From Obrimoposthia wandeli (lineage: Eukaryota), in the NCBI GenBank assembly GCA_977020255.1, contig CDROCS010002078.1, positions 124,001 to 188,000 on the forward strand: a stretch of DNA of 64,000 bases. Reading direction: 5' to 3'. Made by a program: the position numbers and the translations under genes. Positions 1 through 64,000 of this stretch are shown one piece after another. The number at the start of each line of letters is the position of its first letter. The first letter of the stretch is position 1. Under the pieces are notes generated by a model that did not search any database, had not been told where the DNA came from, and saw nothing but the letters and a program-made list of their open reading frames with translations.

Positions 1-3000
1 CTTGTATCGAGGGATCATATTTATTGTCTTTTACGTGTCTTCTTAGAAGTATGGTTCCTGGTTTGTTTAGCCCTGTAGGGTTGTGCAATTTGTGGAGATG
101 CACAGTAACGATCGAATATAATGTAGCGCTTCTTGCAAAACCTCTTTCCATGAAGATGGGGTTAGGTTTCTGCTGTGAAGAGTTACAGATATAGTTTTCC
201 AGAATGTCCCATTTAGTCGCTCTACTTGACCATTTCCTGATGGATGATATGGTGTTGTTCGGGTTTTGGCGATGTTGTGCTTCGTTAAGAATTCCCTGAC
301 TTCTTGACTCATAAATTGTGTAGATTGGTGTAAAATGACCAAGGACACCCGAACGTGGAGAAGAGATGAAGGAGGCACGTTTTTACTGTGTGTGCTTCCA
401 TGTTTTTGCAGGGGTAGGCAAACGAGACTCTGGAATATTCATCTATCATCACTAGGAGGTATCGGTAAGGGCCGGAAACGGTAGCAGTCTTTTAAAGTCT
501 ATACTCAATCTTTCAAAGGATCACGTCGATTTTATTAGCTGTGACATCTCGGGTCGGTAGTATTGTGGTTTGAGTATTGCGCATGTTTTGCAATTTTCAC
601 AAACGTCTCTGACTTCCTTTATAGAGAATGGGAGGTTTTTGCTTCTGCTGAAATGCCAGAGCCTCGTAATTCCTGGGTGGCCCAACGCTTGATGGATTTC
701 AAGAACCGTTTTGAATTTGATCGCGTTGCATCTGGACATTGCGTCTGCAGCTAGACTAAGTTCGCCTGGAATGTGTGTTACGTCGTAGGAATATAATGAC
801 AACTAAATTCTCTATCGAAGAATTTTGTCATTTTTAGTTTTTCCATTTCTCTTTTGATTGAAGATCAACGAGAGCGCCTTTTGGTCAGTTTTGATTGAAA
901 AGTGGTTTGTGATCAATATTCATCTCTATTTTCGCACACTTTCGACGATCGCCATGGCTTCTTTATCGATTGAAGATAATCTTTCTTCGTTCGAGTTCAG
1001 GGTTCTGGATAAGTATGCAATAGGTTTATCTTCTTACAGCATGACTCCTGATAAGGCGGTTTTTGAAGCGTCAGTTAGAATCTCAATCGGATATTGAGTT
1101 TGATTGGAGAGAGTGTGGATGATAAGATTTCCTTTTTCAAGTGAGAGAGTGCTGTTTTTGCTGACAGGGGCAGAGGAAATGTTGCTTTCAGAAGAGGTTG
1201 GATTTTGTCTGAAAATGATGGTATCCATTTGGCGTAATAGCTCAGGAGTCAACGTAGTCTCTGCAATCCCTTTGTATTGGTTGGTAATGGGTAATCAGTA
1301 ATTGGTTTTAACCTTTCTGGATCGGGGCGCATTGAATTATCTTCGATTTGTTATCCAAGAAAATTTATGGACGTTTTTCGAAGCAAGCATTTATCCATGT
1401 TGAGTGAGATTTGGACTTTGTTAACCACTTCAAGGAATTTATTGACGTTTTTGTCATGATCTTCTAGTGATGGCCCGACGATGATTATGTCATCTAGATA
1501 AGGGTAGGTGCCTTTGAGATTGTTATCGTCGTTGATGTTGTTCATATTCCGTTGGAAAGCGCTGACGGCATTAGTAACTCCAAATGGTAGGCGTCTGAAC
1601 TGATATAAGTTACCGAGGCTTGGAAAGCCGTGAATTGTTTGTCGTCTGGGTGCAGAGGTACCTGGTGGTAGGCTGATCGCAGGTCCAGTTTGCTAAAGTA
1701 TTTGGTTTTTGATATTTCTCGCACTAGTTCGTCCATGTTAGGTAATGGGTACGCGTCAAAATGCTGAATTTGTTGATCGTCTGTGAGTAATCGATTACTA
1801 GATGCTTCTTCGTGTTCCTGTTTGTGATGAGTACTTGAGCTCTCTATTGGGAGAATGATTTCTCGATGATGCCACCCTTTAATAATTTTCCGGCTTCGAG
1901 TTTTATGAAGTTCAGGTCTGAATAGCAGTAGGTTCTTGATTTGGTCGCGATGGGAAATACGTCGTCTCTCATGTTCTCAAAGATTCGTGGCGGTTCAATG
2001 TGCATTGGTAGGACGGATGCTAGGGTCAGCGGTTGAATCTCCCCGTCAAATTTGAAGGTTATTGATTTATGTTTTTTCATAAAGTCTTGGCCAAGGATTA
2101 CTGGAGTACATAGGTTATCCAGTACGTTCAATCGTTGATTTCTATACGGCACATTGTTTAGTTCAAAATCCATAAAACAGAACGTTGTAGAGGTTGTTTT
2201 ATTGTTGTTGGATGCCAGAGATATTGGCATATTTTGGCCTGATAATTTGATGCACTTAACTAAGTTTCCGTCGATGAAACTGAGTTCGCTTCCACTGTCG
2301 ATTAGTGCATCGTGATACCCGTTGAGGTTCTTTATTTGACCTATTTCTTTTCGGAGTCCTGTAGGGGATTTGATGGCTGCATTTGCCAGATGTGTCGCTG
2401 CGTTGATTGTATCTTTCTTTCTCGACAGACAGACGCTGGAGAAGTGTCCGGTTTTCATGCATTTGTTGCACGTTGCATTTTTTGATGGACATAGATTTTT
2501 TACATGATATTCTTTTCCGCAGAAGTAACATTTCTCTCGCTGTTGGACTGCTGCCGTCGTAGGAAATTCTGATATTTCTTCTGATTGCGGGAGGTTATGG
2601 ACCGCTTCTAAATGTGTTGATCTTCTTATAAGCGCCTGAGTTCTCCATATCAGCTTCCAGAGATAGTGCTTGGGAGATTGCTTGAGTTAGTCTCAGTTCT
2701 TCGTTTTCTAGAAGTCTTTGTCGAGTTGACTGCAGTTTAATTCCTGACGCGATGGCGTCCGGATATACTCGTCTCGGTGTACTTCTGCCGTGGTAGTTTT
2801 GAAGTTGCAGTTTGTGGCGAGAACTTGTAGAGCCGTCAGGAAGTCCTCGATGTTTTCTTCTGCGTTCTGGGACCTGTACATAATCTGGTATTTAGAGAAT
2901 ATCTCATTCTTTTTTGCAATGAAACTTCAGTCCAGGATCCCGATAGCTTCGAGGTATGACTTTGCATTTGCGATCCTTAAGTAAATGTTTGAAGATACGT

Positions 3001-3136
3001 TACTAATGAGGAGAATAAGTTTTTCTTCGTCCATCACTTTGGTCCGGTTTGTAGTTAGGTCGAAGGTCCGTTTCCAATGTTTATACTCGGTCTCGGATTT
3101 ACCTTCCAGTTTTGGAAAAGTAAAGAGTTTCTCCAT
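1..3136 (-). mobile_element. Decayed Ty3/Gypsy-type LTR retrotransposon internal region (gag-PR-RT-RNase H-IN), fragmented; continues beyond the left window edge
   Basis: Minus-strand fragments occur in Gypsy order: gag (2927-3136), two Zn knuckles CYFCGKEYHVKNLC and CNKCMKTGHFSSVC (~2430-2535), protease IDSGS (1844-2458), RT LDLRSAYHQV and YLDD (1351-1736), RNase H TDAS (1034-1252), IN HHCC HQALGH..CENC (521-802), IN core HPSGNGQVER (67-378). Many frameshifts; LTRs not resolved. Confidence 0.9.
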
Positions 3137-4992
3137 CGATGAGTAAAATTTAGTTGAATAAATTGAAGTGAAACTAATAACAAGTTTTATTCAACTAAAT
3201 TTGAAAAGTGTTAATATCTAGAAGACTAGATACTAAAACAAAGTTCAACCGAACCGGTATTTAAGTAAAAATTATCATTCGATTGAAGATTCAGTTCAAT
3301 TGATTTATTAACAAATTACGTATTTACCTAGGAAATTAAAATTTACCTGTAAATTGAATAGAAATTTATTAAATCTATTTGTGGTGATGTGATACATGGG
3401 TTATTTTTAAAAATTAAAACATCTTTCAACTCTTGAGAACATGAAAAATCAGAAATCCCGAGAACCTAAGTATGTATATTCCCAGATAGGTAACAACAGC
3501 CTTTTTGGGATATTTCAATCCAACCTATAAAATACCTTAATTATATTTTAATAATTTCATTTAAAAATATTATAAATTGAATTTTGTTTAACAAAACTTC
3601 AGAGAAGAATTATTGAAATTAACATTTTGGAGAGTTAAAATTGTCCGAAAAATATATATATGTTAAAATTATTTATAATTGATTATATTAATAAACTATA
3701 TATTACAAAATTATTTTTCTTCTAATCTAATATAATGTTAGTTACATACACAAAATATCAAATGACCATAGGCAAATTTTCAAAAAATTGAACAAATAAA
3801 TAATATACAATTTTAAAAAAAATTTCTTTAAATCTATAACATTTAATTTAACTATGAAATGGAATTGGGTTATTTTAATTTGATTTTAATAAAAATATTA
3901 TAAGCTTTTTAAAAAATATATGACTATTTATGGCTTGTGATTTATATAAGATTTATTTCTGATTTTTATAACAAATATGATTTATAAAAGAAGAATGTTT
4001 GCAACATGTACTCTTTTAGAAATGATGAGAATGCATTAAGAAGAAATTGTTTCTAATATAATATCAAAATCTATTGAAAGAGAAGCTTAAATGATTAGAT
4101 AAAATTCTCAAACGATTGAAGTTAGATTTCTCAAAGAGAATTCAGTTTTTGGGATAAATTTATGTTTTTTGATGAAAAAAGAATTTACTTAAAAGGGTCA
4201 GAAGGCTATAATTATTATTGACAAGATGAAAGATGCAGAAATATGAGACATAATATCAAATTCTGCAATTTCATCTATCGGTGGAAATCCAAATAACCAT
4301 TAATATAATGATTTATAAATGGATCATATTATAAATGAAGGCATGCTAATAATTCTCCCTCCCAACTGAAAACGCAGAGCCACACGTTTTTAAATATACT
4401 CTAATAAATAAATTTTTAAATGAACCAAATTCATTTTTAAATGTAAAATTTATTTTTATTAATACAGTTAAACAAAACTCTTTAAATAAACATTAACAAA
4501 AAGTATTACAAATATTACAAATAGTTCAGTAAAACTGTGGAGTTTTTGCAAATGAGAAATATCAAATTATAATAATCAAAGCAAATGCATTGGCCTAATT
4601 AATTTGATGGAGAGAGCTCATTTTTCTCCTTCTGTCACAATTCTCGTAGCGCATCGAAGATCAAAGCTGACAACAGAGAGTTCCAGAGGCCCCGCTAATT
4701 CCCTGCTACAATATGTGTATGAACGCGGATTTGTGGAGGGAATTAATCAGTGTCATATGGCCATGTTTAAGAGCATATTAAGCCGGACCGTATACCCGAG
4801 TGTCGCGGGGTTAATTACAGGCAAACTTGACATCGCGCAGCATACCCAACCCAGCAGCAGAGGATCTGACAAGAGAGGGAGGAATTTTCTCCTTAATAAA
4901 CTTTTATTGGAATGGCATGGACAACTTTATCTACAACATTTACTTTTATGAGCACTGTGGGTATAATTATATCTCTATTAATTACATACACC

Positions 4993-6187
4993 CAGTGGTG
5001 GGATTCAAGGGTTCGCACCGGTTCGCGCGAACCGGTTCCTAAAAATATAAAAGTTCGCAGAACCGCCTGAACCGGTTCCTGGACTACCTTCTTCGACTGA
5101 AACGTACATAATCATCTGGATAAAAAAGATATAATTTTTTAATTCGTTGATTGAACGCATTATTTATTCTTATTTATTCTTATATTAATATTAATGGGAA
5201 AGTCAAAATTTCGAAACTATTATTAAAATTCAGCAAACATTTAACTACAATATATTAATATTTAAACATAAATATCATTACTTTCAAATGCTCTACAATG
5301 TAGAAATTTAAATTTGCCACGAGCCGAAAAGTTAATAAAAAGGTCAATCAAGGCGCTAGAAATGATGAAAGAAATGAAAGGTTCTTATGAAACAAAAATT
5401 GACGAGACTGTTGCTTCTGATGCATTTCTTCATATTAAGTTTGTTCAAAATAAGAATTATATTAACCTTCCTCGCCAAAGCCTGTTAGATTCTATTATAA
5501 AAAATATGAAACTAAGATTGATGGATTCTGATGAAATAAAAGCAAGCAAAAACTCCAAAGAAATTGATAATAAAATTCACTGTTTAGTAAACATCGTTAG
5601 CCCTGAATCATGGGATATTGATGAAGTTGTTGTACCGTGGAAACAAGCTGAAGAAAAATTACCCGGATTCTATAAGCAGTTTCACCATAAAATATGCGTT
5701 AACGATTTCCGTGACTATGTAGAAAATGTTATAGAAAACCGTCCCAATCAAGATGTTCCTTCTACAATACAAAAAGCAAAAAATATTATTAATACAATTG
5801 CTTTGAGTTCTGCTGAAGCGGAACGCGGATTTTCAGTTATGAATGTGATATATAGTGATAAAAGGAATCGTCTTGAAGTTCAAAATGTCGCAAATCTTAT
5901 GGTAATAAAGTTAATTGGTCTTCCTCTTAATTTATGGGATTCTATGGATTCTGTTAAAACGTGGCTAAGAAAACACCACACAGCTGATGATAAAAGAGTG
6001 AAGCATTCATCTAATAGTTCTTATAATTCTAATGAATTATCAATCTGGAAATATTTGGAATATGATGGTAAATAAAATGATTAATTGGACTTGTTTATTA
6101 TTAACCACACACGGAAAAATTGATTTAATTCCACATCAACCGGTAAATGAGCGAACCGGTTGCTAAACAGTTTGAATCCCACCACTG
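4993..6187 (+). mobile_element. hAT DNA transposon, internally deleted (1,195 bp)
   Basis: Perfect 16-bp TIRs CAGTGGTGGGATTCAA (4993-5008) and TTGAATCCCACCACTG (6172-6187). Perfect 8-bp TSD CATACACC (4985-4992, 6188-6195). Subterminal AACCGGT motifs at both ends. Confidence 0.93.
5314..6075 (+). pseudogene. C-terminal fragment of a hAT transposase (dimerisation domain)
   Basis: IALSSAEAERGFSVMNVIYSDKRNRL matches the hAT dimerisation motif. No ATG (TTG start in the track) and no N-terminal or catalytic part. Confidence 0.85.
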
Positions 6188-6609
6188 CATACACCAAACA
6201 CAATATCAATAACTGCAACTTTCATCAGAACACCAAAATTGTCCATGACAGCAGACCACAATCGTTTCATCCCTTCATTGCTCGTTACTTTAGCAACCCT
6301 GCATTGGTGATAAAATACAACTTTTCAATGACATATTTTCAAGGCAATCCTAAGTGATCTTGGGTATACATTTTATTGTCACCTTTCCATTCTCGTTTAA
6401 GTAGGAACATTGGTCATTTTAACTTTAACAAAAGTTATCGAGAATTTCCTTAAAGAATAAATTTCATAATAAATTCCACTAAATAACAAAAGCGAATTTG
6501 TTTATATTGCATTAATAAAAATATGAGAATGCAATTTATTTTAAAATATACAAAACATTTTTCTTAGTAAAAGATTTCCTTTGTGATTGTCTGTTGTAAT
6601 TTGGTTGTG

Positions 6610-6740
6610 AAACATCTCGTTTTAAACCCCAGCAGTAATCAGTCATCATATTGCCATTCCCTCACCTTTGTATCTAGATTGAAACCTTCGCCATGTTCTT
6701 CGCTGAATTCTCCTAAATTCTCTGGACAAAACATTTTTAC
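6610..6740 (-). pseudogene. Fragment of a Chapaev-3/CMC-like DDE transposase
   Basis: Manual reverse-strand translation gives FCPENLGEFSEEHGEGF, RYKG and MMTDYCWGLKRD (frameshifted). This matches the recalled NLGxxSEEHGERFHQDI...RYQG...MMADYCW motif set. Family name is from memory. Confidence 0.6.
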
Positions 6741-8989
6741 TTGTATTGTTAAGTATTGATAAACCATTTTGTACTCGAAATTATTTCAATATTTATAATA
6801 AGAATCTCTTTTTGTTGTTTTCAATTTCAATTATAATATTAAATTAAGATTTATAATACCATCAGAATGGAGTTGCATCGGTAATCCTCAACATTTGTAT
6901 TTCAAATGGGGAAAATTGGTGATTCAAAGTCAAGATCCAAACTTCAAAGGTTCATTTAAAATGTTTCAAGTTTCTTGCCGAAGTTGTCTCACAATTTTAT
7001 TTTAAGTCTACCTCCTCTTTACAAAGTTGGACTTGAGGAAGACAATTTTAATATAATCTCAGAGGTCAAATGTTATTAAAACTGCATTTTTTTTATTTAG
7101 AAAAGATAGGTTATTTAAGTAAAGAGCATGGTGGACGGTTTCATCAGTAATTGGCATGTATAGAGAAGCAATGTTCAGGAAGATAGGGTCAGGCAATGCT
7201 TGGGAAATTTCGTTTGTTCTCATACAAAGAATGTTCAGAAGATACAACAAAAATCCGTAAATCGATAAATTATTAAAAGAAATAAATGTTTTCATTTCAG
7301 TTTCTCTATATTGTTTTAAGAAACTTCATACATTTATTACGTACAATATATACAGGTAAATTTTTTATCGGCATTAAAAATGTATATATATATTTGTATA
7401 AGTTGTTTACCAAACAATTTCTTTTATATCTATAATAAAACATTTCTGTTAATTTTTCCATTTTAAATATCAATATTTACATAAAATTTGAATATCTTTT
7501 GATTTATTTAAACATATCAAAGGTGGTTTTGTTTAAATTATTTTGCCTTTATTTCCATGTTGCGTATGCTCATTTAAATTTGAAACCAGTTCTGTGTATT
7601 TTGTATCCTTAGTATGTAATGTCAAAAATTAGAGTACTGACAAACTAACGTAGAAAAAATATAAAGGGATATCCGGGGAAATTTCAGTATTCCAGTGGGG
7701 AATGAAATGAGTTTCAATAAAAATTTGTATTGGTACATTTTGACATAATACATAGTTCATGTAATAAATTTAAGCTTGCCATTAGAAATATATATAGCAG
7801 TAATGTTAAATAAAAGGAATAATATAATTTTTTGTTTTTTATGTTTTTCTCAAATAAAAATGAATATTTATTTTAAAATACATTATTTTTTAAAGGAGGG
7901 AGACAACATCAAATATTGTGGGAACCACTGCTTCATACCATATGTTGTTGCAAATTATACAAATGATAAACGTGGGAACTACATTATTTTATACTCTTTT
8001 ATCTCTTATAAACTGAAATATGACACTGAATAATATTTATTGTTCTCGATATAATGACTAAGGCGTCAGTAAAATGAGTTGTGGATTTTTTATCATAGAA
8101 AATATCTTTGGAAGATTTTTCATGCTATATATCACACCCGATATCGTTATCATTGAGATTTACAACTCTTTGGTTTCTGTTTTTGTCTTTGACTAATTTT
8201 AGGGAAATTATAATTTCTTACACGCTGTATAAATTCTTTATTTTATCAACACAATAAATATACTAATGAAAGTAACAAAATAGGAACAAACATGAAATAT
8301 TTCAAATGTTGGCGGTTCTTTTTTGCAAGATTGTACAACTGCAGAATGATACAATCATATTAATTATTAATATAGTCTTTAACATAAATCTGACTATGTT
8401 CTTTGTAATTATATTCTTCTGTTGCCGGCTTGTATTCTACAACATTAAAAAAATATTATATTTCAAAATGTTTTCCAACCTAAATTTTTTCCTTGAAACT
8501 AGGGTTACTAACCGTACTCTTTAAGGAGTCATGTACTCTATTTGAGATGTGTACATTTGTACTATTTACTCTTTTAATGCTGACTTCCGTTTGTTAATTT
8601 TTTAAATTTTGGATTTACAAATACATCCTAACAGTGAATTATTTATTTTAAACAATATTAGAACATTTCGTTAAGGGTTTAATAAGACTGCTATTATAAC
8701 TGTGGGTGGAAATTCTCTTTGAAAAATAGTCAAGAAATCTTCAACGAATTGTTAAGAAAATCTCATACATAAACGGCCCTTTAGAAATTCGTCGACGACT
8801 TTGTTATGATTTCTTTGTAGTCATTCTGCTCTGCTCATGTATCGTAAATTTGTTATTAACTTTGTTTGTATAATAAATATTTTGAATTTAATATTCATTA
8901 TTACATTTATAAATATATTTTCGAAATCATCTAGTCATAAAATGTACCAACAAAAATGTAAATTTAGAGATGAGCTTGAAAAAAATCAT

Positions 8990-10970
8990 TAGTTTAAACG
9001 ATCGAATGGGGACCCCTAAGTATTGTGCGATGTATCAATTCAACTGTTTCCATTGTAAAAAAGGCAAGGCTGATTTAGACCAGCATCTACAATCAGTAAA
9101 ACATTGAGGTCGTATTCAATCAACAAGCTCCAGTGGAAACATTTCAATATGCTTTACTCCGAAAAACGAAAAATTAGAAAAACAAATATGGATGGTAGAT
9201 GCTACACTAGCTTTCACACATTACAACATCAACAAATCTATATATCTTGTGACTGTTCAACAAATTTATATCGTTACCTGTTCAAAGTCTCTCAAATTAT
9301 CACGAAATTTATTTTCAGCCAGGAGAAAAACTGAGTAAATTGTAAATACATTTTTAGTGCCATACTAGCTGTAAGGAGGTTGAGAAGAATGTAATTTTTG
9401 ATAAATAAAATTTAAATATATAAAAATTATTCACATGAAATTTGAATTAGATATTATAATGGATGTGGGCTAGAATATACAAAGTGGAAGTTTCTCAAAA
9501 TTTGTTTAAATATTGTAAATAAAATAATAAAATTTTGAATTTTGAAGTCTTTTAATTAATGGAAACGACTAGTATGGATAGTCCAATCGCGGCTAACACT
9601 CGCTAAAAACTAGTGTGGTTAGAATCGAAACGAATAATGTACAGTATGTAGGTGTGTGTACAGGGGATTAAAATCATGGTGCAACACAAATGTCTTCAAT
9701 AATAATTCGGTATTTTGACAAAGAGTTACAATAATTGACATGAAATCTGTTCCTGATGAAAAAGCTGGAATATTAGCTAGCCTTATCATTTCGGCTCCGG
9801 ACAATATACATTTGAAAGACAATTTTTGCCGATGACAACTGTAATACCAATTTTGTGGTACTTTTCACACCCATGTACAGCAATTAATAGGTTTTGGATG
9901 CCAGGCCATATTTTAGATAATTGTGTTCGGCATGGACTAGATGGACTTCCGATTGAAGTGGAGTCTATTGTCTTGAACATATATAATCCTCCGCAATCTA
10001 TACAGTTCACACCAAACTGTAAAATACCGTTGAAGCTTCGTAGCTCGAGACTACAAAAAGCTTTAATTCCACTCCAAAACTCGGTGGTTGTCGTTACTCC
10101 CGGTCATACACTGAATCCTGCAATTATTCATAGCTTTGAAATCATGTTTTATACAGAATCAACCACAATTGGTTATAGAAATATTTATTCAAGATCCATT
10201 GAACGAATGCTATTTATGGTTTGTGCCTTTTATAATGTGTATACATCGTTTGAAAGAGGATCTGGTGAAAAATAAAAGAATTCGTAAATGAAGGTAATTT
10301 TATATATGGCATCATCTATAATACGTTGCTGGAGAAAGTGGTTCAAGAATTTCTTTCTATTCATGTCAAAACAATATTGAGAAATAATGACGGTAACCCT
10401 AAGAGTAAAACTATAAAGAATGAATTAGGTCACGTATATAGTCGCTGTGTAGATTATTTGATAATGTGGACAGCTCCCTTAGAGGAATTTGGCATTTTTA
10501 AATATATGCGTTTAAACGTTACGCCGACCAGTAGCAAAATAGAAAACAAAACAATTGCATTTTCGACAGAAAAATGTGTAGATATAAATGATTCACTTTT
10601 ATTCGATCAAAGCCTATAAATAAAGTGAAAGGTGATGATGAATTTTAAATCAAACAATGCTGTGATAATTGTGTGAAATATTTTGAAAAGAGAAATGATA
10701 CCCCATCTCCGAATTTTTAAAACTTTATAGCTACTGTTTCGCAATACCGGTACACAATATCAACCCTGAAGAAAAAAAGGTTTATTGAAATCCAATGGAT
10801 CGCCGAAAGAAACAGGCTGCTACCGGAGTCTGTTCAGCTGTTGTTGGTGGTCAAATTCACCTCTAATTACTTTGACTGCTATCAATTTTATTCAAATTCT
10901 TTACTGGACAAACAGCTGCTATTCAAAATTTAGGGAACAACACTATATGTATTTAAAAAATTTGTAGAAT
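8990..10970 (+). pseudogene. Degenerate hAT-superfamily transposase remnant
   Basis: Broken + strand motifs in hAT order: Zn-finger-like C..C...DLDQHLQSVKH (~9030-9105), HTLQHQQ.Y.S.DC (~9215), HILDNCVRHGLDGLPIEVESIV (~9905-9970), KTRWLSLLP (~10075-10100), YSRCVDYL..W (~10440). Confidence 0.6.
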
Positions 10971-13900
10971 TGTATTGTTGACTGATTTTTTTGTTTATTT
11001 TTTATTTAATGTGTAGCTTATTTCGAATTAAAGTTCCTATATTTCATTATTGAATATTGTATAATTGTATTTAATTGTTGTATACTTTTTTCTCTTTTTC
11101 AGTGAATTTAAAAAAAACTACTCTAATCTGTTAAATGAAATACTGCAACTCTGCATGAAACAAAAGAACTCCGTGCTCTTTGTTTGAGTTTTTGTGCATT
11201 TGTAATAAACTAAACTGTTTTTTCCAAAGCAGTGATAACATTTCTTTTTTTACTTTCAAGCTGGAGCAATTTCAAGAAGTTTTTACCTTTGTGTGAATAT
11301 CTATAAATGCATCGCATATTAATTTCAAAATGGTTTCGTCAACGGAAACTAAATTTCTATTTGGATTATCTAGTAACCATTTATTGAAGTGTCACTTTGC
11401 ATTTCTATTGATAACGGCTTATTCTTTATAAACTACGGTGTGAACCATATTTAAAATTATTTAAAAGTAATGCAACAAATAATACTTGTATAGTTGGCAA
11501 TAGCAGCGAGTCAAATGGATCTAGAAATCTGTTCATATATTTAATGTTTTATAGAGCTTTATGCCAATGAATAGTCATCAAAACCATTCTTGGGTACCAT
11601 CAATTTTTATTTCTGGCATTTTGTATGAAAATTGAGTACTCTTATTTACATACGTTTACCTTTTTTGAAGAATTCCGATAAACTGTGATACTGTTGCAGA
11701 AAAAACATCAAAATCTCTGAAACTTTCTGTTGTGTAGTACCCTTTCTCAGGCTTGAAATCTTTTTCCATCTCGTTTTATTTGAGGTATTTTTATCCTTCT
11801 TTCGTATTTTACCATGAGATAACTTTGATATTTCTATTAGTTTAAAATGTCGAAACGTAGCATGACGTTCTTTAATTTCTTTTATAACTTATAGTAAGCA
11901 AATAGCTAAAAGTAAAAGTAAAAGTTTAGTAATTTCTCGCCAAAAGACTCTGAAAATTTACAAATTACAAAAATAATACTGCAACATAAACGCCTATTTA
12001 GCAATTTTCTTCGTCCATAAAACATTTATCTTACAAACTTGCATTAAATAATCATTTACAAAAGAAATACAGGAAAGATATTTGGTCTGTCTAAAAGAAA
12101 ATTTACATTTTTCTAAATAATCCAAACATACATCATTGTTTTACTAGATTTAATTATGTTTGTTACTTGTTTCAGAAAGACAAAGGAAGATAAACTTTGC
12201 TTCAAAAATTATTTTCTAATTATAACTATTAGTATAAAGCGAAAATACACTAGTGAAGAATAAGCTCTCAAGATTCAAAGTTTCAAAGATCTCAATGCAT
12301 ATATAAATGCATTATATTCTCTCTTAAAAGCTAAAATTTATATTTTTGTTTTAAACATATACTTTAAATATCCAATATCCAATATCAAGATTGGGAAATT
12401 TAAATCAAATCGGGTGGTTACTTAATAATATTTTTAGTTTGAACGACTTTTTATTGTAACTATGATGTGTAACTAATATTTTACAGCTCAAATGTATCTG
12501 TTTGTTGAGTACATGGTCAGAGGAAGGTCCTTCACTAAGCGTAGCACATACAATGGGAAGTGAAATACGCTAAAAGGATATCAATATTTTGAGAAGATGT
12601 ATATTTATGGAATTATTCCCCAACATCAAAACCTATATGGTTCTGCGATTAACACACCAGCAGTTTGTTCAGCTCTCTCAGAGTATTGGTTGGAAGATTT
12701 CGGTCTTGATTCATGACAATTCTTGGGATATTTCTGTATATTTCCTTTTTCGAATTTATCCAGTTTAGAGGAATTTTTCCGAGACAAAAGGGAATTAAAT
12801 TCCTTTCCTAAGTCGAAATTTCCCACCAAAAAAGACTAATTGCAGCTTTGTCGTTAATGCGGAATAAATTATCGAAACTTTTCGGACAAGCCAAGTATAT
12901 TCAACATTGAACTAATATTACTGTCAATCAATAAAAGAAGGGGAACTTGATCAATCAGCACTTGATATGTTTGAATGCCTAAAACGGGGGCTTTGTTATC
13001 TACCAAATAACAAAGCACAGCTGCAATAATAGAAATTCTGCTCCCCTAAAAGCATGACTATAACTACTTCGTAATTCATGGTGAGCAGTGAAACGTAAAG
13101 GTTTCCTTTGCTTCGATGGATATTAATTCTAAATAAATGAACAAAATACGGATTTTAGGGAGAAAAACGTTGTTCATAAATTTCAATAGAACAAAATTGG
13201 TATTGTACAATTATATGTTTTATTTCAGCTTATAAAATCCTATTTAAAATACAAAGCATCCTAAAATCAATTGTTTCCAACGAGGCTTCTATCTCTTTTT
13301 TGTTTTAACAATGTTTGAAACTGATGGAAAATAATAATATTTGTTCTACCCATCTTTATTATATTAACTGGACGTATTAATCATTGGTCAAGTGCGATTA
13401 AGCTCTGAAAATGGCTTAATACAGCTATAAGTTTGACTGATATCCAATTATATCATAATTGTCAGGAGAGTGTACAAGTATTTCTTTAACGTCTACATGC
13501 GTGAGATCATTACGAAAATGTCATGAAAATCATTCTATAACGTCAGAATTTGGAGTAGCTGTCGTCGTCAGAAAACCTATATTGTCATGTGTGTGAAACA
13601 TAATTTGTAGTTATAACCAATGTTTACTCTGATTTTTAAAATATCTGTACGAAGAAAAATTATCCTGAGCTAGTTATTAGTTACTGGAATCTTTGCTAAA
13701 ATAGAATATGGTCATTATATAAATAATGTATGTGAATTAAAACTTTCCAAAGTATTTTATCATTTTTTTGAAATAGAAATAGAAATAAATATTAATTACA
13801 TTCTAGTCTTTCATTTTTTTAATCTCAATTCAAGTCATTTTAGATTTTAAAGACAAAAGAACACAAATAAACGATATAGTAAATTTACAATTTATTAAAT

Positions 13901-14847
13901 ATAAGGAAATGCACACAAAATAATTGAATAGAAGAAAATGTAGTAATTTGATGAAAACCTTTCGCACTTGTCCTTATGCAGTGTTCTATAGTCATGTAGT
14001 GCATTTAATCTATTCCTAGATTTTGTTTTAATTGTATTCATTACTGAATCCACATTTACAATCGGCACTTGGCGCCTGAAATGTTGCAAAAATATCTATA
14101 AGAACTGATAAATTTTAATATTTGTCGTCTTTCGATATTTTTAATGGCAGTCTTGTTTTTTGGACTTTTTTAATAATTTATGAACACTGTATAAACTTCT
14201 CAGGTCAGTTTCAAAAAACTATACTTTCCAAATTGAAAATCATAATTGAATTTGTATCTACTTTGCGGTTTAGAGTATCCATAAAGATTTTTACTTCGTT
14301 ACCTCAATATGCACTGTCTTCCAAACACTGGCTTCTTAATTTGTTAACCGTTGCTTTTGCAACCTGCATTGCTTCTATTAGTGTTAGACAGCTTTTTGGA
14401 AGTACTTACACATTGACGCTAGTTCAATGCTATCAGTACTACGTTCACTTGCGGACTTGTTCACATTTTAAGATAATATTCGATCATTGGATCGTTATAT
14501 TTTTCTTTTATTTCTTTGCAGTATTTTATCGAAATATTACAGTTTCACCTTACCTCATTTAAAAATCAAAAGGCCAATGAATTAAGAGCATTTCAGTGTC
14601 GCGTGTTATTGAAACATTTCTCACGAGTCGACAGTGTGAACCACAGGGTTGCTAGGACAAAATTTCGCGTTGTAAAACTGTGGCCACTCCAAATCTCTGG
14701 CCAAGCATAACAGAAGCTCCATCAGATGTAAACATTACAACCTCCTGTATAAAATTGCATTTACAACTGCTTTGCTGTCACAATTTTCTAATGTTAATAT
14801 TCCTACAAGTGAATCATATAACACAGTTTTGATGCTGATTGATATTT

Positions 14848-15312
14848 TGTTGGGGTTTCTATTTGAAACTCTTATTCAAGTATATCCTCGTATGGAGGCC
14901 CCGAATGCGAGTTCTGTAGCGATATGGCTTCTGAAATAATGGAGTCTGAGTTCTTCTTCGCGAACTAATGAAGTCTGAGTGTTTCTTCCCAAACTAATTG
15001 AGTCTGGGTTCCGCGACTAATAGGTTCCCGTTCTTCTTACTTAACTAAATTTCAACTTCCTTTTCGAAATCCACTCATCCTCTCCCACTAGATTTATCTT
15101 GCTCGGCTCTTTCTCACACTGTTCTCCTCATTTCACACACATTTCCCACGACCTTTTCAAGGTCTTAATTTATTTTAATTCGATATTTTATTCTAAAATC
15201 AATTTATTTTTAATTTTCTATTTAAATTTATTTCGACTTTTGATTTTAATATATTTTTTTTTAATATAAATCATTATTTTATTTATTTAATTCAATTTTC
15301 TTTAATCTAACA
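14848..15312 (-). mobile_element. Solo LTR (465 bp) of a family related to the giant element
   Basis: On the minus strand it starts TGTTAG and ends TAGAAACCCCAACA, the same termini as the giant element's LTR. Flanked by a 4-bp TSD ATTT (14844-14847, 15313-15316). Contains three ~30-bp internal repeats. Confidence 0.85.
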
Positions 15313-15904
15313 ATTTTAATGTACAAAATTAACAATTTTAACCGAAATATCCGTACTTTCATCTACTGTTGTGTGCAAATTTGATTTTTGCATTTCATTA
15401 ATCATTTCTTTCACTGACCCTGACTTATTAATAAAGACATCGACATTTTATAATCTGTATTCGTAAAATCATATACCATAATAATTTCTTCAGTTCTCAC
15501 CGTCGGTACATATTTATAATTTAATTAAAAGCTAAAATATTAATGATACCTTTAAACCCCATCCTAAAATATTATTTTCATTAAAGGGAAATATTTCATG
15601 TTGTGTTATATAATTCTTATAAATATCATGTTAATTATTTTTATATCCTACAATATCAGTTGCATAATCATGAAGGTGAAATTACAGGTAGAGTTTGAAT
15701 TTTTGTGAATGTATAAAATAATAAATTTGTTAGGTTTGAGAATTAAGAAATTTAAATATTTTAGTCGATTAAATACTAAAATAAAAATCCTTGAAAGCAA
15801 GGTTGAAAATTAAATTAAATATTAATTTTAGTTTTAGAATTGAAATTAGTGGAATTTAGGGTAAAAATTAGGAGGACCACGAAGGTCGTGTATAATGTGA
15901 AATG

Positions 15905-15911
15905 TATAAAA
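15905..15911 (+). promoter_or_regulatory. Candidate TATA box in LTR U3
   Basis: TATAAAA ~180 bp into the LTR, upstream of a strong splice donor. Positional inference only. Confidence 0.4.
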
Positions 15912-16015
15912 GTTAGATTAATTAACCCAAAAGTGCAACAAAAGACACATTAACTAAGCAAAGAAGAAAAAAGGGAACAATATCGAACGTCAATCAAAAT
16001 CGAACGTCAATCAAG

Positions 16016-16066
16016 GTAAGCACATTTTCGTGCAGTTAAATTGGAGTGTTTAAAATTAATTTTCAG
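16016..16066 (+). other. Candidate 51-nt mini-intron / splice donor inside the LTR
   Basis: AAG|GTAAGC ... TAATTTTCAG|CTG: canonical donor and acceptor. Also present in both duplicated copies in the 3' LTR. Confidence 0.45.
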
Positions 16067-16596
16067 CTGCCGCAAAAGACTCCAGTTGAAACCGCTGTCG
16101 ACATTGCTGACTGACAGACAGGAGTTGCAGAATCGACTATAAAAGTCGTCGACAAGAAAACGAAATACACAACCGGAAAAAGCAATATCCCAATCTACTG
16201 AGAAATAGACCACAAAAAACCAAGGAAAACCAACATTGTCCCTAGCAGCAACAAGGTGGTTTTGTGATAGACTTGGAGATTTAATTATTGATTTAGCAAA
16301 CTAACTGATTGGGAAATTCTCACGTTTCGTCACACAAGACTTAAAGATCAATCTATCACGGATTTGGGCAACGTCGTAACAGCGACATACAAATCGATTC
16401 TATTCAACCGAACTCGATCTATCACGGAGCAGAGCTTGTGAACCAGTTCAATTGTTGTTCCAGTCAGCACTATATCAGCGAATTTTCATTCGGCAATTCA
16501 AATTCAGTCAGCCGATCGGTTTTTGTGTTCGATCTCAGTATATTCCGGAACGCTTCAGGATATCTCAACCTCGAGACAAAAAACGTAAGAGAGATT

Positions 16597-16948
16597 ACTA
16601 AAATTTGTCTCAATTGTCCTAAAGTTGTCATAAAGTTTGACACTAAAATTGTCTCAATTGTCCTAAAGTTGTCATAAAGTTTGACACTAAAATTGTCTAA
16701 ATTGTCCTAAAGTTGTCATAAAGTTTGACACTAAAATTGTCTAAATTGTCCTAAAGTTGTCATAAAGTTTGACACTAAAATTGTCTAAATTGTCCTAAAG
16801 TTGTCATAAAGTTTGACACTAAAATTGTCTAAATTGTCCTAAAGTTGTCATAAAGTTTGACACTAAAATTGTCTAAATTGTCCTAAAGTTGTCATAAAGT
16901 TTGACACTAAAATTGTCTAAATTGTCCTAAAGTTGTCATAAAGTTTGA
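16597..16948. repeat. 44-bp tandem array in the LTR (~8 units)
   Basis: GACACT recurs exactly every 44 bp (16639-16903, 7 occurrences). The 3' LTR has the same count (38877-39141). Confidence 0.95.
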
Positions 16949-17329
16949 AGAGAAGTTTTGTCTAAATTGCCATAAAAGTTTGAAGAGAAGTTTTTGTCTA
17001 AATTGCCATAAAAGTTTGAAGAGAAGTTTTGTCTAAATTGCCATAAAAGTTTGAAGAGAAGTTTTTGTCTAAATTGCCATAAAAGTTTGAAGAGAAGTTT
17101 TGTCTAAATTGCCATAAAAGTTTGAAGAGAAGTTTTGTCTAAATTGCCATAAAAGTTTGAAGAGAAGTTTTTGTCTAAATTGCCATAAAAGTTTGAAGAG
17201 AAGTTTTGTCTAAAATTGCCATAAAAGTTTGAAGAGAAGTTTTTGTCTAAATTGCCATAAAAGTTTGAAGAGAAGTTTTGTCTAAATTGCCATAAAAGTT
17301 TGAAGAGAAGTTTTGTCTAAATTGCCATA
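16940..17329. repeat. 35/36-bp tandem array in the 5' LTR (11 units)
   Basis: Unit AAAGTTTGAAGAGAAGTTTT(T)GTCTAAATTGCCAT(A). 11 units here versus 6 in the 3' LTR (39178-39390). Confidence 0.95.
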
Positions 17330-17824
17330 GTTTTGGTATAAAGATAAAAGTTTGCCATTAAAGTTAAATTGGGAATTAAAGTTAGAGTTTGACATAAAAG
17401 TCACATTAATTTGAAAATCTATAACTTGAGCTTATTCGCGAGTTAGAGGAACGACTCTAAAAACTCGATCACCCTTAACATAAAATCGATACGTGGTTCA
17501 TCCCCACTTGTTGTAGAGACTTACAGAAGTCTTAGGAATTTTTACTATACTTTTTAGAAAATACGTACATAAACGTATTGTTGTGTTTTAGTTTCGTGAA
17601 TTACAAATAAACAATTTCCTACATTAGAACAAGTTGTTTTTGCACCCTTCAGAATAAGAGACATCAAATCAAATACCTTCAGATAGTACAAGAGATAGGC
17701 AACCATAACACTAAGTAGGCCACGACCAACTTTAAGACCTGCTTCTAATCGAACTCACGTTGGGGCCCTCCGCACTCAAGAGGATCTATACAAAGTTTCG
17801 TATAGAAACCCCAACATATTAAAG

Positions 17825-17842
17825 TGGTGCCCCGAGTGAGGA
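17825..17842 (+). promoter_or_regulatory. Primer-binding site complementary to the 3' end of elongator tRNA-Met
   Basis: TGGTGCCCCGAGTGAGGA is 17/18 identical to the complement of the recalled vertebrate tRNA-Met(e) 3' end (TGGTGCCCCGTGTGAGGA). It lies 8 nt downstream of the LTR end. Confidence 0.8.
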
Positions 17843-17870
17843 TAGCTCGTCGGACACAGCGAATTCACGT

Positions 17871-18170
17871 AGAATAAGTTCAGATAAGTTTTGGAAAATT
17901 GAGAATAAGTTTCAGGTGAATAGAATAAGTTCAGATAAGTTTCAGATAATTGAGAATAAGTTTCAGGTAAACAGAATAAGTACAGATATTAAGAATAAGT
18001 TTCAGATATTAAGAATAAGTTTCAGATATTAAGAATAAGTTTCAGATATTGAGAATAAGTTTCAGATAAATTGAGAATAAGTTTCAGATAAATTGAGAAT
18101 AAGTTTCAGCAGAAGAATATAGACAATTGAGAATAAGTTTCAGAAGAAGAGATAAGTAAATTGAGATAAG
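17871..18170. repeat. ~20-bp degenerate tandem array in the 5' leader
   Basis: Repeating (ATT/G)AGAATAAGTTTCAGAT units. Confidence 0.9.
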
Positions 18171-18703
18171 AATTTGATAAGTTTTGAGAAATCGAGTAGA
18201 TTTGTTCCTCGAAGTTAAGAATTTGATAAGTTTTGAGAAATCGAGTAGATTTGTTCCTCGAAGTTAAGAATTTGATAAGTGTTGAGAAATCGGGTAGATT
18301 TGTTCCTCGAAGTTAAGAATTTGATAAGTTTTTGAGAAATCGAGTAGATTTGTTCCTCGAAGTTAAGAATTTGATAAGTTTTGAGAAATCGAGTAGATTT
18401 GTTCCTCGAAGTTAAGAATTTGATAAGTGTTGAGAAATCGAGTAGATTTGTTCCTCGAAGTTAAGAATTTGATAAGTGTTGAGAAATCGGGTAGATTTGT
18501 TCCTCGAAGTTAAGAATTTGATAAGTTTTGAGAAATCGAGTAGATTTGTTCCTCGAAGTTAAGAATTTGATAAGTGTTGAGAAATCGGGTAGATTTGTTC
18601 CTCGAAGTTAAGAATTTGATAAGTTTTTGAGAAATCGGGTAGATTTGTTCCTCGAAGTAAGAATTCGATAAGTTTTGAGAAGTCGAGTGGATTTGTTCCT
18701 CGA
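18168..18703. repeat. 49-bp tandem array (11 units) in the 5' leader
   Basis: GTTCCTCGA recurs every 48-50 bp from 18204 to 18695. Confidence 0.95.
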
Positions 18704-18720
18704 GTCAGTAAATTTTATAA

Positions 18721-18931
18721 GTGAGAATCGAGTGGATTGATACTCGAAGTAATTAATTGAATAAGTTAAGTCGGGAGACTCTGTCCTCGAACTAATTAAA
18801 AAGATAAAAATCGTAAATAAATTGATAAAGTGAGAATCGAGTGGATTGATACTCGAAGTAATTAATTGAATAGGTTAAGTCGGGAGACTCTGTCCTCGAA
18901 CTAATTAAAGAGATAAAAAATCGTAAAATAA
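18721..18931. repeat. ~109-bp tandem duplication in the 5' leader
   Basis: GTGAGAATCGAGTGGATTGATACTCGAAG...AAAAATCGTAAA occurs twice (18721, 18830). Confidence 0.9.
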
Positions 18932-19350
18932 GAATTGTGAAATAAGATAAAAATAATAAGTATATTGATATAGTAAACGAATACATAATTGATAAGACAA
19001 CGGATAATAGAAAAGGACCCGCGTTTAATACTAGAAGACAAAGCCAGATTCCCAAGGAAGAGACAAATAATAATAAAGTTAACCGAATTGAACAGGTTCC
19101 CCAAACAGATAACAAAGTAACAGAAAAGACTAGAGTCGAAGAAAACGTATCAGAAAGAGACGTAAATCAATCAGCAGTTTCAACCGATAGTTTTGATCTG
19201 ACTGAGTTAATTGGTGACATAAACCCAGAAGAAATTGATAATCTTGAAGTTCAAAACCCAGAAGAAATTGAAATTGCCAATCCAGTAGTTATTGAAGAAG
19301 TTCAAGTAAATAATATTGAAGGAATAGTTGAAGAGGATATAGCTGAAAAT

Positions 19351-22300
19351 ATGGCTCACCCAGGAGCTCAAGCAGATATTAATGCAGGAAATAATGTAGG
19401 TGAAATGAATGCCGAGCAGTTGGCACGAGCTTTAAATGCGACGTTGAGACCCAATTTTTCAGGATCATTGCAGATTACAAAGTTTAAAGGAGATGAGGAA
19501 AGTATTTGTGACTTCCTCGCAGAATATTCGAGTTGTGCAGATGTTCAAGGATGGAACGATAAAGAAAAATGTGTCAGAGTACAGGCACACTTAACCGGAT
19601 TAGCACTTGAAGTGTATAAACATTTGACAGAAGCAGAACGTTTAGATTGGCCAACGTTGGAAAATGCTTTTATTGGAAAATTGGTATTAGGAGACTTAGC
19701 CAAAGTAAATAAGCGACTCATGAGAGAACGGAAACAGAAACATGATGAAGGCGTGAATGAATACGCGTATGTTTTGAGAACCTTGGCCGCAAGAGCGTAC
19801 CCAAGAAGAATAATGAGAAATCAGGACGGTAATCCTGTAGCTCCAGAAGCACAAGCAGCGGAAAATGACCGGAACCAAAATGAAATGGCAGAGGTTTTGT
19901 TAGATATATTTAGAGGAGGATTGAAAAAGGATATTAAAGTGTTATTAGCAGTATCGGATACAAATGATTTTGATAACGCCGTACGAAAGGCGAGAGAGAT
20001 TGAGAAAAATATAAAAAATAACGCAGCATTGGCAATTTACGCAATGACTGCAGGTGACGACGATAAGACAAAGGTCTTCGTGAATAAAACAGAACCGAGT
20101 AATTTTCAGAATCGAAATTATGGACAAAATAAGTTCGAAAAAGTAGATGAATCCAGTAACGGAAATAGAGATAATTTCCGAAGTAGGAATCGAGATGATT
20201 CGAGAGGTAGAAATAATAGTGAGTCTTGGAACAGGAATCGAGATGATTCAAGAGGTAGAAATAATAATGATTCGTGGAATAGAAATAGAGATGATTCCAG
20301 GAATAGATTTAATAGAGATAATTCAGGAAATCGCCAACCTTGGAGAGGAGACGATAGGAATTATAACGCCAACAGAGGAGAGCGAAGTGACTCTCGATTT
20401 GGAAATAATACAGGAAATAGCGACGGAAGATTCAATAATCGAGGAAGCGGTTTTGAATTGAATTTCCGAAGAAATGATTTTAGAGGACGCTATGATAATA
20501 GACAGAATAGTCGTCGAGTACAGTTCGAAGATGAACAAAATAAGATAGATATTCGAGGGAGAATAATGTGTTATACGTGTAAGCAAATGGGTCACTATTC
20601 GAGAGATTGTACGAGAAGTAAAGAGTTCGGAACTAACAGATTTGGAAATAATAATTTCGGTAATAATAATTTTGGAAATAATTACAGAGGATATAATTCA
20701 CCTCCGCCATGGAATAGAGGTGGTGGATATACTCCACAGCCATGGAGACTGAATAATCAGTATACAGATAGACAACAGTCACCAGGTAGATACAATAACT
20801 ATGCAGACAGACAGCAAGGAGCTGAGAGATACAATAATTACGTAGGACAGCAAGGAGCTGAGAGATATAATAATTCCGGTAGATATAATAATAATAATAA
20901 TGTTGACAAGACAAATAGTCGTGAGAGTTCGCCGAAACCGAAAGGAAATTTTAGTTATGTAAGCGATGACAGTGATAGGAATCGCGAAACCGAGCTGCGA
21001 CGCGAAATAGATTTTGAGGATAGTGATAGTAAATTTGAACGAATGTTGGGAATAATTAAAGATTCACCACATACAAAGATGGCAAATTCATCTACGTTGT
21101 CGAAACAAGAGAAAAGTCTACATTCGAGAGAAGAGATGAATGATTTAATGAATAGAATATTAGAAGCGTATGAGACACCAATAGAGAAAACGTGTAACGC
21201 ACAACCTATGACTGATCATGTAGAAGCAGCAAGAAATGCTACGAGTATGGAAAATGTAAAAAAGATAATTAGTGAAGCTAAGGAGACGTTAAATCAACCG
21301 TTAGATGAAACGAGTGAAGCTCCAGAAGTTTTGGCCAAATTGCAAACAATTAAAGTGCACCGATTGGAAGAAGTGCGTGCAGAATTGGTTAAACATAGTC
21401 ATGATAACTTGGGTTACAAAGAAGTACCCCGAGGACTACTGAAAGGTTATGGTCGTTATGTACAGAGATCAAACCAAAAAGGAACGATGAAAATTTCACT
21501 TCGATTAATTTCCGGACAGATAATACATGAAAAACTTAACGTGTATCAAACAATGAAAACGATTCGGAAAAAGTTGGCTGAGAAACTTGAAATTGATGGA
21601 ATGAATATGTTGTTCCATTATAAAGGGAGATCACTAGATGATGAGGACGTACCAGTCGAGTTTGGATATCCGATAGGAAATGAATTAGAGGAAAAAATTG
21701 ATGTCATCACTGTAGGACGTCAAGAGTTAGTAGATAATGAAGGATTAACCGAGATATTGAATTCTGCGTTAGAAATGATAAAAACGCCTATAGAAATTTT
21801 AGACAGTTCAAGTGAAAGCGGAGATAATGATGTAGCTGAAGCTTGGAACAAGACATCCACACCAGAACCATACGTAGCTGAATTACAAGACGTGGAACTA
21901 GAAAATGAGTTGACGACTCCAGTGGTCGAAGTACCACCAGAACCAGAAATAATTCAAACCAGACAAGATGAAGTCACGGATACAGCTAACCAAGTGAGAC
22001 AAAGCGAAACCGTAACCCAACTAGTAGGAGAAGACGAAGTCTCCGAGATTGTAGATTTGGATTCACCAATTTGGCATGCTGCATACAAAGATAGACAAGC
22101 AGAGCAGATGATGCGACAAAATGAAGAGATTGGCCATGAAGAAGGACCAAGTCAAGAGATACAGTATAATGATGAAACGTATGATCCAGGAGAGAATCAA
22201 GCTGAGTATCAGTATTTTCGAAGAGGACCTGGAAGACCTAGAAAAGGCAAAAGTATATTACGAAATGTTCTAACTGCACCACAAACTGATGAAGAAAGAC

Positions 22301-25299
22301 ATCTAAGCATTGGACAGTTAGCAGCGTCATTAGAGCAGTATAGTGCAGAGAGGAATGAAGATATCAGAGGTGATATGAATTCGGAAACTCCAAGTAGTAA
22401 AGATATACTTACGGGAATTCTCAGGCAAGTGAAGCCGAAGTTGTTCAAAATGTATAGAGATGAAACAACCGATATAACAGACAATTTGACTAAAGCAGTC
22501 AGATCACAGATGTCTGCAGTAAAGAGAATGACCGCGAATCATGTATACCATGCATCAATAGATAGATTTTATGACGGTGAAGTTTTAGCGAGATTATGTG
22601 GAAACCAGACTACAAATAAAAAGTTAATTACAGCGATCACATATCTATGTTTCCAATTGACGGAACGAACGAGCCAACCTCACGAAGTCAAACAAGGAAT
22701 AAATGAAGCAATGTATTTGATAGAGAATGTATTACAGAGACGAATTGACGAAAATGGAGGTTGGGCAAAATTAAGTGACTATGCTAAAACCATTGTGGAA
22801 ATGAATGAAGACGATGACGAACAATGTCATGAGAATCGTCAAAAGGAAAATAAACAATACCGTCCGAAAGAGAGAAACAATCAACCAAATATGTCCACAA
22901 CAATGATGATGATGATGTTAGTAATGTTCATGGGAATGCAACAGGCATCAGGATTGATAGCATATGACTGTAGCATACCAAAGATGGGACAAAAGTATTC
23001 ACTGCTCGACAGCGAAGACTGCCCAGAGTCACAACCGTCAAAATTAGAAGTTAAAGGTGTTGAAAACTACTTTGTGTATCAGGATGTTGATAAAGTACAA
23101 GTAGAAGTGAAAGAATGTTCAATCCATTCAAGTTATCACGAATTCTATTGTGGCCATAGAAGTTTTATGTCGGAAATCACACCTACCACACCGTACAAGG
23201 CACATAAGGTTTTGCCGAGAGATTGCGAAGACGCATTTCGAACGGGAACAATAGAGGTAGACAAGAATTACAAACCTGAAGTAAAAATTGGAGTGAGACG
23301 ATACGAAACAGTCACGAGAGTCGGACAACGATGGGCCGATGGATCCTGTGACGGAGAAACAAAAAACGTGCGTGGAACCAAAGTATCTGAGTTAGTAATG
23401 GACGTAACTTACAAAATCGAATTAAAAACATGGACCGCCAATTTTGATAAAAAGACACAACTAATGATGAAGTATCCAGAATGTAAAATGACAGATACAT
23501 CTTGTTTTACAGGCGAATCCACAATTGTGTATCAAATAAATCCGAAGCAATGCTCTTTAGTATTTTTGAAAGAGATTAGTTTTAATAAAATAAAAGGGTT
23601 CCTGTATAATAAAGATGGAGAAGGGTTCCTGTATAATAAAGTTGGAAAAGGATTGCTAAATGAAACAAGACCAATTCCAATGACAAAGACACCTACACTG
23701 TTAATGGCAACATCAATAGAAGAAGGATTGATATTTATTAAAAAGAGAAACAAAGCGCGATGCGGAATGACTGTTAGTACCACAAACTATCCAGGAATAG
23801 TTTTGTCTAAAGAAGCAATAGCATTGGCAGAAACCAAGCTAAAACCAAAAGATATGCAGCTACACACGTATTTTAATAATAAAATTGATTTCTATTATCA
23901 TAAAGGATTGATGCAAATGGAACAGTTATATCGGATGATGATCGAAAGAGATTGCCAGCTAAACAAAGAGATCGTAAGAACAAAGTTAGCATTAGCTATT
24001 ACGAATCCAGACATGGTAGCACCATTATTACCCTTGGATGAAGGAGTATTTGCTAAAACCATGGGAGAAGTATTGTATACTTACAAGTGTAATAAAGTAG
24101 AGGTACAGTTGAGAAAAACAGATCGATGTACGAGTGAATTGGCAGTAACGTATAATTTAAAAGATCTTTTTGTTGAACCAATCACGAGAATGTTACTTCC
24201 AAAAGACACTCCAACTAAAGAAATCAGCTGCTCTAATATAATGGCACCTGAATATCAGATGACGAATAATCTATGGATAACGTTACCTGATCGGAAGCCA
24301 ACGACAACCCCAGCGATGATAAGAATGACGAATCTTAAAGGTAAAATGAAATTCCAAGCGGTGGAAAATATGGAGAACGCAGGATTGTACAATGAAAAAG
24401 ATTTAAAAGCGGCGTGGAACGAAATAATGTTTCCAGTAAGAAGAGCCAGAGTACTTACGGAGAGTGTACATCGAGCATTACCACCAGGAGCGAGATATGC
24501 GAATTTCGATATGTTATTATCGCCAAGTCATTTCAAGGAAGCAGCACATCAGACACTTAGAAAGATGTGGGGGAAATTCCTTGTTTTAGGACAATTATTT
24601 TCGGGTATCATAGGTATTTATGTTATAATTAAATTTGTGCAGGTAATTATAGCCCAGGTGTTGTCTACGTATAGTTTATACAGGATAACCGGAATCACCT
24701 GGCAACTTATAATTGGATGTTTTCCATTTTTAGCAAAATATCTAATGCACCATCATCACGAGAACGAGTTGCGAGCCCTCAAGAAGGAACAACACCAAAC
24801 AAGAACCATGATGCGAGAACCAAGAAACTATCGAGACGATAACGACGACGATAATGATAGTCCAGAAGTATATGCAAAGATACCAGGAAAACCAAAGATT
24901 CCGTTACCAGACAAGGAAGAAGTGGCGTTAAACCTATATCCAATGAAGGAACTAAAGGAGGAGAAGGAAAAGTTCAAGAGAGGCATCTTAATGATAAGAT
25001 GGCCTAAAGTGAGCTACAGTGAAATTCCACAAGCAGAGGAAAAAGACAAAAAAGATAATTCCAGAAGAATTCTAAAGTCTAGGATATCAAATGAGAATCC
25101 ATATGCTCCACCACAAGTAGCAGTAACATTGAACGAAAGAGAATATCTTGCCGAAGTTGATACCGGATCTGCAGTATCAGTACTGAGTAAAGAAATCTTG
25201 TCATCAAAAGAATTAAGAGAAGTATGTCCTAGAAAACAGACATTTGTTAACGTGAATGGTACAGATGTAGTGTCGGAAGGAACACTAAAATGTTCATAG
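19351..25299 (+). CDS. gag: Polyprotein segment 1 (1,982 aa): Gag CA/NC - Ubl - AT-hook - Bcl-2-like - chuvirus-like glycoprotein - N-terminal half of aspartic protease 1
   Basis: Gag capsid motifs (ITKFKGD...GWNDKEK...LTGLA...W..LENAF; RKQ..DEGVNEY...LAARAYP). CCHC knuckle CYTCKQMGHYSRDC at 20569-20610. DTG at 25159-25167. Ends at a TAG in mid-protease; the frame is also open without ATG from 18946. Confidence 0.95.
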   Translation: MAHPGAQADINAGNNVGEMNAEQLARALNATLRPNFSGSLQITKFKGDEESICDFLAEYSSCADVQGWNDKEKCVRVQAHLTGLALEVYKHLTEAERLDWPTLENAFIGKLVLGDLAKVNKRLMRERKQKHDEGVNEYAYVLRTLAARAYPRRIMRNQDGNPVAPEAQAAENDRNQNEMAEVLLDIFRGGLKKDIKVLLAVSDTNDFDNAVRKAREIEKNIKNNAALAIYAMTAGDDDKTKVFVNKTEPSNFQNRNYGQNKFEKVDESSNGNRDNFRSRNRDDSRGRNNSESWNRNRDDSRGRNNNDSWNRNRDDSRNRFNRDNSGNRQPWRGDDRNYNANRGERSDSRFGNNTGNSDGRFNNRGSGFELNFRRNDFRGRYDNRQNSRRVQFEDEQNKIDIRGRIMCYTCKQMGHYSRDCTRSKEFGTNRFGNNNFGNNNFGNNYRGYNSPPPWNRGGGYTPQPWRLNNQYTDRQQSPGRYNNYADRQQGAERYNNYVGQQGAERYNNSGRYNNNNNVDKTNSRESSPKPKGNFSYVSDDSDRNRETELRREIDFEDSDSKFERMLGIIKDSPHTKMANSSTLSKQEKSLHSREEMNDLMNRILEAYETPIEKTCNAQPMTDHVEAARNATSMENVKKIISEAKETLNQPLDETSEAPEVLAKLQTIKVHRLEEVRAELVKHSHDNLGYKEVPRGLLKGYGRYVQRSNQKGTMKISLRLISGQIIHEKLNVYQTMKTIRKKLAEKLEIDGMNMLFHYKGRSLDDEDVPVEFGYPIGNELEEKIDVITVGRQELVDNEGLTEILNSALEMIKTPIEILDSSSESGDNDVAEAWNKTSTPEPYVAELQDVELENELTTPVVEVPPEPEIIQTRQDEVTDTANQVRQSETVTQLVGEDEVSEIVDLDSPIWHAAYKDRQAEQMMRQNEEIGHEEGPSQEIQYNDETYDPGENQAEYQYFRRGPGRPRKGKSILRNVLTAPQTDEERHLSIGQLAASLEQYSAERNEDIRGDMNSETPSSKDILTGILRQVKPKLFKMYRDETTDITDNLTKAVRSQMSAVKRMTANHVYHASIDRFYDGEVLARLCGNQTTNKKLITAITYLCFQLTERTSQPHEVKQGINEAMYLIENVLQRRIDENGGWAKLSDYAKTIVEMNEDDDEQCHENRQKENKQYRPKERNNQPNMSTTMMMMMLVMFMGMQQASGLIAYDCSIPKMGQKYSLLDSEDCPESQPSKLEVKGVENYFVYQDVDKVQVEVKECSIHSSYHEFYCGHRSFMSEITPTTPYKAHKVLPRDCEDAFRTGTIEVDKNYKPEVKIGVRRYETVTRVGQRWADGSCDGETKNVRGTKVSELVMDVTYKIELKTWTANFDKKTQLMMKYPECKMTDTSCFTGESTIVYQINPKQCSLVFLKEISFNKIKGFLYNKDGEGFLYNKVGKGLLNETRPIPMTKTPTLLMATSIEEGLIFIKKRNKARCGMTVSTTNYPGIVLSKEAIALAETKLKPKDMQLHTYFNNKIDFYYHKGLMQMEQLYRMMIERDCQLNKEIVRTKLALAITNPDMVAPLLPLDEGVFAKTMGEVLYTYKCNKVEVQLRKTDRCTSELAVTYNLKDLFVEPITRMLLPKDTPTKEISCSNIMAPEYQMTNNLWITLPDRKPTTTPAMIRMTNLKGKMKFQAVENMENAGLYNEKDLKAAWNEIMFPVRRARVLTESVHRALPPGARYANFDMLLSPSHFKEAAHQTLRKMWGKFLVLGQLFSGIIGIYVIIKFVQVIIAQVLSTYSLYRITGITWQLIIGCFPFLAKYLMHHHHENELRALKKEQHQTRTMMREPRNYRDDNDDDNDSPEVYAKIPGKPKIPLPDKEEVALNLYPMKELKEEKEKFKRGILMIRWPKVSYSEIPQAEEKDKKDNSRRILKSRISNENPYAPPQVAVTLNEREYLAEVDTGSAVSVLSKEILSSKELREVCPRKQTFVNVNGTDVVSEGTLKCS
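21487..21717 (+). other. Ubiquitin/SUMO-like domain within segment 1
   Basis: MKISLRLISGQIIHEKLNVYQTMKTIRKKLAEKLEIDGMNMLFHYKGRSLDDEDVPVEFGY...IDVITVG (77 aa). Follows the beta-grasp pattern and the SUMO-like F.Y.G..L.D...P.E.G...IDV pattern; no terminal GG. Confidence 0.75.
22290..22790 (+). other. Putative Bcl-2-like helical domain
   Basis: YLIENVLQRRIDENGGWAKL resembles the BH2 helix (cf. YL...L..WIQENGGW..F). Upstream is a weak BH1-like segment, and a hydrophobic stretch follows. Confidence 0.5.
22891..24744 (+). other. env: Env-like glycoprotein of chuvirus G / class III type with internal signal peptide and TM
   Basis: Signal peptide MSTTMMMMMLVMFMGMQQASG, then LIAYDC...SLL...C...FYCGHRS...G...DGSCDG...YFNNKIDF...DCQL...LA..NP...GEVLYTYKC..VEV..R....C..EL.V...F.EP.TR.L...ISC, then WGKF..LG....G.IG plus hydrophobic TM. 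This follows the recalled chuvirus glycoprotein cysteine and motif pattern. Confidence 0.85.
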
Positions 25300-27732
25300 A
25301 ATATCGATGGAAGAGCATTGCAGTTAAATGCTAGAATATTCACAGATTGCGGAAGTCCAGTCATGATTGGGATGGACGTAATAAGAATGTTTGAAGGAAT
25401 AATTATACTACCAAACAACAAGAGTTGTAAGAATGACAGTTCAGTGAGAGAGATAAAAATGTTGAGAGGACCTATAGTCGAAAAGGAAAAATGCACTACG
25501 TTCCGTATGGGAGGTTCGTACCCAGACAGAAAACAGGAAGCGCTAGCAAAGTCGATACTTCACTACAAAAATGTAAATTTCGGACCACAAGATACGACGA
25601 GGAGAAAAATAACATATGTGAATCTGTCAGAAAGGGATCCCATGAGATTCGAGAGAAAGAGACGAAATATATTAGAACAGTACTATTCAAAAGGAATGGC
25701 ACGTAAAATGGCAAGATCAGGTTTAGAAATGCTAAACGCGACAAGTAGTTATGGTCATGAGATAGTAGTACGATGCGTATGGTGTAGAGTAAAGTTTAGA
25801 GAATGGGAAAAGAATGAAAACCCAATGAGACGTCATAAAAGAGATGCACCAAATTGTCCTTTTCTTTTGAAACTAAAAACGTCAAACGTACCAGAAATCC
25901 AAACGGGAAAAGCACCCGATTTCGATTACAGTGACGGGATTCCGAAAGGAGAATCAGCTCTAATAGCAGGAAGAGTAATAACGAATAGTCGAATTGAAGA
26001 TATATTCGAAGTTATGCGAGAAGTGATCGAATGTGACGAACAGTATCGAGAAATAACTTTCGAAGACCCAAGACTTAAAAAATTGGCAAAAAAGGGACTT
26101 TTTGCTATAAAAAAGGATGGTAAAGACGTAATTAAATGCCACAAGTGTAAAAAAGAACGAATTATCGACAGATATACTCTTGAGCTACCTAAGAAAATTT
26201 TACATCATGAATTTTGCGAATTTTGTACTTTTAAAAATAAAATAAAGCAAAAAGAACAGAAAACCGAATGTATAATCGAATATCAGATCACACGGAAAGA
26301 GATTTTGGCTCAACAAGACACACCGGTAGTGTCATTCGTGAGAAGATTATATCCAAAAGAAGCAGAAAGAATCAGAGAATTGGTAGAATTAAAAATAAAA
26401 ACTACGCGAAACGGATACGGATCGATTTTTGAATTACTGCGAGATAAAGATGACAGTACAATTGAAACAAAAGAGAAAGAGTACATAAATGAACTAGAAT
26501 ACGTACTAGAAGATCCGGAATGCGCAGTTTGCATGGTCAACAAAATAGAAGTTGCCTTTCTACCATGCGGACATGTAAGAACATGTCGGAGATGTGCAAA
26601 TGAAATGGTATCATGTCCAATTTGTCGAAGAATAATAGATCGACAAGTGAGAAACATTAGATTTCACTATCCAAACATAGGAAGTGGACTGACAGAGTGT
26701 AATAATTCGATAAATACAATATACCATATGGGAAACATAAATGGAGCACAGCGACCAGCAGCTATCATTAGAGTAAATAATTTAAGTGTAAAAGCCTTAA
26801 TTGATACAGGTGCTGTAGCTTCGATAGTAAGTGAAGACTGTTTGACAGAGGAACAGAAACGAACAATGGCAGAACCAGATGAATTCTTGGTATCGGTCAA
26901 TGGAGACCTTGTAAAAGTGACGGGAATATTACCATGTACATTTATAATAGGACGTAATACGATCACTATACCAGTTAGAATCATGAAAGAATGTCCTGAA
27001 CCTACAATTTTAGGAATGGATGTACTATCACAACTTAAAGGGATAAGTATTGATTTACAAGATCCAAGATTGAAGGATAGCACATCAAATAGACAAATAA
27101 ACCAAATTAATGTAATTATAGAGAATCCTATAAAAATCGGTAAAAGATCGCAATTTCTTATTCAAGGTCACACATTATCAGAAGATAAAGGACCAGTTGT
27201 GTTCGAACCATCACGAGATTTCATAGAGAAATACGAATTACCAGTTGTGAGTACAGTATGCCTGATCGAAAACCACAAAATACCAGTTAGACTGATGAAT
27301 ACAACCAACAATGACATTCTATTATACAGAGGAATGAGGTTGGGAAAGATAGCACAGATGGAGAATCCCACCGTGTGTGCTATGAAACTCGATAAAGATA
27401 CGAATGATTACGAAGAAATAGTAATCCAATCAGAAAGACTGACAACTAGAGAAAAGAAACAATTACTTGATCTAATACATAAATTTCCGAAAGTAATTGC
27501 AAAAAACCCATATGACATAGGAGAAACACCTGTCATAAAACATACAATACCACTGACAGAAGACAAAGTAGTCAGAAGAAGACCATATCGAGTACCATTA
27601 CAGTTACAAGATGAAGTAAAAAGTCAGATCGAAGATATGTCTAAAACAGGAGTAATTAGACCGAGTTTTTCGCCATTCTCAGCACCTGTGGTGTTGGTAA
27701 AAAAGAAGGATGGGAAAATGATGGGAAAATGA
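25300..27732 (+). CDS. Polyprotein segment 2: rest of protease 1 - BIR - BIR-like - RING (IAP) - protease 2 - N-terminal part of RT
   Basis: Same frame as segment 1 after the TAG (track ORF 25318-27732). BIR CVWC-x16-H-x6-C (25774-25857); second BIR-like LAKKGLF...KDVIKCHKC; IAP-type RING CAVC...PCGH..C..C...CPIC (26521-26628); DTG at 26803; ILGMD. Confidence 0.93.
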   Translation, partial: NIDGRALQLNARIFTDCGSPVMIGMDVIRMFEGIIILPNNKSCKNDSSVREIKMLRGPIVEKEKCTTFRMGGSYPDRKQEALAKSILHYKNVNFGPQDTTRRKITYVNLSERDPMRFERKRRNILEQYYSKGMARKMARSGLEMLNATSSYGHEIVVRCVWCRVKFREWEKNENPMRRHKRDAPNCPFLLKLKTSNVPEIQTGKAPDFDYSDGIPKGESALIAGRVITNSRIEDIFEVMREVIECDEQYREITFEDPRLKKLAKKGLFAIKKDGKDVIKCHKCKKERIIDRYTLELPKKILHHEFCEFCTFKNKIKQKEQKTECIIEYQITRKEILAQQDTPVVSFVRRLYPKEAERIRELVELKIKTTRNGYGSIFELLRDKDDSTIETKEKEYINELEYVLEDPECAVCMVNKIEVAFLPCGHVRTCRRCANEMVSCPICRRIIDRQVRNIRFHYPNIGSGLTECNNSINTIYHMGNINGAQRPAAIIRVNNLSVKALIDTGAVASIVSEDCLTEEQKRTMAEPDEFLVSVNGDLVKVTGILPCTFIIGRNTITIPVRIMKECPEPTILGMDVLSQLKGISIDLQDPRLKDSTSNRQINQINVIIENPIKIGKRSQFLIQGHTLSEDKGPVVFEPSRDFIEKYELPVVSTVCLIENHKIPVRLMNTTNNDILLYRGMRLGKIAQMENPTVCAMKLDKDTNDYEEIVIQSERLTTREKKQLLDLIHKFPKVIAKNPYDIGETPVIKHTIPLTEDKVVRRRPYRVPLQLQDEVKSQIEDMSKTGVIRPSFSPFSAPVVLVKKKDGKMMGK

Positions 27733-29984
27733 GATTCTGTATAGATTTCAGAGAACTGAACAAGATCACAAGAAAAGATGTGTATCCATTACCTAGAATC
27801 GAAGAGATGCTCGATAAATTGGGTAATTCAGATTATTTTACAACATTGGATTTGCAGAGTGGATACTGGCAAATCGAGATAGAGGAAGAGGATAAACACA
27901 AAACAGCCTTTTCCTGTGGAGATGGATTATACGAATGCGAAAAGATGCCATTTGGACTGACAGGAGCTCCAGCAACATTTCAGCGTTGCATGAATTTTGT
28001 ACTCGCATCGTGTGCAAACACGATGGTTTATATTGATGACATAATAATATTTTCGAAAACGTTCGAAGAACATTTAAAAAATCTTGAAGTTGTATTTAAA
28101 AGACTGGAAAACGCTAAATTAAAAGTTAAACCTACAAAATGCGAATGGGCTAAAGAGCGAGTAACATTTTTAGGACATATAGTATCGAAAGAAGGCATTC
28201 GACCTGATCCAGCGAAGATCGAGAAAGTAAAAGCGCATTTAGCGCCAAAGACTGTTAAAGAGATACAGAGTTTTTTAGGTCTTGCGAATTATTATAGACG
28301 ATTTGTTGAACATTTTTCAGATATAGCAACACCATTGAGAAAGTTGACGAGGAAAGATGAGAAGTTCATATGGGGAGAAGAAGCCCAACAAGCGTTCGAG
28401 CATTTAAAAGAAAGACTGATAAAAGCACCAATATTAGCGTTTCCAGATATAAACCGACAATTCATACTCATGACAGATGCAAGTAACTATGCTGTAGGAG
28501 CAGTATTGGGACAAGAGGATGACGAAGGAAGAGAACACGTCATTGCGTATGCGAGTAGAGGATTAAACAGAGCCGAAAGAGTATACTCTGTTATCGAAAA
28601 GGAATGTCTAGCCATAGTGTATTCATGTAGACAGTACAGACACTATTTGCTAGGACAAAAAGTATTCCTGTATACAGATCACAAACCACTACAATTCTTA
28701 TATAAACATAGAGATGAGATGAGTAGATTAAACAGATGGTTTCTAAAATTGGCCGAATTCGATCTAGAAATCCGTTATAGAACCGGAAAGTCGAACGGCA
28801 ACGCAGATTGTTTGTCGAGATTGACAAATGTAGACGAGAAAGGAAACATAATTCCAGAAGAAGATGAAACCAATGATCAAAAAGGAGAAGCAAATCTACT
28901 GACGATTTTGCTAAAAACGGGTAAAATAGACAAAGAGATCATCAAAGAACAGAAAGAAGATGAAGAACTGAGTCTAATCAAAGAATTGTTGGTGAAAGGA
29001 GACCTAAACGATGAAATGACGAAAAAATACTCGATAAAAGAAGGAATCTTGTATATTGTCAATAATGTCGGAAAGATAGTAGTAGTAATTCCGAAGTCAT
29101 TGAAAACAGCAGTGATGATCCAGTATCACGACGGAACACTAGGAGGACATCTGTCAGGGCGAAAGACGATAGCCAGAATCAAAGAGAAGTACCATTGGGA
29201 TGGTATGGAAGACGACATAAAACAATGGTGTAAACAATGTAAAGTATGTTTAACCAGAAAAGACACCGGAACTCGTACTAAAGTTCCGTTGAAACCAATG
29301 CCAGTTCCCTTGGCACCAATGGAATTCACAGCGATGGATATATTGGGACCATTGAGAGAATCAAGTAAAGGAAACAAGTATGTCATAGTATTTACGGATT
29401 ACATGACGAGATGGGTAGAAGCATATCCCATGCAGAACCAGAAAGCTGAAACAATAGCACAAATCTTAGTGGAAGAGATAATATTTCGATATGGAGTGCC
29501 TAGAAAATTGCTAACAGATCAAGGTAAGAACTTCACTGGAGAAGTCATAAAAGCAGTATCGAAGATATTCGGAATCATGAAGTTACAAACTTCACCATAT
29601 CACCCACAGACAGATGGTCTGGTAGAAAGGTTTAATAAAACTTTATGTATGATGGTACAATCCTATTGCTCCGACAAGCAAGAGGATTGGGATAAATATT
29701 TACCTTCATGTTTATATGCTTACAGGAATTCAGTTCGAGAGGCGATGGGTCACACACCATTCTATCTGATGTATCTCAGACAGAACAATATGCCGATGGA
29801 TCTGGAGTGGACCGAGCCAACATCTCAGTATCTAGAAACTGAACAATACATTGTCGTTATGAAGGAAAGGTTACAAGATGCTTGGACCAAAGCCGGATTG
29901 AAGTTGAAATTCAATCAAGAAGGTTACAAGGAACAATACGACAAAAAGCAAAACCACATGAATTTAGAGTCGGAGATCAAGTGA
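27729..29984 (+). CDS. pol: Polyprotein segment 3: RT - RNase H - integrase
   Basis: YIDD (28029-28040); RNase H TDASNYAVG...EKECLAI...TDHKPL; IN HHCC zinc finger, MDILGP, TDQG, HPQTDGLVERFN. Separated from segment 2 by an 11-bp duplication. Confidence 0.97.
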   Translation: MRFCIDFRELNKITRKDVYPLPRIEEMLDKLGNSDYFTTLDLQSGYWQIEIEEEDKHKTAFSCGDGLYECEKMPFGLTGAPATFQRCMNFVLASCANTMVYIDDIIIFSKTFEEHLKNLEVVFKRLENAKLKVKPTKCEWAKERVTFLGHIVSKEGIRPDPAKIEKVKAHLAPKTVKEIQSFLGLANYYRRFVEHFSDIATPLRKLTRKDEKFIWGEEAQQAFEHLKERLIKAPILAFPDINRQFILMTDASNYAVGAVLGQEDDEGREHVIAYASRGLNRAERVYSVIEKECLAIVYSCRQYRHYLLGQKVFLYTDHKPLQFLYKHRDEMSRLNRWFLKLAEFDLEIRYRTGKSNGNADCLSRLTNVDEKGNIIPEEDETNDQKGEANLLTILLKTGKIDKEIIKEQKEDEELSLIKELLVKGDLNDEMTKKYSIKEGILYIVNNVGKIVVVIPKSLKTAVMIQYHDGTLGGHLSGRKTIARIKEKYHWDGMEDDIKQWCKQCKVCLTRKDTGTRTKVPLKPMPVPLAPMEFTAMDILGPLRESSKGNKYVIVFTDYMTRWVEAYPMQNQKAETIAQILVEEIIFRYGVPRKLLTDQGKNFTGEVIKAVSKIFGIMKLQTSPYHPQTDGLVERFNKTLCMMVQSYCSDKQEDWDKYLPSCLYAYRNSVREAMGHTPFYLMYLRQNNMPMDLEWTEPTSQYLETEQYIVVMKERLQDAWTKAGLKLKFNQEGYKEQYDKKQNHMNLESEIK

Positions 29985-30706
29985 TGATATTTTATCCAGT
30001 CATCGAACCAGGTCTATCGTTTAAACTTCATAGACCATACAAAGGACCATACAAGGTGATCCAGACAACCTCAACAAATTTGAAAGTAATCAACGAAGAG
30101 AATCGGAACAAGGAACCGATGATTGTACATGCAAATCGATGCAAATTAGTACCAAATAAAGATAATGCGTCACGATATGAGTTAAGATCACAGAAATCGA
30201 AATCGAATACCAATACCATTAAACTTACACGAATGGTAAGTGATCGGAACTACATAAACATGATGACGAGTGGTAGCGAGAAAAAACCAGCGAGAATTGG
30301 TATGCTCAGAATGAAGTACCAAGAGGAAAAGGAAGTAATCCGACACATCGCACCACAAGAGATATTAGAAGAAGACGAAGAGATAATAGTTGTTTTCGAA
30401 AAAACACAACCAACAGATGTGGCTAAAGAAGTCATTGTGAAAGATGCACTGACAAACGAATTTCTGTGCGAACTTAGAGTGTCATACTACGACGGAAATA
30501 CATTAGTCGCAGCACTTTATCAAAATTCCAATGTGTTTACGACTGAGAAAGTGATAATCGAAATCACATTGACACCAAACATAGTTGCATGGCAGAACTA
30601 TGACAGTACTGAAGCAGGACTAGCCAGTCAGGAAGAGAAGGAACCGGCCGGTGGTCACATACTGCATGGTACACCAAAAGACTCAAACAAGAATACCACG
30701 ATGTAA
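29882..30706 (+). CDS. Polyprotein segment 4: integrase C-terminus (GPY) and beta-rich repeat 1
   Basis: KAKPHEFRVGDQVM...KLHRPYKGPYKV...VHANRCK. Joins segment 3 if one A is added to the run at 29943-29947. Confidence 0.9.
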   Translation: MDQSRIEVEIQSRRLQGTIRQKAKPHEFRVGDQVMIFYPVIEPGLSFKLHRPYKGPYKVIQTTSTNLKVINEENRNKEPMIVHANRCKLVPNKDNASRYELRSQKSKSNTNTIKLTRMVSDRNYINMMTSGSEKKPARIGMLRMKYQEEKEVIRHIAPQEILEEDEEIIVVFEKTQPTDVAKEVIVKDALTNEFLCELRVSYYDGNTLVAALYQNSNVFTTEKVIIEITLTPNIVAWQNYDSTEAGLASQEEKEPAGGHILHGTPKDSNKNTTM

Positions 30707-30708
30707 TA

Positions 30709-32031
30709 ATGGTATTACGTAATTCACATGGGAAAAGAGATATCATGAGAGTCCATTTAATCGACGCTGACACTGAAAAGATAATTTGTCAGATGGACAC
30801 TAAATACTTTGATGGAAAGACAATTGTATGTTGTATACCAGAATCTCACCGGTTAGACACAGATCAAACGGAAGTATCTGTAAGGTTGAGCGTAATAGAA
30901 GGATTCCATTCGCCAACCCATCCGGAAGTGACTAACAATAAAATCATCAAAGCAACGGCAGAATTACGCATTGACAGCGGATACCGGAAGTGGGAAGCTA
31001 AAAATAAAAAGCCACAAAGAATCAATATGATCCGAGAACAAGTGACCAACTCAATCCAGCCAAAATATCATGCTGAAATAGTATCATCCGCGCCAAGTGT
31101 GATCACATCGATAAACGACGAAATTATAATTTTACTAAAAAATCGATGGCCGTCATCAACTGAGATACGAGTAAACTTAATTAATTATGCGAAGACACCG
31201 ATATCTAAGCTGAATGTTACCTATTTTGATGGATTGTCCATCATGGGTAAATTGGAAACAATTGTCATGTGCTATGGAGCACAGTTCCAAGTTGAGATAC
31301 TTAAAGATAGTGTAATACCGTATCCGATTCACAAATACGAAGGGGAAATCAATCCAATTATTCTAACACCTTCATTAATTTCAGTTCAGACAGACATACC
31401 AGAATACCCTTCGAGCGAGTCTAGTGAAGACAGCGAACCGGAAAGTAACGATACAGAATCAACAGAATCCGAAGATAACATAATAGAGCGATTCGGAAGA
31501 ACCATGGAGGTTGAATTCGCTAAAGAGAGCAGAAAAAGACAAAATATAGAATTCGTGAAACAGAATATACAAGAAAGACGAATTAAATCTGCAGAAGAGA
31601 CCGAGTCGGAAGAAGACTCAACAAAGGAACAGACATCAGAGACAAAGATGAATATCTCTCCAGCAATACGAATGCTGAGAGGAAAGAAACTGGCGAAACT
31701 ATCCAACATCGACGAACAGATAGAGAAGAGATTAGAAAGACTAAAACTTGAAGAGTCAGAACTAACGCCACCAATGAGTGAGATCATTCCAGGTAAGTTA
31801 TACCTCGGAAATGTGGAGGATGCAACCGATGAAAAGAAACTGTTGAAACAAGGGATAACATATGTGATCAACGTTACAATGAATCACAAATCGCAATATC
31901 AGACGATCAGAGCTATGACATTAAGAGTAAAAGACTCAATGGACGCTAATCTTCTCGAATGGTTCGTAGAAACAAACGAAATACTTCACAGAGAACTCCG
32001 AAACCAAGGAAAAGTGTTGGTACATTGTTAG
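30709..32031 (+). CDS. Polyprotein segment 5: beta-rich repeats 2-3, acidic linker, N-terminal part of a dual-specificity phosphatase
   Basis: MSEIIPGKLYLGN...LLKQGITYVINVT...KVLVHC*. Joins segment 4 if one A is added at 30676-30679. Ends at a TAG inside the P-loop HC*KGISRS. Confidence 0.9.
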   Translation: MVLRNSHGKRDIMRVHLIDADTEKIICQMDTKYFDGKTIVCCIPESHRLDTDQTEVSVRLSVIEGFHSPTHPEVTNNKIIKATAELRIDSGYRKWEAKNKKPQRINMIREQVTNSIQPKYHAEIVSSAPSVITSINDEIIILLKNRWPSSTEIRVNLINYAKTPISKLNVTYFDGLSIMGKLETIVMCYGAQFQVEILKDSVIPYPIHKYEGEINPIILTPSLISVQTDIPEYPSSESSEDSEPESNDTESTESEDNIIERFGRTMEVEFAKESRKRQNIEFVKQNIQERRIKSAEETESEEDSTKEQTSETKMNISPAIRMLRGKKLAKLSNIDEQIEKRLERLKLEESELTPPMSEIIPGKLYLGNVEDATDEKKLLKQGITYVINVTMNHKSQYQTIRAMTLRVKDSMDANLLEWFVETNEILHRELRNQGKVLVHC

Positions 32032-33948
32032 AAAGGAATTTCTCGATCAGCAACTCTAGTATTAGCATATCTAATAAAGACTAGACGAATGCAGGTACTA
32101 GAAGCGCTAAAATACCTACAGGAGAGAAGAAGTATTGCAAACCCAAATCTTAATTTTTTGGGACAGTTGGCAAATTACCAACTTCTGTTGCAAGAACAAA
32201 GACGGATGGACGACATTCCTGAGGATCCAAAGGAAAAGAATTTCCTCCAAGCATTATCATTGACTGGGTTATTTTTAGCCGGAGTCGACAAAATTACACA
32301 GATAATGCCAAAAGTATTTTTATGTCATCCAGGAGATATAGATACTGCTGGATTAAAGTTCCACAGTATCAACCGAGTAATCAACATTGTTGAAGTCGGA
32401 AACGAGATAATTAGTCTGTGTCAAAATACTGAAGATGACACCACTCGATACATACATGCTTCCAATCGAGAAATAAACGATGCACAACAACATCTGACGA
32501 AATTGACTCAAACCATCCAAGCTGAAGTCACAGAAGGAAACGGCGTTCTGATATATCAGAAAAAAGGTACGATGTTAGCGCCTACCATAGGTGTATCCTT
32601 GTTGGTAGAGTACCATGGTCACACGCCAGAAGAAGCGATGGTCTACATCAAACAGAATAGACCGAATACGGAATTCAAACCGTTACTCGTTCGAGAAATA
32701 GAGAAATACACCGAAAAGAGGAAGCAACAACGAGAAACAAATGAAGCTACAACAACAGTGCCCAGCTTTCAATACCAAAGATTGTTAGCGATAGGCTTGT
32801 TAAGTTGTTTAATGCCGATAACGGGAGCACAAGAGATAGGCTCCAACCACGGAAATAGTTCCTGGTTCAACGAAATCCACAACTACACCATACAGTACCA
32901 TACGCCGGCACTGATGATGCTATTAGTATTGTTAGGACTAATTGATGTGTGGATCATCCGAAAATGTCTTCGATCTATGAGAACCGACAGTAAAAGATTT
33001 CAGTTTGTAAAGATGAAGAGACCAAATGGACCAACGAACAAAGTGCTTGTGTATCTAGACGAAAGGATCGAGGACAACATAGTAAATGAAGCGATATTTT
33101 ACCCACAAAACAGAATACTGAATCAATTTCGAATAGATTACGAAGCTGACCGACAGCGCACACTTGACCGAATATCAACAACATTCGCTGGATGCAAGCG
33201 AAGAAAACGAGTTGTAAAGGAAATACAAAAAGATGCTGATACAAAAGGACCAACGTATATATTCGATGGCGATGTCATCAAAACACGTGAGTATGGAAGT
33301 AAGAGAGTGATAATTGAAACGATGGAAGGACATAAAACATGTTTGTCCGCCAAAAATGGATTCGGAAAGTTGACGATACAAGGTAAACCAGTACAGTTGA
33401 TTATCGGAAGAAATGGAATCGAGGAGATGTCAAAACAACGACAGATAACAAAACGATCTAATCAGAAACAGATATCTCTCAAACGATTGATAATTAAAAC
33501 CCTTTGCAAAAGGTCGGTCAAGGCCCTGTGCACCGTTGCACAAGGATTGATCTATGGAGTAGTAATTGGATTGGTACTGCAAGCCATGCCAACCAGTAAA
33601 GCCGAATTGATGACACTATCCGAATATAATTTACATTTGAGAAATCTAGACAACACCCTAGAAATAATCAAGACATCCCACAGTAGAGCCGTGATGATCA
33701 TGTGTGTAAAAGGATGTCCAGGACGAATGTGTATAGTCCCAGCGACCGAAATGATAACACTTAATGGACATTATGGAGTTAGTGTTGTCACATGTGAAGA
33801 CTACATATTTGGACAAACTAAAATAGTGCTTCTCAGTGACATGTCCAACCAAAGTGCACACAAATTTAAAATATTAACCATCAAGAGTAAAGGAATACCA
33901 GCAGTACGTTATGGTATTCTAGAATTGGTTAAACATTACTGGCACTGA
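32032..33948 (+). CDS. Polyprotein segment 6: rest of the DSP, DSP-like pseudophosphatase, signal-peptide/TM membrane modules
   Basis: In frame after the TAG: KGISRSATLVLAYLI...EALKYLQERRSIANPNLNFLGQL. Second DSP fold (ITQIMPKVFL...INRVINI...GVLIYQKKG...EEAMVYIKQNRP) lacks the catalytic Cys/Arg. Hydrophobic segments at 32782-32829, 32908-32958 and ~33520-33603. Confidence 0.88.
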   Translation, partial: KGISRSATLVLAYLIKTRRMQVLEALKYLQERRSIANPNLNFLGQLANYQLLLQEQRRMDDIPEDPKEKNFLQALSLTGLFLAGVDKITQIMPKVFLCHPGDIDTAGLKFHSINRVINIVEVGNEIISLCQNTEDDTTRYIHASNREINDAQQHLTKLTQTIQAEVTEGNGVLIYQKKGTMLAPTIGVSLLVEYHGHTPEEAMVYIKQNRPNTEFKPLLVREIEKYTEKRKQQRETNEATTTVPSFQYQRLLAIGLLSCLMPITGAQEIGSNHGNSSWFNEIHNYTIQYHTPALMMLLVLLGLIDVWIIRKCLRSMRTDSKRFQFVKMKRPNGPTNKVLVYLDERIEDNIVNEAIFYPQNRILNQFRIDYEADRQRTLDRISTTFAGCKRRKRVVKEIQKDADTKGPTYIFDGDVIKTREYGSKRVIIETMEGHKTCLSAKNGFGKLTIQGKPVQLIIGRNGIEEMSKQRQITKRSNQKQISLKRLIIKTLCKRSVKALCTVAQGLIYGVVIGLVLQAMPTSKAELMTLSEYNLHLRNLDNTLEIIKTSHSRAVMIMCVKGCPGRMCIVPATEMITLNGHYGVSVVTCEDYIFGQTKIVLLSDMSNQSAHKFKILTIKSKGIPAVRYGILELVKHYWH

Positions 33949-35444
33949 TCATTGGATTTATAATATTAATACTACTCATCTTGTTTTGTTGTACAAAGAT
34001 AGAGTCGAGATCAAAAAAGAAACGTCATGATCTCGCAAGACGAACAGGTCAAATGAACTTACAAAAATTCAACACAATTATACCAAGACCACCATTTCTA
34101 GATGAACCAGCACCAGAGTACCAGCCAACGATATATGAACATATTGAGGAAAGACCGTACTATATGAGTAATTTGACTTGTTTCATTGAAGTTCCTGAGT
34201 TTAGGAATCGAACGATCATAGGAATCATGCTGATCATACAAATCACCACTACCAAGGCTAGTTATGAGATCATGATCAGTAAATGGAGACAAGACGTAAT
34301 ACGGGCAGTATACATAGAAATCCCCCTACTAAAAACAAATCACGTAGTAGACATTCATCTACAGACGTCAGCAACTGACAATATCGATCAGAAATTGTAT
34401 GTCATCCGACAGGTCAGAATAAAAATCGACCAAAATACACCCGTTTACAATTTAATATTATTGTATCATGAAAGAGTGTTATACCTAAGGATAACAATAT
34501 CAAAGAGGAAGCGGATTATCCAAAGTATCCGAACAAAGTCATTAATATTGCCTAGAGATGAGCGCATCTGGAAAATTGTCGACAGGATTATGATCACAGG
34601 CAGACGACGTAAAACCGTATGGAATTCCGTTAGAATATTTTTCAGATTGTTAGAAACTGACAGGGTGACAGTAATGTGTCCCAACCCAGATGGCGGAATC
34701 AGATTCGAAATCCAAAGCCAAATGTTAGTACCACATTTTAACACAGAATGTCTGTGTAATCGAATTGCCAGTAATACTACAGAGACCTCGACCATAATCA
34801 TGATAATAACAGGTGAAATATTCTACATAACTCTAAGATACCAGAACCGTCGATTTCGTAAATCCGGTATAAGTATCAAACCCAGGAAAATCATTCCCAA
34901 AAGACCAATCCTAGTCAAAAAGAAGGCAAAGGTAATCGAAAGTAAACGCCATTCCAAAAAACCGACAGTGATCAGAACAAAGACAGAAGCGAAAGAAAAA
35001 GAGCTAAATCCCAGAAACCAAAGTACAATTATTAAGAGGACAAGAGTGAGGGGAACGATCCCACTAGATCCCAAACATCATTTCCAATCCAAAATAATAA
35101 TACCTGTTCCATCAGAAACAAAACACCCAAATCCCCGAATTTTTAGAAAATCGGACATAATACATGGAAACCGATCAAAACCCATGGAAATGTCATTCGA
35201 ACCGACAAACAACAAAATGAAGTATGATTATAAATCATCAGACAGCGGAATAACAGCGGTCAATGCCCTAATTGGAATGGCCGTAGTGTCAACAGCAGTG
35301 GTTTTATTGACAATCATGTGCGTAAAAGGCAGTCAAGTATGCCCAGGAATACGACGAAAATGCGAAGGATTTCGATGCTGTGACACACCCACCATGGAGG
35401 AAGTGGAATTGCGACCCTTACCTCCGCCTCCCATCAAGATATGA
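33933..35444 (+). CDS. Polyprotein segment 7: TM, Tyr-motif tail, type I membrane protein with proline-rich C-terminus
   Basis: The frame is open from 33933 (TLLALIIGFIILILLILFCC). Joins segment 6 if one A is added at 33931-33933. TIYEHI at 34128-34145; signal-like 34215-34259; TM ~35259-35324; RPLPPPP at 35412-35432. Confidence 0.8.
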   Translation, partial: TLLALIIGFIILILLILFCCTKIESRSKKKRHDLARRTGQMNLQKFNTIIPRPPFLDEPAPEYQPTIYEHIEERPYYMSNLTCFIEVPEFRNRTIIGIMLIIQITTTKASYEIMISKWRQDVIRAVYIEIPLLKTNHVVDIHLQTSATDNIDQKLYVIRQVRIKIDQNTPVYNLILLYHERVLYLRITISKRKRIIQSIRTKSLILPRDERIWKIVDRIMITGRRRKTVWNSVRIFFRLLETDRVTVMCPNPDGGIRFEIQSQMLVPHFNTECLCNRIASNTTETSTIIMIITGEIFYITLRYQNRRFRKSGISIKPRKIIPKRPILVKKKAKVIESKRHSKKPTVIRTKTEAKEKELNPRNQSTIIKRTRVRGTIPLDPKHHFQSKIIIPVPSETKHPNPRIFRKSDIIHGNRSKPMEMSFEPTNNKMKYDYKSSDSGITAVNALIGMAVVSTAVVLLTIMCVKGSQVCPGIRRKCEGFRCCDTPTMEEVELRPLPPPPIKI

Positions 35445-35567
35445 TGAGTCAGAGGAGGTTGTAGATAAATTAGTGTGTGAAATATGTAGAAATATCTAGA
35501 AGCGATTGTACAAATAGTAGAAATATATAAAACTCATGTAGAAATTAATCATCATCATGTATTTAGA

Positions 35568-35867
35568 ATGGCTGAAGAATGCCCAATATGTTTGGAAGAT
35601 CTAACCGAACGAAGAACAAGACCCGAAACCTGCAACCATTTACACCACGAGGAATGTTTATCGACATGGATCAGAACTTATGGACAGTTCGGACATCCAA
35701 CATACCCTTGTTGCCCTGTATGCAGAAGACAATTCGCAAGATTCATCATGTTAGAAACCAACCAAGAGGATGTATATGTACAGGTGGTATTCTGTTGGAA
35801 GAATTTCGGAGAGTGTTGGTGTTATTACTGTTTGTCAGATCGACAAAATCAGACCACTTTTGTGTAA
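35568..35867 (+). CDS. Accessory RING-H2 protein 1 (99 aa)
   Basis: CPIC...CNHLHHEECLSTW...CPVCRRQF, plus C-terminal CWKNFGECWCYYC. Confidence 0.85.
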   Translation: MAEECPICLEDLTERRTRPETCNHLHHEECLSTWIRTYGQFGHPTYPCCPVCRRQFARFIMLETNQEDVYVQVVFCWKNFGECWCYYCLSDRQNQTTFV

Positions 35868-35927
35868 ACATCACACAACCACCAGTCCTCAATCGAGCCC
35901 AAATTCAACATCAACCCTCCCACAGTA

Positions 35928-36232
35928 ATGTCTGGAGAATGTTCCATCTGCTACGAGAGCATCGTGGACTTCTACACCAAGCCCAACAACTGCGACCACC
36001 TTTTCCACGTCGAATGCCTCGAGACGTGGATCCCCATCGCAAACAGCAACAATCCCCTCGACTTCCCAACCTGCCGATGTGCAGAGCGACCTTCTCAGTA
36101 CACTACGTGTACAACCAAGACAGCCTCCAAGCAGTGGTACCCATCGTACACTGCTGGAAAACCATCTGCGATTGCTGGTGCTCGTTCTGCGTGGAGGAGC
36201 GAAGCACAGGCCAGCCCAATCCCCAACAATAA
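35928..36232 (+). CDS. Accessory RING-H2 protein 2 (~101 aa after repairing a 1-nt loss)
   Basis: CSIC...CDHLFHVECLETW...TC|PMCRATF...CWKTICDCWCSFC. The two halves lie in track ORFs 35928 and 35579 and are joined by adding one C at 36074-36075. Confidence 0.82.
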
Positions 36233-36567
36233 TCGAAGGTAACTTTCTGACTTGAACGTGACATCATGAACTACCCTGTGTATCGCATACCGCGATAAAT
36301 TAGCTACCATAATTGTAATCATAATTATATAATCTTGTGAACTGTAAATTGACCATTACCATTTTTATGTATGATGTTTAACTGAAATTGTAATTATTAT
36401 ACTGAATTTCTAAAAAAGACAATTTTTTATGCTTAGTGTGAATGCGTAAACATGCCTAAAATCGAAACAAAACTCGGTAGGATTGGATAACTAAGGATTC
36501 GTTTTGAAATAAAAATTAAATTAACGATGAGAACGGTGAACCCCAAATTGAAAGGAGTTATTTTCTT

Positions 36568-37104
36568 ATGCAGATGAAGTGCTCTGTATGCATGGAGAAG
36601 ATTTGGGCGGTATCAGCATCCCCTGTCGGCTGCCGTCACAAATTCCACGAGGAGTGCCTCTATTTGTGGGCCAAGGCTCGACCCCCCGGCCATATCACAT
36701 GTCCACTGTGCCGGACACCCTTTGGCAAATGGACGCTCCAGAGCCGTGGAAGGCACAAGGGCACCCGATCGCCTGCCAGCTGCATTGGTGGCATACATTG
36801 CCAATGCTACGTGTGTCTCGCACGCCGGCGCGACACACAACTGGGCATCCGCGAGAGATGGCGGTCTAGTCGAGACTGCCACTCGTGGTTCCAGGCCATA
36901 CGTCTCTGGATAGAAAATCACGCGATGAACGGGCAGTATTTCGACCTGTTTGTCGAGAGCCCACACCTAACCCGGAGCCAACAACTACACCTGTACAACG
37001 GGGACAGTCCGTCCTTTCCCGACCTACCCCTGGAGCAGGTTCTGCGCTACCTGGCCAGTCGGAACCAGCCGACAATTACAATTGACCTAACTTATGACAA
37101 TTGA
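36568..37104 (+). CDS. Accessory RING-H2 protein 3 (176-178 aa), GC-rich
   Basis: CSVC...CRHKFHEECLYLW...CPLCRTPF, plus CIGGIHCQCYVC. The ATG at 36574 follows a TTTTCTTATGCAG acceptor-like site. Confidence 0.85.
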   Translation: MQMKCSVCMEKIWAVSASPVGCRHKFHEECLYLWAKARPPGHITCPLCRTPFGKWTLQSRGRHKGTRSPASCIGGIHCQCYVCLARRRDTQLGIRERWRSSRDCHSWFQAIRLWIENHAMNGQYFDLFVESPHLTRSQQLHLYNGDSPSFPDLPLEQVLRYLASRNQPTITIDLTYDN

Positions 37105-37367
37105 TCCTTTCCTCCCTTCTTTCCTTCCTAATCCTTGGTTATGCATGTAGTTTTGTGTATAGATAATAATGTATAGTCTGAGACTTGCTCCAAATTATAC
37201 ATTATGTTTCCCACTAAAAACCGGGATTTTGAGAAATTTTGTTTTGGGCATGTTTGTTGAAGTTGAATGATTGATTTTGTAGGGATGAACCTAAAATCAA
37301 CAGCCAGAGGCTTGTTTAAGTAAAATCGATACGTTCCGGGGACGTAACTTTTGGAACCCCCGAGGTA

Positions 37368-39877
37368 TGTTAGGTTTGAGAATTAAGAAATTTAAATATT
37401 TTAGTCGATTAAATACTAAAATAAAAATCCTTGAAAGCAAGGTTGAAAATTAAATTAAATATTAATTTTAGTTTTAGAATTGAAATTAGTGGAATTTAGG
37501 GTAAAAATTAGGAGGACCACGAAGGTCGTGTATAATGTGAAATGTATAAAAGTTAGATTAATTAACCCAAAAGTGCAACAAAAGACACATTAACTAAGCA
37601 AAGAAGAAAAAAGGGAACAATATCGAACGTCAATCAAAATCGAACGTCAATCAAGGTAAGCACATTTTCGTGCAGTTAAATTGGAGTGTTTAAAATTAAT
37701 TTTCAGCTGCCGCAAAAGACTCCAGTTGAAACCGCTGTCGACATTGCTGACTGACAGACAGGAGTTGCAGAATCGACTATAAAAGTCGTCGACAAGAAAA
37801 CGAAATACACAACCGGAAAAAGCAATATCCCAATCTACTGAGAAATAGACCACAAAAAACCAAGGAAAACCAACATTGTCCCTAGCAGCAACCAGGTGGT
37901 TTTGTGATAGACTTGGAGATTTAATTATTGATTTAGCAAACTAACTGATTGGGAAATTCTCACGTTTCGTCACACAAGACTTAAAGATCAATCTATCACG
38001 GATTTGGGCAAAGTCGTAACAGCGACATACAAATCGATTCTATTCAACCGAACTCGAACTTAATTTTAGTTTTAGAATTGAAATTAGTGGAATTTAGGGT
38101 AAAAATTAGGAGGACCACGAAGGTCGTGTATAATGTGAAATGTATAAAAGTTAGATTAATTAACCCAAAAGTGCAACAAAAGACACATTAACTAAGCAAA
38201 GAAGAAAAAAGGGAACAATATCGAACGTCAATCAAAATCGAACGTCAATCAAGGTAAGCACATTTTCGTGCAGTTAAATTGGAGTGTTTAAAATTAATTT
38301 TCAGCTGCCGCAAAAGACTCCAGTTGAAACCGCTGTCGACATTGCTGACTGACAGACAGGAGTTGCAGAATCGACTATAAAAGTCGTCGACAAGAAAACG
38401 AAATACACAACCGGAAAAAGCAATATCCCAATCTACTGAGAAATAGACCACAAAAAACCAAGGAAAACCAACATTGTCCCTAGCAGCAACCAGGTGGTTT
38501 TGTGATAGACTTGGAGATTTAATTATTGATTTAGCAAACTAACTGATTGGGAAATTCTCACGTTTCGTCACACAAGACTTAAAGATCAATCTATCACGGA
38601 TTTGGGCAAAGTCGTAACAGCGACATACAAATCGATTCTATTCAACCGAACTCGATCTATCACGGAGCAGAGCTTGTGAACCAGTTCAATTGTTGTTCCA
38701 GTCAGCACTATATCAGCGAATTTTCATTCGGCAATTCAAATTCAGTCAGCCGATCGGTTTTTGTGTTCGATCTCAGTATATTCCGGAACGCTTCAGGATA
38801 TCTCAACCTCGAGACAAAAAACGTAAGAGAGATTACTAAAATTTGTCTCAATTGTCCTAAAGTTGTCATAAAGTTTGACACTAAAATTGTCTCAATTGTC
38901 CTAAAGTTGTCATAAAGTTTGACACTAAAATTGTCTAAATTGTCCTAAAGTTGTCATAAAGTTTGACACTAAAATTGTCTAAATTGTCCTAAAGTTGTCA
39001 TAAAGTTTGACACTAAAATTGTCTAAATTGTCCTAAAGTTGTCATAAAGTTTGACACTAAAATTGTCTAAATTGTCCTAAAGTTGTCATAAAGTTTGACA
39101 CTAAAATTGTCTAAATTGTCCTAAAGTTGTCATAAAGTTTGACACTAAAATTGTCTAAATTGTCCTAAAGTTGTCATAAAGTTTGAAGAGAAGTTTTGTC
39201 TAAATTGCCATAAAAGTTTGAAGAGAAGTTTTTGTCTAAATTGCCATAAAAGTTTGAAGAGAAGTTTTGTCTAAATTGCCATAAAAGTTTGAAGAGAAGT
39301 TTTGTCTAAAATTGCCATAAAAGTTTGAAGAGAAGTTTTTGTCTAAATTGCCATAAAAGTTTGAAGAGAAGTTTTGTCTAAATTGCCATAGTTTTGGTAT
39401 AAAGATAAAAGTTTGCCATTAAAGTTAAATTGGGAATTAAAGTTAGAGTTTGACATAAAAGTCACATTAATTTGAAAATCTATAACTTGAGCTTATTCGC
39501 GAGTTAGAGGAACGACTCTAAAAACTCGATCACCCTTAACATAAAATCGATACGTGGTTCATCCCCACTTGTTGTAGAGACTTACAGAAGTCTTAGGAAT
39601 TTTTACTATACTTTTTAGAAAATACGTACATAAACGTATTGTTGTGTTTTAGTTTCGTGAATTACAAATAAACAATTTCCTACATTAGAACAAGTTGTTT
39701 TTGCACCCTTCAGAATAAGAGACATCAAATCAAATACCTTCAGATAGTACAAGAGATAGGCAACCATAACACTAAGTAGGCCACGACCAACTTTAAGACC
39801 TGCTTCTAATCGAACTCACGTTGGGGCCCTCCGCACTCAAGAGGATCTATACAAAGTTTCGTATAGAAACCCCAACA
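37368..39877 (+). repeat. 3' LTR (2,510 bp) with an internal 598-bp tandem duplication
   Basis: 37462-38059 is repeated at 38060-38657. Five fewer 35/36-bp units than the 5' LTR; 2089+598-177=2510. Confidence 0.97.
39667..39672 (+). terminator. Candidate polyadenylation signal in the 3' LTR
   Basis: AATAAA ~205 bp before the LTR end (17606-17611 in the 5' LTR), followed by a GT/T-rich stretch (GTTGTTTTT). Confidence 0.4.
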
Positions 39878-39917
39878 AATTAATCCATTTTACAAATCAA
39901 AATGAACAATGACAAAA

Positions 39918-40137
39918 TAAAAATAAATTGATTTTAGAATAAAATATCGAATTAAAATAAATTAAGACCTTGAAAAGGTCGTGGGAAATGTGTGTGAAAT
40001 GAGGAGAACAGTGTGAGAAAGAGCCGAGCAAGATAAATCTAGTGGGAGAGGATGAGTGGATTTCGAAAAGGAAGTTGAAATTTAGTTAAGTAAGAAGAAC
40101 GGGAACCTATTAGTCGCGGAACCCAGACTCAATTAGT
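39918..40137 (+). repeat. 220-bp fragment identical to the solo LTR at 14993-15212, in inverted orientation
   Basis: Ungapped reverse-complement match with no mismatch found by eye. Confidence 0.92.
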
Positions 40138-43100
40138 CTGGGACAAGGGGACTCATTTGAGAAAGATTTTGCTGCCTCCGTGATATTCTGCTCAATCTGT
40201 TTCTCAAACTTGTTATTTCGTTTGTTACCCGTAAATAAATAAGATATGCCTCGTGCTGTGTTTATAAATTCTCGATTGCTGTGTCAAAAGGAAATAATCC
40301 TCCCTATAGTCTTTGTTTATACTTTGTATATATCCTAAAAACATTGAATTTAACAAAATTTACCCTAAATTTTTAACTTCATGTATTTCCACGTTTTCTC
40401 TACCTTTTGATTCATTTTGTTGCTCTATTTATATAAATAGAGTACTTAAATGACCTTTTCTTACCATAGATTCAACTGAAACGTCAAATAACACATAAAT
40501 AACTGCGTTTTCATAATTATCTGTGTTAATATTCATTTTCGTTATGGTATTCACTTTGTTTCTCTGTCCTATATATTAAAATGATACACAAAAAAATTTT
40601 CTCGTGCTACATAATCATTGAATTCATTTTTATTTTCACTTATGTTGAATGATAATTTGTATAAGTGTGTTTGTTGTTAATTTAATTTTATTATAGGTTA
40701 TGTTATTAAGTTTAGTACCCATGGTATTCAGTTTGACCGAGTGTATCATAAGCATTCTTTCTTTCTAACACCATTCCAACCAATACAAATCCCATTATCC
40801 ATTTAAAACAATGCTATTTATAGTCGGTACAAACTTCACAAAAGCAGGTGTGCGCTTGAAAACACAACATCTAATTAGTCAAACACACAGGTTAATAAAT
40901 CAATAAATGCACACTCGTGCCTAAATCCAAATTTGACGGATAATTATTGGTTAAAGAGACAACTTTACTATCATAAATATCGCTCATATTACCAGTGATT
41001 TCTGCTTTGTCGCACTTGACAAATTGCCGGGGAAACGGAAAACAACAGTTGTTAGCAAACTCATTGAACAAACACTTGGCAATTGTGTCTTTGAGCCATG
41101 CGACACAGACTTTTATCTCGAGTCTGGCAAACATTGTGTGGTGAGAAATTCAATGGACTAGATTATCTGAATCGGAAGCCATAAATGGAATGGTTAATAT
41201 TTGATGGCATCACATTGTTTGGCGATTTCCATGAATACATTAGGAGTAATGAATTATCTTTTACATATTTTCTTGGCTTATTTTGATCGTCTTAACTATA
41301 TTTGTTTCTAAATATCATAAATTATTATTTGCCATTAGACTAATCGCCTTATCATACTAAGGAAAAATCTCAGTGAATCATTAATACCACAAAAAGCAAG
41401 ATTTATAAGTGAGCCTTTTCCCCAAACATGTTGCTTGGATTCTATACAAATTCGATAATATGTTATTTGACCAATGTAGATTCGTCATGCTTTTGTTCAC
41501 GTTACTTCTTATTTTATTCGTAGCTCGAGCTCTTGTTTTTATTTAGAAAATATTACTTCATCACATTTACCTAACTCTAGGAGGTCTTCATTATTATTGG
41601 ATAATCATCAGTATAAAAAGTTCAAAATCAACTTCATTTTCAGATTCATTTTTATCATTCTCTTAAAATTGCCAAATAAAGTATTTTAATCATTATGAAA
41701 TAGTTTGATGGCTATATTAATTAAAATTTAAAGTATCAGAAACGGAAGATAGATTCATAAATTTTATTAGAAAAACTTACGTTGAATCGCTCTTTATCAT
41801 TTCAACTAAGCTTGTCATGATTATATCATAATTTGTGAACAAAACTGAATACAACATCATTAAAACTCTGATAACACGTTTGAGATTGCACTTGAAGTAG
41901 TAATAAACAGAGACAATAAGATTTGAGATGCAAATAATCTTGGAAAGAGCTGAGTTTAATCAGGAAGTTTGATTGACACTCGATAAATGCACAATTTTAC
42001 CCCATTTCAATGTTACTGACAGACATATCGACAGTTAGCCATCAAGTACTCGAAATATCCAATGTTCTCTCCAAAATGGAACTCACATTTTTGAATAAGT
42101 ATCAATTAAATATAAGTTTGACACAAGTAGTTAATTTGCAACCTCTTAATCGAATAAACTTTAATTAACTGACACTACTGTAGCGTATTAGTGTACTATT
42201 TAAACTAATTACAATGTAATGATTGTTACTTGCACGTTTGTGAAGGCCGTCTTATCAGCCAATACAATTATACACACGGGAATTGAATCAAATTTATAAC
42301 AATCGATATTTTTAGTCTAATCAGATAGTACTACTTAAATGGACAGAACGATTATTGATTGTCAGTATTATTTTATACTTTCGATAATTGACATTTGTTG
42401 GAAATGAAAAATTAGTTTGACGGCAACAAAACATAATTTAAAAACTTCAGATTGTATTCCAACACTATTGAGATGGGATACTTATTTTCTCATGTATAAC
42501 GCTGACAATTGGTAAAATTTCAGGTATCTTTCGTGACATTTGGGGTATTTTTTCACTTTCTATATGCGAGTCGCCTTTGTACTTTTATTATAAGTTTTTT
42601 ACTTCAAAAATTTTTACTACTTGAAATGTAAACTAAATACAAATTGTCAGATAGTACTCAGCAGCCACTGATAAGTGCTGCGGTTATACATATTATAAAC
42701 TACTAAGTTAAGAATTCTGAGATTAAAAAGGTTTCTACGAAAACATTAAATCAATAAAACATAATCTCAAAAAGGAAATGATTTTGTTTTTGCAATAAAT
42801 ATTCCTATCGTTATCAACTGTTTAGGATGAAATTATCGCGAGGTAAATGAGATTGGGAAAATGATAAATATCATATCCAAACCATTTTATATATTTAGCA
42901 TAGTTAATTATCATATCGCTATTTTAAATATAAAATATCATAATATTATTTGTTTAAGTAATTTTTGTATTCTTTATACATTTTTAATGTTTTAAACTTT
43001 GGACACGGGAGTAAAAGGTTTAAATTGGACAACAGGTAAATATGATTTTAAATATTATAGGAATTTGTTTTTGAGAAATATGCATTCAATGGAAATTCGA

Positions 43101-43725
43101 AGTTTAGTTCAGCGACTAAGAAGCAAAGGAAAGTTCTATGCAGAAATTGCTGAAGGATTGGAGACGAGAGAGGATATTTCCCGACATTTATGCAGAAGCT
43201 GGAAGGATTGTAATGCTAAGAGGCCCATAATTCAAACTGCCCCAGATTTATTAAGCATCGATCGAAAGACCTAATGTATAAAACAAAGGATAGCTTTTAA
43301 ATCTTTATAGAAGAGCAAGCAAGAACAGTAGTTACTAAATGGATAACTAATAATCGTGAGGCAGGGGAAGGTAATGGTGTGTGTGATATGTAGGAGAAAC
43401 AAAGCTTTGGCGATATATGAGTCAATGTCGAATTTAGCAATTAAAACTATAAATAAAATGGCCAATCCCTCAATAATTAACATTTCATTCGTTATTTTTT
43501 ATGGGTTGTCATTATAAGTGATTATTTTATCTTTAAGCCTTTTCGATATCTAACGTGTCTTCTCATTTTAATGACATTGAAGAAAAATACTTTTGAAAAC
43601 ATTTGTATATAAATAATTAAATTTCTAATTAAAACTATTATTATGGGGCAGATAATACAATTAAATCAATCTACAACTTACAATTCAATTTCAAAACTGT
43701 AACATTTAACAAAACATAAAATATA

Positions 43726-44586
43726 TTTAATACAGCGCCAATTTATCGATAAGTGTGGTATTATTATTCAAAGACGCTCCACAAATTAGCAACTTTGAGT
43801 AGTTAACTGCAGCATCTTCTCAACAGGAACATCTTTAATACAGCGCCGATTTATCGATAATTGTGGTATTATTATTCAAAGACGCTCCACAAATTAGCAA
43901 CTTTGAGTAGTTAACTGCAGCATCTTCTCAACAGGAACATCTTTAATACAGCGCGAATTTATCGATAATTGTTGTGTTATTATTCAAAGACGCTCCACAA
44001 ATCAGCAACTTTGAGTAGTTAACTGCAGCATCTTCTCAACAGGAACATCTTTAATACAGCGCCGATTTATCGATAATTGTGGTATTATTATTCAAAGACG
44101 CTCCACAAATTAGCAACTTTGAGTAGTTAACTGCAGCATCTTCTCAACAGGAACATCTTTAATACAGCGCCGATTTATCGATAATTGTGGTATTATTATT
44201 CAAAGACGCTCCACAAATTAGCAACTTTGAGTAGTTAACTGCAGCATCTTCTCAACAGGAACATCTTTAATACAGCGCCAATTTATCGATAATTGTGGTG
44301 TTATTATTCAAAGACGCTCCACGAATCAGCAACTTTGAGTAGTTAACTGCAGCATCTTCTCAACAGGAACATCTTTAATACAGCGCCGATTTATCGATAA
44401 TTGTGGTATTATTATTCAAAGACGCTCCACAAATTAGCAACTTTGAGTAGTTAACTGCAGCATCTTCTCAACAGGAACATCTTTAATACAGCGCCAATTT
44501 ATCGATAATTGTGGTGTTATTATTCAAAGACGCTCAACGAATCAGCAACTTTGAGTAGTTAACTGCAGTATTTTCTTTACAGGATT
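43726..44586. repeat. 108-bp tandem minisatellite (8 units)
   Basis: TACAGCGC recurs exactly every 108 bp from 43731 to 44487. Stops are present in all six frames of the unit. Confidence 0.95.
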
Positions 44587-46796
44587 CTTATGTAGATTCC
44601 TATTATGTGATATCCTTATATAGAATGTCCAGATGTTACACCCTTGACTCCAGTTACTTATATCAGATTACAAATTTACTTCTATAAATTTTCAATAAAA
44701 GAAAAACTTCCTAAAAACACTCGCGCGTGTGCAGTTGCTCATCACCAATCAGAGCCAAGAAAACAGACCAGACTGATTATCCAGATGACAGATTCCAATT
44801 TGCCCATTATAACAATCAGACAAGTTACTTTCAATGTGGGCTTTTTATATGGTTACTCCCGTAACTTGTCGTATTTCTGAGACTTTTCTGTCGTCATTTA
44901 GAATGATGATTTTCAATAACAATATGTCACAAAAATTCCCAGAAAAATGCATTGTTTATTCTAATAAAAGAAATCTTTCTTACCATAATCAAAGCTTTTA
45001 GATGTGCTGCCTTTGTTGTAGATAAATTGGAAATTTGTGTTATCAAAACTGCTTTGTCAATTAAGCAAGGTTCCTCTTTTCTTAATGGCATAATTTTTAT
45101 TACCGTATTTATCCACTTATTGCCACCTCCTAAACCTAATATATTTCTATAATATGCTGAGGGAAGAGAAAATATAATTTCAAAATTAACATAAAGGAAG
45201 AAATGAATATTATATTTCTTAATAGTCGCTTCGATTGATAAAGCATAAATCGAAAAAGGACCAAGAATCGAACCCTGACGAACATCGCATTTCTGTATTC
45301 ATGATCTTTGACTGTGTATAGAATTATTACAGATTATTTGCGCAAAATTAAATAATTTTAACCTAATTCAGCTCTTTTCCTTTGATTACAATATTCGCAA
45401 AATCTTATAATACTATTTCATGAATAACAGTGTCAAATGTTGCAGATAAATCTAGAAGTATCATTACACATTCTCCATTGTTGATAGATTTTGATAAAAA
45501 TATTTTACACAAAATGTTCCAAAATTAAATAATAATAATTTTGATTTTGTTGTTTTAATTTTAGATATCTAAAAGTGCCAGTTAAAAGGAAATACATCGA
45601 GACAAGCCTATCAGACATACGCAAAGTCATTGAAGATTTAAATAATGATGTATATATTAGAGCTATAGCTCAAAAATATGAACAGCTATTGGGATAGTAT
45701 TAAAATAAAAATCTAAACCATAATAATATAGAAAAAATTCTGAAACATGAACCAATTACAATTAGGGGACTTTCCAGGCAAACCAGAAGTTCTACTACAC
45801 CTGACTCATCTGAACGACGATGTGAACAATGATGGACAATTTATGCATACGTAGTATTGATATTTTGTAGCGTGTATTTTAGCTACTTATATTACATATG
45901 TATAAATGAACTATATTGTACTTTTGTTTTTTTTCGGGATTAATTGTAATCATTATGATCACGTTATGAAAAGAAAATATTTATGTGTAATATTTTTACT
46001 TTCTTGTACTTTGTATTTATTTTTTTTATTGTAAAATTGTATCATGGTTAATATTTCTTGTCACGGCTAGAATGAAAATATGTTCTATAATATAAGCTAT
46101 ACATGAAATCACATACAATACCTTGTTTGTGTGTGTATGTGTGTGCTTATCTTTTTATCACCGTTGATTTGAGTTATCACGGTTAGTTTTAAAGTTAGCG
46201 TGCGAAATCCTATAGTAAATCTATTTTATTTTACATAAACTTTCAATAATGTTTTATAGGTGATGCACAACTCTGACAATTATCACCGTTGAGTTGAGCT
46301 AGGATGGACGTATTTATAATTGATTTGGAGTTGCCAGATCTAATCATATTCCAACATCTAGAGAATATAAAGCCTCAAATATATGGCATGAATCAGATTG
46401 CAAGATCTTTCAAAACTCTCAAAGTGTTTAATTCCTAATAGAGCATCGATTAATCTTGAAAATTTATTTTAACGTTCGTTTTTTTTAATATCATAAAGGA
46501 GCGTACTCATTTTTTAAAGATTTTTTCCCAAAAATATTATATATTTATATTCAATAAAAATTTGACTTTCAATTTCATATAATTAACTGTGTGTTTTATT
46601 ATGATTTTGTGAAATCCCTAGTTTCCCTACAGATATAAACATATTCCAGAACTTTTAGTCAACAATAAAAGTTCTGCTGTTTGTTGTTTAAAGTTAACAC
46701 CTGATAATTGTAATAAGAGATCTGAAATTTGAGTGTGAACATATTCAAAACAATATGAAAATAATAACTGCTTTGACTCAATTGTTGTTGCTGCAG

Positions 46797-46982
46797 AATC
46801 TTCAAGGCTCCATTACCATAATCGTGGCTAGAAAGGAGAGGCCATGTGACAACTCAAATCCGAACTGGGATGACCTTGGCAGTCATGAGGACAACAGCGC
46901 GGTGATGCCTCTCAATGCTAACAATCTGTTTGCTCTTGAGAACAGTCTCGGTCAGTCTGATGGGGTTGTATCCACGGAGAAG
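46797..46982 (+). CDS. LNX: Host LNX-like PDZ gene, exon (end of PDZ2 plus linker)
   Basis: CAG|...|GTGGGT, phase 0/0. NLQGSITIIVAR...VVSTEK aligns with the recalled LNX2 VNLTIAR...VTCQEK. Confidence 0.75.
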
Positions 46983-47632
46983 GTGGGTGGCTCTTTTTTC
47001 AACTCCACTTCCCCTTAAAGGAGCAGATATCTGAACTAACAAGGGAATTCTTCAAACCCCAACAGTGAAAATTGAATCAAAGTTCGACAAATTGATAATG
47101 GAAAATATTAAATATCCAATGGCTTTTCTATGTGAGCTCAAAATAGGTCTGTTTTAGGCAAACAAATTGGTAGAAATTTCTGATATTTAATACATTTCTG
47201 ATATTGGAAATTTTACAATATTTAAATTTATTTTATATTACAAATTTGATATATTTGCAAATTTATTTTATCATGTTAACAAAGGTTTTATACAGTTAAC
47301 CATCGCTTCACATTGTGTATATTTCGGGATCCGAGGGAAAGTATGGTCCAATTTAAAGAATGCTGAAACTAAACACACTTTTTTTTCAAATTGGTAAAGT
47401 ATAAAAATGTTAAAAATAATTTAAAGAAATTCTTAATTTGTTTTTTAAATCAATTGTATTATAAATTATTGATATTATTCGAATAATTTCTCCTAGCAAT
47501 TTCTGAAATAATGAAGGAAAAACAATTTTAAAGAACTTTAGATGAAAAATCGATTGATTACTCTAAATATTTCCCTCTTTTGATTTTTAGTTAATGATAA
47601 AAACTGATTTAAAACTTCTATCGCTTCATATG

Positions 47633-47760
47633 CTTCAAAAACCTTTACTTTTCCTCTTCAAAACTTTTACTTTTTCACTTCAAAAACCTTTACTTTTCCT
47701 CTTCAAAACTTTTACTTTTCCACTTCAAAAATCTTTACTTTTCCTCTTCAAAAACCTTTA
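47633..47760. repeat. 22/23-bp tandem array (~5.5 units, alternating)
   Basis: CTTCAAAA(A)C(C/T)TTTACTTTT(C/T)C(T/A) units. Confidence 0.9.
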
Positions 47761-48179
47761 AGAAAATCGTATTGTTTTAACCTGATATATTTTGTCACAA
47801 AGTCATTTTAAAACAATTACATTTTTTTATTTCAAATTATATTTCTTTATTTGAACTTCTTCCTTATTAAATTAGTATAATTAAATTATTATTAAAGTAA
47901 AAATATAACGAAACGGATTGAAAATTCTAAAAAATCCTCATGTAAGAATATCAGCAATATTTTGAAAAAATTAATTTTATATTAATTTATTCAGAAATTT
48001 CTTAATATTGCAATAACTTTTGTTAAAATACTATAATAAATTTGCTCCGGACAAATATGTACCAAAAATAGCTACATGTTGTAAAACACTCTCACGAAGA
48101 TATGTGGAAGAAAGTTGTAAAAGCATAGTTGACTCAACACACCCACTCGATGATTAGTCAGAACTTTCATCTCCTAATA

Positions 48180-48479
48180 CAGAGTTCCCAAACTGTGTTC
48201 CACAGAACCCTAGGGTTCCGCCAAAAAATTAGGGGTTCCGTCGGCTTTTTATTTATTTATATTATCTAACATTTTGTTTGTTCTATTATATGATTTACGT
48301 ATTTTTCAATGTATACGATATTTTTTAAAAGTTCCATGAAAGTTTCAAAGTCCTATGTTCTCATTATTCTCATTAGAGTTTGATAAAACTGGCTTCATTC
48401 ATAACAAATAAAAAGGGGCTCCGCAAGCTATGCAAAACTTTTTAAGGGTCCCACGGCTAAAAAGGTTTGGGAACCCCAG
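48180..48479. mobile_element. hAT (Charlie-like) MITE, 300 bp
   Basis: Imperfect TIRs CAGAGTTCCCAAACT and AGGTTTGGGAACCCCAG; 8-bp TSD TCCTAATA/CCCTAATA (7/8); subterminal GGTTCCG motifs. Confidence 0.7.
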
Positions 48480-49959
48480 CCCTAATACATAATCAATATC
48501 ACTGTCAATAAAACATGAGAAGCTGTTGTCAAGGGATTTAGAGTTAAAATGATTTACAATTCACTCACAAATTAATCCTCACGAAGTTCTTTCCATATTG
48601 CCAATTGTTTTATTAGAAGGGCTGGTTCCTCGCTTCACATATTCGTTGCTTGAAAACCAATCCATACACTCATCCATATTCCACGGCATACTTATCCCTT
48701 TCGTAAAAGGCTTAACTTATGATTGAAATTACATTTACTGACTCAAAAGCATAATTTGTTGTCCTGCAAAGCACATGGACACATCATCCATATTGCCTAT
48801 TCTTTCCAATTATCCAGCAGGTTTTGGCCGGTTTACACCAGTGTACGTATTGAAAGTCTATTTATGTAAAGAAGATTAAAATACATCTTTCAACAGGCTT
48901 TAAAACTATCATTAAATATTTTTTTGCAATTGCGTGCACTTTTAATTTAATATGACTAGCGGATATCCCCCTACCTTCTTTTCCTAACTCAAAAATTCAT
49001 TATTTTAACATACTTTTGAATTGAGGTCAGCTTGGTTTGGTCTCTCGCTGTGCTATTTTTGAGGGATCAGGGGGGCATTTTGCAATTACATTTATTTTAC
49101 ACCATTTATTTAATACTATATATAATTTTATGGGTGGGTAAGTTGCTTCGAAAATATAATTATTTGTGTGTACGAATTATAATCAGGAAGTTAAGATAGT
49201 TATATTAAGTAATACGTACGATCTGTTACGAAAATATGAAATGCTTGTATTGATTTCTAATCGATCCCATTGTCGCAAATGTGGGCCGAGTAATTCCGCT
49301 TGCCGTTTAGAAAGATTCAAATCTCTTACTAATCATTTAACTGACTCTGATTTATTTCATAATAGCATTTTCTTCCGATTTAAAAATCTTACAAAGTACA
49401 GTAATAATCTAATTAAATAGGGATACAAATATTTAAAATCCATCTTTTGACTTAAGTAATCATTAAAATTATTTTTGGTAATCAGGATGAAAACTTTACT
49501 AAAATTTATTTTTGTTAGAGGATAAATTTTCATATTAAGCAGTATTTTATTATAATTTAGTGCTGAGATATAATTCTACCACGTCTAAATTTATTAGGGA
49601 GAATTATTAATACCAAAAATCTGTACTATTTTGCAAAATTTCTAATTTTAAAATATTGAAATGGAATTTGGGAAACATGCGTAGAGATGAACTTTAATTT
49701 TCTTCCCCTAATTTTGAAAATTCACAAACGTGGTGGTGGCCTATTGCGGAAATGATGGATTAGTTGTTGTTGATGATGTTCTGGGCACATTGGAAGTGGC
49801 ATTCCAAATTCAACGGAGTCATCTACAGCTAATTCTTCAAAAAATACAGCTCCCGTATTCGATGGCACTTCTAAAAGAAGCAAGCAAAATAAAGGGAAGT
49901 TAAGTGGATCTGTGCCAATGTAAAGCTGATTTTTTGTAATGATCATTGTCAACCTCAAA

Positions 49960-50110
49960 ACATTTATGGGAATTCTATTACTTTCTAGCTATCATAAATT
50001 GCCTTCAGAAAGACTATTGGTCAAATTATGAGGACCTAGTGAGTTCAGGTTATGACTGCTTTACTCGATGACTCAAAATTCATTAAAGAAATTTGGAATT
50101 TTTGAAGAAT
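49960..50110 (+). pseudogene. piggyBac-like transposase fragment
   Basis: FMGILLLSSYHKLPSE.DYWS..EDL resembles the piggyBac GILxLSGYxxLPSxxxYWS motif. Short and frameshifted. Confidence 0.45.
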
Positions 50111-50819
50111 GTGTTACGGTAGAGGCAATGACAGTTTGCTACTATGGACAAAAATCTTTTGAATTTTTAAAGAGGGTATGCAATTTACTATTTTTTACAA
50201 AAGTCTCTTAATATTGTTTTTCTATTTTTATTTTGTAAAATAGAGTACACTTAAAACGAAGGTAAGGTCATGAAAAGCCAATAATTTGAATTAAAAAACG
50301 GCCAACAGATAAGCACAAATGTCTGAATTCCCACAATTAAATAACTTAAGTTTAACAATAAGAAGTGCAATAAGTTTATATTTAATATTTAGTATTTTCC
50401 TAAATTAGAAAATATACTGAAGTATAGACTGAATTATGAAAATATTGTTTCAGAAATATGACCTCTTGAATTGAATTTAATGTTTGTGACTACTTTATGG
50501 ATTTTTAACACCAATATCGATTGGCCTGAGAGATGCAAAAGGTCAAAGGTATTTTTATTGTTAATAGTTCAGCTGTTCGTGTGGAATTGGAAACTTGTAT
50601 TAAATATGCTCACTCATGTCTAACTTTCGTTAAAAATCTCCCTTTTTCAAAATGCTTAATTGTCATATTTACTGTTAGATCTGTGACTCATATTTTAACA
50701 CAATTAAAATACACAGAGTAGTTTTAAAAGGTTCTCATATATATATATCCATAAAGATACAACATGTAATATGTTATTCAGGTGTAAATCAGTTCTTCTG
50801 CTTGTAATTGGTGGACATG

Positions 50820-52150
50820 GCATCTCATGGTAGAATCCCGCAGTAGTCGGCTGGAAAGTGAACGTTCCATTAGCCTTGATAGCGCTTTCGATTATTCACC
50901 CTGCTCTTCTCTGGAGTTCAGGTGATATCTTAGAAAGTACATCCGTGTACGTAATCGACAGAAACTCTCCATCAGTGCATCAATTATATTCTGATACTCA
51001 GGACTCGTATGCCTACCTAGAAAGTTTGCAATGATCGACTTCAGAGCCAGCCAAGCAGAGAGCCCACTGGAACTCAATACTTCATCAAAATGTGCCCTCT
51101 TACCTCGGCACCATCAAATATTCCTGCCTCGGCTTGATCTTGGAAACTTTTGTACCACAAAACTCATTTATCCACCTTTGTTCAGCGTCTTCACAATTAT
51201 TTTCATGAAACTGAGTGTGATGTGCAGTGGGAGGAATATTTTCTTATTTGGTTTAGCCTGAGGGTGGCACAGAACATTGTTTGGTTCGGATTGTAACCCT
51301 TGTCTAGCAGCCCCTCTAGTAGGATATAATGATGGTCATCTGCTCGACTGTCTCCTAGGCACAGACCGTGTGTACCCACCTTAGAGTCCTAACCCCAAAC
51401 CAACAACCTTGAGCTCCACAGATGCTCCTTGTAAATGCCAGTAGACAACATTCGGTCCATCCCTAGTCACTTGAGACGTCTACTTGAGGAAACTATGAAA
51501 CATCCCCATTGTCTCGCTCCATACTTCAAACCCATGAAATTGATCAAATCATCGATGTTCTTGTAGTATGTGAGAGAAGAAGCATCATAAAAGGAAACCC
51601 TCGTAGTTTCGATACCAAAATAATGTGTGTGTTTCTTGATGCCAGCATATTCTTCTCACAGTCGTGTAAACTCAACAGCTGAGAGGAATCTTTCGATAGA
51701 GTCAAGTCTCGCGTCAGGCCATTCAGCTCAGCTGACCCCTATCTATTGGTTTGAAGTTACTAGACTCCTCTACATCGATACCATGTCGAGATTCAGGGTT
51801 TGGCGATGATTCCACGTTGACGTCGGGTTCAGGAACAGGAACAGCTAAGCTGATTTGATGGTGTCTACAGTTCGATACCCTACAGTTCGATACCCTACAT
51901 GTTTCACATACAAAAAGTAACAATATGTGGTATCGTCTTTTCCTCCCCTCCACACTATCGGTAAACCAAATTACCAATTCTTTTTTGTTTGGTTCCTCCA
52001 ATCTCGTAGGTTGTGGACGCATAATTGCAACTTTTTGAGAAATTAATGGCTTATCTTGGTCGGTTAGTTTGACACCAAAATAAGCACGACACGACTCCTT
52101 CAAAAAAATTATCATTTTTGCCTTACAATCTAAAAAGTTACTTTTCCACA
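50820..52150 (-). pseudogene. Degenerate Chapaev-3/CMC-like transposase
   Basis: AYFGVKLTDQDK, LNGLTRDLTLSK, ANFLG, EEQGE, KRYQG and ADYC occur in the expected order on the minus strand. Lies inside LNX intron 46983-54545. Confidence 0.65.
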
Positions 52151-54545
52151 GATTTTACAGAATCTGTCAGGTTGGTTCTTGCACTTTCGATTCATTGTAT
52201 AGTACTATTAATCAATAACTGAAATGATAAAAATAAACTTTCAAAGTCAAAAACAAAGTTTAAATTTATTTAGTTTTATAAAATTTTAATTTACTGCTCT
52301 AAAGTCAATTCGTAAAATATCATTAGCAGGTGGATGTGCTCGGTCTAATCCACCCTCCCCTATATGTATATTGCTACGCTCAGGCACTTCGGCACTATAT
52401 GGATGCACTATGAGATTTCCAGTTTTAAAGGGTTTAAAATGGGATTAAATGAATTTGTGGGAGAGGGGGGGTAATTTTAAAAAACACATATACCTTTTGT
52501 ATATAATTCATAAAGTACTATATAGTGATTTAGCTGTGGTGGTATGGTACAGTCGGTACACGCGAGGACAGATTGGTTAATTTCAGAAACTAAATGGTAA
52601 ACCAAGAATCGTAGGCACCTGCTCGAAATCACTCTTGATGGAATACAAGTAACATATGCGCTTAATCTTTGAATTTCATTTACCCACCTTGACCACTGTA
52701 CCATCCACCGCCAGTAAACTGCTCTTGTGTAGTTGAAAGGTGTATTTATATCTCAAAACGTCTGGACATGTGTAGATTTTTATACGCTCATGCATGGAAT
52801 ATCCATCCATCCATACATGCACGTTTTGAAAGGATATATGCACCCTTCCTCTCTAGGGGGAGTGAATTAGACCGGATACATCCGCCTACAATAATTAAAT
52901 TACTAAATAACCCAGTTTTTAGCAATTTTGTGAGTATTTCTGAAATAAAAGGTTATGTAAATGTCATGTAAAAGAATTTTGCTGTTCATTTTATTTTTTC
53001 TTATTATCTTTCCTCAATGTATTTATAAAATCTTAAATATCTAAGAAACCAAAGCAAGAAAAGGGAATTGTATTTCTAAATTTAGCAGTTAAAACTGACC
53101 CTAAAACCGCTAGAATGTGACCTTTGGAATTATTTTGATGTTTCCAGAATAGATTATTTCAGAAGTAAAACTGTTACGTGCATGAGCATTTTACTGGGAA
53201 AATATTTCTTGTGTGTGAGCTTTACAGTAAATAGCAGCTATCCCTTTTTTCTATAGTGTAGTTCTTTACAAACCGACTCATGTCACGAATTTCAACTAAA
53301 AATTCAGTTTCTCTGTCGTGCATTGTCGTGTATGTTAGGGAGATTATCATAAGGTTGAACATCCTGCAGACACATGCGAAACTGTCTTGTCTAAAATTTA
53401 GTAATACATGTTGCTTTCTCTATAAATAATAAAATATCAGACTTGATTACGTAAAGTTTAGATTTACGGAATCAAAATAAATATCAGTTTTTCTTTATCG
53501 AAATTTAGCTTTTCTTGAATTTAGAAAACTGCCACTAACTCTGTCTAATGACGTTTTCAACTTTGTGGAATAATTAAAATGAAAAGTAGCTGGTACCAAA
53601 CAGTTGATTTGTTATCAGTTTCATAAATTTTAGCATCAAATTACGTAAGCACACAACCATTGGGTCAAATAAAAAAAGAAGAAAGGGGATAATCTCGTTT
53701 GAGAGTCCAGTATTAATCAACCATCTCTTTTCCATCTTCTTTATATTTAAGATTAAATTGAATGGTGAAAATTTTAAAAAAATAGTTTTTCTAATTTCAT
53801 TTGCTCACTTTTTTAAAACATTATAACAATCATTGTACCAAAACAGATTTTATTTTTGAATTTAACATGTTAAAATTGCTCCAAATTAGTTCTAAAATCT
53901 TTGACACCAAAATTTGTGTTTGCTCGTGTAATTTTTAGAACCTTCCATATTATTTCTGTACATTTTAATAAAATTAACCACACACTGATCCCCGCTTAAT
54001 GGAATTAACTTTTTGTATCTTGATTACAACAAAAATACTTTTAAGGTACCACGTCTAAAAATATTTTTAAAATGATTTTATGTCTACAAAGGATTTAATT
54101 ATATCACTGTAATTTGTAAAATTTCTCTGTATTTTATACACGTCAGGTCGTTATTTTGCGAATACAAATTGTTTTTGACCATGTCGATATCTCTAAATCC
54201 TGACGAAATAGGAATTTTTAAATATCATTTTGTAATAGGCTAACACACTTACTCTAAAAATATGCTGTTTCCTTAAATACATAAAAATTATCGTTTGTTA
54301 TTCAGTCATATAATTTAGCGTGATTACAGAGTTTTAAAAATGCTTTGTTGAGAAAATGTATGTGAATTTAAAAGAAAATTGAAAGCATTCAACTAAGTAA
54401 AAATTTACTATAATGACTTTTAATACACGGTTCCTGAAATTTAAATAGAAATTAAAAAACAACCTTTTTCTAATTTGCATTTCAGGTTTTGCATAACTTC
54501 TTCTACTCGTTACAGAAAGTAGTGTAAGTAAACCTAATAATGCAG

Positions 54546-54788
54546 CTGGTTTCGGTGACGAAACAGCTGAAGCAGCAGTTGGGCCTCACAATCGCCGGCG
54601 GCATTGACTTCAGTGGGGCCGATACGCCGGTTTACATCGCCAACATCGCACGCAACAGCAGTCTGTCTTCTGGCGCAGCAGTTGCCAAGGGTGACGTTCT
54701 ACTATCAGTCAACAATGTTGACCTTCTCGGTATTCGGCATTCTGACGCGGTGTCGGCGCTCAAAAATGAGTGTGAACGATGCGAGAAG
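54546..54788 (+). CDS. LNX: Host LNX-like gene, exon encoding PDZ3
   Basis: TGCAG|CTG...AAG|GTT, phase 0/0. LVSVTKQLKQQLGLTIAGG...KGDVLLSVNNVDL...HSDAVSALK. Confidence 0.88.
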
Positions 54789-56484
54789 GTTATTTAGTGC
54801 TACTTATGTTTGTAAGTAATCGATGGAATGAGAAAAAAAACTTTGCGAAGTTGTGTCATTGGTTTCTCTTTTCCATCTATTGCGGGTAAATTAAAAATTT
54901 AAGTGATATATTTAAACATTTTAAATCGAAATATAAGCTGGGATTTTCACAAGTTTTCATTATAATTAAAAGTTATATTAAGGATGTTTAATGTGTAAAC
55001 ACAAAAAAGGTTTGAAAGCAACTTTGAAAGTTCATATTAGCCATATTTGAAAATTACGTAAGCTTACTTCTTTCTAGGCATTTTACGCGAGAGGTACTGT
55101 GAGTTTTAGCTGAAATTTATTAAACTAAGATAAGATAAGTCATATAGTGTTGTAATCTGTTGATCATGTTTTGTTTTAAAGCGGCACCCACACGTTGTGA
55201 GCGGTATCTCTGAGATTGGCACTTGATGGGATGCGATTTATTGTAGCTTGAACTAGATGCCACATAAATAAAAGAGAATAATCTTCAACAAAATAAATTT
55301 ATTTTATTCTTTCAATTTGTTATGACTTTAAACTTCAAATATTTTGTCTTATGATATCTGATGTTACTTTGGATTTCTCATAGTTTTATCATTTGAATTT
55401 TCATTCACTATGTTTAATTCCTTTAAATAGCTTGGTTTCTCATATCCCATGCTTTTCTGGAAAATTTAAATAATTCTAAATCCAAAACTGGCTTTAATTG
55501 AAGGCTAATGAAATTTTATGGGATAAAGTGTTGTATTAACAATCGTTTAATCGGTAAATTATAAAGCAACATAATACAATACAATAATATATTTAATAAA
55601 GCACTAATATCTAATAAATCAAAATTTATAATTATTGACTAAAAGCGCTTTCTGTTTTCCTTTATCCTTCGTAATATTTTCTGAATAGTAAAGTTTTCAG
55701 CTGCTTCTTTAATTTTTAACATTATCTCAGTTTCTTATATGCATTGTTGTAAATTGTTGTAAAGATTCGGAGCATTAATTTCAACTATTCCATCACTCTG
55801 TTGGTTATTTGAGAATTTCTTGGCCAATCTGCAGTCACCATCACTGCTCCTAAGATGCATATGCGTGGTCACTGCAACAGTCTCAAGAAGATCATATAAA
55901 TATTTATGCAATTCTGACACTGATCAGCAGCCAATGAAGCTTCATCACGTCTTGATGCCATAATCGCATACGTTAACATTGTTATCTCAATAGTAAGGTA
56001 TTGTCTTATCAGATAAATATTTTTATATGACTATTGCATGTTCTTATCACTTTATTAATTTGACAATTCATGATAACATTTTCATCGAGGACGTTTTACA
56101 GAGTATAACCCTACAATATTGGCAATATATTCCTCAAATACTAATTTCAAATCATATCTTCCTTGAATAATCTAGCAACACTTTTTAAAGGACAAAAGAC
56201 ATGCCATCAAACTACATGTTTTGCTTGCTTTAAAAGAATTCCAAGTGATAAAATACCCTATATTTAAAGAATAAGGGGAAAAATTGCAATGTCTATGTGT
56301 TTTGTGAACGCATTTTGCAATATTTCTTTTTTTATATGGTATAAGCAATCGAAAGAAGGTGTTTATAAGCGGGAAAGGAAGACTGAGGTCAGTGATGAAA
56401 TTGAGGAGAAAAACTAAGACGAAAATTACTAAAATAGAAGATTCTTGGGTATTGTGTAATTTATATTGTCTCACTGCATCTCAG

Positions 56485-56688
56485 ATCGATATCCGGGTGC
56501 TCAAATGCTCAGAGCGCCTCAGGGAGACTCCTGGGGGTGACTTCACGCCTCACTGGTCGTTCTGGTTTGGACTACCGAGCTACTATCAGTTCCCCAAGGT
56601 CGTCACGGTATCCAAGGAGCGACCAGACTCGCCGATTGGTATCAGCATTGTAGGCGGCCTGGACTCGTATTCAGTTCCTTTTAACAAT
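56485..56688 (+). CDS. LNX: Host LNX-like gene, exon (linker and start of PDZ4)
   Basis: CTCAG|ATC...AAT|GTGAGA. FTPHWSFWFGLPS...IGISIVGG matches the LNX signature WSPSWVMWLGLP...GFSIVGG. Confidence 0.85.
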
Positions 56689-57207
56689 GTGAGATCACTT
56701 TTATGTGGCTGGCGGAGATGAATTTTGTCTGGAGTACATAAATTTAACAACTGTGAAGGAGAACAGCGCCAAAAGAACACTTGGCATTTTGAGATATATC
56801 GCCTAAATAGACACTGAGATTGAGGAAGCGGAGAGAACCCACCACAGAACACCATCGCCTCGAGAGACCGACAATGCTCAACTGCTAACTGCTGTAGATT
56901 ACAAACAAATACATATACTGCCTACACGAAATCGCAATGTCTGTCATATGGCGGGGAAACTTGTCAGGGTCTGTAAAAGGAGAGACAATGTGTGAGTGTG
57001 TGATTATATATTTTCCACTATATACATTGTTAAAGCCACCGTCTAGAGCATGTTATTACTTTGTCATGATGATGCTTACGCAGAAATATTTTTCTCAGTA
57101 CTTCATATTAATCAATTGAAGATATCATTGGATTGTGTAAGGCTATCGATAATTTGGTCAATAGATCAGTTTCCATTTTCTGTGCCTGACCACGGGCTCT
57201 AATCCAG

Positions 57208-57335
57208 ATATCGCCAACACGGAACATGCTCAACGTCATCTCCAGGTCCCGATTCACTCAGCATCATCTTCTCAACTGGGTCATGATCCGGTCGATATTG
57301 CCGGGGTCAGCTGCAGATCGATGTCATGGTCTGAA
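57208..57335 (+). CDS. LNX: Host LNX-like gene, exon (middle of PDZ4)
   Basis: TCCAG|ATA...AA|GTGAGT, phase 0/2. VMIRSILPGSAADRCHGL(K). Confidence 0.75.
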
Positions 57336-57829
57336 GTGAGTTGTGGGTGGTCACTGTTGCTACCGTATGAATTGCCCGTGCTTCTTTTTTTGTTACATCA
57401 ATATGAATTCAGTATTACAAATTTGTTTCCGAGATAAAGCAGCTTTTCTTGCCTGTGTATTGTCTTAAATACAAAAACAGGAAACATGAATACAAACAAA
57501 AAGTCTGTGTACCTCTTTTGAAAAATGGTAAATAACACTTTCTTTTAATAGCTTATGCTATGAGAAAGAAATGACAATAAAAGAAAATATATAAGACATT
57601 TTTAGGATAAAAGGTACATTGGCACAAGTAACAGGTATTTTCCCCATTTTTCTGCATGCAATCTTTTCAGACATGATATATCAACTTTGAAGAATTATGG
57701 TCTAAGATGGGACCAAATCAACTAAGAATCAGGGGTCTCAAAAAATATGCAGAACATTTGGAGTATGTTTTTAGAAACTGAACATGTTGAAGACTCAAAG
57801 GTGAGGCCTAACTCAACGACAACAAGAGA

Positions 57830-58582
57830 CGAACGATGCATTGTAAGAGAATGTTTGAAATATTGAATGATGCCAGCCACAAAAATATCACGGCCAGAAC
57901 GGGAGAGCAGATTTTGATAAAATACGAACTAAGGTGTTATGAGACAATCAGAAAGAATTTTAACTAAGAAACAGAGACTAAACAGATAAAACTGGGCAAA
58001 TACCAACTTACAATTTGTTGTATTTTCCGATGAATCTATATTCCAATACTGAAACACTTGTGATAAACGAAAGGGTGAAAATATATGGAGACATGCCATA
58101 CAGGGCGTTTGTTGGTGTCGCAGTTTCAAGTTAGTGAATGAAATATAAATGCCGAAAGATATCAGGAAATAATCGGTGAATGCCTAGTCATTTCTTATTG
58201 TGAATTATTTTTTCAGCACGATATGACACCACCCCGTACTTCACAAATGTTGATCGAGAAAAAATATGGATGTATTCAGTTGGCTAGGAAATTCTCCAGA
58301 TCTTAGCCCAATGGAAAATATGTGGCAATCATAAAAAGACAAATAGATCTTAAATATTTTGGAATTTTGGAACAACTGTGGGACAGGGTCAAAGAAGACA
58401 TGATCTTCAGTTTCTTATAAATTTATCCAAAACTTTGTATTATCTGTGCCGTAAAAATAAAATAGATATGAAATATCGAAGGTGCCCATCAAATACTTAT
58501 TAGGTTTACATGTATATATAATCTCTAAACAAAGTTCATTTATTTGCTATTCAATTTAGGCGGTGCACAGACTATAGTGTAT
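57830..58582 (+). pseudogene. Tc1/mariner transposase remnant with one terminal repeat
   Basis: VFSDES (~58020), FQHD (~58212), W.GNSPDL.PMEN.W (~58280-58330). Ends ...CAGACTATAGTGTA, a Tc1-like TIR end plus TA. Confidence 0.7.
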
Positions 58583-59019
58583 CTCTCAAACTTGAGTTTC
58601 TGGCCAGTCCCCCGAAGGTGTTCAATTGTCCCATTAGGTCACTAAAATTCGTGTTGAAGAATCGAGGTATATCGAGGGGTGGAACATCATTTTAACTCTT
58701 GTTATTTTAACCTAAACCTTAAAGGATTTACAGATCCACACTGTGTTTCACACTATTATGCAAGTATGTTTTTATACAATATCTAATTCAATGTTGGATC
58801 AAATTCGATAAAATTTTAGATAATTAATGCATTTGAAGTAGTAAATATAAATAAATAAACGAGATTTTAAAAGAATTTATTACTCTGTTATTATTGATAA
58901 TATTCAAGATTTTAGGTGTTTCACGCTATTATCAAACACTTTGAATTTTGTGTGACTCTTATATATATGGCTCTACGCTTATTTCAGTATACATTTTCTC
59001 TTTTTCTGTACCTTGTGAA

Positions 59020-59400
59020 GACTACAGAGTGAACTGCCAATGTTGTTGAACTGTTAAACGCCAAACGACTGAACAACCCCAGTTCTCCGATGAGCTGTAC
59101 AATGAAGCAGCGAACTTGGTGCAAAACTTTGAACATGATATCAACATCAAGGCACTGAGAAAAAACAATCTTTAGATCCAGCGGTCCAAGAATATTATCG
59201 AATGGTTGTGCACACTCCTGATATTGATTATCTGTAACTCCTTAGACAGACCAACTCTGTACAGCAACGCTAAGAATGAAGACGCAATATCTTGTGCCTT
59301 CTCGGTTGGACAATGTGACACCAGAAATTTAGGGAGATATAACATTTGCAGGTTAAATAACATTAAAGTTTTATATTTATTTATATGATTCCAGTATGTG
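59020..59400 (+). pseudogene. hAT-like transposase C-terminal remnant
   Basis: LYNEAANLVQNFEHDINI and a degenerate (S)TLR.MK.YL-like dimerisation region. Heavily decayed. Confidence 0.4.
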
Positions 59401-60025
59401 TGCAAGAGCGATTGCATGAATGCCAGATGTGCTCAATAACTGAATTATCACATCATATCCTCAGTCGAAGGTCAAGGACAAAAGAAGAAGCAGGAACTGT
59501 CTGTTGTGGGCTTTTGTTTAAATATAAAATTGAAATATAAACGAACTGACTCGAAACGAAACTAACACGCTCTTTTACTGCCTGATGTGACTAAGGTCGA
59601 AGTCGAATATGAAATCTGGGAAGAATCAATCGGCAATGTTTCTTGATCCAGGTGGCTGTTTCGGTATTTTCCCAAACATCTCTCAATTCATTAATGGAGT
59701 TATTAAGCGTTTTGACCCCACACAACATCGAAGAATTGTCTTAAAATCTTTGATAAATGTATGTAAATAAATAAGTTCACATTTACTTTATTATATTTAG
59801 AATAGAATTTGATCACATGAATCTATCTAAAAAGGTATGTGAGTTTTCTTTATTAATTATAATTTGATTAGTATACTTTCGTTATGTTTAATTGACAAAG
59901 TTGAAATAAATATTTGCTAAATTTTGACTGTGCACCTTTTAAAACAAGTCTATTTTACATTTAAATTGCCTTTATTGACAACTACTTACAAGTGAAAGTA
60001 GCTGATAATATTGCAAATAATGCAG

Positions 60026-60161
60026 ATGCGGTGACATTCTGTTGTGTGTGGACGATCGTGCAGTCTGCACCATGCCACACAAGGTCATTGTAAGCCTTCT
60101 CAAGGCCGCAACTAGCGAAGTCAAGCTCAAGGTCATCAGGTGGCCTGGCTCTGAGGTCTAG
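60026..60161 (+). CDS. LNX: Host LNX-like gene, terminal coding exon
   Basis: TGCAG|A TGC, completing K-CGDILLCVD...HKVIVSLLK...VKLKVIRWPGSEV*. Compare the LNX C-terminus VTLTVICWPGSLV. Confidence 0.85.
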
Positions 60162-63111
60162 AGTCGTTTCTTCCGCTTATCCGCTAATAGAATCTATTTG
60201 TGCCTTCCCATTACCAATTTTGTGGTTTCCGTTCATGCGATCTTCAAATAAAATGCTACCCATAACTGCCAGTAGATAAATAGTAAATTAAATAATTTTT
60301 AATATGAAAGAAAAGGAATTTTGTTATTTAAAAAAAAATTAAATCATAAATATATTTCTAAAATTGACTAAAGGAAACATTATGTACAATTTGGGATGTC
60401 GGAAAATAAGTTTATGAGTAAAGTCTGAGAAATCGATCAAGTTAAGTTGTCGAATAAACGTGTTTCGGTTTTTGGATACCGCTTAGAATTGTTTCCGAAT
60501 TTATTAAATATACAGGGTAGGCATAACGTCCTGGATGAGTTTTATGTTATTTTATTAATGTAAGTATTACTACAGTGAAGTTTAAAAATCAAATAAAAAT
60601 TACTAAATGTTTATTCAAAATCCTTAACAATGTCCCAAACATTTTTTCTTAGAAAACGCTTTACCTTGAATCTGACATTTTTCAAGTCCTTTTTACTTCC
60701 ATAAATATTTTAAATAATTTTCGGGAACATAATTTATTTCATATGTTATACATTGTTTCAGTTGTTCAAGAGATTTAAGAGATTTATTATTAACATTGTC
60801 TTTATCCAAAAACTTGAAAGTCTAACGGAGTTAAATCAAAGCTTAATTTCCTTAATTTTAACCTGACAAACCTCACAATTATCAACAAATCGCACAATCC
60901 ATGCTCGCACTCTCAAAAATCCACCAAAACAGGAACAAATCCCCACTTGAAAACAATCTACATCCCCATCATCCATTACCAGCGTATTGAAATGCGTTAC
61001 TTCCACAAGACACAATTTTCGGAGGATTTGCTGAGACGGAGCAAATCACCATTGCCCAAGATCTGGGTCTTCTTGTATCCGTTCTACTCAATTAGCAACA
61101 AACGTTTTATATCCCCCAAAGCACGGTCTTATATCCCACTATCACTCCAAAAACACAACTTACTGACGTTTTTCGTTCCATCGCTTACAACTCTGCAAAT
61201 TGAACCTCTTCTTATGTTGCTATTAGTTCTAATCTTGGAATACTTACTGTTCCGTCTTGATTTACATCGTTATCATCGTTAAGTCACTTCTTCGCCACCA
61301 TTCCAGCTTCTATTCAAACTTTAGTCAAATCAATTTTCAAACTTATTGCTTTTTCCACTGAGTCAGCCGAATTTATTGTGTCGTCCATATTGGTTTCATT
61401 TTGTACAGCTCTACTCACTTTTACTTTCATAACGTGGATTTAATCTGACTACAGGACCACCTCGGTTTCCAACGACTACTCTAATGAACCGTTGTAATTC
61501 ATTTTGGACAGCACCAAGAAGTATATCGACGAATCTTGCTTTTCTTAAAGGGAGAAACTTTGTCACCTTTAAATGATTTGAATTTCTTGAGGCATCTACC
61601 TAATCGCTTACATTTAATTTGGCTGCTACTTGTTTAACTGTCAAACAATTATAAATTTACTTATCTTTCTATTATAACTTTGAATAATGCAGATTACCTC
61701 CCGACAACTCCTTAACTCATTTCTTCCTCCAATCGTTCCAATAGGTACTGACTTCATATGGCCTTTAAATGTAGATAGTCAGAAACATTGTCACTAATAA
61801 AACTGGCTCTATTGGCATCGTTCAGTAGAACATTTATCGTAACTTCTTTATAGACATTACGTATTAGGATAGGAATTGTTCTTTTTGATTTGTACAACTT
61901 GTGTATCCTGTTAAGTTAGATATATCCTACCCGTCGAAATCTTTCCCAGTTATTCCTGTTTCTCATCCAATGATGTTTGAAGATATGTCATTATTTTCGA
62001 CTTAATTTTGAATGTCTATAATCTCTAGCCCAATGACTCTTTTATTAACAATTATTCTTTATAACCCAATTTATTCGGTTTTCTACCTTTACAGCACATT
62101 AAATACTGTTTATTGCGATCTGAGTTCCCTTTGCTTTCATGAAAACTTGTTTATTTTACATCAATATCATTTGTTTACTAATCGCTTTTCATTTCAAATC
62201 TTAAAATCTCTTCTGAATTTCTAAAAATTTCCGTTTTTTGCTGGGCCAATTTTAACAGATTACTGCAATTTTCGTTTAAATATTTAGATCGTATTCATAT
62301 ACTCCAATTTATTATTTTACTTTGTGGTGGCTTTTGTAAAGTCTTTTGAAATAGAAAACCATTTTGTAACTCATTTTCCTTTTCTAAATGTCTCAATCTG
62401 ATTTATAATGTTTCTAACACTTCTTCAAATCTTTCCACATCTTTGCTATCACCAATTCTGTATCTTTCAATTGCCTCTTCACTGTTCCCTCTCTATTGGT
62501 CTAATGGCAGTTTTTCAAGCCTTTGTCAACATACCTTTTCATATTCGTTCTTGTTTTATTTAACTAACTTAACTTAGCTTTGTCATCCATAACTCCAAAT
62601 AATTTTAAATTAATATTAATCTCACTTAATTTATTTTTATTTTTGACCATTCGCTTACCATTCTGTTGTATCCGAAACTGAATAAACTTCATCTTAAATG
62701 ACTTAGCTATGATGACTTTTAGGTCTCTTTTAGGCATTTCTAAATGGTATTTTATCTTATACGCCAATTTTTCCACTCTTTCACTGTTTTTATCTAATGA
62801 AACTTAATGATTTATCTTTTATCTTAGTCTATAACACAATCCCCCCACCATTTTTTTATGTTACTTGGAATTTTACAGCCAATCTCAAAAGTGATTAGAG
62901 AAGACCACGGGAATCCATATTGACCCCGTCGACTTATCGCAGAAGAGATTTCAAATAATAATTGAATGTGAATATATGACCACTATTTTTAAGAAAGTAT
63001 ATATTTTAGATTAATAAATTACTATATGTTTATTAAAATATCTAGGTCAGATTTATATTATCTATAGGAGAAAAAACAAAATACAAGACAAAATTCATTT
63101 CAATACATTTA

Positions 63112-63537
63112 TTAAATAAATAAAATATAAAACACCATATTAGCTTCACTCAAAGTCCAAAGAGGCTGTATTTTCTCGTCATCAGAATAATATCCATTGA
63201 GTCGTATTGAAATATTCCATTGTTCTTCGTCTAAAATTGGAGCAATCAAATAACTTAGATCATCTCCAAAAGCCAGACTAGGATCAGTTTCAAGCTGGAA
63301 AGAATTTCCTTCGCATACATAATCAGGTATGTAAAATCCAAAAATATTTTTCAATTGATCAATATTGGATGTTGTTAAAATTTCAATTAAATATTTATTT
63401 TCCACTTTTGATATTTTCACAGGATTCATAACTCGTATAATTTGAAGCCTCTTTAATATATTACATAGTTTTCCTTTAGAAATTCTTTCCAGACATTTAT
63501 TATCAAAAAAAGACAAACAATCTTCCTGAATATCCAT
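63112..63537 (-). CDS. 141-aa ORF of unknown function, divergent from the ATPase; possibly a Polinton gene
   Basis: ATG-initiated ORF with no recognised motif. Assignment is from context only. Confidence 0.35.
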   Translation of the reverse strand: MDIQEDCLSFFDNKCLERISKGKLCNILKRLQIIRVMNPVKISKVENKYLIEILTTSNIDQLKNIFGFYIPDYVCEGNSFQLETDPSLAFGDDLSYLIAPILDEEQWNISIRLNGYYSDDEKIQPLWTLSEANMVFYILFI

Positions 63538-63645
63538 TGGTCCTACATGAAGTAAAAGACACCTTACTGTGTAATGCTATAGGAATTTAATTACCTACAT
63601 GTGTTTACTATGAGTATAGTTTTCTTATCTTATCTTATCTTGTAA

Positions 63646-64000
63646 TTATTTCAAATAGTTGGTCTCAGTGGAAGTGGAAAGACACATTTTGTATGTAAAT
63701 TGAAACAAAATGAGGCTATTTTCAATTCTAGTTTCAAAAATATTTATTGGCATCGTGGTGGAGGAGGGGAAAGCGGGTTAACCAAAACAGAAGTTTGCAA
63801 GTTGAAGGGAATAAAATTTATTGAAGGGTTTGATGCGAATTGGTGTGAAATATTAAAAAAGAATATGTAATAATTATTGATAATTTGTAACAGGAAGCTA
63901 ATAAGGAATCGGACTTTAATCATTTATTTACAAAGATTGCAAGGCATCGTGAAGTAACAGTTATATTTATCACTCAAAATCTTTTTCATCAAGGAGGTCA
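63646..64000 (+). pseudogene. Polinton/Maverick-type (A32-like) DNA packaging ATPase, disrupted, truncated by the window edge
   Basis: Walker A GLSGSGKT (63661-63684), Walker B-like VIIIDNL, and LFTKIARH...VIFITQNLF. One frameshift (~63865) and in-frame stops. Confidence 0.8.

Follow-up and report, generated by a model that had tools for sequence, protein, structure and literature searches.

How did a single LTR retrotransposon of Obrimoposthia wandeli come to carry a set of cell-survival genes, and where do these genes belong? Poxviruses and baculoviruses carry anti-host sets of IAP, vBcl-2, VH1/PTP phosphatase, RING E3 and ubiquitin genes. The original prediction, made from the letters of the window (the whole 64,000-nucleotide stretch of contig CDROCS010002078.1 that was analyzed), saw a toolkit of the large DNA virus type carried by a retrotransposon. 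Pfam, PDB and Foldseek checks place all the listed cargo parts at their predicted positions in one retroelement (Table 1). With modest confidence, we explain the locus as a Burro-like element with host-derived survival cargo, of which the IAP and probably the DSP were passed between the retroelement and Maverick/Polinton elements (Mavericks).

Table 1. Features of the retroelement in the window (positions of the window; aa, amino acids; nt, nucleotides).
Feature	Positions	Strand	Remarks
5′ LTR	15728..17822	+	TG...CA; 44-nt and 35/36-nt tandem arrays; AATT just before = target-site duplication
PBS-like TGG motif	17831..17847	+	8 nt past the 5′ LTR; by eye, no tRNA assigned
Gag part of polyprotein	18946..20900	+	one CCHC knuckle; zf-CCHC E 1e-5; Retrotrans_gag E 0.022
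Ubiquitin-like domain (Ubl)	21487..21720	+	Pfam ubiquitin E 0.0038, below cut-off
Bcl-2-like helical domain (tentative)	22370..22790	+	Pfam Bcl-2 E 0.059
Envelope glycoprotein, Monjiviricetes (chuvirus/mononegavirus) fusion type	22900..24850	+	PF24664 E 3e-93; in frame, gag-env-pol
First aspartic-protease-like domain	25100..25410	+	DTG motif by eye; stop 25297-25299 in window copy
IAP	25540..26655	+	N-terminal extension, BIR1, degenerate BIR2, UBA-like linker, RING
Second protease (PR), RT, RNase H (RH), integrase (IN)	26767..29981	+	gypsy order; Pfam; window-copy frameshifts near 27730 and 29950
Three similar beta-rich repeats, 3′ of integrase	30330..31330	+	window-copy frameshift near 30690
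DSP1, MAPK-phosphatase-type catalytic domain	31780..32190	+	window-copy stop 32029-32031; without rhodanese domain
DSP2, pseudophosphatase	32260..32720	+	Pfam E 1e-5, 25.8 bits; no Cys, no Arg
C-terminal polyprotein region	32780..35444	+	several hydrophobic segments, Tyr-rich stretch; window-copy frameshift near 33940
RING-H2 ORF 1	35568..35867	+	zf-RING_2 E 5e-9; C-terminal Cys cluster
RING-H2 ORF 2	35928..36242	+	window-copy frameshift near RING end
RING-H2 ORF 3	36568..37104	+	Pfam RING-H2 match
3′ LTR	37368..39883	+	internal 598-nt tandem duplication; AATT directly after

The stretch from 15728 to 39883 is a 24-kb enveloped Ty3/gypsy LTR retrotransposon of the Burro-like kind, with TG...CA LTRs, a target-site duplication, a PBS-like motif and the domain order PR-RT-RH-IN. 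Its two LTRs share 99.6-99.7% identity (self-BLAST; the target-site duplication and the ends were read by eye). The coding frames of the window copy are broken at seven places, and the frame of the polyprotein was deduced from 20 sister copies, taken as 40 separate half-stretches. The open frames of the sisters imply a single ORF from about 18997 to 35444, which would encode about 5,500 aa; in 5 of the 20 sister 3′ halves the frame runs without a break from RT up to its end, and the end-to-end ORF is a composite of halves. Its order is Gag-Ubl-Bcl2-like-Env-PR-IAP-PR-RT-RH-IN-repeats-DSP-pseudoDSP-membrane region, and three short RING-H2 ORFs lie 3′ of it. The positions of the breaks vary between copies, which speaks against a cargo of separate genes: the three RING-H2 ORFs stand apart, whereas the rest belongs to the one polyprotein. 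The Tyr-motif membrane proteins that had been predicted are likewise found as hydrophobic segments and a Tyr-rich stretch (near 34110-34165), but these are part of the same polyprotein, and Pfam gives no family match over cut-off in this region. The stop after the catalytic Cys of DSP1 occurs in none of the 20 sister stretches (by open-frame coordinates). Three of the frameshifts (near 29950, 30690 and 33940) are seen again in 4-7 of the 20, as shared mutations or recurrent assembly errors, so that not all breaks are private to the window copy. A Pfam search of the repeats behind the integrase gave nothing over cut-off, and their IPT/TIG likeness (Atlas score 0.89) is taken as a lead only. A dUTPase-like reading of 27079-27381 was dropped, there being no Pfam match.

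The element is abundant in the genome. Three DNA searches of the 1.35-Gb assembly gave 24-31 matches each, nearly all at 94-99% identity. A genome search for DSPc returned at least 150 matches, mostly in long intronless frames (14,213 first-look candidates), and the three DSPc loci that were opened all belong to the same retroelement family. These results indicate that the copy number of the retroelement is likely above 150 and probably far higher. The DSP region is present in all 20 sister 3′ halves, the RING ORFs are reached in 19 of them, and most of the IAP is absent from 2 of the 20 sister 5′ halves.

The Ubl assignment is supported by weak, mutually consistent matches: besides the Pfam score, single-domain PDB matches were obtained to ubiquitin variants (E 3.7e-4) and to ISG15 (E 1.5e-3). 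By eye, the domain lacks a C-terminal GG. The region 22370-22790 is tentatively Bcl-2-like, as it was in the original prediction, and its identity is weak. A single-sequence model is all-helical (pLDDT 45), Bcl-2 proteins make up 32 of the 46 Foldseek matches listed for this low-confidence model, and a BH2-like GGW is present; against this, none of these matches has E<1e-3, Pfam reaches only E 0.059, and the BH1 motif NWGR is absent. No PDB match was found by sequence, and comparison with a host Bcl-2 gave a BLASTP E of 0.11. A genome-wide Pfam search for Bcl-2 found 11 loci, the window domain not among them, and the four that were opened resemble ordinary Bcl-2 genes. The Ubl and Bcl-2-like region had no match among 1.84 billion proteins.

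The IAP sits between the two protease-like domains of the polyprotein. Pfam recognizes BIR1 (E 1.4e-10), a degenerate BIR2 (E 0.009) and the RING (E 7e-12), and the linker faintly matches the UBA region of human cIAP1 (4 bits). A public protein search returned one weak match (45.8 bits) among 1524 candidates, and host survivin scored 33.5 bits with the same program that was used for the Maverick comparison below. A host BIR-RING IAP was not found in a genome BIR search, which was swamped by Maverick copies; 4 of the 11 matches of a pattern search were opened: one is a Maverick IAP, and the other three are RING exons in which no BIR is evident.

The first of the two phosphatase domains, DSP1, scores 125.5 bits with Pfam in a sister copy, and its Asp, Cys and Arg stand at canonical spacing in sister copies (by eye), the window copy being interrupted by the stop. 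Its top PDB matches are DUSP10 (93.8 bits), DUSP4 and DUSP1, and no viral-named phosphatase appears in the best 60 of the 77 matches. A scan of IMG/VR, which detects close relatives only, gave no relative of DSP1. The original prediction had named this phosphatase VH1-like; as a statement of kinship this is rejected, as the nearest solved relatives are animal MKPs of the DUSP10 type and IMG/VR is blank. DSP1 is also 57% identical to the catalytic exon of a host MKP gene that has introns and a rhodanese domain. Because Pfam finds no rhodanese or kinase-interaction domain upstream of DSP1, the domain is, judged from its sequence, derived from an MKP rather than a full MKP. It resembles the animal MKPs (DUSP10/MKP5, DUSP4, DUSP1) in its Asp, its HCxxGxSRS motif and its best PDB matches, and differs from them in that it has neither a rhodanese/kinase-interaction domain nor introns, is followed by a dead duplicate, and lies inside a retroelement polyprotein. 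Among the genes behind the polyprotein, RING-H2 ORFs 1 and 2 are 39% identical in a sister copy, which points to paralogues, and a search for public homologues of ORF 2 found none.

We then asked whether the cargo is maintained. Synonymous and nonsynonymous differences were counted by hand, with one copy pair per domain, in seven cargo parts (Ubl, Bcl-2-like, IAP, DSP1, linker plus DSP2, RING-H2 ORF 2 and ORF 3). The synonymous over nonsynonymous counts are 10:2 in the Ubl (against a 94% copy), 12:2 in the Bcl-2-like domain, about 30.5:22.5 in the IAP, 19:7 in DSP1 and 27:5 in the linker plus DSP2 (two sister copies each), and about 13.5:12.5 in RING-H2 ORF 2 (sister copies). RING-H2 ORF 3 has 44 synonymous-only and 38 amino-acid-changing codons out of 176. 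Taking about three nonsynonymous sites per synonymous site, the rough N/S is 0.06-0.3 across the seven parts. It is hardly credible that the cargo is neutral hitch-hiking sequence. The window copy is indeed broken at seven places, and the first 100 codons of the IAP (BIR1 and linker) evolve faster, with nonsynonymous exceeding synonymous changes (14.5 to 10.5). However, in each part counted synonymous changes equal or outnumber nonsynonymous ones, against a neutral expectation of about three nonsynonymous changes to one synonymous, and the zinc ligands and catalytic residues are kept. These counts indicate purifying selection on all seven cargo parts, and the pseudophosphatase, too, is maintained. 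Thus, as originally predicted, the cargo is neither neutral nor missing from sister copies: the sisters share it, with a synonymous excess in the parts counted.

The genome BIR search was topped not by the retroelement but by two other multicopy families, A and B. Beside their IAPs we found an A32-type ATPase, an rve integrase and a double-jelly-roll capsid (Atlas 0.98), all in family A, and pPolB in family B. Families A and B are therefore Maverick/Polinton elements. The gene order is IAP - TBP-like - dead DSP - ATPase - integrase in family A and TBP-like - IAP - ATPase - integrase in family B. The IAPs of the two Maverick families share 41% identity, and the retroelement IAP shares 30-32% identity with them (142 bits with A and 140 bits with B). 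The retroelement and Maverick IAPs are collinear from the N-terminal extension to the RING, over 335-379 columns; their linkers, outside BIR and RING, are 41% identical (E 4e-15), and they have the post-BIR motif and the same C-terminal end in common. The Maverick IAP had no match among 793 candidates in a public protein search, and none in IMG/VR by the scan for close relatives.

The DSP of Maverick A has lost the catalytic residues. It aligns with DSP1 at 81.3 bits (32% identity over 133 aa), and DSP1 is its best match among the sequences compared; DSP2 gave no alignment with it. A middle stretch aligns gap-free between retroelement and Maverick with 40.8 bits, whereas the same stretch scores 24.6 bits (Maverick) and 28.5 bits (retroelement) against host MKP, the host queries holding some intron-derived residues. 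Over the catalytic half, identity between the Maverick domain and the host exon is 32%, the same as the overall identity of the Maverick domain with the retroelement, so that the case for DSP kinship is carried by the N-terminal half and by a single host gene. We further noticed that one Maverick A is inserted inside a retroelement copy, at BIR1; thus, the two kinds of element do nest. The common IAP and DSP cargo suggests that the retroelement and the Mavericks swap cell-survival genes. The link to large DNA viruses in the original prediction is therefore changed in kind: the best 60 of 77 PDB matches of DSP1 and two IMG/VR scans for close relatives (DSP1 and the Maverick IAP) gave no poxvirus or baculovirus kinship, and what is found is kinship with Maverick/Polinton elements of the same genome.

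These results are best explained by a cargo that derives from animal genes, after which the IAP and, probably, the DSP would have passed between the retroelement and the resident Mavericks. For the DSP, the simplest route would lead from host MKP to retroelement to Maverick, with loss of the catalytic residues in the Maverick, and the IAP could have moved in either direction. Alternatively, and somewhat doubtfully in our view, the retroelement and the Mavericks might each have captured an IAP and a DSP on their own from one set of host genes, and their likeness would then go back to that common source. Such independent captures would fit the clearly host-MKP-like character of DSP1, and the genome searches yielded no host BIR-RING IAP as an outgroup; the faint cIAP1 UBA match (4 bits) means that the linker may be an old host feature. 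But two gene types are common to both elements, their IAPs agree in the N-terminal extension, the post-BIR motif, the linker and the C-terminal end, and in the DSP the score of the gap-free middle stretch is higher between the elements than between either of them and the host MKP. A further source would be a large exogenous DNA virus, poxvirus-, baculovirus- or iridovirus-like, from which the whole set was taken. The functional set parallels that of such viruses, some viral Bcl-2 folds have no NWGR, as is the case here, and the RING-H2 ORFs have no public homologue (ORF 2 searched) and a higher GC content. This origin is nevertheless very unlikely, given that the best 60 of 77 PDB matches of DSP1 hold no viral-named phosphatase, that neither DSP1 nor the Maverick IAP has an IMG/VR relative, and that a host exon shares 57% identity with DSP1. 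The poxvirus and baculovirus sets bring the same function classes together in one genome, but no sequence kinship was found, and the likeness is best read as convergence.

Under the exchange between retroelement and Mavericks that we prefer, the retroelement would make one polyprotein and three small RING-H2 proteins, and its proteases, together with signal peptidase, would cut the cargo domains free. Caspase and mitochondrial death may be countered by the IAP (so reported for Burro1) and the Bcl-2-like domain, DSP1 may turn down JNK/p38 stress signalling, the pseudophosphatase could serve as an adaptor or trap substrates, and host restriction factors could be ubiquitinated by the RING-H2 proteins. 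The outcome would be a gain in survival for the cells that express the element, and perhaps for the whole animal. The cargo might also mainly serve the host, in stem-cell survival and regeneration, and be kept by selection on the animal. We consider this rather improbable as the main account. Such a role has been reported for the Burro1 B-IAP in the work summarized in PMC13465017. In our data, however, the copies between which the synonymous excess is seen lie dispersed and belong to a family that is actively spreading (LTRs 99.6% alike), and single copies decay freely, which points to selection during replication. Both forms of selection can hold together, and they are not exclusive.

About half of the cargo is already known from planarian Burro elements. 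Section 7 of a review (PMC6431247), which covers Burro1-4 / GYPSM1 of Grohme 2018 and Jurka 2007, lists a Ubl, a BCL2-like domain, BIR and an in-frame env, suggests that the cargo meddles with apoptosis and ubiquitination, and in that section names no phosphatase. By this description, the Obrimoposthia element resembles Burro1-4 in its single polyprotein of about 5,000 aa or more (about 4,900-5,100 aa in the described members), its very high copy number, its CCHC Gag, its Ubl and BCL2-like domains before env (here weak), its BIR and PR-RT-RH-IN order, and a mononegavirus-like env in frame between gag and pol. Burro1-4 are described with two or three CCHC and over 30 kb, whereas the Obrimoposthia element has one CCHC and 24 kb. 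Ankyrin repeats, MATH and a dUTPase-like domain, all of which vary among the described Burros, had no Pfam match in the element, which speaks for a separate family and against Burro1 itself. As judged from the descriptions that set them apart, the element is probably a distinct Burro family. Relative to the review description, the DSP, the pseudo-DSP, the membrane region behind the integrase, the duplicated protease and the 3′ RING-H2 ORFs occur only in the Obrimoposthia element. A Burro "AIR1 RING Zn-finger" motif is a separate entry in section 7 of PMC6431247 and is known here by description only.

It had been suspected that the IAP on its own may not be new, and this is borne out: BIR cargo is described for Burro (PMC6431247), and stem cells are reported to be shielded by the Burro1 IAP against caspase-mediated death (Lee et al. 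2026 Dev Cell, as given in PMC13465017). Both IAPs are BIR and RING cargo of a Burro element, and the Obrimoposthia IAP differs from B-IAP, as described there, in having close counterparts in Mavericks. Nematode Mavericks capture cargo (wosp/krma; PMC10680173) and rotifer retroelements share ORFs (PMC5408684). These cases, so far as the cited texts describe them, are alike in that mobile elements carry and spread accessory genes, whereas in Obrimoposthia the genes held in common are cell-survival genes, and the two partners are an LTR retroelement and a DNA-virus-like element. Planarian differentiation is accompanied by de-repression of LTR elements as well as Polintons (PMC8532177, in the accessible text of which the word "phosphatase" was not found). 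In the literature searched, there is no DSP in an LTR element and no IAP sharing with Mavericks, a weak negative with the Burro1 primary papers outside its coverage. A novelty check had been asked for on the full combination. Its Ubl, BCL2, BIR and env are known from Burro, and the DSP pair and the RING-H2 ORFs are unreported in that literature; what appears to be new is the MKP-type DSP pair, the three RING-H2 ORFs, and the presence of related IAP and DSP genes in Mavericks.

Taken together, we lean, a little less firmly than to the origin of the cargo given at the outset, to the broader view that an enveloped LTR retroelement and endogenous Polintons of the same genome exchanged an IAP and a MAPK phosphatase, a shared survival kit in hundreds to thousands of copies, and that the retroelement, much like large DNA viruses, added JNK/p38 damping and E3 ligases of its own to the known anti-apoptotic Burro set. 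If true, the common IAP and DSP would clearly exemplify the movement of accessory genes between retroelements and endogenous DNA viruses, and through the conserved MKP-type phosphatase such elements would be tied to the control of cell death by JNK/p38. The Burro1 IAP is reported to support planarian regeneration, which gives weight to tracing the source of such cargo and the genes that travel with it. In this genome, BIR and DSP copies that lack introns and are carried by elements are far more numerous than the host genes, which matters for gene annotation and for RNAi design.

The Burro-like LTR retroelement is flanked in its entirety by inverted arms of 230 nt that are 99% alike (window 14987-15216 and 39914-40143), and the site into which it inserted was therefore a small TIR-bearing element. 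About 1 kb including the IAP is missing from two sister copies, L006 and L030, and L030 also carries a local inversion. In a DNA search of its own genome, 14 of the 31 matches start at window ~27256, where either a subfamily begins or the search itself produced an artefact. The RING-H2 ORFs (window 35500-37100) have a GC content of 41-48%, compared with 35-40% in the polyprotein, and diverge faster between copies. The RING-H2 ORFs may have been acquired later.

In one retroelement copy (L124:40-1563), the first BIR domain is the insertion point of a family A Maverick. The family A IAP genes are also found by a genome BIR search in pairs of inverted orientation spaced by ~10.5 kb. These pairs may reflect rearrangement of Mavericks or the presence of long inverted repeats. 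In both Maverick families, A and B, the IAP is adjoined by a TBP-like gene (Pfam TBP, E = 3e-13 for a family B copy), which is an unusual cargo.

Features in the window and at related loci of the same genome
Feature	Location	Strand	Details
Fragment of another retroelement	window 1-3000	minus	aspartic protease ORF 1844-2458
hAT transposase fragment	window 5362-6075		
5′ leader of LTR element	window 17870-18927		tandem arrays, units of 20, 49 and 109 nt
Tandem repeat	window 43726-44584		108-nt unit, eight copies, 96% alike
Maverick TBP-like gene	L128:8034-8342		
Maverick TBP-like gene	L119:5463-5813		
Maverick TBP-like gene	L113:5995-6324		
Family A IAP pair	G000:C777:601814/612379		inverted
Family A IAP pair	G000:C609:147514/158086		inverted
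Family A IAP pair	G000:C873:232962/243529		inverted

Follow-up and report, generated by a model that had tools for sequence, protein, structure and literature searches.

A Constrained, Degenerate Bcl-2-like Domain ahead of a Predicted Internal Env Signal Peptide in a Burro-like Retrotransposon of Obrimoposthia wandeli

The long reading frame at this locus raises the question of whether the segment directly ahead of a retrotransposon envelope glycoprotein (Env) is a Bcl-2-like domain, and whether the signal peptide of Env could double as its tail anchor: a first-pass annotation of 22290–22960 had proposed both, with a second anti-apoptotic arm as the consequence. All coordinates refer to the window, the whole stretch of 64,000 nucleotides that was analyzed, and features lie on the forward (+) strand unless indicated. 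The Bcl-2-like region sits inside a Gypsy-type LTR element of 24,150 bp (15728–39877). The 5' LTR (TG...CA; 15728–17816) was delimited by self-comparison with the 3' LTR and by reading its ends directly, and within the 3' LTR (37368–39877) about 690 bp are duplicated in tandem; the pair is 99.6% identical across 1,332 bp by self-comparison, and a 4-bp target duplication, AATT, is found at both flanks of the element.

A 2,117-codon frame (18946–25296) runs uninterrupted from Gag to Env, and the first polyprotein frame, counted from its first ATG, spans 19351–25296 and is closed in the present copy by an in-frame stop (25297–25299). It encodes a weak Retrotrans_gag match with one CCHC zinc knuckle (19351–20613; PF03732 E 0.008, PF00098 E 1.2e-5), a ubiquitin/SUMO-like domain (21487–21717; PF00240 E 0.006, under the cut-off), and a basic GRP motif (22219–22245), presumably of the AT-hook type, which lies directly upstream of the Bcl-2-like domain and was used as a landmark. 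These are followed by the degenerate Bcl-2-like helical domain (22393–22809; assigned on profile, fold, and selection evidence), a charged linker predicted to be disordered (22810–22890; pLDDT below 50, model residues 169–201), a predicted internal Env signal peptide (22891–22953; from hydropathy, comparison, and a check of positions -3 and -1), and a gB-type (Monjiviricetes-like) Env ectodomain with its transmembrane segment (22954–24678; PF24664 E 3.5e-93), the latter placed at 24571–24678 by hydropathy. Downstream are a BIR and RING (IAP-like) module between two aspartic-protease domains (25696–26643; PF00653 E 9e-12, PF13920 E 7e-12), reverse transcriptase (RT), RNase H, and integrase (27708–29606), frameshifted in the present copy against the preceding frame, and a dual-specificity phosphatase domain that is stop-interrupted in this copy (31798–32181; PF00782 E 4e-11 and 7e-22 for its two pieces). 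The Pfam order is CCHC, gB-type Env, protease, BIR, RING, second protease, RT, RNase H, integrase, phosphatase. The copy is broken, by the stop at 25297–25299 and then by further frameshifts downstream; the family has a very high copy number, with 150 of 150 scored matches (12,642 candidates) identical in amino acids over a 232-residue region.

Several further observations concern the element and its surroundings. The two protease domains that flank the BIR/RING module together span 25117–27042, and in the relatives P0004 and P0011 the protease-like stretches number three or four; weak ubiquitin or UBX matches also occur in P0005, P0007, and P0023. Besides the phosphatase, a long coding region 3' of the integrase (30613–37104) holds a second stretch that resembles a phosphatase but is degenerate, as well as several hydrophobic segments, and other copies of the element have open frames of up to 5,301 codons through Env; judged by sequence, the polyprotein may extend beyond the integrase and exceed the length reported for Burro, 4,873–5,140 aa. 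Tandem arrays of 44-, 35/36-, 20-, 49-, and 109-bp units lie in the LTR and 5' leader (16597–18927), and a primer-binding-like site starting with TGG is found at 17825. The element is flanked by a 230-bp inverted repeat, 99% complementary (14987–15216 and 39914–40143), and the retrotransposon may have landed within a DNA transposon or MITE. Elsewhere in the window are pieces of another LTR element, not related to this one (zinc knuckle, protease), pieces of a hAT transposase (1844–2686, - strand, and 5272–6075, + strand), and a 108-bp tandem array (43726–44584).

This architecture closely resembles that of Burro (GYPSM1), the giant gypsy-like LTR retrotransposons of planarians, which are described as encoding SUMO-like, BCL2-like, in-frame Env, PR, and BIR domains in that order (PMC6431247). 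The element matches the Burro order of Gag, SUMO-like, BCL2, Env, PR, BIR, RT, RH, and IN, and shares with it a Gag with CCHC, a Ubi/SUMO-like and a BCL2-like domain, an Env related to mononegavirus glycoproteins, PR, BIR, RT, RH, and IN within one polyprotein, as well as giant size and very many copies. It differs in having one CCHC, compared with two or three in Burro (PMC6431247), two protease domains, a phosphatase after the integrase, and no Pfam match to MATH or ankyrin. We call it Burro-like, not Burro, because it measures 24,150 bp as opposed to the more than 30 kb given for Burro (PMC6431247); the comparison was made with the published description of Burro. The domain and its position before Env are thus already published for Burro elements, and the available text of that description says nothing on a signal peptide or topology (PMC6431247). 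A second point of comparison is the GAG-ENV-POL errantiviruses with an HSV/gB-type Env, reported from Platyhelminthes, Nematoda, and Bryozoa, which likewise carry Env between Gag and Pol, its ectodomain flanked by a signal peptide or transmembrane segment (PMC13524379); the terms Bcl, Burro, and apoptosis do not occur in the available main text of that study, nor is Bcl mentioned in the available text of PMC8532177.

The motif that had drawn attention to the region, a BH2-type sequence YLIENVLQRRIDENGGWAKL in which Arg takes the place of the first Trp, lies at 22714–22773 exactly as annotated, and the Met-rich hydrophobic segment begins 40 codons beyond it, at Met 22891. A helical region is indeed present, but the conserved domain is shorter than the proposed 165 residues or so, at about 135–140 aa (22393–22809); an additional helix at 22309–22362 has pLDDT below 50 and falls outside it. 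The annotation had also recognized that the NWGR signature of BH1 is not conserved: the BH1 equivalent (22606–22626) aligns TNKK to it, with Lys at the Gly position. Of the BH2 motif W-I-x-x-x-G-G-W, the segment retains GGW. Among nine sequences, the first BH2 position is Trp in three and aromatic (W, Y, H) in seven, the Gly of NWGR is retained in one, and its Arg position is basic (Lys or Arg) in seven; some read DGITF or NNVTFAK at BH1. A relaxed pattern of the BH2 type matches the 2,117-codon frame at one place, and 3 of 2,000 shuffled versions of the frame contain it, a rough figure given that the pattern was written post hoc.

The sequence evidence for a Bcl-2 fold is distributed over several modest signals. 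For the isolated segment, Pfam Bcl-2 (PF00452) is the top match but sub-threshold (E 0.058, 14.4 bits), and the same family matches three of the seven domain-bearing relatives (E 0.001–0.055); against the cut-off of 31.4 bits, the relatives reach at most 20.1 bits. For a profile built from eight retroelement sequences and no cellular Bcl-2, the best natural PDB match is Bcl-xL (E 1.3e-3, spanning BH1–BH2), with a designed repeat protein ranking above it. When HHalign compared nine retroelement domains with 13 exon frames of host Bcl-2 genes, the probability was 93.8% (E 1.7e-7) over 65 columns covering helices 4–8, and 7 of the 13 real host frames score above all 650 shuffles and 13 reversals; host locus L035 scores best against the retroelement profile, from which we claim no donor. 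Other searches returned nothing in support: homologue searches at E 0.01 were empty with the segment alone (491 candidates) and with the alignment (2,121 candidates), a single-sequence PDB search gave two weak and unrelated matches, two Atlas look-ups gave no Bcl-2 match, one of them yielding phage minor capsid clusters at low recognition and the other no usable match, and viral contig scans found no relative. An alignment containing whole polyproteins was left out, since it scattered the query residues. The host genome itself has 13 Bcl-2-family matches (L031–L043, with L100 and L102 also among the loci), several of them Bak/Bax-like with BH3-like exons; all 13 look cellular, and this search missed the domain of the element.

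The predicted structure points in the same direction. The AlphaFold model (mean pLDDT 56.5; 65–81 over residues 71–160) is a helical bundle with a central hydrophobic helix 5 and helices 2–8 in the Bcl-2 arrangement; helix 1 (BH4) is predicted at 22396–22464 with pLDDT 42–53 and is aligned in few structural rows. It superposes on Bcl-xL and KsBcl-2 over about 100 residues (rmsd 2.5–2.9). The annotation had named a structural search with such a model among its checks. Here, 43 of 44 Foldseek rows belong to the Bcl-2 family, but the best E is 0.11 and none reaches 1e-3; the best viral match is an adintovirus Bcl2 (E 0.058). When the Foldseek matches were realigned with VIA, 44 of 50 rows were Bcl-2 family (Z up to 8.2) and ranks 1–18 were all Bcl-2 proteins, with Bcl-xL at Z 7.9 (rmsd 2.8, 105 residues). 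In a wide VIA search, KsBcl-2 came first (Z 7.4, rmsd 2.9, 103 residues), tied with unrelated helical proteins (Z 7.1 and 7.0), and the Bcl-2 family made up 17 of 50 rows; vaccinia A52 and B14 are also among the structural neighbors (Z 6.4 and 5.6). A single-sequence fold of the trimmed domain had a mean pLDDT of 40.8. A joint model of the domain and a Bak-like BH3 stretch from the host, computed without using the alignment, scored 0.00 and is given no weight as evidence. These fold tests are incompletely independent, because the model and the profile share one alignment. Nevertheless, the retroelement profile, HHalign, Foldseek, and VIA, each weak alone, agree on family and register, and we therefore favor the Bcl-2 fold: the modeled domain very probably resembles it.

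The hydrophobic segment, in turn, very probably has the character of a signal peptide, judged by its sequence. Its core (22900–22938; 11–13 residues across the set) is followed by a polar c-region with Ala at -3 and Gly at -1 and then by a (Y/F)DC mature start, so laid out that the cut likely falls after the Gly at 22953, and the segment directly abuts the PF24664 Env domain. We compared the segment with 22 further proteins of elements or viruses and with 7 stand-alone glycoproteins; the h-region, the c-region, and the start at (Y/F)DC recur in 8 of 8 Bcl-2-bearing proteins, 15 of 15 domain-less proteins, and 7 of 8 stand-alone glycoproteins, whose N-terminal signals have the same layout, which supports the annotation's identification of the segment as the Env signal peptide. 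The core contains Gly and Gln, is not more hydrophobic in Bcl-2-bearing elements (on an uncalibrated scale), and is not followed by basic residues, which are a feature of mitochondrial tail anchors in that position. The poly-Met part of the core (22903–22917) is an (ATG)n repeat of 3–28 units in 77 of 84 loci, 65 of these 77 having five, and the core of the distant relative P0011 is Met-rich as well.

To place the domain and the signal peptide relative to each other we turned to the relatives, seven long ones being recovered by Env-anchored searches among 5,163 candidates and more among the best 150 of 1,302 matches. Seven relative proteins and locus L098 carry the same domain ahead of the signal peptide. 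A leave-one-out HMM scores 16.7–69.5 bits in all eight domain-bearing proteins and at most 6.9 bits in the 15 domain-less relatives examined, of which five are short upstream of Env (144–237 aa) and may be incomplete. The distance from the GRP motif to Env is 224–260 aa in three Bcl-2-bearing proteins and 97–190 aa in four domain-less ones, and in these four a short linker leads from the landmark to the signal, the domain being absent from the interval. A second Gag–Env family in the same genome (L077, L079, L081, L082, and L084), about 35% identical at the Env N-terminus, passes at all five loci from Gag straight to signal peptide and Env with no Bcl-2-like domain. Where the domain is present, the linker behind it varies in length (39–85 aa from the BH2 Trp to the Env start in eight proteins). 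In a tree built from 26 Env rows, the domain is missing from the early branches, and all nine domain-bearing rows fall within a 15-row group whose support (89/97) is not firm. The deep forks have support of 82/70 and 89/97; at least two changes are forced. One gain of the domain followed by repeated loss would be the simplest reading of these sequences, though not a demonstrated one. The signal peptide predates the domain, as it is also present in the domain-less relatives and the early branches lack the domain, and its sequence appears to bear no sign of adaptation as a tail anchor.

Selection was assessed from 46 genomic copies that had not been chosen on the domain region, with a variant counted as shared when present in at least three copies; 30 loci chosen for identity in the Bcl-2-like region were excluded. 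In the domain, shared variants comprise 8 nonsynonymous and 37 synonymous changes (dN/dS 0.06), a count subject to a mild bias in that part of the 46 copies had been picked via distant relatives including the domain; the 30 Env-selected copies alone give the same outcome (5:26). Singletons in the domain stand at 69:24 (dN/dS 0.75; P 3e-10 vs. shared), and we take them to be mostly decay after insertion. Shared variants are less constrained in both the upstream linker (34:29, dN/dS 0.32; P 1e-4 vs. the domain) and the Env N-terminus (82:89, dN/dS 0.24; P 3e-4 vs. the domain); those in the post-BH2 linker plus signal peptide number 5:12 (dN/dS 0.07, on small numbers). The domain is thus under strong purifying selection, stronger than that on Env, in a young family of very high copy number, and this shows that it matters to the replicating element. 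A second Env type occurs within the family at L074, L075, L080, L083, L092, and L097, with 71–74% amino acid identity to the studied copy over the first 120 Env residues and a Bcl-2-like region almost unchanged from it, a pattern suggestive of diversifying selection or recombination at the N-terminus of Env.

An internal signal in a polyprotein inserts at the ER with its N-terminal side in the cytosol, and the part downstream of it enters the lumen. The explanation that we favor overall, with moderate confidence, is that of a Burro-like Gag-Env-Pol retrotransposon whose polyprotein bears, on its cytosolic Gag side, a degenerate domain of Bcl-2 fold derived from a host, with tethering as a by-product. 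The ancestral internal Env signal peptide would insert at the ER during translation and direct Env to the luminal side; as hydropathy suggests, the transmembrane helix of Env would bring protease, IAP module, and Pol back to the cytosol. Cleavage by signal peptidase after the Gly at 22953 would then leave the Gag-UBL-Bcl-2 precursor attached to the ER through the signal peptide. Because this peptide forms the end of the upstream chain once cleavage has taken place, the geometry proposed in the first-pass annotation is sound for that moment, and an ER tether, at least a transient one, is probable. Such a tether would follow from gene order and be common to relatives without the Bcl-2 domain; it may persist, or be undone by the protease of the element or by signal peptide peptidase, and lasting membrane anchoring of the domain seems doubtful. 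The domain most likely would support survival of the expressing cell, upstream of the caspase-level BIR/RING module; that it does so through BH3-groove binding has somewhat less than an even chance.

Four other readings deserve consideration. The region could be a helical bundle of other origin in which GGW arose by chance, and in favor of this, Pfam, Foldseek, and the wide VIA search all fall short of conventional significance in a large library, the Atlas gave no Bcl-2 match, and two homologue searches yielded nothing; we nevertheless consider this highly improbable, since sequence-profile, profile–profile, and structure searches share family and register, the canonical BH2 Trp is present in three of nine sequences with DGITF or NNVTFAK at BH1 in some, and a BCL2-like motif has been noted at the same place in Burro elements (PMC6431247). 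It is also quite improbable that the main source of Env is a subgenomic or spliced RNA starting at Met 22891, so that the segment would be an ordinary N-terminal signal rarely joined to the domain: this Met does open a complete 21-residue signal peptide, and P0007 and P0012 have a Met at a similar place, but P0003, P0016, and P0023 have none ahead of the h-region, and domain, signal, and Env share one frame in eight of eight relatives. Repurposing of the fold, as in A52/B14, into an immune-signaling or assembly scaffold that does not bind BH3, possibly together with the adjacent ubiquitin-like domain and basic motif, has more in its favor, though on balance it is somewhat unlikely. The degenerate BH1 with Lys at the Gly position, in a domain nonetheless strongly constrained, and the presence of A52 and B14 among the structural neighbors agree with it, as these two proteins are groove-less and inhibit NF-kB rather than apoptosis (PMC2494871); conversely, BH2 is kept and sequence similarity to cellular Bcl-2 is detectable, of which A52/B14 have none (PMC2494871), and a BIR/RING module is encoded in the same element.

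The remaining alternative is the strong form of the original proposal, in which the mature product would be a stable, tail-anchored, viral-type Bcl-2 binding the BH3 of host Bak/Bax, and the signal peptide would have two lasting jobs; this seems rather unlikely. The domain is younger than the signal peptide, which is retained where the domain was lost; the 11–13-residue core of the signal peptide is no more hydrophobic in the presence of the domain (uncalibrated scale) and is not followed by basic residues, the linker ranges from 39 to 85 aa, and Lys occupies the groove Gly position. Such a short core, its content of Gly and Gln, and a possible release of the domain by the element's protease or signal peptide peptidase likewise weigh against permanent anchoring. 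In its favor, the geometry is compatible with a tail-anchored protein, the linker and signal peptide are constrained (although the 5:12 count is small), the NWGR Arg position is Lys or Arg in seven of nine sequences, host Bak/Bax-like genes with BH3-like motifs exist, viral Bcl-2 proteins with SPGR or NDNR bind BH3 nonetheless (PMC8310162), and rubella capsid reaches mitochondria via its retained signal peptide (PMC3040668). Taken as a whole, the scenario in which a Bcl-2 captured before the Env signal became a stable, membrane-anchored homologue neutralizing host Bak/Bax is unlikely.

Known systems show which parts of the by-product reading have precedent. The anti-apoptotic rubella capsid retains the E2 signal peptide as its C-terminal anchor and thus is, like the product predicted here, a cytosolic polyprotein product keeping the signal peptide of the next glycoprotein; it differs in having no Bcl-2 fold, and its signal peptide is needed for mitochondrial targeting, not for the apoptosis block (PMC3040668). 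NSm of Rift Valley fever virus (RVFV), also anti-apoptotic, is a signal peptidase product of the glycoprotein precursor with a C-terminal transmembrane segment at the mitochondrial outer membrane; it is an accessory protein of an RNA virus, and the available text states no relationship to Bcl-2 (PMC4926171). Both cases indicate that a signal-peptide-type remnant can anchor an anti-apoptotic protein (PMC3040668, PMC4926171), and by this analogy a dual-use signal peptide is plausible. KsBcl-2, ORFV125, and A52/B14 are the closest structural neighbors of the model and share a degenerate BH1, but each is encoded by a stand-alone gene in a large DNA virus and has either an anchor of its own or none, and unlike the domain of the element they are not cleaved from a Gag-Env-Pol polyprotein.

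The Bcl-2-like domain at this locus is thus real and under constraint, and the Burro-like element that carries it is new. In the literature searched we found no proposal that the signal peptide anchors the domain, although primary Burro papers or their supplements may discuss the domain; what is added here, beyond the literature found, is the constraint on the domain exceeding that on Env, its gain and loss while the signal peptide stays, and the predicted ER-tethered product. The BIR/RING module of Burro1 has been reported to protect planarian stem cells (as summarized in the available text of PMC13465017), and the Bcl-2-like domain is a putative second candidate beside it for the protection of cells. 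The role of the extra Burro domains becomes directly testable with a protein of 140 residues. If an anchored Bcl-2 and the BIR/RING module do act together, the element would block cell death at two levels from a single polyprotein, one-to-one with the production of Env.

Follow-up and report, generated by a model that had tools for sequence, protein, structure and literature searches.

The window, the whole 64,000-nucleotide stretch that was analysed, contains a giant LTR retroelement (24.15 kb) with an envelope gene lodged upstream of its proteases and reverse transcriptase (RT) (Table 1). The two LTRs were 99.6–99.7% identical over their two best blocks, a 4-bp target-site duplication, AATT, flanked both ends, and the element is a young giant Ty3/gypsy LTR element. 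Its 2117-residue open frame, in which the earliest in-frame ATG is at 19351, runs from Gag through ubiquitin-like and Bcl-2-fold domains to Env and the start of protease 1, with the protease DTG motif (25159) downstream of Env in the same frame as the CCHC knuckle. Pfam counted a second phosphatase stretch downstream of the tabulated one. The assembly also contains other organisms. One contig carries both a copy of the element and a cox1 gene that scored 437.9 bits under code table 9 (flatworm/echinoderm) vs. 424.2 under table 5 and 420.8 under table 4, and the host is most likely a flatworm.

Table 1 Features of the retroelement and its envelope segment in the window
Feature	Position	Strand	Basis or remark
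LTR retroelement, whole	15728–39877	+	24,150 bp; Ty3/gypsy
5' LTR	15728–17816	+	TG...CA; internal tandem arrays; compared with 3' LTR
Primer-binding-site-like segment	17825–17842	+	starts TGG; 8 nt past LTR end
Open frame, 2117 aa	18946–25299	+	Gag, ubiquitin-like, Bcl-2-like, Env, start of protease 1
Gag CCHC zinc knuckle, one detected	20569–20613	+	PF00098, E 1.2e-5
Candidate ubiquitin-like domain	21487–21700	+	PF00240, E 0.0044, below cut-off
Predicted Bcl-2-fold domain	22384–22791	+	fold searches; immediately upstream of signal peptide
Env segment	22891–24750	+	internal signal, Cys-patterned ectodomain, one strong anchor; one open frame
Predicted internal signal peptide	22891–22953	+	residue pattern and hydropathy; predicted cleavage after Ala-Ser-Gly
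Env ectodomain, predicted class III (gB/chuvirus G) fold	22954–24564	+	profile and fold matches
27-nt-period duplication	23594–23641	+	exact 21-nt repeat; in frame, variable loop
Transmembrane anchor	24607–24663	+	KD 2.32; strongest hydrophobic 19-mer (Kyte-Doolittle, KD)
Second, weakly hydrophobic segment	24691–24747	+	hydropathy
YPxxxL motif	24934–24954	+	in linker from Env anchor to protease; either late-domain-like or a tyrosine sorting signal
Protease 1, and block through protease 2	25126–27042	+	Pfam; protease 1 cut by stop at 25297–25299
BIR	25696–25866	+	Pfam
RING	26512–26643	+	Pfam
Protease 2	26749–27042	+	Pfam
Reverse transcriptase, RNase H, integrase	27708–29606	+	PF00078, PF17917, PF17921, PF00665; Ty3/gypsy order
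Dual-specificity phosphatase domain	31798–32181	+	PF00782; interrupted by stop at 32029–32031
3' LTR	37368–39877	+	internal tandem duplication of 596 bp

Parts and fold of the envelope segment

The original prediction placed a signal peptide, a Cys-patterned ectodomain and a transmembrane anchor inside the Gag open reading frame, upstream of the proteases, and all of its motifs were recovered within the single frame (AYDC at 22960, YCG at 23146, GSCDG at 23341, GEVLY at 24064 and ISC at 24223). The predicted signal has a basic n-region (+3), a short, 12-residue hydrophobic core (KD 2.13) that falls below a 19-residue hydropathy threshold, and small residues at −3/−1, a layout that was alike in 13/13 long-ORF relatives inspected. 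The ectodomain contains 14 cysteines and one N-glycosylation sequon. Env has only one strong hydrophobic pass, and in a set of 53 anchored proteins, 92% had an equivalent segment with a KD of 1.6 or more. If the second hydrophobic segment spanned the membrane too, the full chain would place Pol in the lumen, and Pol would have to be made otherwise. The position of that segment is conserved in polyproteins and stand-alone G proteins, but its KD is 1.26 here, with a median of 1.27 across the 53 anchored proteins, only 11% of which reached 1.6; a motif that would act in the cytosol comes after it, and many relatives continue in frame to protease and RT. We consider two passes very unlikely, and the second segment probably lies along the membrane.

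The ectodomain also carries the 27-bp duplication that had been singled out for preserving the frame. The in-frame repeat was confirmed (exact 21-nt copies at 23594–23614 and 23621–23641, period 27), but we rejected it as evidence of special frame preservation, as the repeat is a family-wide trait that occurred in 30/30 env loci (the window's own included) and in 19 of 20 copies chosen by RT, the twentieth having no landmark match. Because the duplication is fixed in the family and sits in a variable loop modeled with low confidence (pLDDT <50 at residues 219–243), it says little.

Profile and fold searches agreed on the identity of the glycoprotein. Env matched the Pfam family Monjiviricetes_fusion (PF24664) with E = 3.5e-93 and 313 bits (cut-off 27), while a profile search of PDB sequences was weak (E = 0.0021). 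A structure model built from 87 sequences (pLDDT 89.8) retrieved herpesvirus gB in 40/40 Foldseek matches listed from the PDB (best E = 6.2e-13, with a modest TM of about 0.4), and chuvirus, xinmovirus and qinvirus-like G as the top matches in BFVD (best E = 7.6e-40); gB also filled the top five places in VIA (Z 10.6, rmsd 9.2, 434 aligned). On this modeled structure, the Env segment is a glycoprotein with the class III fusogen fold of chuvirus-type G and herpesvirus gB. The proposed chuvirus-like identity thus held in both comparisons suggested for it, by HMM (Monjiviricetes_fusion) and by structure to chuvirus-type G and gB.

Upstream of Env, phmmer matched the candidate ubiquitin-like domain to ubiquitin, ISG15, NEDD8 and SUMO chains. 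The Bcl-2-like segment gave a weak Pfam match (E = 0.09), and neither the ESM Atlas (DUF6532, low recognition) nor phmmer against the PDB returned a useful match. A model built from 6 sequences matched only Bcl-2 family members among the Foldseek matches listed (best E = 2.2e-3) and scored Z 13.6 in VIA (rmsd 2.8, 132 aligned; unrelated folds Z ≤5.4), and these model-based fold searches settle the Bcl-2 assignment.

Continuity and selection among copies

The original prediction of an in-frame env with Gag before it and Pol after it was borne out for the family and not for the window copy, which is broken: its frame closes at the stop within protease 1, and RT lies in another frame. That stop is private to the window copy, being present in 0/40 other copies, and 39/40 differed from the window at the frame change near 27660–27730. 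Env-to-Pol continuity therefore rests on the other copies, where one frame extended from Gag capsid to Env anchor in 11/40, from Env to RNase H in 8/40 and over the whole span from Gag to RNase H in 3/40. Gag, Env and Pol thus share a single frame in natural copies. Env was found in 20/20 copies chosen by RT, although it was open at full length in only 6 of these and most copies are broken. None of the 15 joints listed skipped env (223 more; contigs of four runs, one sample, all 30 bins covered), which constitutes no evidence.

Copies are highly similar, with 99–100% protein identity in 68/68 env copies scored and 100% identity in 117/117 RT copies scored, in each case among the matches listed, best first. 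We estimated selection from shared changes in the RT-chosen copies, in which RT's own pN/pS is uninformative, and set aside an env-chosen set of 20 as biased. pN/pS was 0.12 for Env, 0.11 for Gag and 0.10 for the protease block. Purifying selection thus acted on Env as the family expanded.

Relatives of Env were drawn from a full phmmer search, a length-windowed word-index protein search having given only 2. Of the 15 relatives scanned, 10 continued past Env into a protease domain on one chain, and RT was also present in 5 of those 10. We also considered that env could be a recently captured chuvirus gene carried as a passenger, as the closest named structures are chuvirus-type G. Identity was only 22–29% to stand-alone G-sized matches vs. 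30–43% to long-ORF relatives, and in a quick 46-row tree, which took in the window with 13 long-ORF relatives and, of 118 other near-full matches, the first 32, the 14 long-ORF envs fell on one side of a branch (SH-aLRT 99). Together with the purifying selection on Env, these results led us to reject a recent insertion, which we regard as extremely improbable.

Predicted processing at the ER membrane

The segment is very probably the env gene of a Burro-like, gB-type Gag-Env-Pol Ty3/gypsy element, and its predicted topology is compatible with a cleaved internal signal followed by a cytosolic tail. The best explanation overall, which we consider likely, is that this is the Env of a giant Burro-like element whose polyprotein is processed at the ER membrane. 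Gag-env-pol would be translated as one polyprotein, in which ~1180 cytosolic residues (Gag, ubiquitin-like and Bcl-2-like) precede the internal signal that would direct the ribosome to the ER. Signal peptidase would cut this signal, which once spent would keep the Gag–Bcl-2 part tethered; the ectodomain would enter the lumen until the single anchor halts transfer, and protease, RT, RNase H and integrase would be made as the cytosolic tail of Env and freed by the element's own proteases. Gag, Env and Pol would thus be brought together at one membrane. Signal-peptidase processing with Pol as the cytosolic tail is the likeliest mechanism, and we hold it to be reasonably probable.

Env messages are spliced as a rule in retroviruses and Drosophila errantiviruses, and Env here, despite lying in frame, could be made mainly from a separate spliced or internally started message from the Met at 22891, with the full polyprotein serving only Gag and Pol. 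A Met opens the signal in this family, and separate initiation is possible in the window copy since its signal starts with one. However, no pyrimidine-rich, acceptor-like AG site occurred in the 600 nt upstream of env, 3/13 relatives lacked any Met between 40 and 12 residues ahead of the AYDC-type motif, and several had Met only within the hydrophobic core. A full-length chain would, moreover, still bear signal and anchor, and we judge predominantly separate expression unlikely.

Under the preferred scheme of polyprotein processing, the YPx(n)L motif in the tail may recruit ALIX/ESCRT or sorting adaptors. YPxL/YPxxxL occurred in the tails of 6/12 env-then-protease polyproteins (shuffles 0.5, maximum 4) and 36/114 other matches (shuffles 2.8, maximum 8), counts that treat related proteins as independent. 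The control dipeptides LP and PY were not enriched in tails, and the general YxxPhi pattern showed no clear enrichment in polyproteins (10/12; shuffles 7.0, maximum 11). The YP-type tail motif is also common to stand-alone chuvirus-type glycoproteins. In the literature, where the Gag-Env-Pol layout is published, we did not find a report of the ER processing scheme, of the tail motif or of its enrichment.

The likely product of such processing would be an enveloped particle for cell-to-cell spread, though free infectious particles are somewhat less likely than not. Alternatively, Env could be processed as proposed and yet serve in intracellular assembly, as a scaffold at the ER membrane, or in fusion between neighbouring cells. 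The ectodomain has no canonical furin site (R-x-K/R-R), and tethering Gag and Pol to a membrane may be useful even without infection, but the whole ectodomain and its cysteine pattern are conserved under purifying selection and stand-alone glycoproteins share the tail motif, such that we find this alternative rather unlikely. We put forward only tentatively that these elements may be active enveloped retroviruses with a chain partitioned at the ER in an alpha-/flavivirus-like manner, in which the spent signal anchors a viral Bcl-2 and budding relies on a late domain carried by the tail of Env and not by Gag.

Comparison with known elements and glycoproteins

The layout is unusual for retroelements but has published precedents, and the premise that it and the env type are known mainly from BEL/Pao-type elements is not supported. 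Planarian Burro elements, as described in 2019, have an in-frame env that follows BCL2 and precedes the protease, with matches to mononegavirus fusion glycoproteins, and whether Burro-like elements are particle-making proviruses was posed there as an open question (PMC6431247). Gag-Env-Pol Ty3/gypsy elements with gB-type env have been catalogued in three phyla, Platyhelminthes, Nematoda and Bryozoa, in a study whose main text does not use the terms 'polyprotein', 'in-frame' or 'signal peptidase' (PMC13524379). As the layout was already known, our finding adds a family and not a concept.

The giant gypsy-like element Burro/GYPSM1 shares with our element one very long polyprotein with CCHC Gag, ubiquitin/SUMO-like and BCL-2-like domains and then in-frame env, followed by BIR and RT–RNase H–integrase, as well as tandem repeats and high copy number (PMC6431247). 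Burro elements exceed 30 kb, and because ours is shorter we call it Burro-like and not a named Burro family. They have two or three CCHC knuckles vs. the one detected here, and, compared by description only, the two proteases, phosphatase and extra RING domains of our element are unlisted in the section on Burro (PMC6431247). MATH, ankyrin and dUTPase-like segments had no Pfam match at E 0.1–0.5 and no PDB sequence match here; for Burro, the dUTPase was assigned with the more sensitive HHpred (PMC6431247).

The element resembles the catalogued gB-type Gag-Env-Pol errantiviruses in its Ty3/gypsy Pol, env between gag and pol and many near-identical copies (PMC13524379), and we found the features of membership in that group: the Pol order, an env with signal and anchor, an LTR-bounded gag-env-pol and multiple copies. 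By eye, env domain I–II has the same eight cysteines and motif contexts as Smed_errantivirus_1-6 (the flatworm C1a configuration), with a variable loop at the place of the duplication; their listed spans are 14.5–18 kb (PMC13524379). Ours is another family, since by eye it is identical to none of these six. BEL/Pao elements also carry a chuvirus-like glycoprotein (Dezordi et al. 2020, PMC7642597, as cited in PMC13524379). The glycoprotein family is the same, whereas env here precedes the proteases, and BEL/Pao membership was rejected on Ty3/gypsy-associated Pol profiles and the lack of a DUF5641 match, a domain that a control match (P0022) carries.

Env shares its fold, cysteine pattern and anchor region with chuvirus, xinmovirus and related G and with herpesvirus gB, and the YP-type tail motif with stand-alone matches, but identity is about 20% to G and 10–13% to gB, and Env here is embedded in a retroelement polyprotein. 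The enriched motif offers a cheap, specific handle on the questions of processing and particles, and may extend to chuvirus-type glycoproteins. The value of the element lies in being a young, very abundant family where selection on env can be shown, and a clear case for the question raised in 2019 of whether Burro-like elements are particle-making proviruses and how one Gag-Env-Pol chain is processed.

Frame, fold and relatives of the Env segment

The segment between Gag and Pol had been predicted to be a chuvirus-like fusion glycoprotein, and this identification is correct. Pfam profile PF24664 (Monjiviricetes_fusion) covers residues 1316-1935 of the open frame (E 3.5e-93), a span holding every Env motif named in the original prediction, and a CCHC knuckle lies upstream in the same frame (Pfam). 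The HMM and structure comparisons proposed there agree: an AlphaFold2 model of Env from 87 sequences (mean pLDDT 89.8) matched herpesvirus gB in the PDB and chuvirus-, xinmovirus- and qinvirus-type G in BFVD, with rabies, Bourbon and Chandipura glycoproteins further down the VIA list, and an Atlas search was in agreement with these fold matches. The 27-bp duplication named there is present as an exact 21-nt repeat with a period of 27; it sits in the model's only low-confidence loop and was found in every copy where it could be scored.

Searching 1.84 billion representatives with phmmer gave 1221 matches, of which the best full-length ones were long ORFs (30-43% identity). Protease followed Env in the same chain in 10 of 15 relatives scanned, and RT did too in 5 of those 10. 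A quick tree with 46 rows placed the 14 long-ORF envs on one side of a branch (SH-aLRT 99); because they were picked as top matches, the branch shows coherence, not donor.

Features of the element and its surroundings in the window
Feature	Position	Strand	Source
Gag-protease fragment, different retroelement	1844-2686	-	Pfam
hAT transposase fragment	5272-6075	+	Pfam
231-bp inverted arms	14987-15217, 39914-40143		
LTR element, 24,150 bp, TG...CA ends, 4-bp target-site duplication	15728-39877		
Tandem arrays in LTRs and leader	16469-18930, 38707-39411		
8-nt spacer and primer-binding-like segment	17817-17842		
Open frame, 2117 aa	18946-25299		
Env segment, residues 1316-1935 of that frame	22891-24750		
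Duplication in Env	23594-23641		
YPxxxL in Env tail	24934-24954		
Two protease domains around BIR and RING	25126-27042		
Region 3' of integrase	30613-37104		
Four hydrophobic segments 3' of integrase	32899, 33523, 33933, 35247		
Several RING-like ORFs	35490-37104		
108-bp tandem array outside element	43612-44667		

Copies, selection and host

We searched the element's own genome (1.35 Gb, 6912 contigs), where all 68 scored env matches had 99-100% identity; the 26,000 first-look env candidates are not copy numbers. Forty further copies were compared: 20 were drawn from the remaining 67 env matches, and the other 20 were the first of the remaining 116 RT matches, a set unbiased for env. All 20 RT-chosen copies carried env (18 with coverage of at least 99%, one with 85% and one with 70%), open along its whole length in 6. 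Among all 40, one open frame ran from Gag capsid to the Env anchor in 11 and from Env to RNase H in 8, with the whole span from Gag capsid to RNase H open in 3. Env was under selection during the spread of the family, since pN/pS among changes common to 2-18 RT-chosen copies was 0.12 (25 non-synonymous, 56 synonymous; Gag 0.11, protease block 0.10), values that are approximate given related copies and recombination.

Several single-base losses between 21258 and 29022, two of them within env, reached ~10-17% of depth in three of four runs and were mostly lower in the fourth; their origin is either error in sequencing base runs or the copying in trans of defective sub-lineages.

Multi-copy cox1 scored best under table 9, and one contig (C109) holds this gene plus an element copy. 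Given these results, a GC content of ~30% and the similarity to planarian elements, the host is likely to be a flatworm; table 9 alone also fits an echinoderm. The assembly includes other organisms, as indicated by many stop-free, bacterial-looking COX1-family genes and by one animal mitochondrial contig, C5352, for which table 5 gives the better fit (490.5 vs. 481.3 bits).

Topology and proposed processing

The predicted Env signal combines a basic n-region with a short hydrophobic core, and its -3/-1 residues are small. Because this arrangement is repeated in 13 relatives, 3 of them without a nearby Met, and no acceptor-like site occurs in the 600 nt upstream of env, the sequence favors an internal signal over separate initiation. 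Beyond the ectodomain lie a single strongly hydrophobic pass and a second, weaker segment (hydropathy of at least 1.6 in 92% and 11%, respectively, of the 53 proteins among 152 that matched a regex anchor), such that the tail and Pol should, by prediction, be cytosolic.

The tail contains YPxxxL, a motif that is also compatible with a tyrosine sorting signal. YPXnL is described as a late domain that binds ALIX (PMC8402826). YPxL or YPxxxL occurred in 6 of 12 env-then-protease polyproteins, against a shuffle mean of 0.5, where the profile anchor was reached by 135 of 152 proteins and 9 with tails <30 residues were left out. Tails of unnamed stand-alone G-sized matches were also enriched (36/114 vs. 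a shuffle mean of 2.8).

The processing that we infer is modelled on alphavirus and flavivirus polyproteins: signal peptidase would divide the chain into Env-Pol and a Gag-Bcl-2 part tethered to the membrane, with the enzymes released by the element's own proteases. Among the papers listed in the literature search, none gave an earlier account of this scheme or of the tail motif for a chuvirus-type env; the search reached few subscription journals and neither Repbase nor Grohme et al. 2018 and Sacco et al. 2022, any of which may bear on it.

Element architecture and known systems

The two LTRs are 99.6-99.7% identical in their best blocks, and the insertion is therefore young. Domains follow the order Gag (one CCHC), ubiquitin-like, Bcl-2 fold, Env, protease, BIR, RING, protease, RT, RNase H, integrase, then phosphatase and RING domains. 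The window copy is broken at several places downstream of Env: its stop at 25297-25299 occurs in none of the 40 other copies, and 39 of them differ from it at the frame change before RT.

Several relatives likewise have two or more protease domains. Phosphatase domains, hydrophobic segments and RING-like ORFs lie 3' of integrase, and with BIR, RING, Bcl-2 and ubiquitin-like domains make up a large apoptosis- and ubiquitin-pathway-directed set. Tandem arrays (~44, 35/36, 20-22, 49 and 109 nt) differ in length between the 5' and 3' LTRs, and the stretch just before the 3' LTR (37340-37367) shows no clear polypurine tract. The retroelement lies within a small element whose inverted arms are 99% complementary and which is likely to be a MITE-type DNA transposon. 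Between the LTR and the primer-binding-like segment, which presumably resembles the end of elongator tRNA-Met, lies a spacer of 8 nt; such a spacer could explain the tRNA type 'none' given for six S. mediterranea elements in the PMC13524379 supplement.

The position of env between Gag and Pol, called unusual in the original prediction, has precedent: according to PMC13524379 (Chary and Hayashi 2026), gB-type elements of the GAG-ENV-POL order occur in Nematoda, Bryozoa and Platyhelminthes, the nematode elements being credited to Sacco et al. 2022. All eight domain I-II cysteines are common, by eye, to this Env and the six S. mediterranea env segments from that source. Burro elements (Burro1-4), giant gypsy-like planarian LTR retrotransposons of >30 kb, likewise have an in-frame env between a BCL2-like domain and protease (PMC6431247). 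In S. mediterranea, BURRO1 is transcribed and under PIWI control (PMC8532177), and in a passage of PMC10175614 Burro comes up for its size alone; among the papers listed in the literature search there was no Burro particle study. The element joins the known Gag-Env-Pol gB-type errantiviruses as a new, Burro-like member; it is assigned to no named Burro family because it is <30 kb and Burro was compared by description, not directly.

Follow-up and report, generated by a model that had tools for sequence, protein, structure and literature searches.

A Burro-like giant Ty3/gypsy element with an IAP module between two retropepsins, and its IAP relatives on Mavericks of the same genome

The LTR element in the window, its copies and its likeness to Burro

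The window, by which we mean the whole 64,000-nucleotide stretch of DNA analysed, contains a Ty3/gypsy-type LTR element of 24.1 kb (15728-39877) whose ends read TG...CA and which is flanked on both outer sides by a 4-nt target duplication. The 5' and 3' LTRs show 4 mismatches in 1,233 non-repeat bases, a near-identity that indicates a recent insertion. Across the whole element the domains run in the order Gag, ubiquitin-like, Bcl-2-like, Env, protease 1 (PR1), IAP, protease 2 (PR2), RT, RH, IN and phosphatases, and a single frame (18946-27732) holds Gag, the zinc knuckle, the ubiquitin-like and Bcl-2-like domains, the fusion glycoprotein, PR1, the IAP module and PR2. The features are as follows.

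15728..17816, + strand: 5' LTR (TG...CA) with 44-nt and 35/36-nt tandem arrays (LTR comparison, target duplication)
17825..17842, + strand: putative primer-binding site, 8 nt beyond the LTR (read from the sequence)
19378..20049, + strand: Gag capsid-like region (Retrotrans_gag, E 0.0059, below cut-off)
20569..20613, + strand: CCHC zinc knuckle (zf-CCHC, E 1.2e-5)
21460..21729, + strand: ubiquitin-like domain (Pfam ubiquitin, E 0.0038, below cut-off)
22399..22800, + strand: Bcl-2-like domain (Pfam Bcl-2, E 0.036, below cut-off)
22900..24760, + strand: in-frame Env, a mononegavirus-type fusion glycoprotein (PF24664, E 3.5e-93)
24997..25464, + strand: PR1, DTG at 25159 (bounds are candidate cleavage sites)
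25465..26730, + strand: predicted released IAP product, 422 aa, 49.7 kDa (flanking motifs IKML and IYHM)
25651..25893, + strand: BIR1, canonical zinc ligands, type-I-like groove residues (Pfam, fold model, copy alignment)
26011..26241, + strand: BIR2, degenerate, shortened H-x3-C knuckle (weak Pfam match, fold model)
about 26300..26470, + strand: UBA-like three-helix domain (weak phmmer match, fold model)
26521..26625, + strand: IAP-type C3HC4 RING (Pfam zf-C3HC4_3, motif)
26731..27108, + strand: PR2, DTG at 26803, paralogue of PR1 (gag-asp_proteas, E 1e-7)
27109..27384, + strand: conserved 92-aa domain at the position of the Burro dUTPase-like domain (piN/piS 0.08)
27385..29984, + strand: RT, RNase H and integrase (Pfam; frame change near 27720 in the window copy)
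31720..32730, + strand: two dual-specificity-phosphatase-like domains (DSPc, E 3.8e-11 and 6.5e-22)
36520..37104, + strand: separate RING ORF near the 3' LTR (zf-RING_2, E 3.1e-7)
37368..39877, + strand: 3' LTR with an internal duplication of ~600 nt (LTR comparison)

Hydropathy places a membrane anchor of Env near 24574, and the first phosphatase-like domain of the window copy is cut by a stop (32029-32031). The putative primer-binding site presumably resembles the 3' end of elongator tRNA-Met; a primer-site search gave no match. The 5' leader (18115-18919) bears 49-nt and 109-nt tandem arrays additional to those of the LTR, and RING-like Cys/His-rich remnants in shifted frames (35570-36230) precede the 3' RING ORF. 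Inverted 230-nt ends (99% complementary; 14987-15216 and 39914-40143) enclose the LTR element, and this older unit is probably a non-autonomous DNA transposon that hosts it. Elsewhere in the window lie a remnant of a different gypsy-type element on the minus strand (1844-2686), a hAT transposase remnant (5272-6075) and, at the window end (63646-64000), a Maverick ATPase gene fragment, with no further Maverick gene in the next 16 kb.

The 1.35-Gb genome holds at least 115 copies of the module, and all 115 listed match at 98-100% identity over the whole module; the listing was drawn from 24,553 first-look candidates, and copy counts are lower bounds. An assembly artefact was considered and rejected, both on this agreement and on contigs of a second study that span the end of PR1 to BIR1 and the UBA-RING region to the PR2 active site. 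The element is also present, mostly at 95-99% identity, in a marine metagenome from another study; no RNA dataset was listed among its carriers, which counts neither way. For comparisons among copies, 40 were chosen, away from contig ends, from 150 listed by a PR1 query. The window copy has an in-frame stop in PR1 (25297-25299) that is private to it (0/40 other copies), and its IAP is therefore not joined to Gag-Env-PR1. Elsewhere in the family the DTG is retained in PR1 of 40/40 copies, a count biased by their selection with a PR1 query, and in PR2 of 37/38, while the zinc ligands are intact in 37/39 copies for BIR1 and 37/38 for BIR2. Open frames reach 5,478 aa among the 150 copies listed, and frames of 3,681 and 3,470 aa are common to the PR1 list and a phosphatase list, from which we conclude that the family encodes one polyprotein. 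A preliminary description of this DNA had the IAP made at the same level as Pol; the shared polyprotein agrees with this, except that the level would not be particular to Pol, as IAP, Gag, Env and Pol would all be equimolar.

This layout agrees with that of the Burro elements of planarians, whose domain set includes BIR, BCL2 and an in-frame Env (PMC6431247). In the passages of that source on Burro1-4 and GYPSM1 (citing Grohme 2018 and Jurka 2007), these are described as having very high copy number and one giant ORF with Gag, a ubiquitin/SUMO-like domain, a BCL2-like domain, Env before PR, BIR and RT-RH-IN. The window element likewise has LTRs and the PR-RT-RH-IN order, its family has one ORF of ~5,000 aa starting with Gag (broken in the window copy), Env lies in frame between the BCL2-like domain and PR, and a BIR lies within the polyprotein. 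The ubiquitin-like and Bcl-2-like domains stand in the right order, both as weak Pfam matches, and the conserved 92-aa stretch occupies the dUTPase-like place with no match in Pfam or PDB. In contrast, Burro exceeds 30 kb, the nine frames of our element that were scanned gave no Pfam match to the MATH or ankyrin domains of Burro1, and our element has one CCHC knuckle by Pfam, phosphatase-like domains and the 3' RING ORF, in a host that may not be a dugesiid. Owing to its length below 30 kb and the missing MATH and ankyrin matches we file it as Burro-like, not Burro1, a likeness judged from published descriptions and not from Burro sequence; the passages on Burro in PMC6431247 do not state that two proteases flank its BIR. 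The Burro1 B-IAP, as summarised in PMC13465017, is likewise a BIR and RING region inside a polyprotein; that summary does not mention a second BIR, a UBA, a cleavage motif or a Maverick link, which may be in the primary paper. The core finding, an IAP in a giant retroelement polyprotein, is already known in kind from planarian Burro. Maverick kinship, the UBA, the cleavage motif, the groove signature and possibly a wider host range may be additions; our literature search did not find them and turned up no Maverick-retroelement IAP link, and the primary Burro papers, which lay outside its scope, may cover some.

The IAP module and its flanking proteases

The BIR, the second BIR, the RING and the two DTGs (25159, 26803) claimed in the preliminary description all lie where it had put them, in one frame. 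BIR1 carries the motif C-x2-C-x16-H-x6-C (25774-25857), matches the Pfam BIR profile at E 9e-12, and in its structure model aligns with BIRC6 at Z 13.0 (rmsd 2.0 over 85 residues). A second Cys/His cluster starts at 26137, and the degenerate BIR2, at E 0.009 below the Pfam cut-off, is supported by a model that aligns with BIR folds (Z 7.3-7.8; rmsd 2.6-3.4 across 70-85 residues) and that, in an unbiased comparison with 48,161 chains, finds BIR proteins at ranks 1-14, with the caveat that its alignment included canonical IAPs, which can bias the model towards the BIR fold. Modelling, a check proposed at the outset, thus supports both BIR folds, and the IAP-type C3HC4 RING is confirmed by its zf-C3HC4_3 match (E 7e-12). 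The models divide the module into four domains, one of them a UBA-like part whose best match among the 48,161 chains is the XIAP UBA (2kna; Z 5.7, rmsd 1.8, 53 residues) and which has a weak phmmer match to the stretch of cIAP1 between BIR3 and RING. Pfam gave no match for this part, and a genome scan with the UBA_BIRC2-3 profile was uninformative, as it gave none either in the genome or in its controls. As modelled, the module has the cellular order BIR-BIR-UBA-RING, with middling support for the UBA (Z 5.7).

The complete module had been placed at 25620..26660; its domains stand, but its start is nearer 25550, and the UBA-like domain (26300-26470) and the PR1 stop had been overlooked. Nor does the baculoviral architecture attributed to it fit well: two BIRs and a RING on a mobile genome are common to both, but the layout here is BIR-BIR-UBA-RING, with an added UBA-like domain, and viral IAPs in BFVD share 13-23% identity with it in structure alignments. 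By sequence and by fold, the best PDB match of the module is cIAP1 (3t6p). Cellular RING-IAPs of the cIAP1, XIAP and DIAP2 type have the same domain order, yet identity to them is 22-25%, and the element differs in its shortened BIR2, its type-I-like BIR1 and its longer post-RING tail.

The module does sit between two retropepsins, as had been proposed: PR1 and PR2 are paralogues with 30% identity over 99 ungapped residues (E 2e-16), both keep the DTG in the family, and PR1 of another copy matches gag-asp_proteas at E 8.9e-8. In the polyprotein frames the pattern I-x-M-[IL]-R is found five times where 0.11 would be expected, and two of the five occurrences bound PR1. No other pattern of the same form is as surprising; it was picked post hoc, a choice allowed for in a shuffle test in which 6 of 200 shuffles gave any equally extreme pattern. 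Looser versions stand before PR2, after PR2 and before RT, and are not enriched (26 against 20.5 expected; 120 of 1,000 shuffles). IKML at 25453 is kept in 36/37 copies and IYHM at 26719, the site 3' of the RING that fits the looser motif only, in 37/37. Taken as cleavage sites, these motifs would give a PR1 of 156 aa, an IAP of 422 aa (49.7 kDa) and a PR2 of 126 aa, in place of the 35-40 kDa product first suggested.

A retropepsin typically cleaves at its own termini, and the dimerisation of IAP RINGs depends on a free C-terminus; the RING of this IAP would become C-terminal only after the predicted cleavage. It is distinctly unlikely, in our estimation, that the IAP is left unreleased, fused to a protease or to the Env tail, and has its role at the membrane or in assembling particles, for instance through ubiquitination at budding. 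The loose match after the RING would suit such a fusion, and the ubiquitin-like domain and extra RING ORFs suggest that the element makes wide use of the ubiquitin system, but all five stand-alone relatives of the IAP, described below, terminate 5-20 residues past the RING, and the need of IAP RINGs for a free end also speaks against it.

Relatives of the IAP and the nature of the host

Among the best 10 of 150 rows of a BIR scan of the genome, one is a survivin-like and one a BRUCE-like locus (by reading), and eight belong to two stand-alone IAP families whose homology with the LTR protein is clear (identities of 35 and 37%). Flanking DNA places both families in Maverick/Polinton elements, upstream of the ATPase. 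The Maverick marks include a protein-primed PolB (E 6.9e-19), an rve integrase (8.7e-14), an A32-like ATPase (7.9e-7), a weakly matched jelly-roll capsid (0.0097) and terminal inverted repeats (376 and 589 nt long, separated by about 15 kb). Family B comes as 15-kb units that have inverted ends and encode integrase, capsids and PolB; of the three family A loci first read, two are inverted pairs lying in arms of 4 kb, accompanied by a phosphatase-like gene. Several variants were seen alongside these: 14-kb family A units whose 4-kb inverted arms each carry an IAP, with no PolB inside (L041-L045; G000:C609, C777); a family A IAP with its first BIR tandemly duplicated in a 466-aa frame (L133; G000:C6379:143591-145023); and a 7.15-kb tandem array with a truncated Maverick-type BIR per unit (L050-L051; G000:C3084). 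A dual-specificity-phosphatase-like gene of family A (L041:7387-8121) is 31-32% identical to that of the LTR element (31720-32160), and on sequence could possibly be a second shared cargo. Passages of PMC8502044 note IAP homologues on adintoviruses/Polintons, which likewise are Maverick-type elements with a stand-alone IAP; shared descent with a retroelement polyprotein IAP is not stated in them.

Searching 1.84 billion proteins with a profile gave, among the best 150 matches, three proteins that cover the whole module (P0003, P0062 and P0077), all stand-alone and given without genomic context; three of the six lineage members went into the query profile, which favours them. In a tree of 39 proteins by 340 columns, whose bootstrap is not fully settled and whose branches are long and make-up uneven, the LTR IAP, the two Maverick IAPs and these three proteins form one branch (100/99), within which the LTR IAP, P0077 and both Mavericks group at 95/89 and the LTR IAP and P0077 are sisters at 95/79. 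Phylogeny against viral and host IAPs had been suggested earlier; the tree does group the IAP with Maverick-borne ones, and its outgroup, 33 rows picked from about 155 (L128, without a matched BIR, was dropped), includes no named baculoviral IAP. The shortened H-x3-C knuckle occurs in five of the six lineage members and in one other of 160 proteins (a near-copy of P0062 aside), and the UBA part alone is nearest to the Maverick proteins, which supports the kinship apart from the tree. A quick RING-only tree (62 columns), in which one outsider joined the lineage at 81, was set aside as too short. The LTR IAP and those of the Mavericks in the same genome thus belong to one divergent lineage, compatible with transfer in either direction.

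Word-index protein searches gave one distant match, none among longer proteins and none for the host survivin-like gene; IMG/VR yielded three loci with ordinary viral IAPs, JGI metagenomes no match to P0062, and atlas searches general IAP clusters only.

Mitochondrial inserts on two contigs that also bear copies of the element translate sensibly only when AAA is taken as Asn (table 9), a code also used by echinoderms. Their order is nad1-cox1-cox3 (names by reading), without the nad6-nad5-cox3 block that is assigned, in the parts of PMC5446695 drawn on here, to the group containing triclads. These inserts may indicate a flatworm-type host, perhaps not a triclad, and the host is plausibly a flatworm that is neither a freshwater nor a land planarian; the Burro family is placed in Dugesiidae and land planarians in the account of PMC13465017. 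The assembly also contains numerous COX1 genes of bacteria and another animal mitochondrial contig, read by table 5 (L144-L149), and so includes other organisms.

We tentatively propose, at rather less than even likelihood, that the Burro-like IAP was taken from a Maverick, a DNA virus-like element, and not from the present genes of the host. On this view one divergent RING-IAP lineage would persist in flatworms as cargo of mobile elements, having moved between a lineage of DNA viruses and a retroelement with an env gene; duplication of the protease would have allowed the IAP to be released from the polyprotein, and the element family may reach beyond triclads. The chances seem evenly balanced that the LTR element and the Mavericks instead each took the IAP from a fast-evolving cellular gene, or that the Mavericks took it from the LTR element: P0003, P0062 and P0077 could be cellular, the sister of the LTR protein, P0077 (95/79), is not a Maverick copy, and a host gene of this sort would account for the published Burro1 IAP. 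Against these readings, the best 10 of 150 rows of the BIR scan include no cellular RING-IAP, and a centipede IAP query ranked Maverick-type frame lengths first, although such genome scans score top candidates only and miss split exons. The flatworms surveyed in PMC13159474 have reportedly lost cellular RING-IAPs, although Schmidtea and Macrostomum are absent from its main text and free-living forms may be unsampled there; if that loss is as reported, mobile elements would be a reservoir of the RING-IAP class.

Selection and the likely mode of action

Among the 40 copies, piN/piS stays below 1 in all parts: it is 0.40 for BIR1, 0.26 for the linker and BIR2, 0.14 for the UBA and 0.10 for the RING, beside 0.06 for PR2 and 0.09 for RT (the PR1 value of 0.04 is discounted, as copies were picked by PR1 identity). 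Every IAP domain is under purifying selection across the family. BIR1 and the stretch preceding it are the most variable part among copies (15-23% of codons variable in BIR1 and the N-terminal region, against 0-2.5% in UBA, RING and PR2), and the UBA and RING are the best conserved parts of the IAP.

The explanation we consider probable overall is that of a Burro-like element with a captured, released, ligase-type pro-survival IAP. As the frame lengths of its copies show, this giant Ty3/gypsy element encodes one polyprotein of ~5,500 aa, into which an IAP gene would have been captured beside a duplicated protease; the paralogy of the proteases is observed and the order of events is our reconstruction. 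PR1, in cutting its own ends, would separate Pol from the Env tail with its membrane anchor, and the two proteases jointly would free an IAP of ~50 kDa with a free RING end. The freed protein would most likely serve as a ubiquitin ligase and ubiquitin-binding adaptor that keeps the producer cell alive, with substrates picked by the fast-changing BIRs and not through a classic IBM groove, and it would be retained since it aids the spread of the element.

The block of caspases first attributed to the module, with the IBM groove as the place to look, now seems doubtful. BIR1 has Arg preceding the zinc His and Asp three residues after it (38/39 copies each) in place of the type II signature (E/Q at 319 and W/H at 323, XIAP numbering); K/R and a non-aromatic residue at these positions are described in PMC6360406, as far as its relevant passages go, as typical of type I BIRs and as an obstacle to the binding of caspases and Smac. 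That the BIRs act as a classic inhibitor, binding processed caspases or IAP antagonists through this groove, is in our view unlikely, the more so as the Asp occurs in only 1 of 445 other BIRs and the groove segment of BIR2 lacks the usual length. Even so, the residues matching W310 (38/39 copies) and E314 (39/39) are kept in BIR1, and the Burro1 BIR-RING region reportedly shields stem cells against death mediated by caspases, possibly by direct binding (PMC13465017, as summarised there).

According to the same summary, a recent claim that host and transposon are mutualists in regeneration also rests on the Burro1 IAP (PMC13465017); for this question the window element offers a second, very young family. 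It makes testable the source of the IAP (Maverick or host), its release (two proteases, ~50 kDa) and its action (ligase or groove). That the animal has come to need the IAP of resident copies and keeps them intact, as in that precedent, appears somewhat unlikely here. The very high copy number would favour such domestication, and with many copies a host benefit could rest on a few, but PR1-IAP-PR2 is lesion-free in 13/37 copies, and the density of stops in resident copies is 1.9 per 10 kb for the IAP, compared with 1.6 for RT and 4.4 for RNase H: once an element has inserted, its IAP decays much as other parts do. Of 63 deletions among copies, 36 are single bases in homopolymers, and many of the copy frameshifts may be assembly errors.

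Follow-up and report, generated by a model that had tools for sequence, protein, structure and literature searches.

Results

A phosphatase pair inside a giant Ty3/gypsy element

The window analysed here, a 64-kb stretch of an Obrimoposthia wandeli contig, holds a Ty3/gypsy LTR element of 24.2 kb (24,150 bp) at positions 15728-39877, which carries two dual-specificity phosphatase (DSP) domains, DSP1 and DSP2. The features are as follows.

15728..17816 (+): 5′ LTR, TG...CA, 2089 bp, containing tandem arrays of 44-bp and 35/36-bp units
17825..17843 (+): putative tRNA primer-binding site, 8 nt past the 5′ LTR, its complement ending in CCA
19351..20613 (+): Gag, first Met to single CCHC knuckle (20569-20613)
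21499..21660 (+): ubiquitin-like domain, weak (Pfam ubiquitin E 0.0048, under cut-off)
22576..22764 (+): Bcl-2-like domain, weak (Pfam E 0.095)
22948..24846 (+): gB-type envelope/fusion glycoprotein (Pfam Monjiviricetes_fusion, PF24664, E 8e-93)
25123..25470 (+): first aspartyl-protease domain, with in-frame TAG 25297-25299 (lesion 1)
25696..26643 (+): IAP-like module, BIR 25696-25866 (E 7e-10) and C3HC4 RING 26512-26643 (E 3e-11)
26749..27042 (+): second aspartyl-protease domain
near 27.7 kb (+): lesion 2, frameshift at the RT start, unbroken in P0198 and P0200
27708..29648 (+): RT 27708-28184, RNase H 28446-28760, integrase zinc finger and core 29088-29648
29843..30200 (+): integrase C-terminal region, after the frameshift near 29.95 kb
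near 29.95 kb (+): lesion 3, frameshift in the integrase C-terminus, unbroken in P0198 and P0200
30353..31398 (+): three diverged beta-rich repeats of ~90-110 aa each, their IPT/TIG likeness a lead only
near 30.68 kb (+): lesion 4, an inferred change of frame from repeat 1 to repeat 2
31399..31770 (+): acidic/charged linker without rhodanese or KIM domain
31771..32196 (+): DSP1, atypical dual-specificity phosphatase domain, with TAG 32029-32031 (lesion 5)
32290..32712 (+): DSP2, pseudophosphatase with DSP fold, same frame as DSP1
32713..33948 (+): remainder of the DSP frame, membrane segments at ~32902 and ~33523, no known family
near 33.94 kb (+): lesion 6, inferred frame change at the start of the next frame
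33933..35444 (+): next open frame, membrane segments at both ends, no Pfam family
35490..37104 (+): three small RING-H2 ORFs (35490-35867, 35868-36242, 36520-37104)
37368..39877 (+): 3′ LTR, 2510 bp, with a 598-bp internal duplication

The assignment to Ty3/gypsy (Metaviridae) follows from the TG...CA LTRs, the target duplication, the primer-binding site and the PR-RT-RH-IN order. A 4-bp target-site duplication, AATT, flanks both LTRs on the outer side, where GC is 28-33%, a value compatible with a planarian host but no proof of one. The primer-binding site presumably resembles elongator tRNA-Met; the 64-kb window holds no tRNA genes. The LTR pair shows 2 mismatches over 1912 aligned positions (99.9% identity) and the duplicated LTR block agrees at 596 of 596, and the copy is young but defective.

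The domains run in frame as gag, ubiquitin-like, Bcl2-like, gB-type env, protease, BIR-RING and pol. The Bcl-2-like domain aligns at E 5e-11 with the Bcl-2 stretch of the relative P0199, itself recognized by Pfam at E 0.0015. The env, with a C-terminal membrane segment at ~24583, lies between gag and pol in the same frame as gag. The coordinates agree with the placing of the tandem, from sequence inspection, downstream of the integrase within an LTR element: the DSP pair sits 3′ of the integrase core and within the LTRs. The element is a Burro-like Ty3/gypsy element with gag, env and pol in frame, and the DSP pair is its cargo. Pfam gives no match for the repeats upstream of DSP1 or for the region after DSP2; the TIG lead for the repeats scored 0.91 with 157-159 shared features. 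A signal-peptide-like hydrophobic stretch is visible by eye after DSP2, at ~32780-32830. The sequence-only reading had missed that the element belongs with Burro-like GAG-ENV-POL elements, and that the stop in DSP1 is one of six lesions.

DSP1 is a complete DSP domain interrupted by a stop

Translation of 31771-32712 (+) confirms the loop HC*KGISRS in DSP1, with a TAG directly after the catalytic Cys (His 32023, Cys 32026-32028, TAG 32029-32031, Arg 32044-32046). The general-acid Asp lies at 31933-31935 and the N-loop at 32140-32148. With X at the stop, DSP1 reaches 120.4 bits on Pfam DSPc PF00782 (E 6e-35; cut-off 33.5). Given its Asp general acid, its Cys-X5-Arg loop, broken by the stop in this copy, and its N-loop Asn, DSP1 is predicted to be catalytically complete apart from the stop. 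The closest solved structures are MKP catalytic domains, namely DUSP10 (89.9 bits), DUSP4 (82.2), DUSP1 (81.5) and DUSP16 (81.4), with STYX (80.4) and DUSP22 (76.6) just behind; of the 59 structures matching at E 1e-10 or better, none is labelled viral.

Typical DUSPs, the MAP kinase phosphatases, are defined in the account of PMC13147768 by an N-terminal rhodanese domain with a KIM. Pfam finds no rhodanese domain (PF00581) in the 1111-aa DSP frame. At the position aligned with DUSP10 Tyr435, with numbering based on the catalytic Cys and on entry 9o8w (Y435F), DSP1 has Leu; the same source ascribes to this Tyr an allosteric/MAPK-binding role (PMC13147768). The loop itself, first read as a MAPK-phosphatase motif, has Lys at Cys+2 where DUSP10 has Ala, a Lys shared by 7 of 200 reference loops. 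In a tree with 44 named reference domains, few of them MKPs, DSP1 falls into an open fork and joins no subfamily. Lacking both the rhodanese/KIM domain and the allosteric Tyr, DSP1 is by definition not a MAPK phosphatase, as judged from its sequence, and the earlier assignment to that class is not upheld. The nearest DUSPs are only ~40% identical to DSP1, which indicates that the capture is old.

DSP2 keeps the fold but not the catalytic residues

DSP2 carries IYQKKGTMLA (32551-32580) in place of HCxxGxxR, with Asn for Asp (32464), Gln for Cys (32557) and Leu for Arg (32575), and keeps the loop Gly, the Thr and the RPN N-loop. Its match to Pfam DSPc (29.3 bits, E 8.7e-7) is under cut-off and spans profile positions 2-120 of 133. 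In the ESM Atlas the first matches score 0.95 and the best ten are all DSPc. The AlphaFold2 model of DSP2, which leans on a supplied alignment of 24 named DUSPs, has a pLDDT of 82.8, and Foldseek superimposes it on DUSP5, MKP3 and MKP5 with TM ~0.7-0.76; run on the tandem as a single sequence, the stop replaced by X, AlphaFold2 reached a pLDDT of only 35 and no usable fold. Structure prediction thus gives a DSP fold for DSP2 by the alignment-based route, and together with the translation and the DSPc and ESM Atlas matches it bears out the original description of a retained fold. DSP2 is predicted to fold as a DSP and to be catalytically dead.

DSP2 is 20-25% identical to any DUSP and its tree branch measures 5.75 changes per column. 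Despite this long branch its frame is open, with 227 codons from the TAG to the DSP2 end free of stops (chance ~1e-7 at local composition), and shows the codon bias of gag-pol, which the other two frames do not, suggesting long retention under selection.

The proposal that DSP2 is a STYX-type substrate trap for phosphorylated MAPK or STAT would fit a DSP fold with a replaced nucleophile, and STYX competes for ERK1/2 as described in PMC8269279. Four of the 12 best pairwise scores of DSP2 are to beetle STYX-like domains, by small margins. However, DSP2 has lost the loop Arg, both Ser, the His and the general-acid Asp, all kept by 24 of 24 references, and has Met-Leu where all 24 have the loop Ser-Arg that, in the account of PMC8269279, all STYX proteins keep. 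Without the phosphate-binding Arg DSP2 is not STYX-like and trapping of a phospho-substrate is very unlikely; phosphate-independent binding may still occur. STAT as a target is not supported.

Origin of the pair

The DSP1-DSP2 alignment score of 57 beats 1000 of 1000 shuffles, and 23 of 209 reference domains score at least 57 against DSP2. The comparison set excluded 31 of 200 proteins, which were unnamed, and 44 of the 209 domains entered the tree. The unconstrained tree joins DSP1 and DSP2 in 0% of bootstraps, and an AU test leaves such a grouping unrejected (p 0.30). Tandem duplication as the source of DSP2 is thus neither shown nor rejected by score, tree or AU test.

No related tandem was found among 75 longer proteins or among the 120 best of 275 proteins of similar length. 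All were host-type DUSPs, some of them tandem gene models at DUSP13-like loci in fish and tetrapods. A HMMER search of DSP2 against 1.84 billion representatives returned two weak, unnamed matches (E 5e-6 and 8e-4). In P0198 and P0200 protease, RT, integrase and C-terminus form one frame that runs on into family-specific cargo. Since no related protein with the tandem was found and none of three related polyproteins carries DSPc, an unbroken frame between integrase and DSP1 is deduced from the repeats rather than seen.

Six lesions, probably including the stop in DSP1

Two in-frame stops and four sites of frame change break this copy. The two nonsense changes compare with 0.47 expected since insertion (P of at least two = 0.08), or up to 1.7 at the upper 95% limit, and so fit decay since insertion. 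Four frame changes against ~8 expected substitutions are many for so young an insertion; the copy may therefore stem from an already defective template, and the stop may be shared. We strongly favour reading the DSP1 TAG as one of these six lesions, inactivating rather than recoding. With the stop as a lesion, this copy would make no active DSP1, nor DSP2 from that frame.

It is highly improbable that read-through of the TAG, programmed or leaky, tunes phosphatase output. Both internal main-frame stops are TAG followed by AA, the eight other listed ORF ends are TGA or TAA except for one frame end per lesion, and the LTRs are nearly identical, but both stops lie within folded domains of a copy also broken by four frame changes, the two nonsense changes are compatible with decay, and relatives have no stop in the protease region. 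Sequencing or assembly error as the source of the TAG and some frame changes, although high-copy repeats are error-prone and the lesions many for the LTR age, has hardly any probability given the high base accuracy implied by agreement at 1910 of 1912 LTR positions and throughout the duplicated block.

Discussion

Likeliest role of the pair

The role that we consider likeliest, although we are evenly poised on it, is that of host-manipulating cargo, in which an atypical DSP would damp stress-kinase or apoptotic signalling with DSP2 as scaffold. A phosphatase activity in the family is predicted here from a single broken copy. In working family members the DSP pair would probably lie in a cargo tail running on from the integrase, as part of one long polyprotein. 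Relative to the first hydrophobic segment it would probably lie on the cytosolic side, and it would be freed by proteolysis, possibly still tethered to the membrane. DSP1 may then act as an atypical KIM-less DSP on a host stress or innate-signalling kinase, most likely of the JNK/p38 type; among 20 human atypical DUSPs three KIM-less enzymes act on MAPKs according to PMC13147768. Together with the Bcl2-like, BIR-RING and RING-H2 cargo it might prolong the survival of the host cell during replication of the element, and DSP2 might serve as a docking, dimerising or allosteric module replacing the missing KIM domain, rather than as a phosphate-binding trap. The Bcl2-like, BIR-RING, ubiquitin-like and RING-H2 cargo nearby accords with a role in host signalling. 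Of the captured signalling suppressor first proposed, captured DSPs and host-signalling cargo stand, and the MAPK-phosphatase class and the STAT target do not. The missing MKP Tyr and the Lys at Cys+2 in DSP1 speak against host-kinase damping.

The same features, with the missing KIM, would suit an active DSP1 that works within the life cycle of the element itself or on a substrate other than MAPK, such as Gag, integrase, particle proteins or a lipid or RNA phosphate. Poxvirus VH1 and baculovirus PTP are virion-packaged phosphatases, many large DNA viruses encode single DSPs, and probable co-translation with Pol would package DSP1. This is a possibility to be taken seriously, if an unlikely one: the nearest solved structures are metazoan MKP and atypical DUSP domains with no entry labelled viral among the 59 matches, the other cargo points to host death and ubiquitin pathways, and relatives manage without a DSP. 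We consider it quite improbable that the pair is a neutral passenger, acquired as a piece of host transcript through template switching and since then in decay. Breaks in the copy, cargo that varies among related elements and a highly diverged DSP2 would fit this view, but an open frame with element-like codon bias, a fold kept at such low identity, the loss of catalytic together with retention of structural residues in DSP2, and the distance of DSP1 from its nearest DUSPs all argue against it.

On the reading as host-manipulating cargo, we tentatively raise the possibility, itself rather doubtful, that a lineage of giant enveloped metaviruses captured a signalling phosphatase and evolved a catalytic-plus-scaffold tandem convergent with receptor PTP D1-D2. 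If true, the pair would complete, with Bcl2-like, IAP and RING E3 cargo, a toolkit in the style of large DNA viruses against host stress signalling and apoptosis, in the first retroelement known to rewire host phospho-signalling by its own enzyme. The pair extends known retroelement cargo to phospho-signalling and offers a natural active-plus-dead DSP pair of independent origin. Apoptosis and ubiquitination domains of Burro elements led to the proposal, made without test in PMC6431247, that these elements meddle with those host systems; a phosphatase is small and assayable, and makes this proposal directly testable. A single copy, itself broken, limits this value, and the original Burro description may already show such a domain.

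Comparison with known phosphatases and elements

DSP1 shares with MKPs and atypical DUSPs the DSPc fold, the Asp/Cys/Arg triad and an N-loop, PNLNF, as in DUSP10. It differs from the MKPs (DUSP10/MKP5, DUSP1, 4 and 16) in the rhodanese/KIM, Tyr435 and Cys+2 features given above, and from both groups in being fused into a retroelement polyprotein. Like STYX, STYXL1 and STYXL2, DSP2 has a DSP fold without the catalytic Cys; unlike them it also lacks the Arg, Ser and Asp and is tethered behind a catalytic domain. In CDC14 the dead domain stands first, N-terminal to the active one. A CDC14-like tandem, cited initially as a known active-plus-inactive case, does not apply, as the order here is reversed and DSP2 matches DSPc, not Pfam DSPn. 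Receptor PTP D1-D2, as described in PMC8269279, places an active before an inactive domain of one fold, the order seen here, by analogy only, since receptor PTPs use classical PTP domains.

The elements closest in design are Burro and GYPSM1, reportedly first described by Grohme 2018 and Jurka 2007. As presented in PMC6431247, these planarian elements share with ours a single polyprotein with Gag, ubiquitin-like, BCL2-like, BIR and PR-RT-RH-IN domains, a mononegavirus-like env between BCL2 and protease, and tandem repeats. Here the BIR is strong and the ubiquitin-like and BCL2-like domains are weak but in the described order. A suitably sized stretch between PR and RT has no Pfam match to a dUTPase-like domain, for which the Burro review used HHpred. 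From the first Met to 35444 our element would hold ~5,360 codons, compared with 4,873-5,140 aa in Burro; it is shorter overall (24,150 bp versus >30 kb), has one CCHC knuckle instead of two or three, and by Pfam shows neither MATH nor ankyrin (PMC6431247). Among the features that PMC6431247 names for Burro there is no DSP pair, no TIG-like repeats and no set of three RING-H2 ORFs 3′ of the integrase, all of which our element has.

The GAG-ENV-POL HSV/gB-type errantiviruses of Platyhelminthes, Bryozoa and Nematoda (PMC13524379) have the same gene order and env type, with an env of the gB/mononegavirus kind placed after gag and before pol. By eye, our env matches the cysteine/motif pattern of the six Schmidtea mediterranea class C1a sequences in that study (PMC13524379), whose text and seven supplements describe no cargo and no phosphatase. 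The literature searched, with the original Burro description outside its scope, holds no report of DSP cargo in such elements, consistent with the initial remark that no such pair was known in an LTR retrotransposon; that description may show one. Orchid LTR elements reportedly carry an extra enzyme, AlkB. No phosphatase is reported among the extra enzymes of rotifer and orchid LTR elements in the accounts consulted. The rotifer elements, with GDSL esterase and DEDDy nuclease ORF3s (PMC5408684), likewise show lineage-specific enzyme capture 3′ of pol.

Architecture of the element

The DSP pair lies in the 3' part of an LTR retrotransposon, listed here with the other features of the window.

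15728-39877 (+): LTR element, 24,150 bp; termini TG...CA, target duplication AATT, primer-binding site present
Long frame, 5' part: Gag with one CCHC, a ubiquitin-like domain (weak) and a Bcl-2-like domain (weak)
Long frame, env: Monjiviricetes-type fusion glycoprotein (E 8e-93)
Long frame, after env: protease, BIR, RING, second protease, then RT, RNase H and integrase
3' of integrase: three diverged repeats, acidic linker, DSP1, DSP2, several membrane segments and three small RING-H2 ORFs
67-3190 (-): separate decayed gypsy-like element
5272-6075 (+): hAT transposase fragment
43612-44667: 108-bp tandem array
54528-54797 (+): PDZ-domain exon of a probable host gene (Pfam E 3e-13)

Since the LTRs differ at only 2 of 1912 aligned positions, the insertion is young by this measure. 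The 3' LTR contains a perfect 598-bp duplication (37462-38059 and 38060-38657, 596/596 identical) that is absent from the 5' LTR, and tandem-array copy number is unequal between the two. The spacing of 8 nt between the LTR and the primer-binding site is unusually long, and the leader (17817-18920) holds 20-, 49- and 109-bp tandem arrays. An AT-hook-like GRPRK motif lies between the ubiquitin-like and Bcl-2-like domains (22222-22251). Within 25123-27042 the BIR-RING module is flanked by two aspartyl-protease domains; the related polyprotein P0198 has three protease domains, one of them after integrase. The flanks of the element have 28-33% GC, and an approximately 1-kb sequence ending in 230-bp terminal inverted repeats (14987-15216 and 39914-40143, 99% complementary) encloses it, probably a non-autonomous DNA transposon.

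The three repeats after integrase (30353-31398) score pairwise above all of 1000 shuffles. They are beta-rich and diverged, share a Y-[YF]-D-G motif and have no match in Pfam; a likeness to IPT/TIG (Atlas 0.91) serves as a lead only. Downstream of the DSP pair, 32713-35444 holds about 900 codons of membrane-associated cargo that matches no known family; one stretch of it is rich in lysine and arginine. The three RING-H2 ORFs, probable E3 ligases, follow directly before the 3' LTR in a stretch richer in GC (35490-37104).

Two DSP-like domains in one frame

Translation of 31771-32712 bears out the tandem proposed in the sequence-only reading: a single frame encodes DSP1 and then DSP2, with the loops HC*KGISRS (TAG at 32029-32031) and IYQKKGTMLA (32551-32580) as described. 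DSP1 matches Pfam DSPc with 120.4 bits when X is placed at the stop, while DSP2 reaches 29.3 bits (E 8.7e-7), below the cut-off of 33.5 bits. Beyond the TAG the frame is open through the end of DSP2, over 227 codons (chance about 1e-7), and its codon bias is that of gag-pol.

In DSP1 the loop Cys and Arg are in place, as are the general-acid Asp and the N-loop. Among solved structures the MKP catalytic domains come closest to it, DUSP10 on top with 89.9 bits, and STYX and DUSP22 follow at most 14 bits below; 59 sequences reach E 1e-10 or better. Membership of the MAPK phosphatases, as previously suggested, is nevertheless not upheld under the definition by a rhodanese/KIM domain in the portion of PMC13147768 consulted, because Pfam finds no such domain with DSP1 and Leu occupies the position of DUSP10 Tyr435. 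At Cys+2 DSP1 has Lys, a residue that it shares with 7 of 200 reference loops. The closest database proteins are host DUSPs, about 40% identical and from many phyla, and the tree (44 reference domains) places DSP1 in an open fork.

The ESM Atlas assigns DSP2 to DSPc (0.95), and a search of solved structures matches it to the mouse DUSP28-like 2hcm (E 0.002). The DSP fold was obtained for DSP2 when an alignment of 24 named DUSPs was supplied (pLDDT 82.8, the model being biased towards that alignment), with DUSP structures as best structural matches; single-sequence prediction of the tandem gave no usable fold. Gly, Thr and Arg-Pro-Asn, each present in 24/24 references, are retained. Asn replaces the general-acid Asp and Tyr the loop His (both 24/24), Gln stands at the nucleophile position (Cys in 20/24, otherwise Gly or Ser), and Met-Leu-Ala replaces Ser-Arg-Ser, each kept by all 24. 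Three things argue that selection preserved the fold: the frame is open, the branch measures 5.75 changes per column, and structural residues persist although the catalytic ones are gone. The proposed STYX-type trap is unlikely: STYX proteins retain Ser-Arg, according to the part of PMC8269279 consulted, and with its loss the phosphate cradle that a trap needs is gone from DSP2.

Evidence on DSP2 as a possible duplicate of DSP1 points both ways. The DSP1-DSP2 pairwise score (57) exceeds 1000/1000 shuffles, yet 23 of 209 reference domains score at least 57 against DSP2. The two group in 0% of bootstraps of the free tree, and the AU test does not reject the joined tree (p 0.30; 44 of the 209 domains).

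Lesions of the copy

A second in-frame TAG interrupts the first protease (25297-25299), and the frame changes near 27.7, 29.95, 30.68 and 33.94 kb. Comparison with P0198 and P0200, which are continuous there, shows the changes near 27.7 and 29.95 kb to be lesions; for the other two we infer the same. From half of the divergence between the LTRs, about 8 substitutions are expected over 16 kb of coding sequence, 0.47 of them nonsense (upper limit 1.7). Two or more nonsense changes then have a probability of 0.08, and the two stops are thus compatible with ordinary decay. For an insertion of this age four frame changes is a high number, and the copy may derive from an already defective template. 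Read-through of the TAG in DSP1 is unlikely, as both stops lie within folded domains.

Possible role of the pair

The polyproteins P0198 and P0200 do not end with integrase but extend into cargo that is particular to each family and contains hydrophobic segments. Since the earliest Met of the DSP frame lies within repeat 2, the pair is more likely made as such an extension than from a separate gene. Because segment prediction places no membrane segment between integrase and DSP2, the pair would be cytosolic, perhaps tethered through the hydrophobic stretch 3' of DSP2. Given the accompanying Bcl2-like, IAP-like and RING cargo, we consider it likeliest, at an even chance, that DSP1 damps host stress-kinase and death signalling, with DSP2 substituting for a KIM domain as a docking or allosteric aid. 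The main rival, an effect on proteins of the element itself or on some other substrate, appears considerably less probable. Nothing favours STAT, also named earlier, as the target in particular.

Comparison with known elements

DSPc occurs in none of three related polyproteins (P0198, P0199, P0200), P0199 being little informative as it ends before RT. The word "phosphatase" does not appear in the Burro review (PMC6431247), in the errantivirus survey (PMC13524379, text and seven supplements) or in the parts consulted of the Troyka, planarian genome, PIWI and rotifer ORF3 papers. The full-text search, outside which lay the original Burro description, the Repbase report and figure labels, found, among the papers listed, no report joining DSP with such elements; within these limits, the earlier impression that a DSP pair is unreported in LTR retrotransposons stands. 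A DSP label in the original Burro description, if present, would make the cargo already known.

Unlike Burro proper, with which it was compared by description, the element is shorter than 30 kb and no MATH or ankyrin was found in it; we therefore file it as Burro-like. Its domain order is that described for planarian Burro/GYPSM1 in the sections of PMC6431247 consulted, and also that of the flatworm, bryozoan and nematode GAG-ENV-POL gB-type errantiviruses in those of PMC13524379; its env resembles, by eye, six Schmidtea sequences of the supplement portion consulted. On present evidence, the DSP pair is new cargo in a known kind of element, from one broken copy.

Follow-up and report, generated by a model that had tools for sequence, protein, structure and literature searches.

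The structural polyproteins of alpha-, flavi- and bunyaviruses are built from anchors followed by internal signals that are cleaved by host signal peptidase; LTR elements have, to our knowledge, been thought limited to one membrane protein, Env. The giant gypsy-like Burro/GYPSM1 elements of planarians exceed 30 kb, carry ORFs of 4,873 and 5,140 codons and occur in thousands of copies, and the portions of this account drawn on here mention neither a phosphatase nor membrane proteins beyond integrase (PMC6431247). GAG-ENV-POL errantiviruses with an HSV/gB-type Env are described from Nematoda, Bryozoa and Platyhelminthes in a survey that left out LTR pairs >14 kb apart and that, in the portions used here, mentions no post-integrase cargo or membrane protein (PMC13524379).

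We analyzed a stretch of 64,000 nucleotides from Obrimoposthia wandeli (hereafter the window), which holds a Burro-like gag-env-pol Ty3/gypsy element of 24,150 bp present in at least 3,500 copies in the genome (Table 1). The element displays the hallmarks of Ty3/gypsy, i.e., TG...CA LTRs, a target duplication (AATT on both sides) and the order PR-RT-RH-IN, and its LTRs are young in this family, with 3 mismatches over 1,918 aligned bases, one of them beyond the LTR end. Like Burro/GYPSM1, it has one giant ORF with Gag-CCHC, ubiquitin/SUMO-like, Bcl-2-like, BIR and RING domains, an Env in frame between gag and pol, and thousands of copies; unlike the described elements, it measures 24 kb rather than >30 kb, encodes a single polyprotein of ~5,360 codons rather than 4,873 and 5,140, and gave no Pfam match to MATH or ankyrin (PMC6431247). 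A dUTPase-like domain was likewise without a Pfam match in the window ORFs, and the published detection of some of these three domains used HHpred. With the surveyed errantiviruses the element shares the gag-env-pol order and a gB/chuvirus-type fusogen between signal and TM (PMC13524379). The region under study comprises the final ~890 codons of the polyprotein (889 aa).

Table 1. Features of the element in the window; signal, ectodomain, TM and tail designations are predictions
Feature	Position	Strand	Basis
5' LTR, TG...CA, internal tandem arrays	15728..17816	+	LTR alignment
Polyprotein part 1, Gag (CCHC) to first aspartic-protease-like domain	19354..25296	+	Pfam and by eye
BIR, RING, protease, RT, RNase H, integrase	25300..29981	+	Domain search
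Post-integrase cytosolic region, about three Y[YF]DG-containing repeats, no family assigned	30143..31780	+	
DSP domain 1 (DSP1), MAPK-phosphatase-like	31780..32190	+	Domain search and structural relatives
DSP domain 2 (DSP2)	32251..32730	+	DSPc, E 8.7e-7
S1, signal-like LLAIGLLSCLMPITGA ending PITGA	32776..32829	+	Hydropathy, (-3,-1)
Ectodomain 1, 26 aa	32830..32907	+	Sequons NSS 32854, NYT 32881
TM1 with basic stop-transfer RKCLR	32908..32964	+	Hydropathy (stretch 32902-32961)
Cytosolic domain 1, 187 aa, net +22, no family	32965..33525	+	
S2, signal-like, ending PTSKA	33526..33603	+	Hydropathy, (-3,-1)
Ectodomain 2, 108 aa, 4 Cys, one sequon	33604..33927	+	
Frameshift stretch of window copy	33927..33941	+	Copy comparison
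TM2, then RSKKKR	33936..33995	+	Hydropathy (stretch 33933-33995)
Cytosolic tail 2: KFNTIIPRPP, APEY, TIYEHI (34128-34145), YY	33996..34205	+	
S3, shortest signal-like segment, TIIGIMLIIQITTTKA ending TTTKA	34206..34259	+	
Ectodomain 3: ~200 aa beta-rich part and basic Pro-rich stalk	34260..35249	+	
TM3	35250..35324	+	Hydropathy (stretch ~35256-35324)
Tail 3: Cys-rich juxtamembrane part, RPLPPPP (35412-35432), C-terminus IKI, stop 35442	35325..35444	+	
Three RING-finger ORFs beyond polyprotein stop	35490..37104	+	Domain search
3' LTR with 598-bp internal duplication	37368..39877	+	LTR alignment

Part 1 of the polyprotein runs through Gag (CCHC), a ubiquitin-like domain, a Bcl-2-like domain, an internal signal, a gB-type Env, the Env anchor and an aspartic-protease-like domain. 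The Env is of the Monjiviricetes fusion type (PF24664, E 3.5e-93), flanked by a signal recognised by eye and a TM (the anchor, at 24580-24666); the first aspartic-protease motif was also recognised by eye. The ubiquitin-like domain is weak (E 0.014, under the cut-off; E 0.002 with ubiquitin variants), as is the Bcl-2-like domain (E 0.093, under the cut-off), and the two stand in the same order as published for Burro. Further downstream, BIR matched at E 9e-12, the best structural relatives of DSP1 are the MAPK phosphatases DUSP10, 5, 1 and 2, and DSP2, whose sequence has no HCxxGxxR motif, is probably a pseudophosphatase.

The window copy itself is damaged. Its gag-env frame is unbroken, a stop at 25297 breaks the polyprotein at the end of part 1, and frameshifts lie near 27700, 29950 and 30690. 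A further stop at 32029-32031, within the DSP1 active-site motif, is private to this copy (1/30), and a frameshift near 33933 puts TM2 and the whole of unit 3 in another frame; because of this upstream stop and this frameshift, the window copy cannot make the products discussed below. In other copies the frame is open from a point ahead of Env right through to its end: all 84 other top-matching copies have an open frame longer than the window's 503 aa, and the longest among the top copies reaches 4,252 aa, extending back beyond Env. At 33927-41 the frame is intact in 3,224 of 3,500 copies (92%) and one base short in the remaining 276. Shared variants indicate purifying selection, with pN/pS between 0.00 and 0.68 in 13 of 13 membrane-region segments, from a sample of 30 copies with small counts in which copies are not independent. 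In this sample, S1 (0 non-synonymous, 7 synonymous variants) and TM2 are at 0.00, S2 at 0.06 and tail 2 at 0.13; tail 3, at 0.62, was recorded as the least constrained segment, and S3 is at 0.68, from three shared variants.

Across the seven ORF pieces of the element, uncharged 11-residue stretches with KD ≥ 2.3 number seven, i.e., the Env anchor and six in the membrane region, where signal-like and anchor-like stretches alternate. A (-3,-1) site of small residues lies at the expected distance in each of S1, S2 and S3 (the same scan does not detect the Met-rich Env signal), and the flanks of TM1-3 are positive-inside. Based on hydropathy and the (-3,-1) rule, the predicted topology supports N-out membrane proteins from serial internal signals, and its parity fits, since RT, IN and DSP must be cytosolic ahead of S1. 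All features named in the earlier note were located in the sequence. Its picture of serial type I proteins is supported for the internal signals and N-out orientation and needs revision in two respects: the products would come from one polyprotein with Gag, Env and Pol, and units 1 and 2 would each stay anchored a second time by the signal that follows, which would leave unit 3 as the only plain type I protein. Both sequons that it had listed in ectodomain 1 are present, and NSS appears usable. Glycosylation requires a minimum distance between sequon and membrane; NYT, nine residues before TM1, is probably too near, and it is also polymorphic (HNYTI identical in 26/30 copies and missing in L031, a copy at 94% identity).

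Next, we compared this organization across the clade. In 17 of 18 distant members (P0001-P0015 and P0017-P0019, with P0005 counted as the miss), a single post-integrase unit of signal, ectodomain, TM and tail closes the polyprotein, as against three units in the window family; P0016, from a fish, 36% in RT and with its integrase end not located, was excluded from the count. Relatives are 51-58% identical to the window in RT-IN and 40-41% in Env (four tested), and in a quick-method RT tree the window branch is long and unplaced. A Pfam scan of 12 relatives detected no DSP, BIR or RING; in many relatives, integrase is followed by a third protease-like domain or by ankyrins (ankyrin repeats in P0006 and P0008). 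Their ectodomains are series of two-Cys beta repeats, carrying as many as 14 sequons and set on a stalk, and vary widely by lineage, P0015, P0018 and P0019 falling outside the repeat profile.

Given this architecture, we consider it fairly probable that the region encodes accessory membrane proteins released by signal peptidase and docking on host scaffolds. The genomic RNA would be translated into one ~5,360-residue polyprotein, also containing Gag, Env and Pol, that would make as many as eight passes of the ER membrane (Env signal, Env anchor, S1, TM1, S2, TM2, S3, TM3). Host signal peptidase would cleave after the Env signal, S1, S2 and S3, and the element's aspartic proteases would release the cytosolic enzymes from the loop between Env anchor and S1. 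Three products are predicted. In p1, a glycosylated tip of 26 aa would be followed by a TM, a basic domain of 187 aa and the S2 stub; p2 would carry 108 aa of ectodomain, then a TM, the Pro/Tyr tail and the S3 stub; and p3 would join an ectodomain of 330 aa to a TM and a Cys- and Pro-rich tail. Putatively, p3 replaces the clade-wide post-integrase protein, p1 and p2 being additions in the window family. At the cell or particle surface, p1-p3 would join Env and attach to scaffold and trafficking adaptors of the host through a PDZ-type C-terminus, Pro-rich WW/SH3-type motifs and possibly a phosphotyrosine site, which would steer the site of particle assembly or host cell-surface signalling. Such a scheme would work as in alpha-, flavi- and bunyaviruses, to which the sequences are unrelated; unlike in those viruses, it would sit inside a reverse-transcribing Gag-Pol, where the cytosolic loop separating two anchors would contain RT and IN.

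PDZ-type ends are S/T-x-V/I/L in class I and hydrophobic-x-hydrophobic in class II. A class I end is found in 9 of 17 relatives (0.45 expected; 0 of 5,000 shuffles reach this), in at least three lineages of the tree, and a hydrophobic last residue in 14 of 17 tails versus 3.9 expected. A PDZ-type C-terminus appears, from the relatives' tails, to be a conserved feature that the earlier note overlooked. The window C-terminus, IKI, is not class I and fits only the looser class II pattern. A juxtamembrane F/Y-x(0-5)-PP pattern, picked after inspecting the tails, occurs in 10 of 17 relatives versus 2.3 expected; in the window, tail 2 has an F-x-PP pattern and the last residue of tail 3 is I.

The earlier note had instead read the tails as receptor mimics that recruit SH2/SH3 signalling, plausibly working with the adjacent phosphatase. 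Spelled out, TIYEHI (which fits the ITSM consensus TxYxxI/V) would recruit SH2 proteins of SHP2/SAP type, RPLPPPP would recruit Src-family SH3 domains and the phosphatase would act in the same circuit, a reading that we think unlikely. Among family copies the motifs are well kept: 29 of 30 copies share the same 18 residues around TIYEHI and 28 of 30 share LRPLPPPPIK, the frequent variants in the Tyr region of tail 2 are all third-position, and both motifs are present in L031. However, since copies are 97-99% identical, this identity proves little. Among the 17 distant tails, YxxI/L/V is at chance level (10 versus 8.9 expected); ITIM/ITSM-like motifs occur in 5 tails versus 3.6 expected, ITSM in 2 versus 0.4 (P = 0.055), class I SH3 motifs (RxxPxxP) in 1 versus 0.84 and RPLPP in none. 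TxYxxI turned up in 2.6% of tail 2 and 8% of three-tail shuffles; RxLPPxP is rare, in 0.07% of tail 3 shuffles as against 17% for the looser RxxPxxP. SAP-type ITSM switching is a vertebrate system and MAPK phosphatases act on MAP kinases; since the adjacent phosphatase is MAPK-phosphatase-like, its partnership with the tails is unsupported, and the absence of the catalytic motif from DSP2 and of DSP from the 12 scanned relatives points the same way. As the relatives' tails are homologous by position only, the mimicry claim is lowered rather than refuted for the window family.

A different role would be that of an entry machine in two parts, p3 (perhaps with p2) serving as an attachment or tropism factor for the gB-type fusogen, by analogy with herpesvirus gB working with gD and gH/gL. 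Production from a single polyprotein, which fixes the ratio to Env at 1:1, the post-integrase surface protein in 17/18 relatives and an adhesion-type build of two-Cys beta repeats, sequons and stalk would suit this role, which we nonetheless regard as improbable: ectodomains diverge between lineages, the conserved signal lies in the tail rather than the ectodomain, and other class III fusogens bind receptors unaided. Nor did searches provide a fold or ligand. For the 889-aa membrane region there was no homologue in 1.84 billion proteins and none among 4,298 candidates; an Atlas search returned only weak single-pass-membrane look-alikes (≤ 0.82) and, with ectodomain 3, no match; PDB sequence searches yielded no useful match for the region and no fold or ligand for the ectodomains. 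Structure prediction, which the earlier note had proposed for the ectodomains, drew part of ectodomain 3 as beta-rich at low confidence (pLDDT 36.6 and 42.3, too poor for fold searching). Ectodomain 3 marginally resembles the relatives' two-Cys domain (score against a profile of 23 units equalled in 9/500 shuffles; hhalign 19.8 versus a maximum of 16.4 in 60 shuffles, with a probability of only 3.7%). Ectodomain 2 shows no likeness to this profile (30/500 shuffles reach its score) and has a single sub-threshold Pfam row, a poxvirus 2L N-terminal domain (E 0.15). An LxPxTxY-like motif, of the kind seen in fibronectin type III domains, occurs in 8/17 relatives, with no Pfam fn3 row and no PDB match. 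A broader version, also rather unlikely, is that throughout this widespread clade the protein behind integrase is a second surface glycoprotein, freed by signal peptidase, that serves the gB-type fusogen as attachment factor and is positioned by its PDZ-type tail, which would give these elements a two-component entry and budding apparatus. The window family might have expanded this glycoprotein into three membrane proteins whose tails mimic receptors, with a MAPK phosphatase/pseudophosphatase pair tethered to the membrane, damping host stress and immune signalling.

The number of membrane proteins depends on S3. Were S3 unused, tail 2 and "ectodomain 3" would form one long basic cytosolic domain with TM3 as a C-terminal anchor, leaving two membrane proteins, the last not receptor-like. 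S3 has the lowest hydrophobicity (KD11 2.55, uncharged run 14; undetected at a 15-residue threshold), S1 is at 2.59, and both are below every one of the 17 relatives' post-integrase signals (2.72-3.67). S3 is also drawn as a strand in the low-confidence AlphaFold model, its pN/pS is 0.68 on three shared variants, the stalk is 25% K+R, and the TM3 charge flanks are ambiguous at 15 residues. Still, we judge this arrangement quite unlikely: a signal precedes the last ectodomain in 17/17 scored relatives, three of which (P0007, P0013 and P0014) have equally basic, Pro-rich stalks, S3 itself shows a basic n-region and just one (-3,-1) site, and a cytosolic location would fit the Cys cluster, the Pro motif and the hydrophobic end found in tail 3. 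That the region is a captured or de novo passenger, functionless and translated merely through being in frame, is highly improbable despite its orphan sequence and the unusual codons used in part of ectodomain 3; the selection result, with pN/pS well under 1 in almost every segment, largely refutes it, alongside the frame intact in 92% of copies and the architecture shared with 17/18 relatives.

If signal-peptidase release with host docking is correct, Gag-Pol in this clade ends with a further surface protein predicted to be cleaved from its signal, and a single, highly successful family has three, combined with putative anti-apoptotic, ubiquitin and phosphatase cargo. RT and integrase would then arise as a loop in a polyprotein threaded through the ER, as in positive-strand RNA viruses; the three predicted new N-termini and the PDZ-type ends would offer handles on cell exit and host manipulation by enveloped retroelements of invertebrates.

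Two other readings of the frame were discarded. A programmed frameshift or secreted-ectodomain allele at 33933 was prompted by a sample, skewed toward gap-free matches, in which 17 of 30 loci lack one base, and was ruled out by the genome-wide count (276/3,500), with the missing base at several places and the short form scattered on the tree. Codon usage at 34300-34900 suits other frames better; compensating frameshifts in ectodomain 3 were ruled out, as almost every copy keeps this frame open. For a divergent sister subfamily, assembly searches gave no match or two near-identical copies; sister sequences 82-87% identical were seen as read contigs. Separately, near-identical pieces of the element occur in a sequencing run labelled marine metagenome.

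In the C-terminal part of this giant LTR-retroelement polyprotein, behind the integrase and two dual-specificity phosphatase (DSP) domains, an earlier note had described a signal-like helix, ectodomain, transmembrane segment and basic cluster, repeated three times. We confirmed this pattern: six hydrophobic stretches alternate, with a small-residue (−3,−1) site in each of the internal signal-like segments S1, S2 and S3 and a basic cluster after each of the anchors TM1, TM2 and TM3. Across the element's seven ORF pieces, uncharged 11-residue stretches with KD ≥ 2.3 numbered seven, i.e., the Env anchor and these six, the scan missing the Met-rich Env signal. Because enzymes upstream of S1 must be cytosolic, S1 is predicted to run in-to-out, with parity then consistent through to the polyprotein end. 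The NYT sequon lies 9 residues from TM1 and is polymorphic.

The enclosing element carries, in Pfam order, Gag CCHC, gB-type Env (PF24664, E 3.5e-93), BIR, RING, protease, RT, RNase H, integrase, the two DSPs, the membrane-protein region and three RING ORFs, with weak ubiquitin-like and Bcl-2-like matches between Gag and Env. Its LTRs differ by 3 mismatches over 1,918 aligned bases (one of them beyond the LTR end), and tandem-array length is also unequal between them. The inverted repeat on either side suggests that a DNA transposon or MITE was the element's insertion site. The family numbers at least 3,500 copies in the 1.35-Gb genome of its animal host, and 13 of 21 contigs from a run labelled marine metagenome were ≥95% alike. 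The element type is already known: planarian Burro elements share its layout (PMC6431247), the present element being smaller and a candidate member of Burro proper, and a gag-env-pol order is described in the accessible part of PMC13524379. In our literature search, no publication described a membrane protein placed after the integrase and cleaved from a signal; such domains may be mentioned in the original Burro paper or its extended data, in review Fig. 2A or in the eLife supplements. The accessible part of PMC13524379 does not mention one, and those of PMC8532177 and PMC13238120 hold nothing further on domains.

Features of the window and of the element within it
Positions	Feature	Remark
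67-2686	Decayed second gypsy element	Minus strand
5272-6075	hAT-like transposase remnant	By eye
14987-15216, 39914-40143	Inverted repeat, 230 nt, 99%	Both sides of whole element
15728-17816, 37368-39877	LTRs	Element of 24,150 bp
17817-18940	PBS-like TGG sequence 8 nt past 5' LTR, then 1.1-kb leader	Leader of 20-, 49- and 109-nt tandem repeats
24860-24890	Env cytoplasmic tail: acidic EVYAKI, then Pro residues	Resembles bacterial EPIYA-type phosphotyrosine motifs
30143-31400	About three repeats with Y[YF]DG motif, after integrase	Family unassigned; weak match to post-integrase part of P0008 (E 1.5e-5, small database)
32251-32730	Second DSP domain	
32782-35444	Three signal-ectodomain-TM-tail units	
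33604-33927	Ectodomain 2: weak match to poxvirus 2L N-terminal domain	Sub-threshold Pfam, E 0.15 over 90 residues
33945-34279	Contigs of read sets X2 and X5 just 82–87% alike	Suggests a sister subfamily, not found by pattern searches of the assembly
35490-37104	Three RING-finger ORFs, 3' of polyprotein stop	Private frameshift of window copy near 36074
37462-38059	Tandem duplication, 598 bp, in 3' LTR	Absent from 5' LTR
43612-44667	108-bp tandem array	
56308-56721	Short frame with PDZ-like GISIVGG motif	May be a host exon

The window copy is damaged: two stop codons interrupt it, at 25297 and at 32029, and its frame shifts near 27700, 29950, 30690 and 33933; judged from other copies, these are not programmed. 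All 84 non-window copies among the 85 top protein matches kept a frame of >503 aa open across 33933 (longest among these matches, 4,252 aa, extending upstream of Env), and 1 of 30 copies has the stop at 32029. Spacing between two fixed anchors around 33933 is frame-keeping in 3,224 copies and one base short in 276 (17 of 30 in an initial, biased sample); the missing base falls at several different positions, which suggests that bases were lost sporadically or that the assembly is in error. Gag and Env share one frame in the window, and thus the family encodes a single ORF of about 5,360 codons, with the three units as its C-terminal ~890 residues.

No homologue of this 889-residue region was found among 1.84 billion representative proteins, and further homology searches likewise gave none. 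Searches with Env and integrase instead yielded 19 proteins (P0001–P0019); excluding the fish protein P0016 (36% identical in RT-IN) left 18 relatives at 51–58% RT-IN identity. In 17 of these, the protein closes behind the integrase with a single signal-like helix, a 100–390-residue ectodomain, a single TM and a short tail, an ending not found in P0005. Most of their ectodomains repeat a beta domain with two cysteines (23 units from 14 proteins); its LxPxTxY-like motif is reminiscent of fibronectin type III, an identity for which searches of Pfam and PDB gave no confirmation. The match of ectodomain 3 to this repeat is marginal, with both cysteines in register (a profile score as high in 9 of 500 shuffles; an hhalign score of 19.8, the maximum of 60 shuffles being 16.4, at a probability of 3.7%), and ectodomain 2 does not match; by position, and weakly by sequence, this makes unit 3 the counterpart of the clade's post-integrase protein, and units 1 and 2 additions. 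DSP, BIR and RING domains are absent from all 12 relatives scanned. Many of the 19 proteins have three aspartic-protease-like domains, one behind the integrase immediately ahead of the signal, and P0006 and P0008 carry ankyrin repeats behind the integrase. The post-integrase signal of P0009 (1232–1249) starts MSTTM, as does the Env signal at window ~22930. P0017 is labelled Flavobacteriaceae by its source, yet clearly stems from this retroelement.

We propose that the polyprotein would be inserted co-translationally, signal peptidase cleaving after the Env signal and after each of S1–S3, and that the cytosolic loop would be cut by the element's own proteases to release RT, integrase and, probably, the DSPs. 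In units 1 and 2 the signal of the following unit would stay attached and serve as a further anchor, as is also the case in alphavirus E2 and bunyavirus Gn; unit 3 alone would be a plain type I protein. These products would be synthesised 1:1 with Env, and their most likely site of action is the surface of the cell or particle, via scaffold and trafficking adaptors. We hold the scheme as a whole to be reasonably probable, the role being its weakest part; the interpretation in the earlier note is upheld in part.

That interpretation had the tails mimic receptors, recruiting SH2/SH3 signalling through an ITSM-like TIYEHI (tail 2) and a Src-SH3-like RPLPPPP (tail 3). Both motifs are retained within the family (29/30 and 28/30 copies, and a 94% copy), which says little at such close distance; TxYxxI arises in 2.6% of tail 2 shuffles and RxLPPxP in 0.07% of tail 3 shuffles. 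We then considered the 17 distant tails, i.e., those of the single-unit relatives, against 5,000 shuffles. ITSM occurred in 2 (0.4 expected, P 0.055), ITIM/ITSM in 5 (3.6), YxxI/L/V in 10 (8.9), PPxY in 2 (0.76), class I SH3 in 1 (0.84) and RPLPP in none. Class I PDZ ends occurred in 9 (0.45 expected; at least three lineages of a quick tree, the relatives including close pairs), a hydrophobic last residue in 14 (3.9), and F/Y-x(0-5)-PP, a pattern picked after inspection, in 10 (2.3). Window tail 2 carries F-x-PP, and tail 3 ends in IKI, which fits just the looser class II PDZ pattern. Receptor mimicry is, in our judgment, unlikely. Nor is the proposed direct circuit between tails and adjacent phosphatase supported, as the first DSP is closest to MAPK phosphatases and the second lacks the catalytic motif while being strongly constrained (pN/pS 0.04). 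The two form a tandem of phosphatase and probable pseudophosphatase.

An attachment partner of the fusogen, a reading compatible with the scheme of surface products, is likewise improbable. We give somewhat less credence to S3 being unused as a signal: its hydrophobicity (2.55) falls below that of the signals of all 17 relatives (2.72–3.67) and it appears as a strand in a predicted structure (a poor model), its (−3,−1) site speaking for use. S1 (2.59) lies below that range too. That the region is passenger sequence is very improbable, with purifying selection in every segment (shared variants in 30 non-independent copies, 97–99% identical): pN/pS was 0.00 for S1 and TM2, 0.06–0.13 for S2, ectodomain 1, TM1 and cytosolic parts 1 and 2, 0.15–0.32 for ectodomains 2 and 3 and TM3, and 0.62–0.68, from very few variants, for tail 3 and S3.
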